From assembly GCF_036321535.1 (NCBI RefSeq), contig NC_087472.1, positions 93,312,001 through 93,376,000 of the forward strand: 64,000 bases of DNA, written 5' to 3'. Of this stretch, positions 1 to 64,000 are shown piece after piece. Made by a program: the position numbers and the translations under genes. The notes beneath the pieces are model-generated. The model was not told where the DNA came from. It ran no database searches and was given only the letters and a program-made list of their open reading frames with translations. The stretch comes from Camelus dromedarius (taxonomy: Eukaryota). Position 1 is the stretch's first letter. Each line of letters starts with the position of its first letter.

Positions 1-444
1 ATTGTTAAGTGGTGTTGAAGAGCCAGAAAAGACAAGAAATCATGAGCTTAATGGTGCTGATTAGCAATTATATGATTTCTTTTCTTAGTAAAGCTTGGCA
101 ACCTTGTGGCAAGAGTAAAGAAAGAATATTTAGAGTTATTATTGATGCAATGGTGAACTTCAGAAGGGCACATGAAAGAAAGAACTAAAGTGAAGAAATG
201 GAGAATGCTTGGTTTTAAGGGGATTGATGAAAGACTCAGAATGAATAGAGAATCACACCAATAGTGTGGTGGCAACCAGGTTGAAAAGGAAGGGATCAAG
301 AGTCTAAAAGTTTCCATGATGTTGGGAGAATATTAGAAAGCTGTTTAAGAATGCTTTTAAATTGTAATAATATTATAAACATATTAATGACATAAAAGAT
401 TATTATAATAAAATGAAAATAGTTATCAACAAACATTTCTTCAA

Positions 445-580
445 TTATCATATTCAGTGGTTAAGAGCAGGGGTTCTAGAGTTAAAAGTCTGAATCATGC
501 CTATTACACTCACTAGCTGTGTGACCCTGTAATTTCTCTGATCAATGTGCACTCGGTAAACATTCACTGTTAAGTATTGT
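445..580 (+). mobile_element. MIR SINE fragment
   Basis: CAGTGGTTAAGAGC...CACTCACTAGCTGTGTGACC resembles the MIR 5' and core consensus. Confidence 0.6.
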
Positions 581-1649
581 TCTCTAATTGAATATTAACA
601 CAGAATGGAAACTTAAGAGATTATCCAATTTGATGTTTCCATTTTATGAAGCATGAAGTTAAATGTTCAAGGTCACAGAGGTGGTTATTTCTGTGTTTTT
701 TAAAAAATGCAACAGAATAATTTATTTCTTAATTTCTTTTCAGTGCTTAAAATCCTATTTTTCTTTTCCATATTATATATTTACTGCTGTTCATGTTCTG
801 TGAGAGGGAGCTTATTGTGGTCAGTTGTGCATGGATGAAAATATGCTTTGAATCGAAGCATCTTTCCTGAGTAATTAATACAAAGTAACAGGCAAATTCA
901 GTCTCTTCACTTCAGGACTAAGATAATTGGCAGCTACCTGATAAAGTATTTTGCCCTGGACGAGTGTTCAGTAGGATTTAGCACAGTGACTGGGCAATTT
1001 CAGTCAATTTGAAATATTTTATTTCAATTTTTTTTGTTATTAGTTGCTAATTTCCAATGTAGTCCTTGAATTTATTCCATAACATTAAAAATAAGAACTA
1101 ATGTTAAATTATCTGATTTATATTCTACTAGATTTGTTGAATGCTGACAATATATCTGCACATTCATATATATATGATCATATTGAAATCTTGTGATTAA
1201 GTATCCTCATAAATAAAAGAGAATAAAGGAGAATAAAATGAGGATCAAATAGTTTGTTTTGTTGAAGGTTATGCAGCTAGTGAGTGGTGTGAATCTAAAC
1301 TACTTAGTTCAACTATGGGACTATATAACTTGCTAATGTAACATGGTAATCATCAACAAACCACATTGCTTTGAAAACCTAAGAATATATTTGCAATATG
1401 TCTAAAAAAAGTCATCAACCTAATCTACAACTTTCTTTTAGGTTAAATTCTCTAATAAAATGGTAACTTCTGCTAGAATCGACATGGGATGTCAGATTTC
1501 CACAGTGGTGTGGCATGTGCATTTTCTTGCATTTAGTTTTCTTTTCTTCTCTTTTGCCAAGACTCCAAACCAAATACCCAGCCAGTGAAGTTGCTCTGAA
1601 GAGAAAGGCAAAAGTGGCACTGCATTTTAACATATTTGTAGGTCAAAGG

Positions 1650-2260
1650 AAAGTTAAGTGAATTTTCATATATGGTCTTTACTCTGTTGAGATAAATTCC
1701 TTATGTATCTACTTTCTTCACAGAGTTTTTATTGCAAATAGATGGTGAACTTTGTCTAAAGCTTTTTTTTCGTCTACTGAGATGATCATGTGGTATTCTC
1801 CTCAATGAAGCAGTTTTATGATGGGCTGTCAAAGTCCTTGTCAGATAATTCCAATATCTGATTCATCTCAGTGTTGGCATCTGTTGATTTTTTTCCTCAG
1901 TCAAGTTGTGACTTTCATGGTTCTTGGTATAACAAATGATATTTTTATTACTATCCTGGACATTTGAGAAACTATATTGAGACTTTGGATTCTATTTGAT
2001 TTTCTTTTCTTTCAAAATAACTTTTTAACTGAAGTATAGTTAACTAATTTTCTCTTTTTAATTAGGCAGTCTCCCACTGATATGTAGCATGATGGCTGGA
2101 CGGACATATACGTTCAGTTTCTCAATGGACCCCACTGACACCATTCTAACAAAAAGTAGAGCACTGACTCACACTGCTTCATTACAGATATATGTAGTAT
2201 AAGTTCAGCTTCCCCTCTGAACTCTAATGACCCTTTCCTGACTAAAGTTGGACCACTGAG
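1650..2260 (-). mobile_element. Old L1 (L1M-type) fragments, antisense
   Basis: 1650-1795 matches antisense L1 ORF2 (GCTTTTTTTTCGTCTACTGAGATGATCATGTGG); the rest resembles antisense ORF1/5' sequence of old L1M families. Confidence 0.55.
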
Positions 2261-3254
2261 ATTTTCAAGCTTGTCTTATCCTAGACTATTTTGATAATTG
2301 CATTATCTTATTAGAAGTCAATTTCTTAAGCAGATAAAACCAACAGATATGATTTCCAATTAGGAAAAGAAAACAACTTAAAGGAGCAAATTTACTTTCA
2401 AGAAACATTTTACCTAACAAATCTTTATTAATTTCCCACTATATATAATGCACTTAACTCAATTTATGAGGTTTTTTTCATCACATGCACAATGTATAAC
2501 TTGGCACTAACCACTGAAGACTAAATTAACTTCCTAAAGTCAGATAGGTCCACCTCATGTGTTAGAATAAAGATTAAGAATACAACATGAGTTTAAAAAA
2601 AAGATATTTTATAATTTCCAATGTATTAAGACATACCAAATAGGTGATATAGATTAGTTATTGCATGTTTCAAGTTTTCTAGCTACTCTTATTCATTGAA
2701 CTTACTATATAGAATTTTTGAAATAAATAAAGGATTCACTTATAAGAACTGAATTTTTTGGTTATATTGTATACTTCTGAGCCTGACTCTATTTATTTAT
2801 TTCCTAACTTTAAGGAGAAATACTATCCGTCCAATCTTAGAAAAAGATAATCTTCTTTTCATATACTTCCCTATCCTAAGCAGGTTGCTTTTCCAGCAGA
2901 ACTGGAAGTACGCACAGTGCCTGAATGACTGCTCCTATCTTATTCTAGATTCATAGCTTTTTAGATGGGAATGATGTGAGTGCAAATTTCCCCAGCTCTG
3001 AAATATGAGACTTTTTCCTATAGCTAAACTTCAGCCAAAAGGTACCACTGATTTGTGGGGCTAACCGACCTGCATATCTAACACTGATTTAATTAAATTC
3101 AATCCTAATAATGACTGTTATGTGGATCAACCCTAGAAAAATAATTACACAGGATCAGCGTATTTCCTTTTCTCTACTCTTCTCCAGTTTCCTATTCCTT
3201 TCAGGCACTCCTTCACCCTCACCCCATGGGACCACTGTTCTCTTAATGTTTTAT

Positions 3255-3395
3255 GACAGTATAATGGAAAAAGCACTGGACCAGAGTCAGGAGTCTTAGG
3301 GATTAGTTCTGGATTTGTACTTAACTAGGTGTGTGAGCCTTTACCGAGTCTCAGTTTTATCATCTGTAAAATGAAGTGTTTGGACTAGATGATGT
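3255..3395 (+). mobile_element. MIR (MIR3-like) SINE
   Basis: ATGGAAAAAGCACTGGACCAGAGTCAGGAG...TCTCAGTTTTATCATCTGTAAAATGAAG...TTGGACTAGATGAT. Confidence 0.75.
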
Positions 3396-5959
3396 TTTAT
3401 TTTTTCCTTCTAATACTAAATTTCCTTCTAATATTAAATTTCTAGAACTATAGTTTATTTAAGAGGGAAAATCAAACTAAATCTTACTAAGTTGTTATTG
3501 CTTCAGTATACCACTTTCTAAAATAATCTGCATTAAAATAAGCTTGGAAAAGACCATGTTTATAATAAAGAAACAAACATTTCATCACAGAACTTTAGGC
3601 AATGCTATTTGGGATGATATTTTCAGGTTACAGTAGTTCCCATAGCTCATGCAGACTGTGTCCAGCACCTTTATGAAAGGATAAGGTTATTTAGGCCAAA
3701 TGTTAGAAACACATGGGTTGGAAACACATGGGAACCTTGCCAGTACAGAGTGGGATTGCACCTGTTCGTGTTAGTTTGCAAAAAAAAAAAAAAAAAAAAT
3801 GGGTCTCACCTTGCCTTCCATCAGCCACATGCATTGTCTCCTCTCTATCACATCCAGTCTTCCAAGTATAAGCAGGGTTTACACATGAGTCCTTAGCCAC
3901 TCTATTCCCTATGAAGAATCCAGATAACACATTTTCTAACAATTTGCCTTAGAATCCTCCACTAAGTCCCAATAGTGGAATCATGGACCTTTCCATCTTT
4001 GACAAAAAAGTCAATAAGGGAAAAGAGGCCAAAGACTGTATTTTCCAATGATATAAAGCTTATTTTCCACAATACTCTTCCTGCACTGATCATAAAATAG
4101 ATTTAGGAGCAGAGAAACCCAAATAAATGTGCCTTTGAAGGAATTCTATTTAAAAATTAGGACAGTTGTGACTAATTACTTTGTATAGGGGTCTGTAACT
4201 AATGTACATGATTCTAAGTGAAGAAGTGAGTATATCAGAACTCACTGAATTCACATTTTATTATGCATTCTTGGATATAGATAAATTTTAAGTAGAAATT
4301 CATTCAAAATCAAGTGTTCTAACATAAGTTTATCTGTTATCTAGGACTGACCTTATTTAATCTGAGAGCTATCACAGGGGCTGACCTTATTTTAACTGGG
4401 AGTCACCACTGCTTAAATTCATACGTTTTGAATATAAATATAAATGCTAATCACAATATATATGCAATTATTACTGTCTGCTGCAGTTACTTTTTTTTAA
4501 ATGCACTTCATTTTGCAGATGGTGAGAGCTCTACTAACACATCTATTGTTAGCATGAAAGTCAAGCGATCATCTGTGTAGGTGGTTGTGTGGGAGCAATG
4601 CTAAGATTTACAAGGATTTTCTCCCACACTGGCAATCCACATTGAACAGAGCGCCATATGAAACAATCTTCTGTTCCTTGGCATTTTTAATCATTCACTT
4701 AATTTGTAATAATAAAAAAAAAATCTCAATTAAGGCTTGCCACTTTTTTCACTCAGGTATTATTTTCCATTTTTAAAAATATTATTTTCTTGTTGTAATT
4801 TTTCAATTGGGTATCTATCTCTTGAGAAAAAAAGCTTTTATAAGTTTATCAAAGAGAGAAATTCTGGGAAGAAATTTGTAATTATGTTCAGCCTGTCAGT
4901 TATAAGATTAAAAAATTCTTATGAGTTTACATCAATAATTATATACTTGGACTTAAAACTTGAAGGGGAAGATTTTTAAGAGACACTGCTTGTTTATTTT
5001 ATAATTTTTCTATATAAATTTGTAATGGTAAGAAATGCAGAATATTTCTATTATTTTATTTTCTCATTATTAATATATTTGTCCCAATTTAGATATTAAT
5101 TATCTCAAGGGAAAACATAATCATATATTAAAGCCTCACATTAAAAAATCTATTACAGGAGTCCTACAGCATCCATAGTTATTAAATCACAGTAGACAGA
5201 AGAGGATTACCTCTCCCCTTCCATTGGGTAAACCTGCCTTTTTTCTTTGTATGGCTCTTCCCACCACATTTTTTTCTCTCACTGCTTTGGTGTTGTCAAT
5301 ATCTGGACACAGGACAAAACCTTGGTCAATTTAACTCTCTTAGACCTAGAGTGTGTGTGATACAAAGTTTTAAGAAATCTTTAGGATTTACTGGCTCTGG
5401 TGGTGAAGGATGGTGGGACTGCCACACAAACATTATCAAAGTCTTCTAAAGCTACCAGGTTCCAGTCCGGACCACACCTGGTACTTCGCCTTTCCCCTCA
5501 AGACTATGAATTCTTCAATATGTTTCCAATCATTATGCTTAAGTGACCCCACTTTTTAAAACTTCTTTCAGCCAAAAAAATCCACGACTGGTAAATAGTA
5601 TTAAATAAACATAATCTATTTGATCTAGGGGAAGGGTCTCTAGAAATTCATCAAATCCCATTTGTTAGAGTGAAAAATATCCAGGCTTAGACTTAACATG
5701 ACTTGTCTAATGAAACTAGCAAACATGGGATCAGAACTGAGCCTCAACAATCCGATCTTTCAACATAAAATCCATTGACAGGCTAATTTGATTTATTTCT
5801 AGGAACTCATGATATCATCTTTCTTTTGCATTCAGGTCCTTGAAAATTAGGTAAGTTTTTTTTTCCCTAATATCTCAATATTTTTAGAATTTTCATTCCT
5901 GCATTCCTCAAATAGCTGCACTTAACAGTATTCTTGAATTTTAAAAAAAATCTTGACTT

Positions 5960-6140
5960 GTGTATTTTTCCTTTGTGACTCTTCTATTATGAACTTTAGT
6001 AAATTACTTAGCCTTTTTGACTTCATTTTTCCCACTATTGTGAGGATTATACGAGTTAGTGTACATGAAACACTTAGACCAGTAGAGCTCATGATAAATG
6101 CCATGAGTGCATTCAACAGTACTATTACTGTTGTTGTTAC
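5960..6140 (+). mobile_element. MIR SINE fragment
   Basis: AAATTACTTAGCCT...TTGTGAGGATTATACGAGTTAGTGTACATGAAACACTTAG resembles the MIR core and 3' part. Confidence 0.65.
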
Positions 6141-9100
6141 TACTATTATTTAATAGTATAAGCATATAAATCACTATCCTTCCTCCCTTTTGGTGGTATT
6201 CTCCTCTTATAGTGTATTTTTTTTAACTTAGATTATTATTATGTTTCTGAAAATATTCTCTACTTTCAAAAATGAAAAAAAAAAATATTTGTAGCCAGTA
6301 AGAGAGATAATTCAGTTTCATAATTAGAATGAGGGGAAACAATCAGTTTAACAAACAAACAAAAGAACTATCACCAAACAAAAATAAAAACAATTGAAGG
6401 GTGACAAAAGCAAAACTGAAAGAAGACGTTAAGGGTGGTTTATATGCAGACAGCATTCATATTATGTTTATTTTAACTCAGATACAATAGTGCATTGAGA
6501 GATAGGAATTTAAGATGATAATAAAGAAAAACTGAAGTCAGTTTAAAAATCAAATTATCATCACCCTCTTTGTTGGGCTGACTCTTCCAGGGTTGACAGA
6601 CAATAAAGCTATCAGTTTGGGAGGGACTTCACTGAAAGATATACACAATTTTAGTCGATTTAGAAGGGTTTGATTGTGCCACTAAAAAACAATCTATACA
6701 AAATCCTTACCTTAATTTTGTGACTGAAATCCTGAATTCATTTAGCTTTACATCTGCAAAAGTCCAAATAAAATTTTAATATTAGTAAACAAATAAAGTG
6801 AACTATGTTTAAATAACAATAATAAGAATCATAAAAATACAGAATAGATAAATCACATTTCCTTCTTTATTTGGGCATTTAAATTGCTGAAGGGGTGGCA
6901 ACTTTGTGATTCCTGGCCCAAAAATATAAGACTAAATAGGTCTTAAAATAGTCAAGTACTCCATATTAATGTAATTGAAGCAGCCTTAGCTGTGTCTCCT
7001 TTCCAGGTCAGTTCGGAAGCGATCCCTCAATTCAGCAGCCTAGTTTATATCATTGCTAAAAATAACAGCGTAACATTTTCTCCCTAAAGTCGATTTAGGG
7101 AACAAATGTACTGTAATAATTACAGCCATTATTTGTGGCAACTTTCCTGAGTCCTGAAATGAATGCAAATATTTAGGAAGAGGGACCATCAAGTCATCCT
7201 GGAGAACTATCTGACACTTTGACTTTGGAATGCAGTATGCTTTTTTTTTTTCCACTTCAGTTAGTGCTATGTTAGGCTGGAGGACAATGTAAGTAAGGAA
7301 TCATCTAAAATTTGCAATTGTAAGAAAAGGATAGGAAAAGCTACCAAGTATAGAAAAAACTATCCATTATCTCAGACAAAATCATATTGCAATGTTCATC
7401 AACACAAACAAAAATAGATATTTGTTTGCTAACTGTAGAAGCAGTCAAAATCCCTAGAAAACATTATAAAAATACCATCTGATATCATTCCAGAAATCCT
7501 GGGATGTACTCAAAAATGTGTAAATATTGAAATTATATGCACCAAAGTTAAAAATGTTATTGACTTACTAAGTTTAGATGGAAGAATAAAATGGGAACAG
7601 ATATGAGTTGTTCAGTATTTGCTTTAGCATAGAAAGGTGCTTAATGTTTTTAAAGAAATCAAAATATATATGAGTAAATCTTAAGGTCAATAAAAGACTT
7701 TTGGACAACCTCTATGCCTTCCTGGGGAAGTTTTCAGGTCTCTCACATTAAATGCCAAGGCTTTTATGGTCTCAAAACAGGTATAGCACCTTTTTGTTCT
7801 CCCTGAAAAACTATGGAGTCTACTTCTAGAAAACCTGTCAGTAAGATTATTTGACAATCTTTGTAATTGTGACTAAGTGTGGACCTTTTCATTGATTCTT
7901 TCTAATTCCTTTTCAGGCCACTGACTTTTCTCCTTTTCTGTGTTTTCTGATATCACAGCATTTAGGGATCCAGTTTATACCTATGAAAAACTAGTGTTTC
8001 ATAGAATCATTTGCCAAAATCTAGGAAGTGGCTAAGCAGGCACTTACTGAAAGTCACAATCTTTAAGAAGCAAAAAGTCTTGGATCAAAGACAAATTTAG
8101 GATGGGAAAGGCTCATAAAAAAGAAATCAGAATTAATTAATAATGTGCTTTTCCTGTAGTAGGGTGCTCAACCAATATTTTGGACTGTTGAAGGCATTAG
8201 GCTCAAAAATACCTTATCATTAAGGGAAAACATTAGATATTAAATAAGATAGTGACCCAGATTCTGACCTTGCCCTCATAGTGTCTCAAACAAGTTAAGT
8301 TTTTCAGAGAATTAAGTGAAATGTAATAGTTGGGAAAGCTATTTTAAAAACAGATATATTAATACCACCAAACCAGGGTGTCAAGCAATGACACTGCCCA
8401 ACTTAGAATCAAATGCCTGCCTGTACAAAGTTTCCCAAGCCCACCTTGGGAAGAGGTATATTCTTCTCTCTTGTTGCTCAACACAAGCAAACTATTAGAT
8501 TTCTCATTCCTTGTGGACAAGAATATTTAAATTTTATTAGAAATTTATTTCACCTCAAGGCATAAAAAATCTATGTGCCATTTCATTTTGAAGTATGTGT
8601 TACTTCCTGCATTCTCTCAATGTGAGCAGAGTTTGTTCAGTTTTAGAACTCTTCCTAATTTAAGAAATAAGGGAATATATGCAGTCATATTATACTGAGA
8701 TAAAGATTTTTTGCATAACCGAAACTAATTAAACTTATAAACAAAACAAAATGAAAGAAATCAGCCCTTTTGTTTAAGTCCTTCCTTATTTTGCCTAAGT
8801 TAAAACACTTAGTTTGGAGGTTATTAATGGAGGATGATGGCAAAAGGAGAAGGGATTTGTGAAAAAATTTTTGAAACTTATCAAATACTATAAGTCAAGG
8901 AGTAATTAAGAAAGACGGAGTGGACCACATGCTTTTAAGATCTATATATCTCTAAGATAAAAGCGGTACTAAAACTTTTGAGTCAAGGTAGACAATTGAG
9001 CACATGCATTAATTTCTCTCTCCGGTCTCAAAAATACAACCAAAGTCTGGAATTCTCAGAGTGTTGGAAATAATAAGGTAACACAAAACAGACATTAAAA

Positions 9101-9719
9101 GCTGAGATGTTAAGTCCTGCTTCATGATAGAAATGGAGGCCACAAGCCCCAGTGCTGCTGGAAGTCAGAACAGAACTCTCTGCAGAAAGCCGGAAGCCCA
9201 GACTAGGCATATTCTTGTTCTTGTGAAGAAACCTGCAAATCTCTGCCAACTAATCCAGTGACTTATTTGCCAATCACAAGCTGCCTGCCCCATATCATGG
9301 GTGAAAGCAGTTATCTTTGGATGATGGAAATTTTAAGTGTGTGACAATGCTGCAGATGTGACCCAACAAGTGCTGTCCACTTTGGAAACGCAGGCCTGAA
9401 TTTCAAAAATTAAATTTCTGGGTGTTTCAAACTACTCCTATAAAAGGATTCCTACTCAGATCAAACAAGGGAGAAAACTTCCATAGGAGGATAACTTTAG
9501 CAGAAGTTGAGCTCAGTGACAAGAACAGTATCAGATGTGGAGCCCAATGCCACTGAAGACATTCTGCAGACCCAAAAGTTGTACCCGTGTTTGTATCAAT
9601 CAAGAGTATGTCTAAAGCAACACGACATTTTCTAAATAGATTTCATGGAAAATATCCGCATATTTTACCTTGGCCAAAGAATATTTATATCATGCATATT
9701 AAATCATGTATATTATATA

Positions 9720-9880
9720 CTTATAACTTTGTGACTCTGGACAAGTTACTTATCTTTTCTCTGTGTCATTTTCCTGATCTGCCAAAGGGCCTTTGTGAAG
9801 ATTAAACAAATGACTGCATTTGAAGCATTTCAATAGCTTCTGGAGCATAGTAAGCAATATGTAATATGCAATAAATGAAA
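9720..9880 (+). mobile_element. MIR SINE fragment
   Basis: TGTGACTCTGGACAAGTTACTTATCTTTTCTCTG...TGTGAAGATTAAA. Confidence 0.65.
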
Positions 9881-10997
9881 GTAATTTAGATAGATAGATG
9901 GATACAGACAGACAGACAAAAACTGTTAACAATTATCTCAAGAAGATGGGCTGTGGTAGGATAGAACGGGACTTTTAGTTCTTAACTTTTGTCCCTTACA
10001 TGACTGTTTTAATTCTTTTCTTTTGTGCAAGTTTTTATTACTTTATAAACAATCCAGTTAAAAATAAAAAGAGTAACAAAAGAAAACAAAGAAAAATTCC
10101 TCCCACAATACACTTCCATTTCACAGTTAATTAAGGGAGAAGTTAAAAGGAAGAAAAGGAAGGTAAGTGGGGAGAAACAAAGAGGGTGACTCCTGGCCCT
10201 ACAAGGACACCTGGACAGAGTGGATGGAAGACAAGTCAGACTTAGTGAAGCTGAGGAAAAAAGAAGTCAGTTTTGCAATGTTGGTAACACTTTGGTCATA
10301 AACAATTGTTCACCAGAGCTGCTTGTTTCCCCGTTCTCATGCCTGAACAGAGTACTTTGAGTACTAATTAGTCATTGCACATAACTGTTCTAACTCTTCT
10401 TTATCTTTAAAGTCGCAAGCTATCTGACGAAACAGAAAAGGGATTTTTAAATCCAAAAATGTCAAAGGCAGCAGAGAAAGCTCATCTAGGCACCAATTAG
10501 AAAGAGGTAAGTTTTAGATGTCTCCAACAATGGCCAAGGGGGCCTGGACTTCTGAATAGTTATAGGAAATAATGGAAATGTTGAAAGGGCTCAGCAGGTA
10601 AGTGATAAGGAGGAAAGGGTGTCTGCTGTTCTGACAGGAAAGTTTGCTTATCTTTGTTGGAGATAGTGAGGATTCCAGTCTTGAAAACTCATTTTTTTTC
10701 TTACTTTCCTTGACACTCTATTAACACCTTCATTGGCAGTTTCTTCTCAGTCTTATAATTTCTTCCTTCTTTTCCAGATTTCAACAGAACAGGTTGTCCT
10801 CAGGTTTAGCCCTGGATACTCTCTAAACTCTATCTGTCTTGCTTCCCAAGATTTAATTCTTTAGTCCCATGGCTTTGAATGTTGTCACTATTGTGACAAC
10901 TTCCAAATATAAATCAAAATCCGTGACCTCTCTCCTGAGTGCCAGGTCTATAGATGCAAAGATCCACTTGATGTCTCCACTCGGATATCTAATTGAC

Positions 10998-11113
10998 ATG
11001 GGCTTGCCAGAATTAGCAATATTTGGGGCACACTAACACTAAAAAAATTATTCATCATTTATTTGAAATTCCAATTTAACTGGGCATCCTGTATTTTAAA
11101 TCTGGCAAACCTA
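10998..11113. mobile_element. MER53-like hAT DNA transposon (internally deleted)
   Basis: Terminal inverted repeats GGGCTTGCCAGAATTA / TAAATCTGGCAAACCT; internal AATTTAACTGGGCATCCTGTATTTT. Confidence 0.8.
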
Positions 11114-11157
11114 AACAAGCATTTCAATCTTAATGCACCTAACTCAAATTTCTAACT

Positions 11158-11735
11158 TGTATTAATAACTCCTTGTTATATAGAAGAGAAACCCAAGTCA
11201 AATAGTCTCAAGCATGTGAAAGCTAATTTCTGGAACTGATAACTGAAAGGTCCTGGAGTCAATATGGCTTTAGGAATGGGGCTTTAGGGGTTTTAAAATA
11301 TCATCAGGATTTAGTTTCTCACTCTACCACTTGGCCTGGTTTGCCTCTGCACTGGCCTCATTCTCTGGCATGCTCTCCCAGTGTGATAACCTCTAGTTGT
11401 TCCAAACTGAAATCCTACTAACTTACTACTGACCTTGGAAAAAGAGCACCTTATCTCTCTCAGTTCAATCCAGAGTCTCAGGGTTGCATCTGACTGGGCC
11501 AAGTGTGGTCACTAAGTGTGGTCATTAAGTCAGTCACCTTGATGGAAGATTTGAAAATGCTAAATTAGCCAAGCTTGCATCTCATTACCCATATCTGAGC
11601 TAGGAATTGGAGTAAGTCCCACACAAACAACATGAATGAGTAGGAGGAGGGAGAATCCCAAATGAAAAATCAGGATGCTATATTTAAAAGCAGGAATGGA
11701 AGCTGAAGAGGGAAAAAAGTAACTGTTATCCTCTA
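11158..11735 (-). mobile_element. MaLR solo LTR (MLT1J/K-like)
   Basis: TGTATTA...AGAGAAACCCAAGTCAAATAG...ATAACTGAAAGGTCC...TGGCCTCATTCTC, typical of antisense old MLT1. Confidence 0.6.
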
Positions 11736-13584
11736 TATTTCCCCAAAGTATGTATGTCAGTAAAAGGTATGGCTCTTTAACTAATTGCTCAAATAAAAAA
11801 AATTAGCCTTCTTTTTCATTCTTATGTTTTATTTGCCTAGTAAATCAATCCATCTGCAAATGTTGTCTATTATGCTTCTAGTATTTATCTCAAATCAGTC
11901 TAATTCTCTCCTAGTCTTGGTGACCATCATCTTGTTCCTAGACTATTGCCATAATCTCTTATTGGGATTCCTGCTTCCATTCCCTAAAATCCATTCTCCT
12001 TATAGCAGTATAAGCAGTTTTTTTAAAAATGTAGATCCAATTGTGTCATCTTCTGGCTTAACAGCATCTTATGGCTTCCCTTTACACTTTAAGATCCTGT
12101 GTGATCTGGTTTTTGTCTAACCCTAGACATCAGTTCATATACTCCTTTCCCTGAAAACCCTGCTTACTACATCCTAGACACATTGGCTTTCTTAATGTTC
12201 CTTGAATATGCATAGGGCATCCCTTCCTTAAAGCCTCTGATTTACTGGTTTCCTCTACTTGGGAAACTTTTTCTTTTCCTGGATCTGCCTTTTTTCATCC
12301 TTCAAGCCTCAAAGACCACTTCTTCAGATATGCCTTCCCTAAACACCCTAAAGACAATGTCCAGTCACTATCACATCTCCCTGTATATGCTACATAGTAC
12401 ATAAAGATGAGACATCATTTAAGCAGTTTTTCACTTTTTTTAATCTATGTTTAAATACTGGAATGTAAGGTCCAATGTGATAAACTTGTTTGTTTTCTCA
12501 ACACTGAACCCTCAACTAAAACTATAGCCTGCTTCATAGCAAGATCTCAAAAGGTATTTGCTGAATAGGCACATTAATAAATGAGTGTAAGAACTATAGT
12601 TAAATTGATATTCTGCATTTTGTATGTTGGCCATATATCAAAATATGTTGAGTTCCTTCAACATTAATTTAGAAGAGTGCTCTAGGGAAAAAAAAATACT
12701 GAGAACACCAAATGTGTGACTTGATGATACAGGTGGCCTAACAATGTGTTATAAAATTCAGGAAATTTTTCCCCTAAATTTCATTATGAAATATCTGGTG
12801 TAAATCAGAGGACGGCGATTCTATTAATCTACTGTTTATTCAGCAGAAGATAAAATGGGAGAATAGAAGTTAGGACTATAAATTAGTGAAACTGATTGCC
12901 ACAAAATGTGTGACATTAACTATATAAGTGATCATCAAAGAGACTTATGATGTTGCAAAGAATGAGATAAAGTTGTGAAGAGTTTAGATTTTGTTGAAAA
13001 TTACTTTAATATCCAACCAGTAGAGAATTATGAAGAGATCTAATCCATTAATTCAGTAAGGTTGGAATCCTTTTTAATATGCTCTTGCATGAGGGTCAAA
13101 TGCAAGAGTTTAGTACTGGGTAATTAACCTATGGGAAGTAACCTTGACATAGATTAGGGATCAGTTGAGTGTGCCGCAAATTATAAACGTCTTCTGATAA
13201 AATTGGGGTCAGTTCTGAGGCAAGAAATCTTTGGTGTTTAGAAGAGTATCCTAGACCACAGAGAACATAAAGTAGATAGTGCATCCTCCATAATTATTTC
13301 CAGGAGAGAGACTATATATTTTAGAATATTAATGAGAGCATGTCTTGTGAATTTGGTTAAATTCTTCCTTGTTTCAGAAATGTAAACAAACAAATAAACA
13401 ACAACACAACAAAAAGATTGGGGTAGAAGATTCTAGTATACTTATTATCCAAATGAAAAATTATAACTATTAGACTTTAGGAAGTTAGAAGCTTTACACA
13501 AAGTAGGAAAGCAAAATACAAAATTCTATGTATGACAAACAGAGCTAAAGCTATTTTGCTTTCTCTTGATCTCAATAGGTAATT

Positions 13585-14130
13585 GACTTATTCATCCATA
13601 GAATAATTTTGTATCGATTGCCTAGGATTCTGGGGCATCATGCTAGGGCACAAAGGAAGACGGTTAGAAGAACTTCTGACAAAATTTCTGTACTCAAGAT
13701 CATTTAGTCTACTGTGGAAGACATATATCAGCAAATAATTGCAATGAAATAATAAATCTAGGCTCAGAGCAGAGTTAAGGAGATCCTTTTTTCTAAGGAT
13801 TTGGGGGAAAATGTAAAGGAAATTGTGCCATGTGGGTAGGGTGTGTCTTCAATAATTTTAGAAAAGAGCAACATTATATACAAAGAGAAACTCATCTTCA
13901 AAAGCACAAAAAGACAACGAAAAACAGCACTGTGGCATGCATTAGGAAACATACAATCATTTGATCTTTCAAAAATATTTACTCAACACTTACTTTGTAT
14001 CAGGCACTATTAAGAGTTCCCAAAGATAAAGCAGAGACTACTAAAGATTTGAGGCATCTGTCATTAGTCTGCCATTTCAGTGAGACTTAATGACACATTG
14101 GAAGTGGGAGGGGAAGAGAAAAGACAAATG
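13585..14130 (-). mobile_element. L2 fragments, antisense
   Basis: TTATTCATCCAT...CATCATGCTAGGGCAC and AAATATTTACTCAACACTTACTTTGTATCAGGCACT resemble antisense L2 3' ends. Confidence 0.55.
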
Positions 14131-14469
14131 AAGGATGAGCTTAGTCACAGCAGTAAGAATAGTTTTCTGGGAAGAAGCGAAAATGGCTCAGAGTTCTATT
14201 TAGCTTTTTTTGCTAACCTTTACATTTGGTTTATCAAAAAACTCAAATTAATCTTTCTGTAATTAACTCATACCTACTAACATTTAAAAATATTAAGTAG
14301 CACCCATTCATCTTTATTTAATATTCAATATAAGCCAAATAATATTCATTCTTTCTTGTCATTAGCCTCTACGGCTCCATTCATTACCTGGCTATCTTTG
14401 CTTTGGAACTGCTAAGTTCCTGACCAAGAAATGTCATTCTCATCTCTTTCAACATTCTTATTAGGGTTG

Positions 14470-17400
14470 AATCAGTAATCAAAAATCTCCCAAGGAAGAA
14501 AAGCCCAGGACCAGATGGCTTCACTAGTGAACTTTACCAAACATTTAAAGGATTAACACCAATCCCTTTCAAACTCTTCCAAAAAAAAAAAAAAAAAAAT
14601 ATGAGGGGAGGGAACATTCACAAACTCATTTTACGAGGCCAGCATTATCCTGGTACCAAAACCAGAAAAGGGCACTACTAGAAAAGAAAACTATAGGCCA
14701 ATATCCCTGATGAATATAGATGTAAAAATTCCCAATAAAATACTCGGCAAACCAAATTCAGCAGCACATTAAAAGGATCATTCATCATAATCAAGTGGTA
14801 CTTATCCACGAGAAGCAAGGATAGTTCAAACACATGCAAATTAATCAATGTGATACTTCATATTAACAGAATCATATGATCATCTCAATAGAGCTGAAAA
14901 AGCATTTGATAAAATTAAATATCCATTCATGGAAGAACTTTTAACAATCTAGGCAGAGAAAGGAAAATATCACAACATAATAATGGCCATATATAAAACC
15001 CCTCAGCTAATATCATATTCAAGGGTGAAAGGCTGAAAGTTTTTCCTCTAAGATCAGGAATAAGAAAAGAGTGTCCACTCTCACCACTTCTATTTGAAAT
15101 AGTACTGTAATTCCTAGTTAGAGCAATCAGGCAAGAAATAGAAATAAAAGGCAGCAGGATTAGAAAGGAAGAAGTAAAAGTATCTCTATTTGCAGGTGGC
15201 ATGATTTTATGTCTAGAAAATCCTAAAGATTGAATAAAAAATCTGTTAAAACTAATCAACAAATTCAGTAAAGCTGCAGAATATAAAATCAATATATCAA
15301 AATCAGTAGTGTTTCTACACACTAACAATGCATTTTCTGGGAAAAAAAAAATTGATCCCATTTACAATAGCATCAAAAAGAATAAAATGCTTGCGAATAA
15401 ATTTAAGCAAGGAGGTGAAAGATCTCTACCTGAAAACTGAGACATGGATGAAAGGTATCGAATAAGACACAAATAAATGGAAAGATATCTCACTCTCGTG
15501 TATTAGAAGAAATTAATATTGTTAAAATGTCAGTACTACCAAAAGCCTTCTATAGATTCAATGCCATTCCTATCAAGATTCCAATGTTATTTTTTACATA
15601 AGCAGGGAAAAAAAAAATTCATATGGAACCACAAAAGACACTGAATGGCCAAAGATACCCTGAAAAAGAACAAAAGCAGGAGGCATCACACTTCCCGACT
15701 TTAAGCTATATTATAAAGCTATATTAATTAAAATAATACGGTACTGGCATAAAAAAAGACAAATAGACCAATGGAACAAAATTGAGAACCAAGACATAAA
15801 CCCAAGCATACGCAGTCAATTAATATTTGACAAGTGAGCCAAGAATATTCAATGGAGAAGAGACCCATTCTTCAATAAATAAATAGTACTGGGAAAACTG
15901 GATATTCACATGTAAAAGAAGAAAAGTTACTCCTATCTTCTTCCACCATACACAAAAATTAATTCAAAATTAATTAAAGACCTAAATGTAACACCTGAAA
16001 CCTTGAAACTCCTTGAAGAAAACATAGGAAAAAGCTCCCTGACATGGGTCTTGGTAATGATTTTTTGGGACTCTCACCTAAAGTACAAGCAACAAAATAA
16101 AAAATAAACAAGTGGGACTACATCAAACTAAAAAGCTTCTGTACAGCAAAAGAAACCATCAACAAAGTGAAAAGACAACTTAGGGAATTGGAAAAAAATA
16201 TTCACAAACCATATGTCTGATAAAGGGTTAATATCCAAAATACATAAAGAACTCATACAACTCAATAGCAAAAACCCCCAAATAATCCAGTTTAAAAATG
16301 GGCAAAGGACACAAATAGACATTACTGCAAAAGAAGATACACTAAAGGCCAATGGGTACATGAAAAGGTGCTCAACATCACTAGTCTTTAGGGAAATGCA
16401 AATTAAAAGCACAATGAGATATCACTTCACATCTGTTAGATTAACCATTATCAAAAAAAAAGATAACAAATACTGGCATGGATATGGAAAAAAGAGAACC
16501 CCTGTGCACTGTTGGTAGGAATGTAAATTGGTACAGCCACTATGATAAACAGTTTAATGGTCCCTCAAAAAATTAAAAATAGATTAATTTACTATAAGTG
16601 CATGGGTTTATTTCTGGGCTTTCTATCCTGTTCCATTGATATATGTGTCTATTTTTGTGCCAGTACCATACTGTTTGATTACTCTAGCTTAGTAGTACAG
16701 TCTGAAGTCGGGGAGTGTGGTTCTTCCAGCTCCTTTCTTCTTTCTCAAAATTGTTCTTGCTATTTGGGGTCTTCTGTGCTTCCATACAGATTTTAAAATT
16801 TTTGTTCCAGTTCTGGGGTAATTTGATAAGGATTGCACTGAATCTGTATATTGTCTTGGGTAGTATGGTCGTTTTAACAATACTGATTCTTCCAATCCAA
16901 GAACATGATATATATTTCCATCTGTTTGTGCCATACTTATGGCTAATTAATCTATGATAAAGGAGGTAAGAAAATACAATGGAGAAAAGATAGTCTCTTC
17001 AATAAGTGGTACTGGGAAAACTGGGAAATTACATGTAAAAGAAAGAAATTAGGACATTCTCTAACACTATATACAAAAATAAACTCAAAATGGATTAAAG
17101 ACCTAAATGTAAGACACAATACTATAAAAATCCTAGAGGAAAACATAGGCAGAACACTTTTTGACATAAACTACAGCAGTATTTTTTTTTATCCATCTCC
17201 TAGAGTAATGGAATTAAGAGCAAAAATAAGCAAATGGGACCTAATTCAACTTACAAGATTTTGCACAGCAAAAGACACCACAAGGAAAAAGACAACCTAC
17301 AGAATGGGAGAAAATATTTGCAAATGAAGAAATTGACAAGGAACAAATTTCCAAAATATATGAACAGCTCATATAGCTTAGTATCAAAAAAAAAAAAAAA

Positions 17401-19116
17401 AAAAACCCAATCCAAAAATGGGCAGAAGACCTAAATAGACATTTCTCCAAAGACATACAGATGGCCAACAGGCACATGAAAGGATGCTCAATATCACTAA
17501 TTATTAGAGAAATGCAAATCAAAACTACAATGAGGTTATCACCTCACATCAGTCAGAATGGTCATCATTAAAACATTTACAAATAATAAATGCTAGAGAG
17601 AGTGTGGAGGAAAAGGAACCCTCCTACACTGTTGGTGGGAATGTAAATTGGTGCAGCCACTATGGAGAACAGTATAGAGGTTTCTTAAAAAACCTAAAAA
17701 TAGAGCTACCATATGATCCAGCAATCCCACTCCTGGGCATATATCCAGAGAAAACTCTAACTTGAAAAGACACAAGCACCCCAATGTTCACAGCAGCACT
17801 ATTTACAATAGCCAAGACATGGAAGCAGCCTAAATGTCCATCAACAGATGAATGGATAAAGAAGATGTGGTGTAACATAAATATAATGGAATATTACTTA
17901 GCCATAAAAAGAATGAAATAATGCCATTTGCAGCAACATGTATGAACCTAGAGATTATCGTGGTGAGTGAAGTAAGTCAAAGACAAATATCTTATGGTAT
18001 CATTTATATGTGGAATCTAAAAAAAATGATGCAAATGAACTGATTTATAACCCAGAAATAGACTCACAGACATAGAAAACAAACTATGGCTACCAAAGGG
18101 GAAAGGGTTAGGGGGAGGGATAAATTAGGAGTTTAGGATTAACATACACACACTACCATATATAAAACAGATAAACAACAGTCTTACTTTATAGCACAGG
18201 GAACTATATTCAATATCTTGTAATAACCTATAATGGAAAAGAATCTGAAAAAGAATTCATATATATACACATACATACACATATGTATATGTATAACTGA
18301 GTTACTCTGCTGTACACCTGAAACTAACACAATATTGTAAACCAACTATATTTCAATTAAAAAAATTAAAAATAGAACTACCACATGATCCAATAAGTCT
18401 GCTTCTGGCAATATATCCAAAGGAAACAAAAACACTAACTTGAAAAGATATCTGCACCCTCATATTCATAACACCATGATTTATAATAGCCAAGACATGG
18501 AAATAATCTACCATCAACGGATGAATGGTTAAAGTTGTGAGAAACACACAAAGACACACACACACACTATACATACACCCTGGAATAATATCCAGCCATT
18601 AAAAAAAAAACAAGGAAATCCTACCATTGGCTACAATGTGGCCAGACCTTTAAGGCATTATGCTAAGTAAAATAAGTCAGACAGAGAAGACAAATACTGC
18701 ATGATCTCACTTATATGTGGAATCTAAAACAACAACAAACCAAACTCACAGAAAAGGAGATCAGACTTATGGTTACCAGAGGAGGGGGGGGGGTTGGAAG
18801 AAGGTGGTCAAAAGGCACAAACTTCCAGTTGTAAGTTAAATAAGTACTAGAGATGTCATGTACAACATGATGACTATGGTTAACTCCTGTATGATAGATT
18901 AAAAAAGGGTGTTAAAAGAGTAAATCCTCAGAGTTCTCATCACGAGAATTTTTTTTCTTTTCATCTTTTTTTTTTATTGCATCTATATGAAATGAACTGA
19001 TGTTAGCCGAACCTATTGTGGTAATCATTTCATAATATATGTAAATGAAACTATCATGTTGTACACCTTAAACTTATGCAGCAATGTATTTCAATTCTTT
19101 CTCAATAAAAAAAAAT
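14470..19116 (+). mobile_element. 5'-truncated older L1 (L1MA-type): ORF2 RT and C-terminal region plus 3' UTR, split by a nested L1
   Basis: ORF2 RT signatures AAAAGCCCAGGACCAGATGGCTTCACT and TCTCTATTTGCAGGTGGCATGAT (degenerate FADD). It resumes at ~18377 and ends in AATAAA plus an A tail. Possible TSD: TAGGGTTGAAT (14462) / TAGGGTTAAAT (19118). Many stops and frameshifts. Confidence 0.92.
16584..18359 (+). mobile_element. Younger 5'-inverted L1 nested in the older L1
   Basis: Antisense ORF2 segment 16584-~16933, then sense ORF2 C-terminus and 3' UTR. Flanked by TSD AAAAAATTAAAAATAGA at 16567-16583 and 18360-18376. Confidence 0.92.
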
Positions 19117-19209
19117 CTAGGGTTAAATTTCTTAGTTCTCTTATAGCATACCTCTAACAAATTATGATGCTGTAAATATTAAGAACCCATTGTTTAAACA
19201 TGATATCAG

Positions 19210-19520
19210 ACAGTACTACTCAAAGTGTAGTTATCCATGAATGATTTTTACTGGTCTACAATGAAGTAAGTACAGAAATTGAGAGTACATCTTTAGAAAT
19301 TTTTATAGCAATTTGACAGTAATTTTATGCTTATTGAATCTAATAATAATTTAAGGACAGGTTTGTAGTTTTTGTGTTTCTTTTCTATTATTTTTATAAA
19401 TTAAGTATTACTCTGTTAAAATTATTCACCTGTGAAAAATTGGTAATGATATTTAAAAAGTAAACAAATAAATAAACAAAAACTACTGGTCCTCTGCTTA
19501 GAACACTTTAAAAAGTTCTA
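19210..19520. mobile_element. hAT-Charlie-type DNA transposon remnant
   Basis: Begins CAGTACTACTCAAAGTGT...AAGTACAGAAATTGAGAGTA...TTTTATAGCAATTTGACA; ends ACTGGTCC...ACACTTT. Confidence 0.6.
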
Positions 19521-20529
19521 GGATGCCTCATTGACACACTTAAAATGTGGCAATCTTTCACTACCATTCTTCCAGAATGCCTATTAAATTCTGATTTTTT
19601 TCTGGAATTACAAGTTGCAACAAATTATGGGTAAATACACACTTCCTATATCTATCTTCTCTCCTAATTTATGTTGAGCTTTAGCATGTTCTCTATGAAC
19701 AGTCATTTTTCTAAAATTACCTATACACATACAAACATACTTAGAGCATGATACTGAAATTATTATCTCAAAAAAAATATTTTGAGGAACTAGAGCCATA
19801 TTTTAGAGTACCAATATTAATAATCATCAATAAATATATTATACATTTGCTTTTAAACTTTGTCTTTCTGTTGTGTATGTTTATACTGTTGCCAAAAAAA
19901 GCCCCCAAAACCCCAGAAATCAAGGCAATAGTGTCATGGATGCTCTTTTGAAGGCACATCCCTTCTGTAAGCCCTGCATTCCTCCTGTTGTCATGTGGGA
20001 ACTAGGAAAACAATGTTAGCTTAGTTTTTAAAGGGCATGCTCATCACAGTAAGGTTGTAAAGCTTATATGGTTTCAGGTTTAAAGCACATGGGAAAGCTT
20101 GTCAACAAGATGATGCAGAGAGATGATGGTGAAGTGTGCATTCAGAACCCAAACAAGAACAGTTGTTCAGTCCTGCTGTGGCTTATAGTGTTGATTTCAA
20201 GTGATACTCAGTCAACATAGGAGCAAATCATGAAAATAAAAGGCTGAACTACATATGTTAAATCCACACAAGCATCATTAGTACCTAGTTTAAAACTCTT
20301 CAAAAATGCACCTCTATTTTGGTTTTTCATTTGATACAGTTCAGCCATTCCCAAGGAATATCTAACAAAGGGTCATGCATAAATACAGGCGTAACGATAG
20401 TTGGGGAATTAGAGATGAAAAAATTTTAAATGTGAGAAACTCATTACTAAAGACAGTAATCACAACTAAGCAACTTTTGATATTGATAAATGACTTTTTT
20501 TTTTTTTTGCTTTTTAAAATAAGGATATT

Positions 20530-20635
20530 TTGAACCTCTAGTGTGTATAAGAATCACCTGATCAAATCAATACTCAGATATTACGCAGTGACTGTGGGGT
20601 GGGTCTGGAATTCTGCTTGTTTAACAAATGCTATA
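20530..20635. mobile_element. MER5-like hAT MITE fragment
   Basis: AGAATCACCTG...TGGGGTGGGTCTGGAATTCTGCTTGTTTAACAA. Confidence 0.55.
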
Positions 20636-20699
20636 GATGGGACAGGGACAGGAAATACCAGGAGCCAAGCATACGGGAACCATAATGACCCAGGCCTCC

Positions 20700-21195
20700 A
20701 AGGTATTATAAGCAGGTCTGAGGCTCACTGCTAGACCAAGTTGTTCCTTGCTGGACATAATCTCACAGAACGCCAACATCAGACAAGGTCACTCTGAGAC
20801 CAGAAACAAGTGAGATACAAACAAGGTCACTGTGTCATCTACAGAATACTAAGCATCCCCCTCTCTTGGCTAATATGAGTGACTGTGGCTTCTTTGCCTA
20901 TTATAGTCTTTACTGAGCTCTGGTCTGCCATCCCTACAGATGTTTGAAATACCCAATCATAAAATTGCTGTGGCTTACTGACAGTACCCAATCTAGAGTA
21001 AGTCTCTACTTCCTTAGACTTTCCTCAAGATTTCCTAGATAAAACCAAAATCCTGTAAGTCTTTGTAATGGCCTCTTACTGAAACACCACATATTCCCTA
21101 TGGTGTGTATTCTCCCTCACTGCAATGAGTAATAAACTCAATTTTTTCCACATGGTTATGTTACTGGTGGTCTTACACTGAAGGGCATTAACTTT
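20700..21195 (+). mobile_element. ERV1 solo LTR (MER67-like)
   Basis: AACATCAGACAAGGTCACTCTG, CATCCCCCTCTCTTGGCTAATATGAGTGACTG; AATAAA at ~21131. Confidence 0.7.
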
Positions 21196-21481
21196 TGATA
21201 CCACATTTTAATTTATGACACAAGCACTATTATTACTAATAAATAGGACTTAAATATAAACAAAATCACTGTGCAACCCCAAAACTTCTTCATAAGTACA
21301 AAGTTCACTTTATTTTACCAATACACATTTAGCTTCCTTACTGCAGGGACAGTGCCTTCAGTATCTACCTACTGTCTTCCACTAGGGGCCAGGTACCTAG
21401 TAAGTGCTCAAGAAACACAAGTGAAAGAAAAAAACAAAAGATTTTTTTCACAGTTGATAAGTGAACTGAGAGATAACCCCC

Positions 21482-21999
21482 CATGGTAGGCAGAATAATC
21501 TTCTCCCCAAAGAAGTCCATGTCCTAATTCCTAGAACCTGTGAATATGTTACCTTACATGGCAGAAGGGACTTTGCAGGTGAGATTGTTAAGGACTTTGA
21601 GATGGGGAGATTATATTGGATTATCCAGGTAGGCTTAAGATGATCACAACAGTTCTTACAAGATGGTGGCAGGAGGGTCAGAGTTAGAGATGTTAAGACA
21701 GAAGCAGAGGCTAGAGACAAGGAGAGGGAGTAACTAGGAGAGGGAGAGGGAGGGAGATATTTAAAGATACTTTGAAGGTGGATGAAGGGGCCATAAATCA
21801 AGGAATGCAATTGGCTCTAGAAGCTGGAAAAAGCAAGAAAATGGATTCTTCCCTAGAGGATCCTGAAGGAGCACAGCCTTGCTAACATCTTAATTTGAGG
21901 ACTTCTTACCACCAGAACAGTGAGATAATAAATTTATGTTATGTTACATTGGTAAACCTGTGGTAATTTATTACAGCAGCAAGAAGAAACCAACGTACC
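21482..21999 (+). mobile_element. MaLR solo LTR (MLT1D-like)
   Basis: GGCAGAATAAT...AGAACCTGTGAATATGTTACCTTACATGGCA...CTAGAAGCTGGAAAAAGCAAG...TGTGGTAATTTATTACAGCAGCAA. Confidence 0.9.
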
Positions 22000-22174
22000 T
22001 CCAAACAGGAGAAGATACTTTTTAGATAGTATTCTACCGTGCATACTGAGACATATCTACACACCAGCCTTCTCATTGTGGGTCTCAGGATCTTGGTTAC
22101 AAAGGTGATGAGGTCAATTTGGGCTTCTCATGTAAAAATAATATAAAAAAAACTCTCTTATTCAGGACTTTATA

Positions 22175-22312
22175 GTAATAACAGAAGCTTTAATAATAAT
22201 AGAAGCTTAATCTGATATTAAAAATAATATATTAAAATAACAGATGATAAAATACAATAAAATATTAAAATAAGATATTAAAATAATAGAGGCTTAATAT
22301 GATATTAAAAAT
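22175..22312. repeat. AT-rich degenerate minisatellite
   Basis: Recurring TAATA(A/G)AGCTTAAT and GATATTAAAATAA blocks. Confidence 0.6.
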
Positions 22313-22917
22313 TTAAGAAATTAAACATTTATAATGTCCTAAATAATTAGCTGACTCATAAATTCAGATGTACAGTAAAATATAGATTATATACAGATAT
22401 AAATGTGGTATGGCTCTGTTTTACTTTGTAGGTACAAGTGATGATGTAGTTCTACCAAAAGTTTACATGACAGTGTTAAAATTAAATACAAAATTGAGAC
22501 CAGACTTAAAAATCCCCTGAGCAGACAAAACCATTTAAACCATGTAAGCAAAACTAAATCTAGCTTATTTCATGAACATAAGTGAAATTTAACTTAGGAT
22601 ATTTCTTGTAAATGTCTCTGATAATCATAGAAGAAATTTAAGTCATCTTCCTAAAAATGGTATGAGATAATCACTTTTAACCAATCCACTGAAATCTGAA
22701 AACGCTCATTGTAATAACCAACCATTGCAAAGGTTAACATCCTCATTTCTACTTTATAAGCGATGCTATAGTTTAATGCAATTGAGCTTCATATCAGTCT
22801 TTGAATTTGGAAGCTCCCAGTTTGTGAACTGTTCTTATATGCAAAATAAACTCTTACTTAAATACTATTCATTGATTTGGTGGCTTTCATTTTGCTATTT
22901 CTGGATTTTTGAGTCTC

Positions 22918-22935
22918 TGGTGTCAGAAGTGGGAC
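22918..22935 (+). promoter_or_regulatory. Retroviral primer-binding site, tRNA-Leu type
   Basis: 17/18 complementary to the 3' end of tRNA-Leu(CAA) (ATCCCACTTCTGACACCA), just after the LTR end. Confidence 0.8.
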
Positions 22936-25399
22936 CCAAAGAAGACCCTCAATGACTCTGAGGCCAGTAAGCAAAACGTGTTGGTGCCCACAGGGCCCAC
23001 TGAGCTCACTGCTTTCTTACCAACCCAGGAGTCTGAGGGTAAAGTCTCTCTTGGATCTGAGCTCTTGCTCTCTTTGCCTTTTGAGTTCTCTGATTTGATT
23101 GTGAATACCTGTATTCTGTTGAAGCTTCCTGGTAAGTCACCCTTCTGTCTGTAAAGGGAGAAATTTGTTATTCTCTGGGTTTTAGTCAGTGATAGGATTA
23201 TCAGGCTCCCCACAGATCATTGGGGGTTTAGGATACCTAAAGTCAAAGATGGGTTCCACCTGGTCTAAAACTCTCTAGTTCTCTCAAAAACTGCTTCCTA
23301 TATCTATACCCACTACAAACCAGGATCTTGTGCCTTGTGGGAAAATGGGTGAACTTTTGGACAATTTGGAATTGTTGTGGCCAATCTGGGGAAGCTTTAA
23401 TTTAGATAATTCTACCTTAAGGGGCACCCTTGAAAGGAGAGGATCTCAAACCTCTCTGAGACAATGAAATGCCTTCTTTGATTAGTATGTAAAGGCTTCA
23501 AAAAGACAGTATAACTCCAAAAATAGCTTCTTTAAAATAATTCTTACAGCAAGCAAATACAAATCTTTAGCAAAGAACTTTGGCCACTTGAGCAGGTAAA
23601 CTTAACATAGTCTATCTGCCAGAAACACAATTTGGATCCATCTATTCTTTTTAAGTTTTGTATTATTATGCCTGAGACATGGCTGAAATTTGTAAGTGAA
23701 AGCTATAAGATCCCTGTATGTGTCTATGTATATTTATATATTATGTATATGTGATTTTTTAAAATACTTAATTAGGCTAATCACATGATTGGGATAATCT
23801 TTGATCAAGAAAAGTTGTTCAAGTTTGTTGGTTTAATAAAGACAGCCATCTTTTCAGAATTGTCAATATTAAATGTAATGCAAACATACAACTTGTTCTA
23901 CCTGTGTTTACTAGTGAAATAAGCTCATGCTATCTCTATTTTACAAAATTTGTCAATAAGAAAAATAAGATGATGGTTAGCTATTTGATGTCTAAACTAA
24001 GCATAACTGTTAAAAACAAGTAATTTAAATAAATGTTTAAATAAGTTTATATTAAGTTAAACTAAATAATGGGTATTTGTGGCATATTTAGATTTTTTTC
24101 CAAATAAGATAATATATTGAGACATTGATAAACCTAAGTTTAAATTTAACTACTTTTGGCTTTTTAATTTTTACAGAGAGAGAAAAGAAAATTGGGTCTC
24201 TTAATAAATGTCTTTTACCACATTAAAACATAGTGCTATGAAAAACATATCTCTAAAAGTTATAAATTTTATCACTATATATTTATAAATTTGTTAACCT
24301 ACTACAGATGCTAATATATGATAGACAATAAAGTGCCTGCTTCCTAATTTTCACTGGAAAATAAAGGCTAACAGTTAAAATTTATAATATATAAAATTAG
24401 AACTATTAGAAACATTAAGAGTGAAGGAAAACAATTTTGTATACACAAAGTAGGAGAGAAAATGGGATGTAATTTTTATATGAAGAGTATGTAAGGAATA
24501 TTGGATGTGTTTTTTTTTTTAAGGAAAAAGAGAGTAATGTTGTCTAAAATAAAATGACCGGTTGTTCCACAATAAGAAAAGAAAAAGAGTAAGACAAAAT
24601 CTAAAGGGATATCAAAAGCTGCAGAAAGTTTAAGGGAAAGAAATTTTATGTTGTGAGGTCAAAGCTGGCTAAATTGAATATATTTATTTATAAGGGTTTT
24701 TTAAATGAGCTCAATAATATACTGATGCAAAATTAGGTTTTAATTTTCTCTTTTTTAAAATCACAAAATTTCTCAGACTACTGGTCTGCTCTTAAAAGAT
24801 TATAAAAGGTCTTTCTTTACCTTTAATGTAATCTGCCTAGGAAACAAAGATTCCGTGCCTTGGAAAATATTTCAATTGCTCCATGTCAACTTTATCAGAT
24901 ATTTGATTATTTAGGAAAACTGAGTCTTTTCAATATTAAAAGAGCTAAGGTGTTTTTTGTTTGTTTTTTTTTTTACAACTATGTAAACTTCTGTTTTTGC
25001 CTTTGAAATCTTTCATCACTATGACTGACTGGATAATTAAGTATTATTTCACAGTGACCTGTGATTCTATTTGATCAAGTGCTTTAAACCTTTTGACATT
25101 TCTGACAAGCTTCCCAATATCAAATTCTGAAGTCTTTCTGACTTCAAACTAACTTTGGGATTTTCCAGAGGGCCCCTGGAAGATCTCAAGGGTTGCTCTT
25201 TCTCCAAGAGAAATGTTGAGTTATTCAGGCTTATTCGATATGCTAAGTTACAGGGGAAACATTGCCAAATAAAAAGTAATTTTAACCTTCTTAGAGCATA
25301 TTTATATATGACATATATCATTAAAATAAGTAATTCATAAATCAGATGAAATTCCTAAAAATCTGGTATGTCCTGGTATAATATTATTAGTAATGATTT

Positions 25400-25600
25400 A
25401 TTTGGTTGCTTAAATCTTGGCTCCTGGGAATCTCTGCTATGGGAATTTTTTAGTCTTTGGCTATTATTCTCCTTATAGCCATCATGTTAATCTTTCTGGT
25501 GTGTTGTATCCTCCCAGGGGTTTTAAATGCATTTTGGCAGCCACTCACACATCAAATGATAGCTACCAGGATTACACAACTTGAAGAACTCAATGATTTG
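25400..25600 (+). pseudogene. ERV env transmembrane-anchor and cytoplasmic-tail remnant
   Basis: Hydrophobic IILLIAIMLIFLVCCIL segment in ORF 25457-25858, shortly upstream of the PPT where env TM is expected; no ectodomain. Confidence 0.55.
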
Positions 25601-26599
25601 ACCATCTATGTCCCTGATGACGATTCAACTGTTGGTAACAGCAACCACATGGCCCTCCATCCGGACTACTCAAGTAGTGGAAACATTGAACAGGGGTTTT
25701 TCAGCATGGCTACATCAACTGTGATGACCAAGAGTAACACTATACTAGTTGGTCACACTCAGCTTGCTCAGAGAATGACCAAAAGGGGGGAACTGTTAAA
25801 AATTAAATACAGAACAGTGACCCACAATTTGCGTTTAGCAAGACATCCACCCTTTTAAAAGTCCACCCTCCAACAAGTCTTTTACTCCTCTCCAGTAGAT
25901 GTCACACATCTGCTAAAATTAAGTCAGGGCCTACTGACACAGCTACTGCCACCTAGACCTGCTAAGGTTATCTGTGTTTCCACCTTGGTTTCTACATTGT
26001 CCAACTCCACACTCCCAGGGTTGTCTCCTCTCATAAAATTACAAAATTCCCAAGGTATTAAATGTGATCATTGGAGTCACATTATATTCTTTCATATTCT
26101 TCCAGACATGTGAACATTATCCAACTTTTCCCCTTTTCTTCCAGAAAATAAAGTCCTCATGAACAAAAACTCTTACAAATAGAAACTGGAGACAGGGAGA
26201 AGGGTTCCTGGCCCACTAATTTTACAGAGAGCTTGACTCTGAATCCCAGGGTGGCACAGCTGTAGTACCCCAGAGTAATTCATAACCCTCCTCTCTAGAC
26301 TATTGTTGAAACTCTCGAGACTGTTTTAAATCTTTCCAATCAAGCATCATCCATTGATCTTTTTTCAGTCCCATGCTGATTATTACTGGGCCATGTTGGA
26401 CCCGACTTCATTGTATCAGAACTGATCTACTTTTTTGTCTTCAGTCTCTATGTCAGCAATTTTACAAAGTTATCTTTTAACTGCAGAATGTTGTCAATAT
26501 TCCCTAATGGTCTAGCTATTTCTATTCCTATTTATAACTACTGAGATTCATTTAAATATAGACACCATTCTTTCAGCTTATTATGCCCTCTAGTCTTTT

Positions 26600-27425
26600 G
26601 ATCTTATCCACCCTACCCCCACAATTTCCTACAATTTATTAGCTTCTTTCTAATTTAATTCTTTTCTATCATCTATCATGTGATCCATCACTGCCATCAC
26701 TCTTCTTCCCCTTGTTCTCCCATCATACATGACTTGTACAATTAAGACCCTGGATAATTTGACATTTCCTCTCTCTCTACCTGGACTACTGACAGTTGCT
26801 GGAGAAACACATTCAATTCTTTATGTTGATTACACCATAAATACCTGTCCTCAAATTCACCCAGGCTCTCCTCTATTCCCCAATTACAGCTTCCTTTCAC
26901 TTACAGCAAGTTACCTTCCCTGTTTTACAAAAATAGAAGCTATCAGGCAGAAAAATTCTCCCCTGCCCCACTTAAGATCTTTACGACCAACCTACAAATT
27001 CTGTGTAAACATCCATTATCATCTACATCCCTATCTCCACCTCAGTCACTTATATATTTCAGCTTGGTCTGCTTAGAGAAATTATTCTATCAAATATCCT
27101 CTCTCTCTCTTGTATCTTTGAGTTTTTCATCTTTACTGGTTTGAACACCTTCCCCATCCTCCATCCCTGAGCAAGAGTAAGGAATTTAACTTCCTTATGT
27201 TCCTGTATATAACTGTTCATTTCTCTATCATAAAATTGAATTTATCTCTTACTAGACAGTCAATAAATTTGGAACATGTGATTACTTTTCTGTTCCTCCT
27301 ATAGAACTGTGAGCACTAAGAAAATGCCCCAAACTCTGCATCCCCATTCCTAGTGCCTAGAACATAACATTCTCACATGAATGTTTACTGATGAAATACT
27401 GAAAACACTAATTCATGTATGAATT
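26600..27425 (+). mobile_element. L2 fragments
   Basis: C/T-rich; ACCTTCCCTGTTTTACAAAAATAGAAGCTATCAGGCAGAAA; 3' end CTAGTGCCTAGAACATAA...ATGTTTACTGATGAA. Confidence 0.6.
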
Positions 27426-28134
27426 GAACTCTTCCAAGAAATGCCTACCTGCTACAAAACACTGCCCCCCTCATAGTAAGAATTTTTACAGACCTACTTG
27501 TTGTTCAGAGAGGAAAAAAAACCTTCAAATTTTAGTTGTCCTTGCTTATGTGTTCACTTAATGCAATCAGTATATTAGGGTGGGTTTTCCTTAAAAATTT
27601 GAAAAATAGACAAATATGATTTTCAACATCAATATAAAATGGGTCAGACCAGTCACCTCCAAGAGACAGATAACCAGCTTGCAAAACTCGACTTTAACAT
27701 GATTCAATATATTAATGTATTTAAAGAGGGTCAATCCAAAGGGGATTTAGACATGAAAGTATAAAATGAGAGTGAGAGACAGTAGAGAGAGAGATACTGA
27801 AGAATTCATTGGTAGTACACATTCAAGCATTATTGACAGGCAAGAAAGAAACATCAATTGAGATTAAGAACTCTATTCCATCGACAAGTATGCATCTAGG
27901 TATCTTAGCTTGGGACATTAAACATCAGATATATGAAATTCCTTTGTTTGGTTTCAGTCAATCTAGCCAATAATTTGGCTTCTCTTGGCATGTTTGAGCA
28001 TTTCAGTATTTGTGATGATAATTTATTTTAAGTCAATGTATTAGAATTCTGATTTTATATATCAGTATTATAACCACTGTAAATATGAATGTGTTCCTGC
28101 AGATTATGGAGCTTCTCCCAGTGTGCTTAAAAAC

Positions 28135-28270
28135 TTAGGTTTCTTGTCTCAGCTATTGTAAATAGGGCTGCTGTGAACACTGGGGTCCATGAATGGTTTC
28201 AAATTAGAGTTTCCTCCAGATATATGCCCAGAAGTGGGATTCCTGGATCATACAGTAAATCTATTTTTTG
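28135..28270 (-). mobile_element. Short L1 ORF2 3' fragment, antisense
   Basis: GCTATTGTAAATAGGGCTGCTGTGAACAC...TATATGCCCAGAAGTGGGATTCCTGGATCATA. Confidence 0.85.
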
Positions 28271-28336
28271 ATACTTACTTTCAATATTTTTTTCTACTGT
28301 GGTCTCTACAACCTTTATCATTCCCTAGCATCATTC

Positions 28337-28498
28337 CTTTTCATTATTTTTTTTAACTAATCTTATCCCCACTTTTTTTTTTTCCAAGGGGAGGTAATTA
28401 GGTTTACTTATTTTTTTTCATGGAGGTACTAGAGATTAAACACAGGACATGGTACATGCCAGGTATGCACTCTACCACTTGAGCTATACCCTTCCCCC
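28337..28498 (-). mobile_element. tRNA-derived SINE, camelid vic-1 type
   Basis: Minus strand reads GGGGAAGGGTATAGCTCAAGTGGTAGAGTGCAT (A box), a decayed B box, then CCTAATTACCTCCCC and an A-rich tail. TSD AGCATCATTC at 28327-28336 and 28499-28508. Confidence 0.85.
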
Positions 28499-28615
28499 AG
28501 CATCATTCTTCAATACAGCTTTAACAACAATAATTGAGTACCAGCCTTGTTTGAAATTTCTTTTCAAATGCAGGAAAGAATGAACCATGATTACATATAA
28601 AAAACAAGCTAAGAA

Positions 28616-29478
28616 TTATCAGAGAAATGCAAATCAAAACTACAATGAGGTATCACCTCATACCAATAAGAATGGCCATCATTCAAAAGTCCACAAATGA
28701 CAAATGCTGGAAAGAATGTGGAGAAAAGGGAACCCTTCTACACTGCTGGTGGGAATGCAGTTTGGTGCAGCCATTGTGGAAAACAGTATGGAAATTCCTC
28801 AAAAGACTAGGAATAGACTTGCCATATGACCCAATAATCCCACTCCTGGGCATATATCCAGAAGGAACCCTACTTCAGGATGACACCTGCACCCCAATGT
28901 TCATAGCAGTACTATTTACAATAGCCAATACATGGAAACAACCTAAATGTCCACTGACAGATGACTGGATAAAGAAGATGTGGTATATTTATACAATGGA
29001 ATACTACTCAGCCATAAAAAAGAATAAAATAATGCCATTTGCAGCAACATGGATGACCCTGGAGAATGTCATTCTAAGTGAAGTAAGCCAGAAAGAGAAA
29101 TAAAAATACCATATGATATCACTTATATGAGGAATCAGAAAAAAAAAAAAAGACAAAATGAACTTATTTACAAAACAGAAACAGACTCTCAGACATAGAA
29201 AACAAACTTATGGTTACCAGGGGGGAAGGTGGTGGGAAGGGACAAACTGGGAGCTCAAGATTTGCAGATACTGACTGGTATATGTAAAATAGATTAACAA
29301 GTCTATACTGTATAGTACAGGGAACTATATTCAATATCTGGTAGTAGCTTATGGTGAAAAAGAGTATGAAAATGAAGATATGTATATTCATGTATGACTG
29401 AAGCATTGTGCTGTACACCAGAAATTGACACATTGTAAACTGACTAAACTTCAACTAAAAAAAACAAAACAAGAAAAC
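28616..29478 (+). mobile_element. Young 5'-truncated L1 (ORF2 C-terminus plus 3' UTR)
   Basis: Open 158-aa frame 28627-29103 with the ORF2 Cys-rich motif [19 protein letters not shown]-rich tail; TSD CAAGCTAAGAA at 28605-28615 and 29479-29489. Confidence 0.95.
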
Positions 29479-30039
29479 CAAGCTAAGAAGCACTAGAGAA
29501 GCATGAAAAGCCATTGGTGCCAAAAACTAAAGTCCCTGAGAGGTGTTTTGGACAACAGGTGACAAAAGCCAAGTAAGAAATGTAACCACTTCCTTCCAAA
29601 CTAAGGTTTTTCAGAAATAATCAAATGCTACGCAGTTACACAAGATATTGGCTTGAGCAATTACAGACCTCTGCTTTGAATCAGATCCTCTAGGGTAAAG
29701 CCCAGTGAATAATTTTCTCTTATATGGATAGGAGCATGGTTTTAATTTTCCTTAGTCTATTTCTTCTGAATTCCTAATGATAGGATTATGCACTCATTAT
29801 AATATACATCCTCACTTCTTATCTCCTGAATGACCAGAAGTTGATACTCATTTTAATAAAAATACTTTTTTTTTTAACCAGAAACTTTTGACTGATTCAC
29901 ATTCCTGGTACTCCTTGGTATTTGGAGTCCATTTAACTCTGGGTCTCTAGAAACCAAGGATTATTTCTTCTAGGATCTGGGAACTACTTATGGAGGCCTG
30001 TGGCAAATAAATAAATGCCACACCATCTTCGTATATTGG

Positions 30040-30200
30040 GTATTTTTTGTGACATATACTTCACACTCATTATTTCATTTAATGCTTATAAAATAAATAA
30101 CTTGATGTAGAATTATCCCCATTTCACAGGTGAAGAACTGAGATTCAGTGAGGTACAGTTATCCTCAAGTGATAAAATGAACAGAGCCAGGATATGAAAA
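30040..30200 (-). mobile_element. MIR SINE, antisense
   Basis: ATTATTTCATTTAATGCTTA...ATTATCCCCATTTCACAGGTGAAGAACTGAGATTCAGTGAGGT. Confidence 0.75.
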
Positions 30201-31549
30201 AGCTCTGTTAAAATTTCTCCAGTATATAAACCTTGATTGCTTTCTTGCCAATTATATCTGTCATTGAGATTTAGACTAAGGACCTAGTCATTTTCAAGCT
30301 TTTACCTAATGAACGTAATGGAGGATGCATCCCTATTTTGTATCAAATTATTTTCTTCCTGAGACATTCCATGTATAGATTATTTTACTGAGAAATGATT
30401 CAAATGCTTTAAAAAGTACATGTGCTCTAAAACAGATTCAGGCAATGTGACAGGATGACACTCAGAAACTAATTATTATTTATTTTTATTTGTATTCTAT
30501 CTGAATAACAACCAACAGGTTTATTCACACAAACGAAGGAATCATGCACTGTAATAAATTTACTTAGGAGAAAATAAAACAGAGAGCTTGCTATTTTACA
30601 AAGAGTGGATTATATTAACATAATGGGCTATTATTCTCTTGAGAATTGGCACCTATAGTTACACAAAGCTTCAATATTGCCAACAGCCTGGTGTGTGACA
30701 ATATAAATCATATAAACTTTACCTACCTCACCTTAATCAACTAAAAAATTAGAGGTTTGATCAAGATTATTTCTAAGGTCACTTAGAGTTTACAAAATTA
30801 TCTATTGCTTTATCTATTTGCATATGTCAGTGTGATTTACAAAATGCAATGACCTATGTATGCGTGTGTATATTCAATTTTACCCGAAGAATTCCACAAG
30901 TAATACAATTTAAGTACATGATTTAATTCTTCATTGTCTATAGGAATGTTGCATAAATAAGGAGCTCAACTATAGCATGGGAAGACAAATTAAGTCTTCA
31001 AAAACTAAGTATTAGCTAATGTTTAATGGAGTGGTGGAAATGTAGTTTTACGTCACAGAACATAGATAAGACTTGGTCTAGAGATCTTGTGACCTAAATG
31101 TTTTATACAAAACACTCCTAATCCAGCAAGGCAATTTCAGATATCTTATAATCAAAGCTAAGAAACATTAGATGTTTTAATAGCCTTACAAATTTAATAG
31201 CCTTAGGAATGTCTATAATTACCCATGTTAGCAGCCAAGAGGCCTCTCAGCCAGAGGCACTCAGCCTTTAATAGCCAGCAAGCCACTCTGAATAGGGCTG
31301 AAAACACTTTTAAACCTTTTGGGGTTATTAGGGATAATTAAAAGTGGTTGAAAGTGTATAGTATCATTTATCAAAGCACTAAAAGCTGTGCCATAAGAAA
31401 TATATCACAACATTAGCAAATGCAATTCATATACTTCATTGGTTAAGATATAACCAAATAAAATAATCTAAGTAACCTAAATAAGTATATTATTTTTCAA
31501 TTTTATTACATATACAATTTAGGATATATTAGATAAAACCTAAATAAAA

Positions 31550-31722
31550 CACAGGTATATATACATAAACATGTGGACATATATATTTAAGCAATATATA
31601 TGTATATACAGATATATGCAAATTATATATGTAAACATATAAATTATGAACATATTATATACATATATAAAATATGTATGTGTAATTTATGTATAATATG
31701 TAATATACATGCATACACACAC
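31550..31722. repeat. TA/CA-rich low-complexity tract
   Basis: Degenerate (TA)n/(TATG)n. Confidence 0.75.
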
Positions 31723-34509
31723 GTAAATAATAGCTAATGCCAATTGCTCAAAGTTGCAAAGCTAGTTGACCTCCAGGGACACTGTCTTAACCCTCTATGT
31801 CTCTTATAATATTGTCATTGTTGTGCCATATAAATAGATAGATAGATAAGTAGATAGTCATTTTACCTGTAATTTCTAACTGAAGAACTAAAATGTTACT
31901 GAAAAAGTTTCTACAAATGTTACCCCAATCATGGCAGCATATTTTGGAAAGTAAGAGCCAGTAATTCACTTTGACCTAGATTCACAAGGAAAGCCTGCCT
32001 TGTATTGAGTCACTGTCATTATTTGTGATGACCTCAGTGCTGCTCATTGTTTTAATCAGGTGAAAATTATTATGTACAGAAAAAAAACCCCTTGAATACT
32101 ACATGGTTAAGTTGCCTGACAAAACCTATAGTTTCAAGATAAACACAAATGTGTCTTCAATATTTTATCCATTAACTTACAGTTGGTTGCAATTTGCAGA
32201 AAGTTATAAAGAGGATTCTCAGGCTGTCTGCAACTACATTTACCATACATATATTTAAGCTAAAGGGAATTACTAAATAATAATTACTAAATAATTAAAA
32301 ACTGATATGAAAAACACTTGCATGGCAATGAACAGCTCCATTAATAGTTAACTAAAACAGGGTACCTCTTCCTCTTATTGTATGGTCAACAAAATATTTA
32401 CTTGGTCTTCTTCCTCGTGGTTTTCTAGAACTATAAAAACTTCAAAAAGCCAAACAAACAACTGGATGGGACTAAATTCCTTATATAGTACTTGAGTAGA
32501 TAGCTATCTCAGCTCTCAACTGACAAAAAAGTATATCCTATTATAATTCTTTAAAAGACAAAAATGAGCACTTCAATTTTATAAAGTGCTCATTTTTATC
32601 TCTAAAGGTATAACTATTCTAAACATCTGTGCACACTTGTCTGTTAACACTTTTATTATGGTATAATTCCTGTAAACTATACATATATCAGATGTAAAAT
32701 TTGATGAATTTTGATTTACAGTTTAAAATTCAAAAAATTTACATACCTAACCAAATGATAAGACTGACCAATGGTTAATCCTTAGTGTGCCAGCATCCTT
32801 CTATGATACTTCACTGGGCTAAGTAGTCATTTTCCTTTTACTACATACCAAAAGTCAATGTTTCTACATGTCCAGTGCCCTACATCACATAGCAAGCCTG
32901 CTTTTCGTCAGAAATGAGCAGGCCAATTGTGTATGAGGAGTAGAAGTTACCTAAAAGGAGCCTTCTAAGGGGCAAAGACAATGGCCTTTTCCTTACAACC
33001 AAACTTTTCGAGATGGTTTTTTCATTGTTGCCTCACAGCCCTAAATTTCATCAAGAATTTCATGTTTTCATATGCAAATACCTAGGATTAAATAAACGGT
33101 TCCCACCTTAAAGTGAATGTATTTGATCTTATCACCAGAACTGAGATCTACAACTCTGAGGAATGGAAAGAGAGCCAAGGGACAGAAATAGAACAGCAGC
33201 AAGGAGTGGGTTTTGGCATGCTGGTGGAGGTCATGGGAAAAGGAGAGTGAGAGAGTGTCCAAAAGGAACAGTGTACTACAAAGTCACCCTCGAGACACCC
33301 TTGTAAGCAAGTAACTGTTCATTTATATATTTCTCAGATATTTGCAGGAAGAGATCTAGGCATGCTTATCAACAAACTAAACAGAATGGACTTTGTCTAA
33401 TGCAGTAAATATGTCAGAGATATTTAGTGTCCCTACAACATCTATAGTATCACTGTGCGTTATTATTTGGGCAATAATTATTTTGAATTATTAGAAATAA
33501 TCACCAAAAAAGCTTATTTAGAACTCTATCTGTTGAGAGTTTTGTTATTTATATTCAGTGGCCTCAGTGAGAGAGCATTTTCTTACATATATCTGATCCC
33601 AGGGAAACAGCTCCTTTGAAAGAAAGGAACCAAGCATGTAGGAAAGTCCGTGTGAGTTACAGAGATAATCTTCCAGAAAACACTCATCTCAGAAGATATT
33701 ATTTTTACTTGCCTGAAGCCAGAGGTTTTTTTCCAACTCTTTCAAAACAAATGAAAAACTTGATACTTAGAGCAGGCAGAGTAAAAGGGCAAAGTGTATT
33801 AGAGCCTTAATAGTGACTGCTCTGTGGTGGGGGGTAGGGGGAGGCGACTGGCCGCCATGGATCAATAGACATTTATCTGGATGAGGATCTGAGGCTCTAA
33901 AAGAGAGAACTCAGCATGAGGGAAGAGACAATCAGAGAGGCAGCTTGATCCAGGAAAAACTTTACTGGAGTCAGGGGAGAGGAGCAATTCTAAGTATTAT
34001 GTGGTATCATTCACTCTCCCATTCCTTCATCAGAAATAGGAAACACAGGAGCAGTAAGTACCCTCTTAGAGCCTAAGCAGCCTGAGATACAGCCAAACTC
34101 GTGGATACACCTATGCACAGCAACGGAAGGAAAGACAGGAGCAGGGGGAGCAGAAATATACCATGGGCACTATATTGTAGAAGACCAGATACTTTTATGA
34201 GAACATGTGAGGCACTCCTTTGGGAGTCCAAGAAATTCCAAAGAATAGAGAAGGAGACTACTTGAGTGAGAGAACAGTATCTAGCATGGACAATAAAAAA
34301 CAACAAAAAAAGGATCTGGCCAAAAATGATACTTTTATCTTCCTTGATGGAGAGCCATCCTGATACACTCTCAGGGATTAAAATAGTTTCACAGTTTGCC
34401 GTATAATAAAACAAAACTCAACCTGCATGTTCTTGATACATGTTATTAGTAGGGAGACAGTCAATTTGTTCCTAATGTACATGCATTTCTGTACTGAACA
34501 GAGTAAGTA

Positions 34510-34592
34510 GACAAGATAGCAGAATGATTAAGAGCATGAACTTTGGAGCCAAAATGACTGAGTCTGAATCCCAGCTCTGCTACCTACTAGCA
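34510..34592 (+). mobile_element. MIR 5' fragment
   Basis: GATTAAGAGCATGAACTTTGGAGCC...TGAATCCCAGCTCTGCTACCTACTAGC. Confidence 0.75.
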
Positions 34593-34679
34593 GTTCTTAG
34601 TTCTTACTGTTGCTTTGTAGACCAAAAGTATCAAAACTCTTAAGAGCTCAAAACACTGAACTTACACAGTAAATATAGG

Positions 34680-35012
34680 AAGGGACTGCTGACCTCCAGC
34701 TGGCAGCCCCTTCAAGGTCAGCCTCTTCCTAGGGGCAGCATGTGCCCACTGACAGTCAGGCAGGGTGTAAAGGCTTTGTGGGATGGAAAGGCCCTGCCAT
34801 TTCAGCCCAAAGCAGGACACTCTGATGGGCAGTACTTGCTCCAGAGTCCCCCCACTGGGTTGGCCAAGGCTTTGTCAGGCCTGCATCACAGATCAGCTTC
34901 TTCCTCTGTCCAGTCCTGCCTTCTCCCTCTTCCTTTCACAGATACTGATTCCAAATAAATATTTTGTCTCTCACAAACTGTCTCAGCATCTGCTTCAGCA
35001 GAACCTGTAAGT
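34680..35012 (+). mobile_element. ERVL solo LTR (LTR16-like)
   Basis: ACTCTGATGGGCAGTACTTGCTCCAGAG...TTCCTCTGTCCAGTCCTGC...AATAAA...GTCTCAGCATCTGCTTC. Confidence 0.8.
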
Positions 35013-35269
35013 TTGCATCACACAAATTCATCAATTTATATTTATATATGAATGCCCTTTATAAACCTAATGTCAATTCAGGGAATTGTATTATTATATA
35101 AAATATTCATAAACTATATTAATGGCAAGCATCTAAAGATGTATTTATAGTTTTATGGGAACATAATAACACATCTGAAATAAATTTGAAATACTACTAG
35201 AATATTAGATATTTAAAATCTGGAAAATTTATTTGGAAGATTCTAGAACCATTGCCATTACACCAAATA

Positions 35270-35600
35270 AATTACTCATGAATTCAAGTGACCAATATCT
35301 ACTGAGTACTAACTAGCCAATCTGTGTACTACACATGGTAGATAATAAAGCTGAAATGATACCTCCCATCGTGGAGCTCATGGTCCAATGGGGAAGAATG
35401 ATACTAAAAAAACTATATATACACATATAATTTAATGATATCCAGGAAAGGTACTGAGTATTAAAAAAGCATACAGAAAGGGTAAGCTTACTTAGTCTGG
35501 AGAGACAAAGTACATATTTAAACTGAGATGTAAAGGATGAGCATGTGCTAGCCACACAAAATAAGTAGGGAACCAGTTCCCAGGTCTGGGTTGGAAGAGT
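35270..35600 (-). mobile_element. L2 fragment, antisense
   Basis: ATATCTACTGAGTACTAACTA...CATCGTGGAGCTCATGGTCCAATGGGG...AACTGAGATGTAAAGGATGAG. Confidence 0.65.
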
Positions 35601-35665
35601 CTTGCAAAATATTCCTTTTAGCATCCCACTGGAGGATGTGCTCCATTAAAAAAAGAAGTATCAGT

Positions 35666-38483
35666 GGAGTGATACTGCCAAGATGGTGTCATAAGTCGTT
35701 CCTGACTGAGCTGCCCTTCATGGGAATAACAACTGACAACAATTCAAGAACAAGACAAGATAAGACCGAGAGAATCCTAGAACACTTGGATGAGGCTAAA
35801 GAACCCCCTATACCACAGAGATCAAGACAGACTGCATTAGAAGGGTAAAGGAAGTGGCTACAAAGTGACTATAACTGCATCTCCCCCAGGCCAGTGCAGA
35901 CTATGTGGAGAGGTCTCCCCTGAGCCTCTGGTTCCTCCAGTGAGAAAAAAGAACCCAGGGTGGCAAACAGCTCCCCCCAGCATTGTGGATCACCTTATAG
36001 GAGCCTCTACTCTGGTCTTGTACCATGGGGACTTCAGGGGAACATGTGGGGTTCATCTACTAGGAAGGTGACTGAGATGAAGAAGTAGGGAGGGGCTCAC
36101 AACAAGCAGCACATGACTCTTGGTAGACCAAGTTCCTGCCTGCAGTGCCCAAGTAGTAGTCCCAACCAGCAGCTATGCTCACCTGTAGAATCAAACTGGT
36201 GGTGCACTCACCAGGGAATTTGCTGGGGTGCAAGTCTAACTTACTTGGGTCCTCAAATGAGGGGTTTTGCCAGCCCTAGTGACTGGTTTGCAGGCAAGGA
36301 GCTGAGTCATAGCCTTACCCACCAGGGAGGGTGTCTCTCAGCCTCATCTGGCCACAGGACCTAGAAAGAGCACACAGAAGCTGTGTAGCCCAGCAGTGCT
36401 TGGGCTGAGAAGCAAGCAGATAGAAGTGATCACCTCCAGAGCAAAGCCAGTACCAGGTTTGGAGGGTTCCCCTGTTACACCCAGGCAAGATGAGTCAGAG
36501 CTCAGGCTGAGCAAAACTCTAGGGCCCTCCAGACCAGAAAGCCTGTTTGGGAAAAATTAGGAGAGGCCTAGAGCAGCCCTTCGCCACCCTACCCAGTCAG
36601 GGGAACTGAGACATAGGCCTACCCTCCATGCATACTGTCTCCCAGTCCCATCTGACAAGAAGGGTGAGCAGGAAGAGCACTAGAGGCTGTGTAACTAGCC
36701 ACTCTCAAGCTGAGAGGTGGGGAGGTGGAGACGATAGTCTGCAGAGCAAATCTAGCAGCCCTGTTCAGCCAGAGAGCTTAGGGCACAGGCTGGCTTGAAT
36801 TACAAACAAAGCTTTAGAGCTGGTTCTCTCCTGCTGCACCTGGACATAGAAACTAATTTGTAGCCCTGCCCATTGCTGAATATAGCCTTCATCCTGGCCA
36901 GTAAGGAAACCTAACCCATTCAACAGCCCTGCTTACAGTGTCACTTGAACAGAGAGTATAGCCTGTGGCTTTCTGTGTCTACAGAGCAAATCTGTGGCCT
37001 CACATGTACAGGATATTCATTGCACACTCTTGCCTGATTTGGGTCCCAAACAACCAGCTGAATAGGCCAGGTCTCATTCTTTGGCCCTGCTAGGACAGGG
37101 AACCTAATTCATAGCCCCATCTATTACTGGGGCTATATAGTGCCCAGTTTCAACCATCTAGTAAGCCTGATCAGAGAATCCAGGCAACTGCAGAGCCTAT
37201 CTTACAGCTTCATGTGGGTAAGGAACAAAGCCTGGAGGCCTATCCAGCTGTTCTCAGTCAATGGCATCCCTTATCCCAGCCCTCAGAACTAAAAAAAATT
37301 GCCTTGGACAAAAATAGACCATAATAGCAGACCCAACCTGCCCAAGGAAATTACCAGCATACAAACCCAGAAACCCAAGCTGAGTTGACTGGTGAAGATC
37401 TGTCTGTGCAAAGCAAATCTATAAAGTTTGGAAGAGGACAGTTAATCAAATGTGCTCTACCATAACTAAAATGGTACGTTTAGATACCAATATAAGGAAT
37501 CAAGGATAACAAAATGTCAGGTAAATACGACCCTATGAAAGGAAACCATTAAAGCTCCAATAAATGATCCTGAAGAAACAGAGATCCATGAAGAATCAGA
37601 CTAAGAATTCAAAATAATCCTCTTAAGGATGTTTAGTGAGATATGAGAAAACACAGACAGGCAACTAAACGAAATTAGGAAAACAATGCATGAACAAAAT
37701 GAGAAGTTTGACAAAGAAATAGAAACCATCAAAAACAAACAAACAGAAATCCTAGAGTTGAAAAACACAATAAATAAATGGAGAATTCAGCAGTTTACAA
37801 GGCAGACTCAACCATGCAGAAGAAAGAATTAGCAACCTGGAGGATATTATTAGACATTATCCATTAAGAGAAGCAAAATGAAAGAAGAGTTAAAAAGAGT
37901 AAAAAAAAAAAAATGCCTCTGAGACTAATGGAACACAATGAAAAGAAATAATATTCGCATTTTGGAAATTCCAGAAAGAGAAGAGAAAGAGAAAGGTATA
38001 GAATGATATTTAAAGCAATAATGGCTAAAACTTCCTGAACCTGGGGAAGAGAAATGGACATCCAGAACCATGAGGCCCAAAGGACCCCAAATAGTCTGAA
38101 CCTGAATAGGGTTACACCAAAATACATTATAATTAAACTGTCAAAAGTTAGACAAAGAAAGAATTTTTAAAGCATCAAGAAAAAAAGAGAAATTACATAA
38201 AAGGGAACCCGCCTAAGACAATTAGCAGATATCTTGACAGAAACTTTTCAGGCCAGCAGAAAATGGGATGACATATTCAAAATACTGAAAGAAAAAAAGC
38301 TATTAACCAAGAATTCTAAATCCAGTGAAACTGTCCTTCAGAAATAAAGGAGAGATAAGGATTTTTCCAAATAAACAACAGCTGAGAGAGTTCATTATCT
38401 CTAGACCTGACTTACAAGAAATACTAAAGGTAGTTCTTTAAGTAGAAATAAAAGGAAGCTAATTAACACCATTAATACATAAA
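35666..38483 (+). mobile_element. Older L1 5' UTR plus decayed ORF1
   Basis: Starts GATACTGCCAAGATGG (YY1-type CAAGATGG of L1 5' ends). GC-rich 5' UTR to ~37450. A-rich ORF1 with AGAAAATGGGATGACATATTCAAA and CCAAGAATTCTAAATCCAG (W..IF / PRILYP motifs), ending ~38440. Confidence 0.88.
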
Positions 38484-40201
38484 AAGGAAAACACAACCAC
38501 ACAAAATCTAAGGGATGCAGCAAAGGCAGTGCTAAGACGGAAGCTTATAGCTATACAGGCCTTCCTCAAAAAAGAACAATCTCAAATAAACAATCTAACC
38601 TACCAGCTAAAACAATTAGAAAAAGAAGAGCAAAAAAACTAAAAATCAGCAGAAGGAAGGAAATAATAAAGATCAGGGAGGAAATAAATAAAACACTGAT
38701 TTAAAAAAATAGAAAAAAATCAATCAAGCCAAGAGCTGGTTTTTTGAAAGAGTAAATAAAATCGACAAACCTCTAGCCAAGTTCATGAGGAAGAGAAGAG
38801 AGAAAGCGCAAATAAGCAAAATAAGAAAGGAAAATGTAGAAATTACAACCAATACCACAGAAATACAAAATATCATACGGGAATACTATGAACAATTATA
38901 TGGAAGCAAAATGGATAAGCTAGAAGAAATGGACAAGTTTCTGGAAACATACAGTCCACCAAGACTGAATCAAAAAGAAACTGACCACTTAAACAAATTG
39001 ATCACTAGAAATGAAATCAAATTAGCAATGAAAAACCTCTCATTAAATCGTATGAGCTGCTTATATATTCTGTAGATCAAGCCTTTGTCAGTTTCATTTG
39101 CAAAAATTTTCTCCCATTCCGTAGGTTGTCTTTTTGCTTTACTTATGGTCTCCTTCGCTGTGCAGAAGCTTGTAAGTTTCATTAGGTCCCATTTGTTTAT
39201 TCTTGCTTTTATTTCTATTACTTGAGCAGACTGTCCTAGGAGAACATTTTTGAGATGTATGCCAGATAATGTTTTGCCCATATTTTCTTCTGGGAGGTTT
39301 ATTGTATCTTGTCTTATGTTTAAGTATTTGATCCATTTTGAGTTTATTTTTGTGTATGGTGTAAGGGAGTGTTCCAGCTTCACTGCTTTACATGCTGGTC
39401 TCCAGTTTTCCCAATACCATTTGCTGAAGAGGCTGTCTTTATTCCATTGTATATTCTTGCCTCCTTTGTTGAAGATTAGTTGACCAAAAGTTTGTGGGTT
39501 CATTTCTGGGCTCTCTATTCTGTTCTATTGGTCTATATGTCTGTTTGACTAGGAATAGACTTACCGTATGACCCAGGAATCCCGCTCCTGGGCATATATA
39601 CAGAAGGAACCCTACTTCAGGATGACACCTGCACCCCAATGTTCATAGCAGCACTATTTACAATAGCCAAAACATGGAGACAGCCTAAATGTCCATCAAT
39701 GGATGATTAGATAAAGAAGATGTGGTATATTTATACAATGGAATACTACTCAGCCATAAAAACCGACAACATAACACCATTTGCAGCAACATGGATGCTC
39801 CTGGAGAATGTCATTCTAAGTGAAGTAAGCCAGAAAGAAAAATATCATATGAGATCGCTCATCTGTGGAATCTAAAAACACACACAAACACACATACACA
39901 CACACAAAGCATAAATACAAAACAGAAACAGACTCATAGACATAAAATACAAACTTGTGGTTGCCAAAGGGGTGGAAGGTGGGAAGGGATAGACTGGGAT
40001 TTCAAAATTGTAGAATAGATAAACAAGATTATACTGTATAGCACAGGGAAATATATACAAGATCTTATGGTAGCTCACGGAGAAAAAAAGTGACAATGAA
40101 TATATATATATGTTCATGTATAACTGAAAAATTGTGCTCTACGCTGGAATTTGATACAACATTGTAAAATGATTATAAATCAATAAAAAATGTTTAAAAA
40201 A
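38484..40201 (+). mobile_element. Younger rearranged L1: sense ORF2 piece, inverted ORF2 piece, sense 3' end
   Basis: Sense 38484-39041 (ORF 38785-39075, IIREYYEQLY). Antisense 39042-39546 (ORF 38970-39503, KWDLMKLTSFCTAKE). Sense 39547-40201 ending AATAAA plus A-rich tail. The 3' part closely resembles the L1 at 28616-29478. Confidence 0.92.
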
Positions 40202-40873
40202 TTACATATCAAATTGGTTTTTTTTTTTTAAAGACTAAGAGTTTAGAATAAGTGAAATAATATTCAACCAATTCAGTTAAGGTATTAATTTGAATCACCA
40301 TTATTAATAAGCTATTTAAATACAGAAAGAATATATATATACTTTTATGTTATAGCTTCTCTCTTCTCCTTTTCACTGTTTTATACAAATCTTTGAATAT
40401 TAAAACAGGTTCCAGAATTTGAATATAATTTATACTTTAACTGTATAAAATGAAATGTAGTTGCATCAATCTTACATATAATACAGTTTAACATTTAATT
40501 GCTAATCAACTTTTAATGTGAAATAAAATTCATATATATTTCACTTACCATTATTGGACTTAACAGAATGTGTCCTATCACTGTTTGCTATAAATCAACC
40601 TGTAAGTGAATTATGGTTTTCTACAAACTTCCTTTATAAAATTGGAGAAAAACTTTTCTTGAAAAGACTTAAAACAGTAGATATATTAAAACTAAATTTA
40701 AAAATTCAAGGGAGTATAGAAAAGTCACATATTTAATGAAAAGGTAACAGTCAAATATTACTATTTATTATTTATTGCTACTATTATTATCATATTATTT
40801 TTATGAGTACTACAATGCCTGTTATGTTAACTGTGGAGTAACTGTGGAGATTAATAAGAATCATCAGCTTCAG

Positions 40874-41250
40874 TGTGATGGTTTTAAAATATGGTGCAAA
40901 TTCTTTGACGTCTTCCCATCCAAATGTGGACTCTAACTCCCCCTCCCTTTAATATGGAATTGTGTAAGTGATCATGCCTAAGATATAGAATGTAGGGGAA
41001 GTAATGTTATATGACCACCAAGGCTAGGTCATGGAAGCCAGAGCTTCTGTGTGGCTCTTTCTCTTGGATGACTCACTCTGGGAGAAGCCAGCTTCTATGT
41101 TTTGAGAACACTCAAGCAGCACTGTGGAGAGGTCCTGTTGAAGAGGAAATAAGTTTTCCTGTGGATAACTAGCACCAAATTCGTGGCCATATAAGTGAGC
41201 CACATTGGAAGCAGATCTTCTAGCCCTGTTAATTCTTCAGGTGACTGACT
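40874..41250 (+). mobile_element. MaLR LTR (MLT1F-like), 3'-truncated
   Basis: TGTGATGGTTTTAAAATATGG...CACTCTGGGAGAAGCCAGC...GAGAACACTCAAGCAGC...TGAGCCACATTGGAAGCAGATC. Confidence 0.8.
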
Positions 41251-43109
41251 CATCAAAGATGTGGGTACAAATATCCAGCTGGAGGAAGCACAAATGTAAA
41301 GGCTCAAAAGAGCAACATATCATGGAATGTTAGGTATGGTCAAGAAACCAAAAGATAGTATGACTGGAGCATAATGAAAAAGGAGTGAGTAGGAAGAGAA
41401 ACTGGATTGTGAGGTAGGCTGGTAAGTTGAAATTCAGTTATTGTCACTTTGAGGTAACAGTGTCCATCTCAGTTCTAATAACCTGGTGTCTAAAAAAGCG
41501 CTGCTTAAATCATTTCTACTTATTTAGAACATTTCTGGAAGGCACATTCACATTGCACTTGCTTGACATTTAATCAGATTTTTAGACTGGCAAAAATGAT
41601 AGGCTGAAGTTGCTCACGGTAAGTCATAACACCTCATTTGATAGCTTGCTGAATAATAGATGAAAGTATTATATCCATTTCAATTCATTCTTTCAATTCA
41701 TCTCCATGAGTGCCAACTAAAATGACTGCTGTTACATGCAAAAAAAGTGTATAACCTCTACAATACTATCAGAACTTTACTATTATTTTTCCAAGATATG
41801 AAGTGAATAATTCCTTGTACGTTTCTTCCTCTATCTCTGATATATTTATGGAGAGAAAAAAAATTAAACACTTAAAATATACATTCAGGTTCAAAATGGA
41901 AGACATACTAATAGCTTTAGGAAGTAGAAATGCTTTCCATTTGTTTTCTTATTTTAAAATCAAGGATGCTAGAAAAAGGGTGTAGATTTGATTCTACTTT
42001 ATACAGAGGCCCTGATTCTCCTTTCTTAAAATAGGGTTGATAGAGCAGGAAAAGTCCTTCCCTTCGAGGTATGTTAGTCTTCTACATGAGTCAAGTTGTG
42101 AAGCCTTATACACTGTCATACTCAAGATACATTTTAATTCGGTTACTAAACCACTTACTGGGAGAAGATGAAACTTGAAAATAAAGGAGAAACATGTGGT
42201 CCTGAAATTTAATCTATAAATAATCCCATAAGGAATCTCAGCAGGGATATATAAAACTACTTTAAATATTAGTACAGCTCCTTGTCTCGATTAAGTATAT
42301 TTGCTTTTCTTTTTTTTTTTTAAGGGACTTGACTGGAGGTATCAAGTTACATGAAGAAAAATATGGGTTAGGTTGAGGTTGATCAGCAATTAGATGAATG
42401 TAGAAGAATTGAAGAATGAAGTGTATGCAGAACTCACCCAAGCATTGTCAAGGGAAGAGTGAGTCTTGATCAAAAACATTATTATCGTTCTACTATAAGG
42501 AAGAGTTCTTAAAGCTACCTAATGGTTGAAGGACACTTCTTCAAGTTATCTGTCTTTTCTTATCAAAATCCATGCTTCCTTTGCAGTATTTTGGTTATAG
42601 TCTGCCTTCTCACTACAGATCAGCCTAAAGAAAGAAAATATACTAGTCATGCCAACACATGTGCTCTGTTGCATATGAACTCTGGTATATAGATATGGAT
42701 AAATAGGTAGACAGATACATTTTTATTTTAGTCTTCTAATTTTTTTAATTAAAAAAATTTTTCACACAATTCTAAACTTTGTGAATATAATAAATCTGAT
42801 TTTGAATGATGAATCTGTTATTATCATGCTCTTGAGATCTATTATCTGAACCACAAATCCCACATACTTGAGCCTGGACAATGGTAAATTAACCAAAATA
42901 ATGTCCCTCACTGAGACTTTTGGGTAGGACTTTCATCATTTTTTACACATCTATATTGCTTTGTCCTTCTTTTGACTTTATGAAGAATCATTTGATAAGT
43001 AATTTTCAATGGCTCTCCTTTGGGTTTCTTAATCCTTGGGAGAGGCTTCTCCCCACTCCCCCACCCTCACACACACTCCTTTCCCTCTTTTGCAATAAAT
43101 CAATTCTGA

Positions 43110-44228
43110 GCAACCTACTAAATGGGAGAAATATTTGCAAATCATATATCTGAAAGGGGTTAATATCCAAAATATATAAAGAACTCACATAACTCAACAG
43201 CAAAAAAAACACACAATCTGATTAAAAAATGGGCAGAGGATCTGAATATTTTTCCAAAGAAGATACACAAATAGTCCCCAGGCACATAAAAAGATGCTCA
43301 ACATCACTAATTATCAGAGAAATATGAATCAAAACCACAATGAGGTATCATCTCACACCTGTTTAGAATAGCTATTATTAAAAAGCCACAAGAAATAACA
43401 AGTATTGGCAAGGAGGTAGAGAAAAAGGAATCCTAGTGCACTATTGTTGGGAATGTAAATTGGTGCAGGCAGTATAGAAAACAGTACAGAGGTTTCCCCC
43501 AAAAAACTAAAAATAGAACCACTATATGATCTAGCAATTCTGCTTCTGGGTATCTTTATGAAGAAAACAAAAATACTAACTCAAAAAGATATCTGCATCC
43601 TCATGTTTACTGCAGCATTATTTACAATACACAAGATACAGAAACAACCTAAGTGTGTCCATAGATGAATGAATGGATAAGGAAAATGTGTGTGTGGTAT
43701 ACACACACACACACAGGAATATTATTCAGCCATAAAAAGAATGAAATCCTGCCATTTGCAACAACCTAGATGGGCCTTGAGGGCATTATACTAAGTAAAA
43801 TAAGTCAGACAAAGACAAATACTGTGTTATCTCGCTTATATGAGAAATCTAAAACAACAAAACCCAAGCTTATAAACCAAACAAATTGGTGGTTACCAGA
43901 GTGCCAGAGGTAAGGGGCCAGTGGATGGGAGAAATGGATGAAGAGAGTCAAAAGGTACAAACTTCCAGCTATAAAATAAATAAGTCTTGGGGATGTAATA
44001 TACAGCATGGTGACTATAGTTAATTAAACTGTATTTCATATTTGAAAGTTGCTAAGAGAATGAATTGTAAAAGTTCTCTTCAAGAGAAGAAAATTCCCAT
44101 AACTACGGCAACTAGACTTACTGTGGTGATCATTTTGCAATATATACAACTAACTAATCATTGTGTTGTACATCTCAAACTAACATAATGTATGTCAATT
44201 ATACTTTAATAAAAAATTTTTAACAAAA
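43110..44228 (+). mobile_element. 5'-truncated older L1 (L1MA-type) 3' end
   Basis: ORF2 C-terminus plus a 3' UTR like that of the 14470 element. Degenerate TSD AATAAATCAATTCTGA (43094) / AATAAAGCAGTTATGA (44229), 13/16 identical. Confidence 0.92.
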
Positions 44229-46029
44229 AATAAAGCAGTTATGAAATTTGCAAAAGGCTGGGTATTTTTTAATTGCTTTGGAAATTTTAGGGTGATAGAC
44301 ATCTCAATACTTTCATATTGTTTTGCTAAAGTGATTATACCTGTTATAATCAAAAAGATGTTTCCAGGGAGTTTGGTTGCCATCTTCAGAATATATTTTA
44401 CCATAGGATGTATCAAAATAAACATTACTATATAATAAAATTCCACACCTTAAGCCATGTATTATTTAGATAATTTTAACCAGCTGTTTTAAAACTGTTT
44501 ATTCAAGATTAAATAATTAAATGTGGTAGAACACTGTAGCTTTTTTTTCAGTGTAAAGGTCAATATTAAACAAAAATAATCTAAAGTTTTACATGCCCAT
44601 TTTCCCTTTTCTAAATATTGAAGCATTTTCCCCTTTAAATATAAATATCTCTATGAGAAATTCTTCTTTGTGCTTATAACAAGGAAAAAAAAGTCTCCTC
44701 TTGCCTTATTACATTTCCTTTCGGCAATAAAAATCCTATGATGCTTCAGGTGAAATTTTGAACTTGGTTGCTATAGCTTGCATTTTATGATATAATATTC
44801 CCATTGATCTGAAAGCTCTTTTCTTTGTTGGTCAGTCTCATTGTTTGTGTTTATTGTAATCCTCCTCAAAATGCTTTATGAAAGTAGCAAGCAAAATATA
44901 ATCATTCTCTGCCTTAGGATATAATGTTGTTCATTTCATGAACTATTTATAATTTAAATATGCTATAAAAATATATTCTTCTACTAACAATTGTTTTAAC
45001 ATCATTTTAGTTATAGGAAACAGTCACTTTTTTTTTTTGCTTTGCTTTTAAAGGCCGTAGTATATAAGTCCTGTATTGCTTGAATCTAAAACTGCCCTAA
45101 CTGAACTGTGACCTATTGTTTTCTCCTCTCCAAGGGGACTTCATATTCATTAGTTGTCTCCTTTAAGATATTTTGCAAGATCTGACACGTGGATATGTTT
45201 ATTAAATTAATGACAGGAAAAGTTCCCAGACAGAATCTTCAAATGCAAAATATCTGCTAACAAAAACAAAGACACCAGCAAATAGATGTCTGAGAAAAGC
45301 AAAGCTGGATACTAAAAGATACTCGGCATCCAACATAAGTAACCAAAGAAAGGCTTGACTATCATGGTAATGACCTGATAACAGCTCCTTAGCGGTAGAA
45401 ATGGTGTTGTATGATTATGAAATCTTCAGCCCAATCTTGGTCATCATAAAAGAGCCACACTATGGAGCAAACACTTTGTTTATACCTGAAGTAATATCCA
45501 TCCTTCTGATGACATATTAACCTTATATTTATTATAAGCCAAGCTGAGTGTGTGAAATTGGCAAGGATTCCCTAACTTGTATACAAGAAGAGGGATCATT
45601 TCCTTTCCCTGAAACCCCGAGATGAAACAGTCTGTGTGCTGTGTATAAGGATGGAATGAAATCCCACGGGATTCTGAACAGAAAAGGGGAGATTTAGTGA
45701 TCTCAATATAAGCTCTAGCTCCATCAGATTTTGCCAGCCAACCAAAGAGAAGATTAAATGGCAACAGAAACTGCTTTAGAAAACCACCAGTTAAGGCTTT
45801 GGGAATTTGCCCCAAACCTAAAATTTGCACCTTGAAGATACAAAAGATTAATCATAACCCCAGATACTTCATTAGTCCGTGAGTCACATCAGGATGCATG
45901 TGATGGTAAATATGATGGTTCTAAACTATTCTATATGGTAATATATTAAAGAATCCTGATTTGGCGTCAAGATAGATTGCTCAAATCACAGACAATTGAA
46001 TCATCTCATCCAAACAAACAGCTCATCTA

Positions 46030-46220
46030 GGAAGGACAAAAGGAAGAGAGCTGGCATTTACTGAGCACCCACCATACATCATGTTAGGCTTATTGCTATT
46101 CCTTCTCACATACTCAATATACTTTAAAACTCAGAATATCTCTAAGCGGAGGGTGCTCTTGGTTACAGAAAACAGAAGTAACTGAAGTGCATGGAAATGG
46201 AGTAAATTACCCATGCTCTG
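46030..46220 (-). mobile_element. MIR fragment, antisense
   Basis: GCTGGCATTTACTGAGCACC...TTACAGAAAACAGAAGTAACTGAAG...AGTAAATTACCCA. Confidence 0.5.
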
Positions 46221-46419
46221 CTCTGTCCTACCTCCACTGGCCTCCAATCAAAATTTCTTCCAGATGTTTAGAATCATCATAAAACTTTCTTGTTCTTCTC
46301 TGCAGAAATGAAAGAATAGATATGAACTATATGAGCATGTATAGGATTGAAATGACATTGGATTATATTTATAAAACAGCTTAAAATTTGGAATCTTTAA
46401 AATAGTCCTCCTATCCAAT

Positions 46420-49320
46420 AAAATAAATCTAAGCTTTTGTAAATTGTTCTTCTAGAGTTCAGAAAACTCTAGTAGCAAAGAAAGGTATTGATTTTAACAT
46501 TCTAACTTTAATTAGCCAACTTTCTGAATGCTCTCATATTTCTTAAAATTTTTCTGTCTATTCTGTAGAATTTTTCAGGTACAGACTCATATCTTGTATA
46601 GGTTATGGTGTTTTTTTGTCATCTTTTCAATATTTATAATTCCTATTGTTTCCCTGTTTAATTGTTTTTGCTAGCAGTTCTAAATGTTCAAAGTAACATT
46701 TTTAAATAAAATGTTCAAAGCACTTCACTCTTGTTCTGAATTTAATAAAAAAAGTTTCTGGACTTTTATTATTTAGTATGTTTCTACTGATGTATGTGTA
46801 CATGTGTATGTAACTAAAATAACATTATTTACTACATTAAAGATTATAGATGTATCCTCATTTTTCTTTTAGTAAGAAATTTTATTATTGGGAATATTAA
46901 GTTTTATCAAATTCAATATTAACTTCTATAAAATGGTCTTATGATTATTTTTCTTATATTAAAATTCTCATATGAACGATTTTTGAGTTGTAGTATGAAT
47001 ACCTGTTTGTCTTGAAGTACCGTTATTTTAATGTGATTTTGGATTATATTGGCTGATATTGTATATAGAATTTATATGTGAACATAAAGAAGGAACATTT
47101 AGTTGTGTTGATTTGATATAATTATTTTCTAGCTTAATGTAAATACCTTTATATTGGTTCTTTATAATTTGAAGGACTAATGGTATCCAGTCAATGTAGT
47201 TCCAATGAGTTGATAGAAATGATATATAAAACAGCAGGCTAGGTTTTGAGAGAGTAGTCCTTTTTTAACTACAATCTCTAATTCTTCCATAGTTAATTGG
47301 TTTAGTGTGGTTTTCTAACTATACTTGAGTCAACTTCAGGATTTTATATAACACTAGAAAATCTAGTAACCTACAGCTGCAGAAAATAGTCTCCTATAAT
47401 CCTTTCATTTTCACATGCCTTTGTTATTTTCCCATTTCTCACATTTAATTTTGCCTATCTGGATTATTTCATTTATCAAATGACTACCTCTTGAATTTTT
47501 CTATTACCCTCTTTTCTTTTCCTTTCTTTTTATTTCTTATCTTTTAAAAAATATTCATCAGTTTCTGCATATTTCATTTATTTCTAGGCTTCTCATTGTT
47601 GTCACAATGTATCAGTCAGTTCAGAGAAGCAGAACCAGTAAGACACAGATACTTATATATACAGATATAATCTACCTACCTACCTATCTACCTACCTACT
47701 TACCTGAGAGATTACAAGCAATTGGCTTACATGATCACTGTGACAGGTTAGCCCAATATCTGCAGGGCAAAGAGTGAGGAAGGTGCAATCACTGACAGGC
47801 TGGAACTCATGGGCATGGGAAGCTGTGTTCAGACACAGCCAGGAAAGAAAGATTACGAGCACGGTGAAAGTTTTCCATGGCATGGGTAGACGCTACTGTG
47901 CAGAGTTGGAATATCTTTTCTCTTAAGAAAGCCTCAGCTCTGTTTTTAGGCCTTCTAACTGAGTAAGTCAGATCCAATCTGACTGAAAGACAACTGATTA
48001 GAGACTTTCTTTATATCTGAAAAACCCCTTCACAGCAAAACTCAGTGTTTAAATAACTGGAGACTGTAGTGTAGCCAAGTTGCTGTATCAAAAAAAGCCA
48101 TCCAACATATCCTTTTCTGTCCCTCCTGTTTTCCTTCTTTTCTCTTTTCTAGCTAGTTCTAAAGTAAACAGTCTGTGTTCAGTTTGACTTGGGATCTTTA
48201 TAAATATAAATATCTTATTTAAACTTATGTTTCTCAGTTAATTTTGTGGGAAAAAAAAAAAAACCCTGGCAATTAACTTTTTCCTCCCAATTGTCATTAG
48301 GGTAACTCAGTTTTTTACTGATCCTTCAATTAACTTCCTCTGATATTTGGGAAAAAACAGATTTGTTGGCATCTAATTCCTGGTTCGGCCCTTCCTATAC
48401 TTTGATGTTGTTGTCTCTTATTCCTCCCACTCTAAGCTCTGCTTTGGCCTTGGGAAGTTAAACTTACCATAGATCTGTTTCTTTACTGTCTTATAAATAG
48501 AAGGCTGATGTGTATGACTGAGATTTCCTAATGGTTTGAAATAATATAAAGGAATATAAGCCAGCACCGGACAGAAAACAACATTACTGTTCAGAAAATC
48601 CCTGAATTCATATTATCATAACAATTTTTATCTTCCGGATCTAATCCTTGCCAAGGTGAACCTCTGGCATATATAAAGTATGTGCGTGTGTATATATATG
48701 TGAGTGTGTATATACACAAATATATAAAATACACATATCATATACACAAATATTATATACACACATAATCTACCAAAGGAAATTTTCAATTTGATCACAC
48801 TTTATTGCACAATTCAGCTCGATTTACCCATGCCATGGTCTTATCTTTCTCCATCATGAGGGCAATGAATTTTCTTAAAAGAAAAGAATCATTTCTACTA
48901 GCAAAAATTTATGTCTGCATCCATCCTCAAAGCAGAAGCAGCTAAGGCCAGTTTGTGCTTCTCTTTCCTTCTACTATAGGAATATACTGACTGGGATTTT
49001 TGTTTGGTCTACTGGAGTTATAATTATGCATACAAAGCTCTTGTTTCAGGAATTATAATCTGCATATTATCTTCTATAGTAGCATTAATCAAGATTATTT
49101 AAATATCCCTATATTTATGTAGATGCAATTTTCATTGCAACATTGTTTGAATACAACTTCCCCAATTGTCTGTTTACTCAGTAAGAGTTCTCTGAAAGAG
49201 TGCAAGAATGATACATTTCCAAATCACTTGCTTTTGAAAACTTTTCATATGCATCTGTAAAAGCCAGCTTCGTTGAACTTAGAATTGTAGCGGATATATT
49301 TCTCTGTGGAAAAGTACCAG
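46420..49320 (-). mobile_element. Very old L1 (L1ME/HAL1-like) fragments, antisense, interrupted by MLT2
   Basis: T-rich; TCTTGTTCTGAATTTAATAAAAAAAGTTTC, TTTTATCAAAT, TTCAGGATTTTATAT resemble antisense ORF2; boundaries uncertain. Confidence 0.45.
47608..48107 (-). mobile_element. ERVL solo LTR (MLT2-like)
   Basis: TG...CA ends; AGAGAAGCAGAACCAGTAAGA, AATTGGCTTACATGAT, TAGCCAAGTTG; internal (CTAC)n tract. Confidence 0.8.
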
Positions 49321-49411
49321 ACACGAGTTCTAGCAACAAGGAGCACCTGTGGAGTGCTGAGAATTCTGGGACTCAGAGGCCCTTCCAGTTATTACCTAGC
49401 CCTCAAACAGT

Positions 49412-50018
49412 TGTAAAAATCAAAAACAAATGGAGACCAGCCTTGAAAACTTACTGAGCAGGCAAAACTAGTTTAGTCATACAAGCAAGGCTTAATTTAG
49501 CTTATTTTGTAAGGCTAACTTGACCTGGGTCATTTCTTGTTTACGCCTCTAGAAATCATAAGTAAAACTTAAACTCTGTCCCCAGACTGATAGTAGGCAA
49601 CCACTGACCAATTCCCTACCATTTAAGAAAATTCTAATATTATAACCAACCACCGTGAAGAATAAAATCACTGCCTTCTCACTGTATAAGCTGCTTTATA
49701 ACAACATACCTCTGAGCCGCATTCGATGTTTTACTTTGAGTACTCCCAATTTGCAAACTTTTCTGTTTGTTTGTTTTCTGGTGGGGGGAGGTAATTAGGT
49801 CTATTTAATTATTCATTTAATGGAGGTACTGGGGATTGAACGCCGGACCTCATGTATGCTGAGTATGCGCTCTACCACCTGAGTAATACTCTCCCCCCAT
49901 CAACGCCACGCAAACTTTTTTTTTTTTTTTTTTTTTTTGGTATGTGCTCAATAAACTTTGACTAATTACTACTTTGGTGATTCATTGGTGTTAATTCTGC
50001 TATTCTGATCTTTTGACA
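49412..50018 (+). mobile_element. ERV1 solo LTR, related to the LTR at 22474
   Basis: TG...CA ends; 4-bp TSD CAGT/CAGG (1 mismatch); AATAAA at ~49950; shares GAGACCAG..TT.AAAA, CTGAGCAG.CAAAAC, TAGCTTATTT and ATTTCTTGT with 22474-22914. Confidence 0.85.
49763..49909 (-). mobile_element. tRNA-derived SINE, camelid vic-1 type, nested in the LTR
   Basis: Minus strand reads GGGGAGAGTATTACTCAGGTGGTAGAGCGCAT...GTTCAATCCCCAGTACCTCC...CCTAATTACCTCCCC plus a (AAAC)n tail. TSD GCAAACTTTT at 49753-49762 and 49910-49919. Confidence 0.88.
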
Positions 50019-53000
50019 CAGGCTACAGGCTAAAAAAAGCCTAGGCACCAGTCTGACCACACACTGGGAGCCAAGAGGTCTTTTCAGCCACTTTACAGCT
50101 TTCCAAATACAGCCTCAAAGACCCCTATGGCCACCAGCCTGTCCAAGAACTGGTATTCCAAGGGCCTTTGATGTTTTAGGCTACCTACTGGCAAAGGAAC
50201 CTAGGGCTCTATCAGCAATCATCCCACCCGCACAGCAGTGCCTCTGGGACTCTTTCTGAAACCCAGGTGCTGTAAAATCCGCAACTCCTACTAGGCTATC
50301 AACAGGACCAGCGCTCTCTGCCTCAGTGCACCTCACCCTCTCAGACCCCAGAACTCTACTGAAAACCTACCTGGCACTTCAGTGGTACACGGGAGCACTT
50401 CCAGACGCTTTCTGCCCTGGCGATGGTGCCCTAAGGGTCCTTTCTGAAACCACACAGCACACAAACTGTATCCCAGAGTAACCTTATGGTAGCCAGCCCC
50501 CTTGCTGTGGAATACAAGGATCTACTGGCAATCATCCTTCCAGGGCAAAGACACTTCCGGCGCCCGTTCTCTCACTTTTATTACGTCACGTTAGTGCAGC
50601 TGAAAATCTTCCGGCCAGCACACTTCCTGTTAGCTAGGGCTACGGGATTCCTTCGTCCTCAGTTTGAACCCTGAGCAACTGAGGATTCTTCGGGGACCAG
50701 CCTGTCCGTCTGTTAGGGAAAGGAGAGCATTTTTTGGTCACGACATTAGCATCCAACAGAGGAAGCAGGATAATTCCTTCAATCTGTAGTCGGCTCACAA
50801 GTTCGGGAATCATGAGCCTTCTCGGCCACCGTCTCTACCTCACGCAGGTGCCCCAGAAACTTCCTGCCAGGAACCTGCCTGCTCATTAGGGTTCCGCGAA
50901 TTCTTTAGGCTCCCAGATGGTCCTTATAAGGGAAAAACACAGGTAATTTATACTTGGCCGTCAACAGGCCTTTCGGTCTGGAGATATCTTTCCCAGTCAG
51001 ATAGCTAGACTCTTACCACTTCGCTAGGGTCACGTGGCAGTGAGAGGACTTCTGGACACACACAGTAGTGCCAGGGCCCTACCCAAAACCCTTGCTGTGG
51101 AATATGACCCTTTTGGGAACTAACCTTCCAGCACCCTGGGGCCCCCTTTGGTAGCATAGTACCATCACATTAACTTCACGAAGGCATTTCCAACACTAAG
51201 TGTTTCAGGGAGCTACTCTTTCCACCTACAGTTGGTACTGGGTATCCGGAGATTTTCTATCAGTTTGTCCCAATGATCATGATTCCTTTTGGCTCAGTAA
51301 TAGGAGCCATTTCGGCCACCATTTCCCACCACTCCACCCTCATTACCCTGGAGAACCTTGCTACCACCAATTTAGCCCACTAGAATGCCAGAGCTCCTTC
51401 CGACCCAGAGTCGTCAAGGAAGTATGTGCCCTTGAGACCATCTCCGTTCCCATAGGCTGCAGAACCCAGATACCTTGGGCATCTAGGACCCCTGGAATTC
51501 TCCCAGACACGTGCAGTCCAGAGAACTGGCAGCCCGGAGCATTTTAGGACACCTTCTGCCCTGGTGCTGTTGTCCTGTGGGCCCTTTATGAGACCATGCT
51601 GACCGTGTATCGGGTTCCAGGAGAGCCCTTATGGGCACTAGCTTGCTCTAGTGCTGAAGAATATGTGGCCTTATTGACACCTATGTATCTAGAACATTGG
51701 TGCAGGCGGCTCCTTTTCGCCATGGCATGGCACCTCCATCCAGGGAGCCTTCCAGGGGCCAGACTTCCATCCAGGTAGAGTTCTGGGATTCCTGCTGGCC
51801 CCTAAGGCTAGTGAATCTTAGGTTCTTTAGTGACCAGATAGCTCGCCTGTGGTGGAAAGGAAAGCACTTTGGGCCATGGAACAAGCCACTGGGTGGGGAG
51901 GGGTAGGCCTCAACTGCTCGTAGTCAGCCAGCAAACTGATGAAGTTAAGATCCGCCTGGGCCACCGTCTGCCCATCCAGCTGGTGCCTCAGGGGAACCTT
52001 CCTGCCACAAACCTGCCTCTTCGATAGGGTTCCGTGGATTCTTCACACCTCAAGGAAGTTTTTTTAATCATTGGAAGCATGAGCTCCTCCTACCAGCACT
52101 TCAGCAGGAGGTGACCTTTACGCCCTGGGCCCATCGAGCCACCACTCCCTCTCACAGCCCAGGACACTACCATGTACATGCCTGACTCCTCAAGGATGCC
52201 TTGCTTCCGGACACTACCCTGACATTGTCCTGGTGACCCTTATGACAACCAGACTGTCAGTGCACGGGGGTCCTGTGAGTGGAATTAAGAATCCTTGCTG
52301 TGGCATACGGCTTTACTGGGAACCATTCAGCTTGTTGGTGCCTGGGGGTCCCTCTGGCCCCAACACTCCCATCATGTTAGTGTCATGAGGGCCGTTCCAG
52401 ACTTAGAATTTTCGTGAGGCTCTTCCTACCCGTAGTCCATATAAGAGTCAGGAGTTTTGGCCAAAAGTTTGCCTGCCTGCTGTTGAAACTGGAGTACATT
52501 CGATCGTGGCACTGCTTTATGACTGAGATACCATGGGCCCTCTCGGCTAAGGAATTTGAACCCTTTTGGCCACCATCCTTCCCCCAGCTCTGGTGCTCCG
52601 GAGAACCACCGATCAATACCTTTGCTCTAAGGTTCTAGGGCTCTTTCCGGCCTAGTGTCATTCATGTGACCTGGAACTGAAGGTTCTTATGCCACCTGTC
52701 CCTGTGATGCAGAGTCCAGAACCCTTCATGGAACCTTAGGCCAGGCTGTGGTGAGCTAACAGCCCCTCCAGCCCTCAGCTAACTCGTGTGCCATTGAACT
52801 TAGAGCCAGTTTGCTCGACAGTGTCCTTGGGAACTTGCCAATCAAAAGCTGGCCCAGCACCTAAGGTTCCTGCTCCCCTAGTCTCACCCCGATTTGGGGA
52901 CAGTATACTCTTGTGACCATCACCCTCCAGACAGTCTGCAGAACTCGGATCCCTTTGTGCATCTCACCATTTCGATTGGTAGGAACCTGAGGATCCTTCT

Positions 53001-53763
53001 GGAATCATGCTGCCTTGGGCACTAACACTCAGAAAGGGCTTCTGGACACATTCTGCCCTGGTGTTGGTGACCTGTGGATCCTTTCTGAGATGAGACTACA
53101 TTTACATGGGGTTCCAGGAGAGCCCTTTATGTACAGTAGCCTGCAATCTTGCTTTGGAAAGGAATTCTCTATTGGCAACCACTCACCCAGAAATCGTGCA
53201 TGGAGCTCCTTCCCACCCCAGTTACTTCAGGGTGTTGACCCAGGGAATCTTCCTGCCACCAACCTGTTCACTAGGTTTCCAGCGATTATTCAGGCCCCCA
53301 TAGTGTCTTTATGCAGTGTAATCATGGGTTCCTCTCACTCGACTTTCAGGACTAGCTCTTTTAGTCTGGGTCATTCTTGCTTTCTCAGTCCCCAGGACTC
53401 CTCCAATGTTTACTTTCCATTGGGCTGATGCCCAGGTGAGCACTTTCAAACTCCATCTTCCCTAGCATTGCTGTCCTGGAGGCCCTTTTGTGACCAGACT
53501 GCCTCTGTACTAGAATATTATGGGCCTAAGTAAGAATTCATGTTGAGGAATATACACTCCTACTAGAAACCATACTTGTACTCTCAGGTTAGTGTCATGA
53601 GGGCTCCTATGTTCCCATAAATTTCCAAGAGTCCTTTTGGCCCCGGGAATTTCTAGCCATCAATTTGCCCATCTGCTCTAGAAAACAAATCATGTTCAGT
53701 CACGGTTTAGGATGCCTCCTGGGACAGTGTGGGCCTTTTCGGATCCAGAATCTGAGCCTTTCA

Positions 53764-54003
53764 GGATGTGAGGGTGATCTGGCTGCAACATCTGTTACCC
53801 CACTGATTGCCAGGGTTGATTTGGCTGTTCTGGCTGGCTAGGTTGGTGTCCCCTTCCTCCCTCACCACTCCATATGTGTCCCTCCCGAAGCTGCACGCTC
53901 GGTTGAAGAGGACGACCATCCCTGATAGAGGAGGACCGTTCCTCTTGGTCAAGGGTATATGAGTAGCTGCGCTCCCCTGCTAGAACCTCCAAACAATCTC
54001 TCA
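53764..54003 (+). pseudogene. 7SK snRNA retropseudogene (RN7SK-derived), 3'-truncated, no poly(A) tail
   Basis: GGATGTGAGGGTGATCTGGCTGCAACATCTG...GAAGAGGACGACCATCCC...GCTCCCCTGCTAGAACCTCCAAACAA matches 7SK from nt 1 to ~240, with mostly CpG transitions. Flanked by identical CAGAATCTGAGCCTTTCA at 53746-53763 and 54002-54019. Confidence 0.96.
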
Positions 54004-57000
54004 GAATCTGAGCCTTTCAAACACCATCTATCTTCCTCTTTCCCTATCCCCCCACTTACCCCAGGGCCCTACTTGGTTACCCAGGGAGATCTTCCAAACA
54101 CCGACATGGCCTCTCAATACGGCAGGGCTCCTTCTGGCCCCGAGTCATCACATGCACCTAGGAACAAAACATTATTTGGACACTAGCCTGCCCATGTGGT
54201 GGAGAACCCTTATGGTCACTGGACAGGCTTGGAACTGGGTAACTGATGGCTCTTTCAGTCCTTAGCTATTCTGTTTTCAAAGGACCTTGCAATCCTTTTA
54301 GTTAAGGGCCTCCCATGAGATAGTGTCTCTAGGGACCTTGCCATCACAATCTGGGGTTCTGCATGTCCTTATGGTCCCTAGCCCCACTGCAAGGTGGGGA
54401 ACCACATACCTTATGACCACCATCCACCCTGCAAACTCTGGAACCCAGAGTACACTGGGGATCATTTCCATCCTGATCTGTAGGATGGGCCATGTACAGT
54501 GCAGGGACACTGGCACACCAGGAGCAATTCCACAAGCACTCTGCCTCGGCACTGGTGTCTTGAGGGTGCTGAGACCAGGCTACCCAAGCACTACATTCTA
54601 GGAGATCCCATAAGGACACTAGCCTGCTTACTGCTGTGGAACACAGAACCCTATAAGCAACATCCAGCCAGATCCTAGGAGCAAGAAGGCCCTTCGGTGT
54701 CACTGCACCTCCATGTAGCTGGTGTACCTGGAAAACTTCTGGCCTCCAGACTTCCTGGCAGCTAGGGATCCCAGATACATACCGGCCCTCAGCCTGAATT
54801 TATTCTGAGGAACTGAGGATTCTTGGGCAACCAGCCTTCCCAGTGACAGAAGTGTATCTGAAATTTCCCCTCATGGCACTAACACCTGCCAGGAGAACTG
54901 TGAGCCTTTCAGGCCTGCAATTATCTAGGAAACCTGGAATTAATAAGCCATCTCAGCTGCCCTCTGTCCTTTCATGGAAGCCCCATGAAACCTTCCTACC
55001 ACTAAATTTCCCTCTCACCAAGGTTCCAGTGATCCTTCAGGCCAGCAAACCATCCCTATGTGGTGGAAACATGGGGTCCTCTTATTAAGCCACCAATCCG
55101 ATGAGCCCTATAGGTCTGTGTCCATCTAGATTTTCTCAGGCCCTGGGATTCTTCTGGATACATGCCTGCTTCCATGCTGGTGCTGCAGGGGGTATTTCCG
55201 GACATCACCTGCCATGGAACTGCTGCCCTGGGGGCCCTTATTTAGCCAGACTGCTGATGAACTGGCATCGTGTGGGCCCTCCCCAGGTCCGGTGAAGTGA
55301 AACACATGGCCTAATTGGAAACCACACTTCCAGCACTCTGGTGGCCTGGGTCCCATTTAGGCAATGTACACCACATAGCATTAGGGTCATGAAGTGACGT
55401 CAGCCCCAAAAAGTTTGCAGGAGTTCTTACTGCTCAAAGTCCACTCACATGTTGGGAACTCGGGGCATTTCTGGCTATTACTTCACCTGTCAGCTTTTGA
55501 AACTAGAATGCTTTTGGTTACAGTACCAGACTTGGGCTTATGTAACATGAGCCCTTACAGCTAAGGACTCTGAGCCCTTTCAGACACAGTACTTACCACC
55601 AGCATGGATGAACCAATGAACTTTCAGGCCAACAACATGTCTCCCTTAGGCTTCCGTGTTCCTTAGGGTCTGGAATTGTTCAGCTCCCTTGGGAACCTAA
55701 AATTAATAGGCCATCAGCCTGACCAGCCTGACCATCAGAAATCAGGACCCTTCCAGTCACCAGCCTGTCCTGGCCATGGGGAACCTATGACTCTTGTGGA
55801 CCTCAGCTACCCCACTTGCAATGGAACCTAGAACCCTTTCAGACATGGAACTCTGCACGAATTAGTGCCCCTGGGCACCTTCCAAGCACCATCTGGTCTG
55901 ACACTTAGGGTTTCATGTGCCCTTATGGGCCTAGCCCGTCCACCAGCTGAGGGAACCAGATACACTTCAGATCATCACTCTCTTTGTAGGCTGTGAAAAC
56001 TCAGAGCCCATTGGGCACTGCGTCCATCCCGAACTCTAGGTAACTGAGACTCTTACAGACATATTTGGTCCAGGGAGCACTTGCATCAAGGGAGCACTGT
56101 CTTGGTGCAGGTGCCCTGTGGGTCCTTTCTGAGGTCAAACTGCCTGTGCACTGGGTCCCAGGAGAACTCATACAGGCACTCTCCTGCACTGGAGATGTGG
56201 AATACACCACCCTATTGGCAACCATCCACTTAAAATTCTGGTGAAAGAGGCCTCTTTTCCCCACTGCATCTAGATCTGGAGGTGCCCGGGGAACTTTGGC
56301 CATCAAACTTCTTGCCAGCCAGGGTTCTAGGTTTCTTACTGGTCCCACTTGGTGCACGTGCTGGAGAATCGAGGGATCTTGATGACCTGTCTGCCCGCCT
56401 AAGGTGGACAGCATTTGGGGTCACAGCACTATTATTCCACAGGGGAACTGAGAGCCCTTCAGCCCTTGCTAGCTGGGGAATCTTGAGTTCCCTTGGGCTC
56501 TAGGTGTCCCTCTAGTGGGTGCCCCAGGGAAACTTCCTGTCAATAACCTGACTGCTGGCTAGGGTTCTGATAATAATTAAGACTTCTACACTGTCCTCGT
56601 GGGGTGGAAACTCAGCCTCCTCCAAGTAGACTGAGAGGAGAACAAGGCCTTTTGCCCCTGGGCTATGTCACCCTCTCATACTTCTAAGCCCCCCTTCTAG
56701 TACCATGGGCATTAGTGCCAGACCCATCTGCCCTGGTATTGCTGCCCAGCTGGCCCTTCAGGCAAAAAAAGTACCTACATACAGGGGTCCTATGGGTCCT
56801 GGCCAGAGCCTGTGCAGTGAAATATATAGCCCTACTAAGAACCATACTTGCAAAATGCTGGTACTCCAGACCCGTTTTGGCACGCAAACACCATAGCATT
56901 ACTGTCATGAGGGCCTTCTCGGCCATTGAGTTTCTGGGGTAGTTCCTGTTTACAAACTAGTATGCTTGGGACCTGCAGACTTTCCAGCCATCAGTTTGGC

Positions 57001-60000
57001 TGCCTACTGGTGAAACGGGAGAACTTTGAGTCACAGTACATAACACGCGCTGAGGTAAAAGTGGGTACCTCCACATCGGGTGTTGGAGCCATTTCGGCCA
57101 CCATCCTCTCTCCTTTCCCCCTCCCCCACACACCGTGAGTGCTGCAGTGAAACTTCCGACCACCAACCTGGCTCCTCGCTAGTGTTCCGGGGTTCTTCCC
57201 TGCCTTGAGTCTTGCAGCATGCCTAGGAAGCGAAGGTTCTCTGGCTACCAGCCCGCCTGCCCGCATGATGCAAAAACCAGAACTCTTCCAGCCACTGGTC
57301 GGTCAGGTCTAGTGCTAGGGAACATTTGGCCATTCCAGTCCTCAGCTACTCTGTATGCCATGGAGCCCAGAACCTTTTCAGTCCCCTACTACACACAAGT
57401 TAGCATCCCTGGGGCTTTCAGTTTACACCTAGGGTTCCCGTGTCCTTCTATCCCACAGGCCTTCCTGCAAGTTGTGAAACCACATACCCTCCCACAATCA
57501 TCCTCCCTGTAGGCTATGGAACCCAGAGCCCACTGGGCATCATTTCCATCCTGACATCCAAAACCAGGGAGGTTTTCTGGACAATTGCACACTCAGAGCA
57601 CATTCTGCCCCGGCGCAGGTGTCTTGATGGTGCTTTCTGAGACCAGGCTGACCATGCACTAGGTTCTAAAAGATCCAACGACACTAGCCTACTTGGTGCT
57701 GTGGAGCACAGAACTCAATAAGTAATCATTAATCTAGATTCCTGGTGCAAGAAGTCCCCTTTTTGTCATCTTACCTCCATGTGAGCGCTGCCCCAGGGAA
57801 CCTTCTGGTCACCAGACTGGCGGCCAGCTAGGGTTCCAGGATTCCAGCCGGCCAGGAGCCTGTGCATACCTCTGGGGAACCGAGAACTCTGTCTCACTCT
57901 TGGGCGACCAGCCTGCTCATCTGCAGTGGAAGGAGAGCATTTCCCCACACAGCACTACCACCCTGCACAGGAACTTTGAGCCTGATGTTGAAACCAGAGC
58001 ACCTTTGTTCACTAAATAGGCGTCACAAGGATAGAGTGTTGTCACTTCCGGCCCCGGATCATGAACCCTCTAGGACACCGTCTGTTTCTCCCATGGTTAC
58101 ACCAAGAAATCTTCCTACTTTCAACATGCCCATTCACTAAGGTTCCGGGGACCCTTCAGGCTCCTAATTGAACTTACGCGGTGAAACTCAGGCTCCTATT
58201 AGCCTGTCAGCAGGACGAGACATTTTGGTCTGAGTCCATGTCGACTTCTCAAGCCCTGGGACTCTTTTGGGTATGTGCTTGCCACTGCGCTGGTGCCATG
58301 GGAGGCAATTCAGGACACCATCTGCCCTGGCACCGCTGCCCTGGTGGTCCACTGTGCGACTGTACTTCCTAAAAACTAGGGTGCCATGGGCCCTAGCCAA
58401 ATCCTGTTCTGTGGAACATGTGGCCCTACCATGAACCACACTTCCAGTATGCCTGTGCCCCGGTCTCATTTTAGCACCTTATTCCAAGTAGCGTTAGTGC
58501 CATGAAGGCCCTTCTGGCCCTAAATTTCTAATCAAAGTCAGCCGGTATGCTGGATATCTGGGTGATTTCCAGCCACTAGGTTTCCCACCTGCTGTTGAAA
58601 CCAGAGCATCTTCGACTATAGTACAAGCCTCGCACTAGTATACAATGGGCATCTGCAGTTAAGAAGTCTGAGTCCTTTCAGCCACCATACTTCCCCGCAA
58701 CGTGAGAGCACCGATGAATCTTCCGATCACCAATGTATCCCTTCGCTAGGATTCCGGCATTCCTTCTGGCCTCCAGTTACCCTGCTTGCCTGGGAACCAA
58801 AAGTTCTTTGGCCACAAGCCTGATCGTGTGATACAGAAACCAAAAACCTTCTGGTTACCGGACAGGCATGGGAATCTATGGCCCTTCTAGTCTCCAGCCG
58901 TCCTATTTTTGAAATGAAACATAGAATCCTTTCTGTCAGGAGCCTTTGCAGGAGTTAGTATACATAGCACATTCTGATCACCATCAACCCTAGACTGCAG
59001 GATTCCATGTGTCCTAATAACTACTAGTTGGCCTGCAAGCTGGGCAACTGTGTACCCTTGTGACCATCACTCTCCTTGTGGGATGTAGAACCCATAGCCC
59101 TTGGGCATCCTGTCCATTCTAACCTCTAGGTCCCTAAGGGCTCTTCTGCCGAAACGTGCTGTACAGGGTGCTAGCACCCTGGGAGCATTTCTGGGCACTG
59201 TTAGTCTGGATGCCAGTGCCCTGTGGGTCGTTTCTGAGACCAGACTGCCTCGCACTGGGTTCTACGAGAGTCCATATGGGCACGAGCCTTGTCTGGTGCT
59301 GTGGAACACAAGGCTCTCCTGGCAACTATCCATCCAGAATTCTGGCGCAAGGGGGCTCCTTTCACCACCGCATCTCCATCTGGGCTATGGCACAGGGAAT
59401 CTTTTAGCCATCAGACTAACAGCTAGGGTTCCGGGTTTCCTAGCCAGACTCCAGCCTGTGTGCACTCTGGGGAACTGAGGATTCTTTAGCTACATTCCTG
59501 CCTACCTGTGACGGAAAGGAGAGTATTTCAGTTATTGCACTGGCGTCCAGAACAGGCACGGAGGGCCCTTCAGGCCTTCAGTCAGCTCAGAAGCTCGAGA
59601 ATCATGAGCTCTCTCAGCCACCTTCTGTCCTTCATGCGAGTGCCACAGGGAAACTTCCTCCTCTCTCTTTAGGGTTCCGAGAATCCTTCAGGTTCCCAGA
59701 CTGTCCTTAAGTGATGGAACCACAGGTCCTCCTACTTGGCTGTCAGCAAAATGAGGCCTTTCTGCGTGATTTCAATCGTGCTCTCTCAAGTTCTGGGACT
59801 CTTCCTATCACTTACCTGCCACTTTGGGGTTGCCAGGGGTCGAACTTCTCTGTGGGCCCTTTTGATAACCAGACTGCCACTGGAGTCCCATGGACCCTTG
59901 AAGGCCCTAGCTAGATCTCATGCTATAGATTATATGACCCTATGTCCAGCACACTGATGCCCATTTTGGCCCCTGTTACTCCCATTGTGTTAGTGTCATG

Positions 60001-61813
60001 AGGGACTTTCTGGCTTTCAGGAATTCCTGCCCACATTCTCCTGACATGTCGGTGATCTGGAGGTTTTGTGGCCATCACAGTTGGCAAGTCTGCTGTTGAA
60101 CCAGAGCATGTTCAGTCACAGTACAGACCTCAACTGGGTTATCCTGGGCCCTTTTGGCTCAGGTGTCTGAGACCGTTTGGCTAGGTAAGTTTTGCCCTCC
60201 CCACTTGCAGGTGCCCTCAGGAACCATCCAACTACCATCAGGTCTTTTCTGACCTCTGGGAACCTGGGGCTTTTCTAGACATATGCCAGCCAGCATGCTG
60301 ATACTCTGGAGCTCATCCAGACATGTTCTAACCTTGCACTGATACCCCATGGGTCTTTTCTGAGACAGGTCTGCTTGTATACCGGGTTCCAGGGAGCCCT
60401 TTGGACACTTGTCCACTGTAGTGCTGTGAAATATAGGGACCTATTGGCAACCATTCTTTCAGCATGATGGCACTTTGGGGGACCCTTTCAGCCACCATAC
60501 CTCCAGCACAATAGTGCACTGGGGAACCTTCTGGCTACTAGTCTTCCTGCCATCTAGGGTTTCAATGTTCCTGACTGGCCCCAACCCATCCTCTGGCTGG
60601 AGAATCAAGGGTTCTTTGGCCACCAGTCTGCCTACTTATGGTAAAATCAGAGCATTTTAGGTCACATTATTGGCCTTCCCCAGGAGTACCACAGGGTCTT
60701 TTGGACCTCAGCCAGCCCACAAGCTGATAAAGCAAGAATCCATTTGGCCACTGTCTATTGAGCTTGTGTCTCAGGAACATCCTGGCCACCAGACTTTCCA
60801 CCAGCTAGGGTTTCAACCTTCCTCTTACCACAACCTGCTGGCATGCTGTGAATCCAAGGGTTTTTCTGCTATTAGCCTGCCATCCTGTTATGTAAACTAG
60901 AGTACATTCATTCACATTAAACACTTGGAGCTAGGGAACAGAGTTCCCTCTGGCCTTAAGCCAACCCACAAGCTCAGGAAACTTGAGCCCTCGGCTATCC
61001 TTTGCACAGGGTTCACTGGAGAAGCCATTAGATCACCATCATGCTCACTTGCTAGGGCTCCAGGGGTCCTTCCAGAACCCAATCAGCCTGAATGTTGGGG
61101 AACCAAAGGTTCTTCAGACATCAGTCTATCCTTGTTATGTAAAAATCAAATCCTTTTAGGTCACTGAACAGGTGTTATACTGGGGAACTAAGGGCCCTTC
61201 CAGCCATAATCCAGCATGTCTGTGTATAACACAGAACACTCCTGGGCTCTGATTGGCACATTGGTATCTTTGAGGACCATGTGACCAGTCGCCTGTTACC
61301 TGTTAGCACTTATTGATTTCTTATGGTCTTCAGCCTGACCTGGGACTGGGGAACTGAGGGGTCACAGGCTATATCAGTCAGCCTCCCTGCTGTGGAACCA
61401 GAGCCCTTTCAGCCTTGTTATATCCCACCCTCCAAATCTCCATGTTCCTTCCATATACATGCCTGCTAACATATTGTTGTCCTGGGGGCAATTCCAGATA
61501 TTTCTGTCTTTGTACTGGTGCCCTGGAGGCCCTTTTGGCAATCTGACTGCCCGTACATTGCTGAACCAAGGAGCATTACAGAAATGAACCTGCTCCAGTA
61601 CTATGGAATATATGGCCCTATTGGAAACCACTTATCCAACATTCTGGTGCTTCAGGTCCCCTTTTGCCAACCTTACCACCAATGTGTGCTGCTGCCCTAG
61701 GGAAACTTCAAGACAGCCACTTCTCTCCAATAAGGCTGCCAGGAGTCCTTCCAGTCCTTAGCATGTCCATGTGCTGGGAAACTGAGGAATCTTCTGCAGT
61801 CAGCCTGTCTATC

Positions 61814-62924
61814 TGTTAAGATAGTATCAATTCAAATTAGATTGCTATCACGTGAGGATGTTAAATGTAATCCCCATGGCAACCACAAAGAAAATGATTA
61901 TAGAATATAAACAAAAGGAAATTAGAAAGGAATAAAAATGGTTCACTACAAAAAAAGAAACACCTATAATTAGAATAAGACAGTAATGAAGGACATGAGG
62001 GACAGAAAAGATACAAGACTTACAAAGAACACAGAAAAATGGCAGAAGTAAGTTTTCTTTATCAGTAATTTCCTTAAATGTTAATGGATTAAACTTTCCA
62101 AGCAAAAGGCATAGATTTGGTAAAAATACATTTAAAATATGACCCAACTATATGGTATCTACAAAAGGTTCACTGTAGATCCAAAGAAACAAATATGTTT
62201 AAAGGGACAGGAATGATATTGCAAAGATGGTCCATACAAATAACAATCAAAATAGAGCAAGGCCACTACACTGATATCAGATAATATAGATTTTTAAGTT
62301 AAAAATGTTATAGCATACAAAGGAGGGCATTATATATCGATAAAAGGTCAATTCATTAAGATATAATAATTATAAACATACATGCACCAAATAGCAGAGC
62401 CCCTGAATATACGAAACAATCATTGACAGAAGACTTCAGTACCCCACTTTCAATAATGGATAGAACATCCAGACAGAGAGCAATAAAGAGATAGAGGGGT
62501 TGAACAACACTGTAAACCAACTAGAGCTAACAGGTATTTATAGAACAGTACATTCAACAACAGCAAAATGAATGCACATTCTTTTCCAATCACATGGAAC
62601 ATTCCCCAGGATAGCAATATGTTGGACACAGAACAAGGTTAATAAATTTTAAAAGACTGAAATAAAACACAGTATCTTCTCTGACCATAATGGAATGAAT
62701 CTAGAAATCTATAACAAAAGAAAAACTGATAAATTCACAAATACGTGGAAATTAAATAACATACACTTAACCAATGAATCAAAGAAAAATCAGAAGAGAA
62801 ATTAGGAAATACTTACAAACAAATGAAAATGAAAACACAACATACCAAAACACATGGGATGCAGTAAAGGCAGTGCTCATAAATAAATGTATACCTGTAA
62901 ATGCATACATTAAAAAAGATAAAA
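61814..62924 (+). mobile_element. Old L1 (L1MB/L1M4-like) inter-ORF region plus ORF2 endonuclease part
   Basis: GTATCAATTCAAATTAGATTG...AATCCCCATGGCAACCAC; TTAAATGTTAATGGATTAAAC (LNVNGLN); TCTGACCATAATGGAAT (SDH motif); decayed. Confidence 0.88.
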
Positions 62925-63695
62925 AGACTTCTTGTCTCTAGTATTGCATGTAACGTAGCTTTAAAATTATCATCCTCATTCTCACAAGAAAAAGTTGAAC
63001 AAATTTAAAATCAATACCCCTTTTTAGATCTATTAGAGACAAGGTAATAGGGAAAACTGCTACCCCCCCATATTTTAGTGACACACAGGCAGATAGAGAC
63101 CTGGCAGAAATCCAGGAACAGAAAAAAAAAAAAAACCACTAGGGCTAGTTTCAGTTCCTTTTACAGTATATAATGGCTAGCTTTCAATAGAATAATTGTG
63201 AGTCATACTAGAAGACAAAAATTGCAATTTGAGGAGAAAGAGAAAGTATCAGAACTAGATTTAGTATGGCAAAGATCATAGTATTTTAAACAAATATGAT
63301 TACAGATGGACATTGTTAGCAAAGGGATGGAAATTCCAACCAAAAACCAAAAGGAAATACTAGAAATCAAAAATACTATAGTATGTGAAGAATGCCTTTG
63401 AAGGGCTCAGCAACAGACTAGATATGTATGAGGAATGATTAAATAAGCTTTATGATATTCCAAAAGAAGCTTCCAAAACTGAAATGCAAAGAGAAAAAAA
63501 AATGTAAAGACCAAATGAGATATCCAAGAACTGTAAGACAATTACAAAAAGTGTAACAAACACATGATGGGAATTATGAATAAGAAGAAAAAAGAAAGAA
63601 AGGAACAGAAGAGATATTTGAAGTTATAATGACTAAGAATTTTCCAATATTAACAACAGATACCAAACCACAGATGCAGGAAGCTGAGAAGCTGA
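62925..63695 (+). mobile_element. Old L1 (L1MC/L1MD-like) 5' end plus ORF1 fragment
   Basis: AGACTTC...CTCACAAGAAAAAGTTGAAC 5' end; ORF1-like GAAATACTAGAAATCAAAAATAC, GAAGAGATATTTGAAG, CCACAGATGCAGGAAGCTGAGA. Confidence 0.7.
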
Positions 63696-63699
63696 GAAG

Positions 63700-64000
63700 G
63701 ACAGGTGCACCTTATTAGAGCAGTGAAACTATTCTGTATGATATATGGCATTATACATTTGTGAAACCACATACAATGTACAACACCAAGAGGGAACCCC
63801 TAATTTAAGTTATGGATTTATAGTTAATAAAAATGTATCAATATTGATTTATCAGTGATAACAGTTGTACAACAGTAATGCAAGGTGTTAATAATCAGGG
63901 AAACTGTGTTCTGGGGTAGGGGGAAAGTGGGTATATAAAAGCTTTCTGTACTTTCCGCTCAATTTATTTGTAAACCCAAACTTGCCCTAAAAATAAAGTA
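63700..64000 (+). mobile_element. L1MC1-like 3' end
   Basis: GCAGTGAAACTATTCTGTATGATA...CATTATACATTTGT...ACAACACCAAGAG...TCTGTACTTTCCGCTCAATT...AAAAATAAAG. Confidence 0.85.

What the first reader, a model, noticed from the sequence alone, without database searches (positions are those of the whole stretch)
49340..61810. 12.5 kb diverged higher-order tandem array (~1.5 kb period, ~8 copies) in AT-rich DNA
Seen: two independent marker motifs recur in phase. TTAGTGTCATGAGGG-like spacings are 1207, 1212, 1792, 1518, 1595 and 1496. CTTTCTGAGACCA-like spacings are 1144, 1497, ~1487, ~1557, 1508, 1597 and 1126. The 1792 spacing falls to ~1536 once the 7SK insertion is removed, so units form a ~1.5-1.6 kb class and a ~1.1-1.2 kb deleted class. 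Copies are so diverged that only short motifs align by eye. The array is GC-richer than its flanks, C-skewed on the + strand, and contains no recognisable MIR or L2. I do not recognise it as a named interspersed repeat. Inference: it is a satellite or macrosatellite that has stopped being homogenised. It could be a relic (peri)centromeric array, a dispersed copy of a camelid satellite, or the repeat domain of a lncRNA or piRNA-producing locus. It is the best candidate here for something undescribed.
Basis: partly seen in the sequence, partly recalled or inferred. Interest (0 to 1): 0.78.

Follow-up and report, generated by a model that had tools for sequence, protein, structure and literature searches.

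The report
Fossil 43-bp higher-order satellite array
A 12.5-kb stretch in a camelid-like genome is a long-frozen tandem array of about 270 eroded 43-base units arranged in 1.55-kb blocks; it looks mainly like a fossil of satellite evolution, though two parts kept unusually many CpG sites, as if partly shielded from germline methylation.

Summary
It missed the basic unit, a 43-bp GC-rich monomer (~271 copies). Thirty-eight monomer types run in fixed order to make a ~1.55-kb higher-order repeat (HOR): 7 anchor-to-anchor units plus broken ends.

The short units are not one class. Each lost a different block of whole monomers. Copies are about 58-66% identical, with a star-like tree and more divergence than old L1 pairs in the same window. 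I infer that homogenisation stopped roughly 100 My ago or earlier.

Decay looks neutral: no codon signal, no Pfam match above cut-off, no hairpin excess, no CTCF array, and the marker motifs are no better conserved than in simulation. A solo LTR, a SINE and a 7SK retrocopy inserted later. Public RNA runs give no usable evidence of expression.

One signal departs from uniform decay: CpG is retained in two ~3-kb domains (o/e up to 0.41 against 0.05-0.14 elsewhere in the array; p~1e-3). This suggests partial germline hypomethylation, like the mouse X LoD10/12 repeat domains.

Verdict: a fossil locus-specific HOR satellite; a germline regulatory role is possible but not shown. Dfam and mammalian genomes could not be searched.

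The parts
49330..61820 (+). Whole decayed tandem array: ~271 monomers of ~43 bp in a 38-monomer, ~1.55-kb higher-order repeat
   Evidence: Cyclic profile score is best at K=43 (464 against 336-408 for K=40-42, 44, 45; three shuffles below 0), and ~271 monomers on the raw array. Consensus autocorrelation peaks at 43, 85/86, 128, 170, 213, 256. Monomer-type map.
49330..49411 (+). Left stub of the array, cut off by the LTR
   Evidence: One monomer at 49368 scores 20.6 bits; the best score on either strand in 1-49000 is 15.5.
49412..50018 (+). Solo LTR (TG...CA, 4-bp target duplication with one mismatch; ERV1-like label recalled) inserted into the array
   Evidence: Ends printed. Aligns over ~420 bp with the LTR at 22472-22918. 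Array monomers lie on both sides.
49785..49902 (-). tRNA-derived SINE inside the LTR (camelid Vic-1-like, label recalled)
   Evidence: 76% match to a second copy at 28388-28502; sequence.
50019..50439 (+). Partial head unit; jumps from monomer type 14 to type 37
50440..51583 (+). HOR unit 1 (1144 bp; lacks types 27-32 plus smaller pieces); highest CpG o/e, 0.41
50441..51040 (.). CpG-island-like patch (GC>50%, o/e>0.6) with an ETS-like site at 50553 and a CRE-like site at 50581 (motif labels recalled)
   Evidence: the only 300- and 400-bp windows in the 64 kb that pass; 22 CpG in 500 bp, 0 of 2000 permutations reach this..
51584..53080 (+). HOR unit 2 (1497 bp, complete); CpG o/e 0.27
53081..54567 (+). 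HOR unit 3 (lacks ~6 monomers, types ~4-9, 256 bp; carries the 7SK insert); CpG o/e 0.14
53764..54001 (+). 3'-truncated 7SK retrocopy (238 nt) with an 18-bp target duplication at 53746-53763 and 54002-54019; present in one unit only, so younger than the array
54568..56124 (+). HOR unit 4 (1557 bp, complete); CpG o/e 0.13; sister copy of unit 6
   Evidence: bootstrap 100
56125..57632 (+). HOR unit 5 (1508 bp, complete); CpG o/e 0.23
57633..59229 (+). HOR unit 6 (1597 bp, complete); CpG o/e 0.33, with small CpG-island-like patches at 58021-58220 and 58591-58900
59230..60355 (+). HOR unit 7 (1126 bp; lacks types ~25-33, 373 bp)
60356..61820 (+). Rearranged tail with ~250-bp (6-monomer) periodicity; CpG o/e 0.05; ends in monomer phase
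61815..62920 (+). 5'-truncated old L1 (inter-ORF spacer and start of ORF2; L1MB-like label recalled) abutting the right end of the array; whether the array resumes beyond the window is unknown
   Evidence: Sequence; GC falls from 0.50 to 0.27-0.35.

Best explanation
A locus-specific satellite that grew hierarchically and then froze. SHOWN: a 43-bp GC-rich monomer; 38 types in fixed order; paralogous types at lags of 6 and 16/22 monomers; a star-like burst of 1.55-kb copies; a last ~3.07-kb duplication; deletions of whole monomer blocks; later LTR, SINE and 7SK insertions; neutral-like decay dominated by C>T/G>A changes and 1-bp deletions. INFERRED: a CpG-rich minisatellite expanded by slippage and unequal exchange (43 bp, then a 256-bp 6-mer, then ~16- and 22-mer blocks, then the 38-mer, then a two-unit duplication). 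Short units arose by exchange between paralogous monomers. Once copies diverged too far to recombine, turnover stopped, probably about 100 My ago or earlier, before camelids existed. Today most of it probably has no selected sequence function. The two CpG-richer domains probably reflect partial escape from germline (likely sperm) methylation, as a regional property or a weak promoter-like by-product.
For: Monomer and HOR structure. Paralogous types 4/10, 5/11, 6/28, 15/37, 16/38 and 2/18 are 0.70-0.77 identical. Block deletions of 264, 256 and 373 bp equal 6.2, 6.0 and 8.7 monomers (coordinates, ratios). Star tree with one supported pair, units 4 and 6, 3.07 kb apart (BLAST 2048 bp at 64%). 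With the same aligner, the 21 HOR pairs give K2P 0.45 (non-CpG 0.40, transversion distance 0.21) against 0.17-0.35 (transversion distance 0.07-0.12) for five L1 pairs and 0.38 for the LTR pair. A<->T differences are 0.129 against 0.04-0.085 for L1. Deletions: 32 of 1 bp against 6 of 3 bp, and no lag-3 conservation peak. No Pfam family above cut-off in 82 of 84 array ORFs. Mean folding z is about 0 on both strands. A neutral simulation reproduces the best 15-bp window (14 of 30 runs reach 0.897). No strand asymmetry in substitutions (p 0.23-0.79).
Against: CpG retention is not uniform: chi2 21.5 on 6 df, p=0.0015; the four full units give p=0.024; lag-1 autocorrelation is 0.42, p=0.0014. Sister units 4 and 6 hold 13 and 34 CpG (p=0.003). 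A uniform 10x CpG model gives o/e 0.14-0.34, while the units span 0.05-0.41. A GC-rich old L1 5' region in the same window has o/e 0.03 (36001-37000). The best 43-bp window exceeds 29 of 30 neutral runs. The age is relative only, alignment noise inflates it, and the L1 subfamily labels are recalled. Copy number elsewhere in the genome and orthology were not testable (no genome held).
Confidence: 0.55

Rival explanations
1. Same origin, but co-opted as a germline-hypomethylated regulatory array (promoter or enhancer set) for a nearby X-linked testis gene or lncRNA, of the kind seen at mouse LoD10/12 upstream of Mageb1/b2, and possibly homologous to it.
For: Two CpG-retaining domains and the only CpG-island-like windows in 64 kb. 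Ancestral CpG sites in TTCCG context are kept in 17 of 90 cells against 48 of 456 elsewhere (p=0.03, post hoc). PMC3859323 describes ~14-kb X-linked domains built of ~3-kb repeat units, unique to those loci and hypomethylated only in germ cells. One of its two probe primers matches the HOR consensus at score 26, which 7 of 403 (1.7%) GC-rich control 20-mers reach. Earlier unchecked notes place the window ~2.5 Mb beyond the DMD 3' end, the side of X that holds these mouse domains.
Against: The second primer does not match the consensus or the array (p 0.57), and neither primer matches the raw array. By recalled human and mouse coordinates, the distance fits the IL1RAPL1 5' region, not the Mageb1/b2 position several Mb further on. 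No gene was found in the window (112 of 137 flank ORFs scanned, none above cut-off). Mean CpG level is explained by incomplete decay at a normal 10x rate. No expression evidence.
Confidence: 0.22
2. Tandem expansion of an internal or subterminal repeat of an old transposon (hAT-type element, L1 5' region or ERV interior), so that a repeat library would already mask it.
For: Precedent: the human 2q37.1 array of 89-bp MER20-derived units, listed with a 1.5-kb unit (PMC2588610 passages). An old L1 piece abuts the right end. I recall that the hAT element FordPrefect has GC-rich internal short repeats; this is a lead only and was not tested.
Against: The LTR lies inside the array, not at its end. 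The L1 piece starts in the inter-ORF spacer, and the L1 5' region at 35.7-37.5 kb gives no hit to the HOR profile. No terminal inverted repeat joins the array ends among the 25 longest of 155 inverted pairs, though the right end may be lost.
Confidence: 0.13
3. Relic (peri)centromeric array, or a dispersed copy of a living camelid satellite.
For: The monomer-to-HOR build with broken edges resembles centromeric satellites.
Against: Divergence exceeds that of old L1 pairs. Alpaca satellites have 1.8-8.5-kb units and were picked from high-similarity dot plots. No look-alike among earlier scan windows, at low sensitivity. Setting is AT-rich DNA with ordinary old repeats.
Confidence: 0.05
4. Repeat domain of a lncRNA, or a miRNA or piRNA precursor array.
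For: Four RNA runs of one study labelled 'reproductive system metagenome' hold 0.53-0.58 of the sampled words; these were not mapped. An upstream LTR in + orientation could act as a promoter (inference).
Against: Share divided by the run's size relative to the DNA runs is 1.11-1.38 for those four, 0.97-0.99 for two others and 0.14-0.61 for six more, as expected from genome-wide carry-over. No Rfam family but 7SK. No hairpin excess. No substitution strand bias. Pachytene piRNA output is unlikely from a meiotically silenced X (general knowledge, if the X placement holds).
Confidence: 0.04
5. Decayed protein-coding repeat exon.
For: A GC-rich, C-skewed repeat could encode a proline-rich repeat; the consensus length is near a multiple of three.
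Against: The monomer is 43 bp, not a multiple of three. All six frames are broken in copies and consensus. 1-bp deletions dominate. No relatives for two array ORFs in either protein collection.
Confidence: 0.01

Closest known systems
Human locus-specific VNTR arrays with higher-order repeats (61-bp Xp22.33 array with 1.6- and 2.4-kb HORs; 40-bp 1p36.32; 42-bp 11q23.2; 89-bp/1.5-kb MER20-derived 2q37.1), PMC2588610 passages
   Same: Single block above 10 kb, a short monomer of 36-89 bp, kilobase HORs in several of them.
   Different: Those were found by TRF or are described as ~80% alike to their source. This one is invisible to TRF (period limit 500), with monomers ~50% alike and HOR copies 58-66% alike. 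No Xp21.3 array of this type appears in the passages seen.
Mouse X LoD10/LoD12 germ-cell hypomethylated repeat domains upstream of Mageb1/b2 (PMC3859323)
   Same: Size (~14 kb against 12.5 kb), ~3-kb unit against a 3.07-kb two-unit block here, locus-restricted, CpG signal pointing to germline hypomethylation, same side of DMD if the earlier notes are right.
   Different: They include inverted repeats and lie 2-4 kb upstream of a gene. Here the array is purely direct and no gene is in view. Homology rests on one weak primer match, and the position seems several Mb off.
X-linked macrosatellites DXZ4, ICCE, FIRRE (PMC6985041 passages)
   Same: Old GC-rich X-linked tandem arrays with kilobase units.
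   Different: They carry paired CTCF/YY1 sites. Here the CTCF consensus has only 4 two-mismatch hits in the array, of 12 in the window, and no GCCATCTT YY1 core. Different position.
Alpha-satellite-type HOR evolution (recalled; outline in PMC2588610 passages)
   Same: Diverged monomers fixed in an ordered HOR, deletion variants in whole monomers, disordered edges.
   Different: 43-bp GC-rich monomer, ~8 copies only, no homogeneous core.
Alpaca satellites VpaSat01-16 (PMC13751797)
   Same: Same animal group (inferred); kilobase units.
   Different: Units of 1.8-8.5 kb in high-similarity arrays, mostly near centromeres; none at 1.55 kb or 43 bp.

Membership tests
Locus-specific satellite/VNTR with higher-order repeat | Head-to-tail short monomer | tested here: met
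   43 bp, ~271 copies, all on one strand
Locus-specific satellite/VNTR with higher-order repeat | Ordered multi-monomer unit repeated | tested here: met
   38 types in fixed order through 7 units
Locus-specific satellite/VNTR with higher-order repeat | Restricted to one locus | not testable with these tools
   No genome held; no second copy within the 64 kb
Locus-specific satellite/VNTR with higher-order repeat | Ongoing homogenisation or copy-number variation | tested here: not met
   Star tree, 58-66% identity, single-unit insertions not spread
Catalogued camelid satellites (VpaSat01-16) | Unit length 1.8-8.5 kb in a high-identity array | tested here: not met
Catalogued camelid satellites (VpaSat01-16) | Sequence homology to a consensus | not testable with these tools
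   Only the first 400 letters of each consensus were visible; no alignment was run
DXZ4/ICCE/FIRRE-type CTCF-YY1 arrays | CTCF site in each unit | tested here: not met
   4 hits with 2 mismatches in the array, not one per unit (consensus recalled)
DXZ4/ICCE/FIRRE-type CTCF-YY1 arrays | Paired YY1 site | tested here: not met
   0 GCCATCTT, 1 CCATCTT in the array (motif recalled)
DXZ4/ICCE/FIRRE-type CTCF-YY1 arrays | Inactive-X hypomethylation and superloops | not testable with these tools
   Needs methylation and Hi-C data
LoD10/12-type germ-cell hypomethylated repeat domain | ~14-kb block of ~3-kb repeat units | tested here: inconclusive
   12.5 kb, 1.55-kb unit with one 3.07-kb duplication; no inverted part
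LoD10/12-type germ-cell hypomethylated repeat domain | Hypomethylated in male germ cells | tested here: inconclusive
   Indirect only: CpG retention in two domains
LoD10/12-type germ-cell hypomethylated repeat domain | Sequence homology to the mouse repeat | tested here: inconclusive
   1 of 2 primers matches the consensus; control rate 1.7% per 20-mer
LoD10/12-type germ-cell hypomethylated repeat domain | Lies 2-4 kb upstream of a MAGEB gene | tested here: not met
   No MAGE or other Pfam domain in the 112 flank ORFs scanned; only 2.2 kb of right flank is in view
ERV internal region | Flanked by LTRs with a primer-binding site after the 5' LTR | tested here: not met
   Array continues on both sides of a solo LTR with a target duplication
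L1 5' extension | Array leads into ORF1 of the same element, or is homologous to L1 5' regions | tested here: not met
   Adjacent L1 starts in the inter-ORF spacer (label recalled); no hit to the L1 5' region at 35.7-37.5 kb; Dfam 5' ends not tested
hAT-derived tandem array (MER20 2q37.1 type; FordPrefect lead recalled) | Monomer homologous to a transposon consensus | not testable with these tools
   No repeat library; the paper found lists the name only
miRNA precursor array | Recurrent stable hairpin per unit or Rfam match | tested here: not met

The most novel reading that the evidence does not exclude
A satellite HOR older than the placental radiation, still readable monomer by monomer, that survives at the same X position across mammals. 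It would be one of a family of germline-hypomethylated arrays (including mouse LoD10/12) that serve as promoter or enhancer platforms beside X-linked testis genes, with particular units kept unmethylated in sperm.
Probability: 0.17. Interest if true: 0.72.

Novelty: new member of a known kind. Interest (0 to 1): 0.44.

Why it matters
Satellites normally turn over fast (general knowledge), so a complete, frozen record of how a 43-bp minisatellite became a 38-monomer HOR is a useful natural experiment. Shared deletions and insertions across species would date each step. Near-identical starting sequence in neighbouring units also makes the array a built-in recorder of long-term germline methylation: sister units 4 and 6 kept 13 and 34 CpGs. 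If it proves homologous to the mouse LoD10/12 repeats, it would give those unexplained germ-cell domains an origin and a testable motif. If Dfam already holds it, or it is unconstrained and uniformly methylated, it is an ordinary relic.

Tried and rejected
Expression: one search listed 24 runs, 18 holding part of window 54100-61800. The RNA shares match the fraction of a genome-sized assembly each run holds (reading 'million letters' as contig total is my inference, from DNA runs of 1925-1979 M), so they were not used as evidence. No read-level map was obtained.

Protein relatives: none for ORF 52991-53425 (7 candidates, none at E<=0.01) or ORF 59098-59475 (0 of 1.84 billion). Pfam: nothing above cut-off in 112 of 137 flank ORFs (L1-derived ones mostly left out) or 82 of 84 array ORFs (two 7SK ORFs left out).

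Metagenome motif scans: 0 hits and 43 hits. The best of those, L027, scored 10.4 bits, vanished when the seed was masked, and was matched by 2 of 300 planted-seed controls, so it is chance.

Marker motifs as selected sites: not beyond the neutral simulation. Hairpin array, CTCF array, codon structure and transcription-type strand bias: all negative.

miR-6134 probe (PMC12623544 passage): no real match to the array (score 20; 17% of controls reach it). An IL1RAPL1 first-coding-exon motif (recalled) was not found in six frames, so the position is not confirmed. PstI sites are not one per unit in phase.

Earlier scan notes hold no look-alike. Literature searches that found no description of this array. 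Closed-access papers, Dfam and Repbase are not covered by them.

Full report
Observation. The array is there and far beyond chance. Self-BLAST shows same-strand off-diagonals, the longest 2048 bp at 64% between 54387-56338 and 57465-59442. 8-mer spacings are enriched 3.7x at 1.5-1.6 kb and 4.2x at 3.0-3.1 kb against a Markov null, while a 12-kb flank stays at or below 1.54x. TRF, limited to periods up to 500, does not see it. GC is 0.515 against 0.345 in the flank.

Anatomy. The basic unit is 43 bp. The consensus of the units correlates with itself at 43, 85/86, 128, 170, 213 and 256 bp; the lag-43 value is 0.139 against a shuffle maximum of 0.022. A cyclic profile fits best at 43 (464 against 336-408 for other lengths; three shuffles negative) and counts ~271 monomers in the raw array. 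The monomer consensus is 81% GC with five CpG. Thirty-eight monomer types recur in fixed order. Types 4/10, 5/11 and 23/29 (lag 6) and 2/18, 3/19, 37/15, 38/16 and 28/6 (lag 16, cyclic) are each other's best matches at 0.65-0.77. I read these as older 6-mer and ~16-mer layers. The three short units lack different blocks: types 27-32, ~4-9 and ~25-33, or 264, 256 and 373 bp. The head jumps from type 14 to type 37. Most of these breaks fall between paralogous types, as unequal exchange would give (inference). The tail (60356-61820) is rearranged at ~250-bp steps.

Insertions and borders. A monomer at 49368 lies left of the LTR. The LTR (49412-50018) has a 4-bp target duplication with one mismatch, so it is a solo insertion in the array, not the end of a provirus holding the array. 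It carries a tRNA-type SINE. The 7SK retrocopy has a perfect 18-bp duplication. By eye against the Rfam consensus it shows about a dozen CpG-type changes and about six others in 238 nt, so it is young and its site is methylated in the germline (inference). The right end meets a 5'-truncated old L1. The family labels (Vic-1-like, ERV1-like, L1MB-like) are recalled, not looked up.

Age. Units are 0.56-0.61 identical in the multiple alignment, one pair 0.65, and 0.66 on average by local alignment. The tree is a star: internal branches are 5.8% of its length and only units 4 and 6 pair (bootstrap 100; the tail and head were left out). With one aligner, the 21 HOR pairs give non-CpG K2P 0.40 against 0.15-0.34 for five L1 pairs and 0.34 for the LTR pair. 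A<->T differences, which do not depend on GC content, are 0.129 against 0.04-0.085 for L1 and 0.09 for the LTR. If the older L1 pairs are ~80-100 My old (recalled), the array froze about 100 My ago or earlier. This is an inference, and misalignment inflates it.

Signs of function. Deletions are mostly 1 bp (32 against 6 of 3 bp), with no three-base rhythm. There is no Pfam match above cut-off (82 of 84 ORFs) and no protein relative. Folding z averages about 0 on both strands, Rfam finds only 7SK, CTCF sites do not recur per unit, and substitutions show no strand bias. Thirty neutral simulations reproduce the best 15-bp window (14 of 30 reach it), so the marker motifs are not special; the best 43-bp window is reached by only 1 of 30. 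RNA runs that hold the array do so in proportion to how much genome-sized sequence they contain. No read-level map was obtained, so expression, strand and start sites remain open.

The one odd signal is CpG. Unit o/e values are 0.41, 0.27, 0.14, 0.13, 0.23, 0.33, 0.22 and 0.05, with the flank at 0.11. Heterogeneity is p=0.0015 over seven units, p=0.024 over the four full ones, and p=0.04 at homologous ancestral sites. It forms two domains, about 50.4-52.9 and 56.9-59.9 kb (autocorrelation p=0.0014). Sister units 4 and 6 hold 13 and 34 CpG (p=0.003), so the difference arose after duplication and depends on position. The only CpG-island-like windows in 64 kb are in these domains. Against over-reading: a uniform 10x CpG rate already explains the mean (0.22, range 0.14-0.34), and the ETS-context excess is post hoc (p=0.03).

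Context. Unchecked earlier notes put DMD introns 74 and 76 at 2.48 and 2.46 Mb before this window on the same piece and call the genome camelid. That implies the X chromosome beyond the DMD 3' end, near the IL1RAPL1 5' region by recalled coordinates. I could not confirm it.

Comparison. It is built like human single-locus VNTR arrays with HORs (PMC2588610, passages only) but is far more eroded. It fails the unit-size and homogeneity features of the alpaca satellites (PMC13751797: parts 1-3 of 8 and the spreadsheet supplement with consensus cells cut at 400 letters; the slide supplement was not seen). It fails the CTCF/YY1 feature of DXZ4-type arrays (PMC6985041, passages). The most interesting neighbour is mouse LoD10/12 (PMC3859323: passages, parts 4 and 6 of 8 and Table S4; its Fig. 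S6 and text supplement, which may show the repeat, were not seen). These are ~14-kb X domains of ~3-kb units, hypomethylated only in germ cells. One probe primer matches the HOR consensus at a level 1.7% of 403 control 20-mers reach; the other does not match. That is a lead, not homology. PMC6088404, PMC12623544 and PMC5753468 were seen as passages only and do not describe this array; the other papers were search listings.

Verdict. A real, apparently undescribed, fossil higher-order satellite of a known general kind, most likely without selected sequence function (0.55). A germline regulatory role is the main alternative (0.22) and a transposon-derived origin is untested (0.13). Interest 0.44. 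It would rise to about 0.7 if cross-species searches tie it to the mouse germ-cell hypomethylated repeats.

Noticed in passing
window 22472-26200: Decayed ERV-like remnant: 5' LTR, primer-binding site near 22919, AT-rich interior, an env-tail-like ORF at 25454-25858 and a 3' LTR remnant. Its LTR is related to the solo LTR in the array (labels recalled).
   Followed up: partly
window 35665-40200: Old L1 with a ~1.8-kb GC-rich 5' region (CpG o/e 0.03 in 36001-37000), joined to a younger L1 with an inverted segment at ~39040-39550.
   Followed up: partly
window 55388-55402: A perfect CRE-type palindrome at 55395 sits right behind the unit-4 copy of the marker motif, in a CpG-poor unit; probably chance.
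   Followed up: no
window 50555-59434: TTCCGG occurs 10 times on the + strand and never on the - strand of the array, reflecting the monomer; most copies lie in the two CpG-richer domains.
   Followed up: partly
window 27022-27044: Gapped match (score 27) to the human miR-6134 probe in L2-like DNA; no window-wide null was run, likely chance.
   Followed up: no
window 62925-64000: A second old L1 (5' end, part of ORF1 and 3' end, internally deleted; L1MC-like label recalled) interrupts the L1 that borders the array.
   Followed up: no
window 49916-49938: A pure 23-T run lies 16 bp beyond the SINE inside the LTR, on the side of the SINE head rather than its tail; unexplained.
   Followed up: no
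window 20600-21190: Another solo-LTR-like element, unrelated to the array's LTR by alignment score.
   Followed up: no
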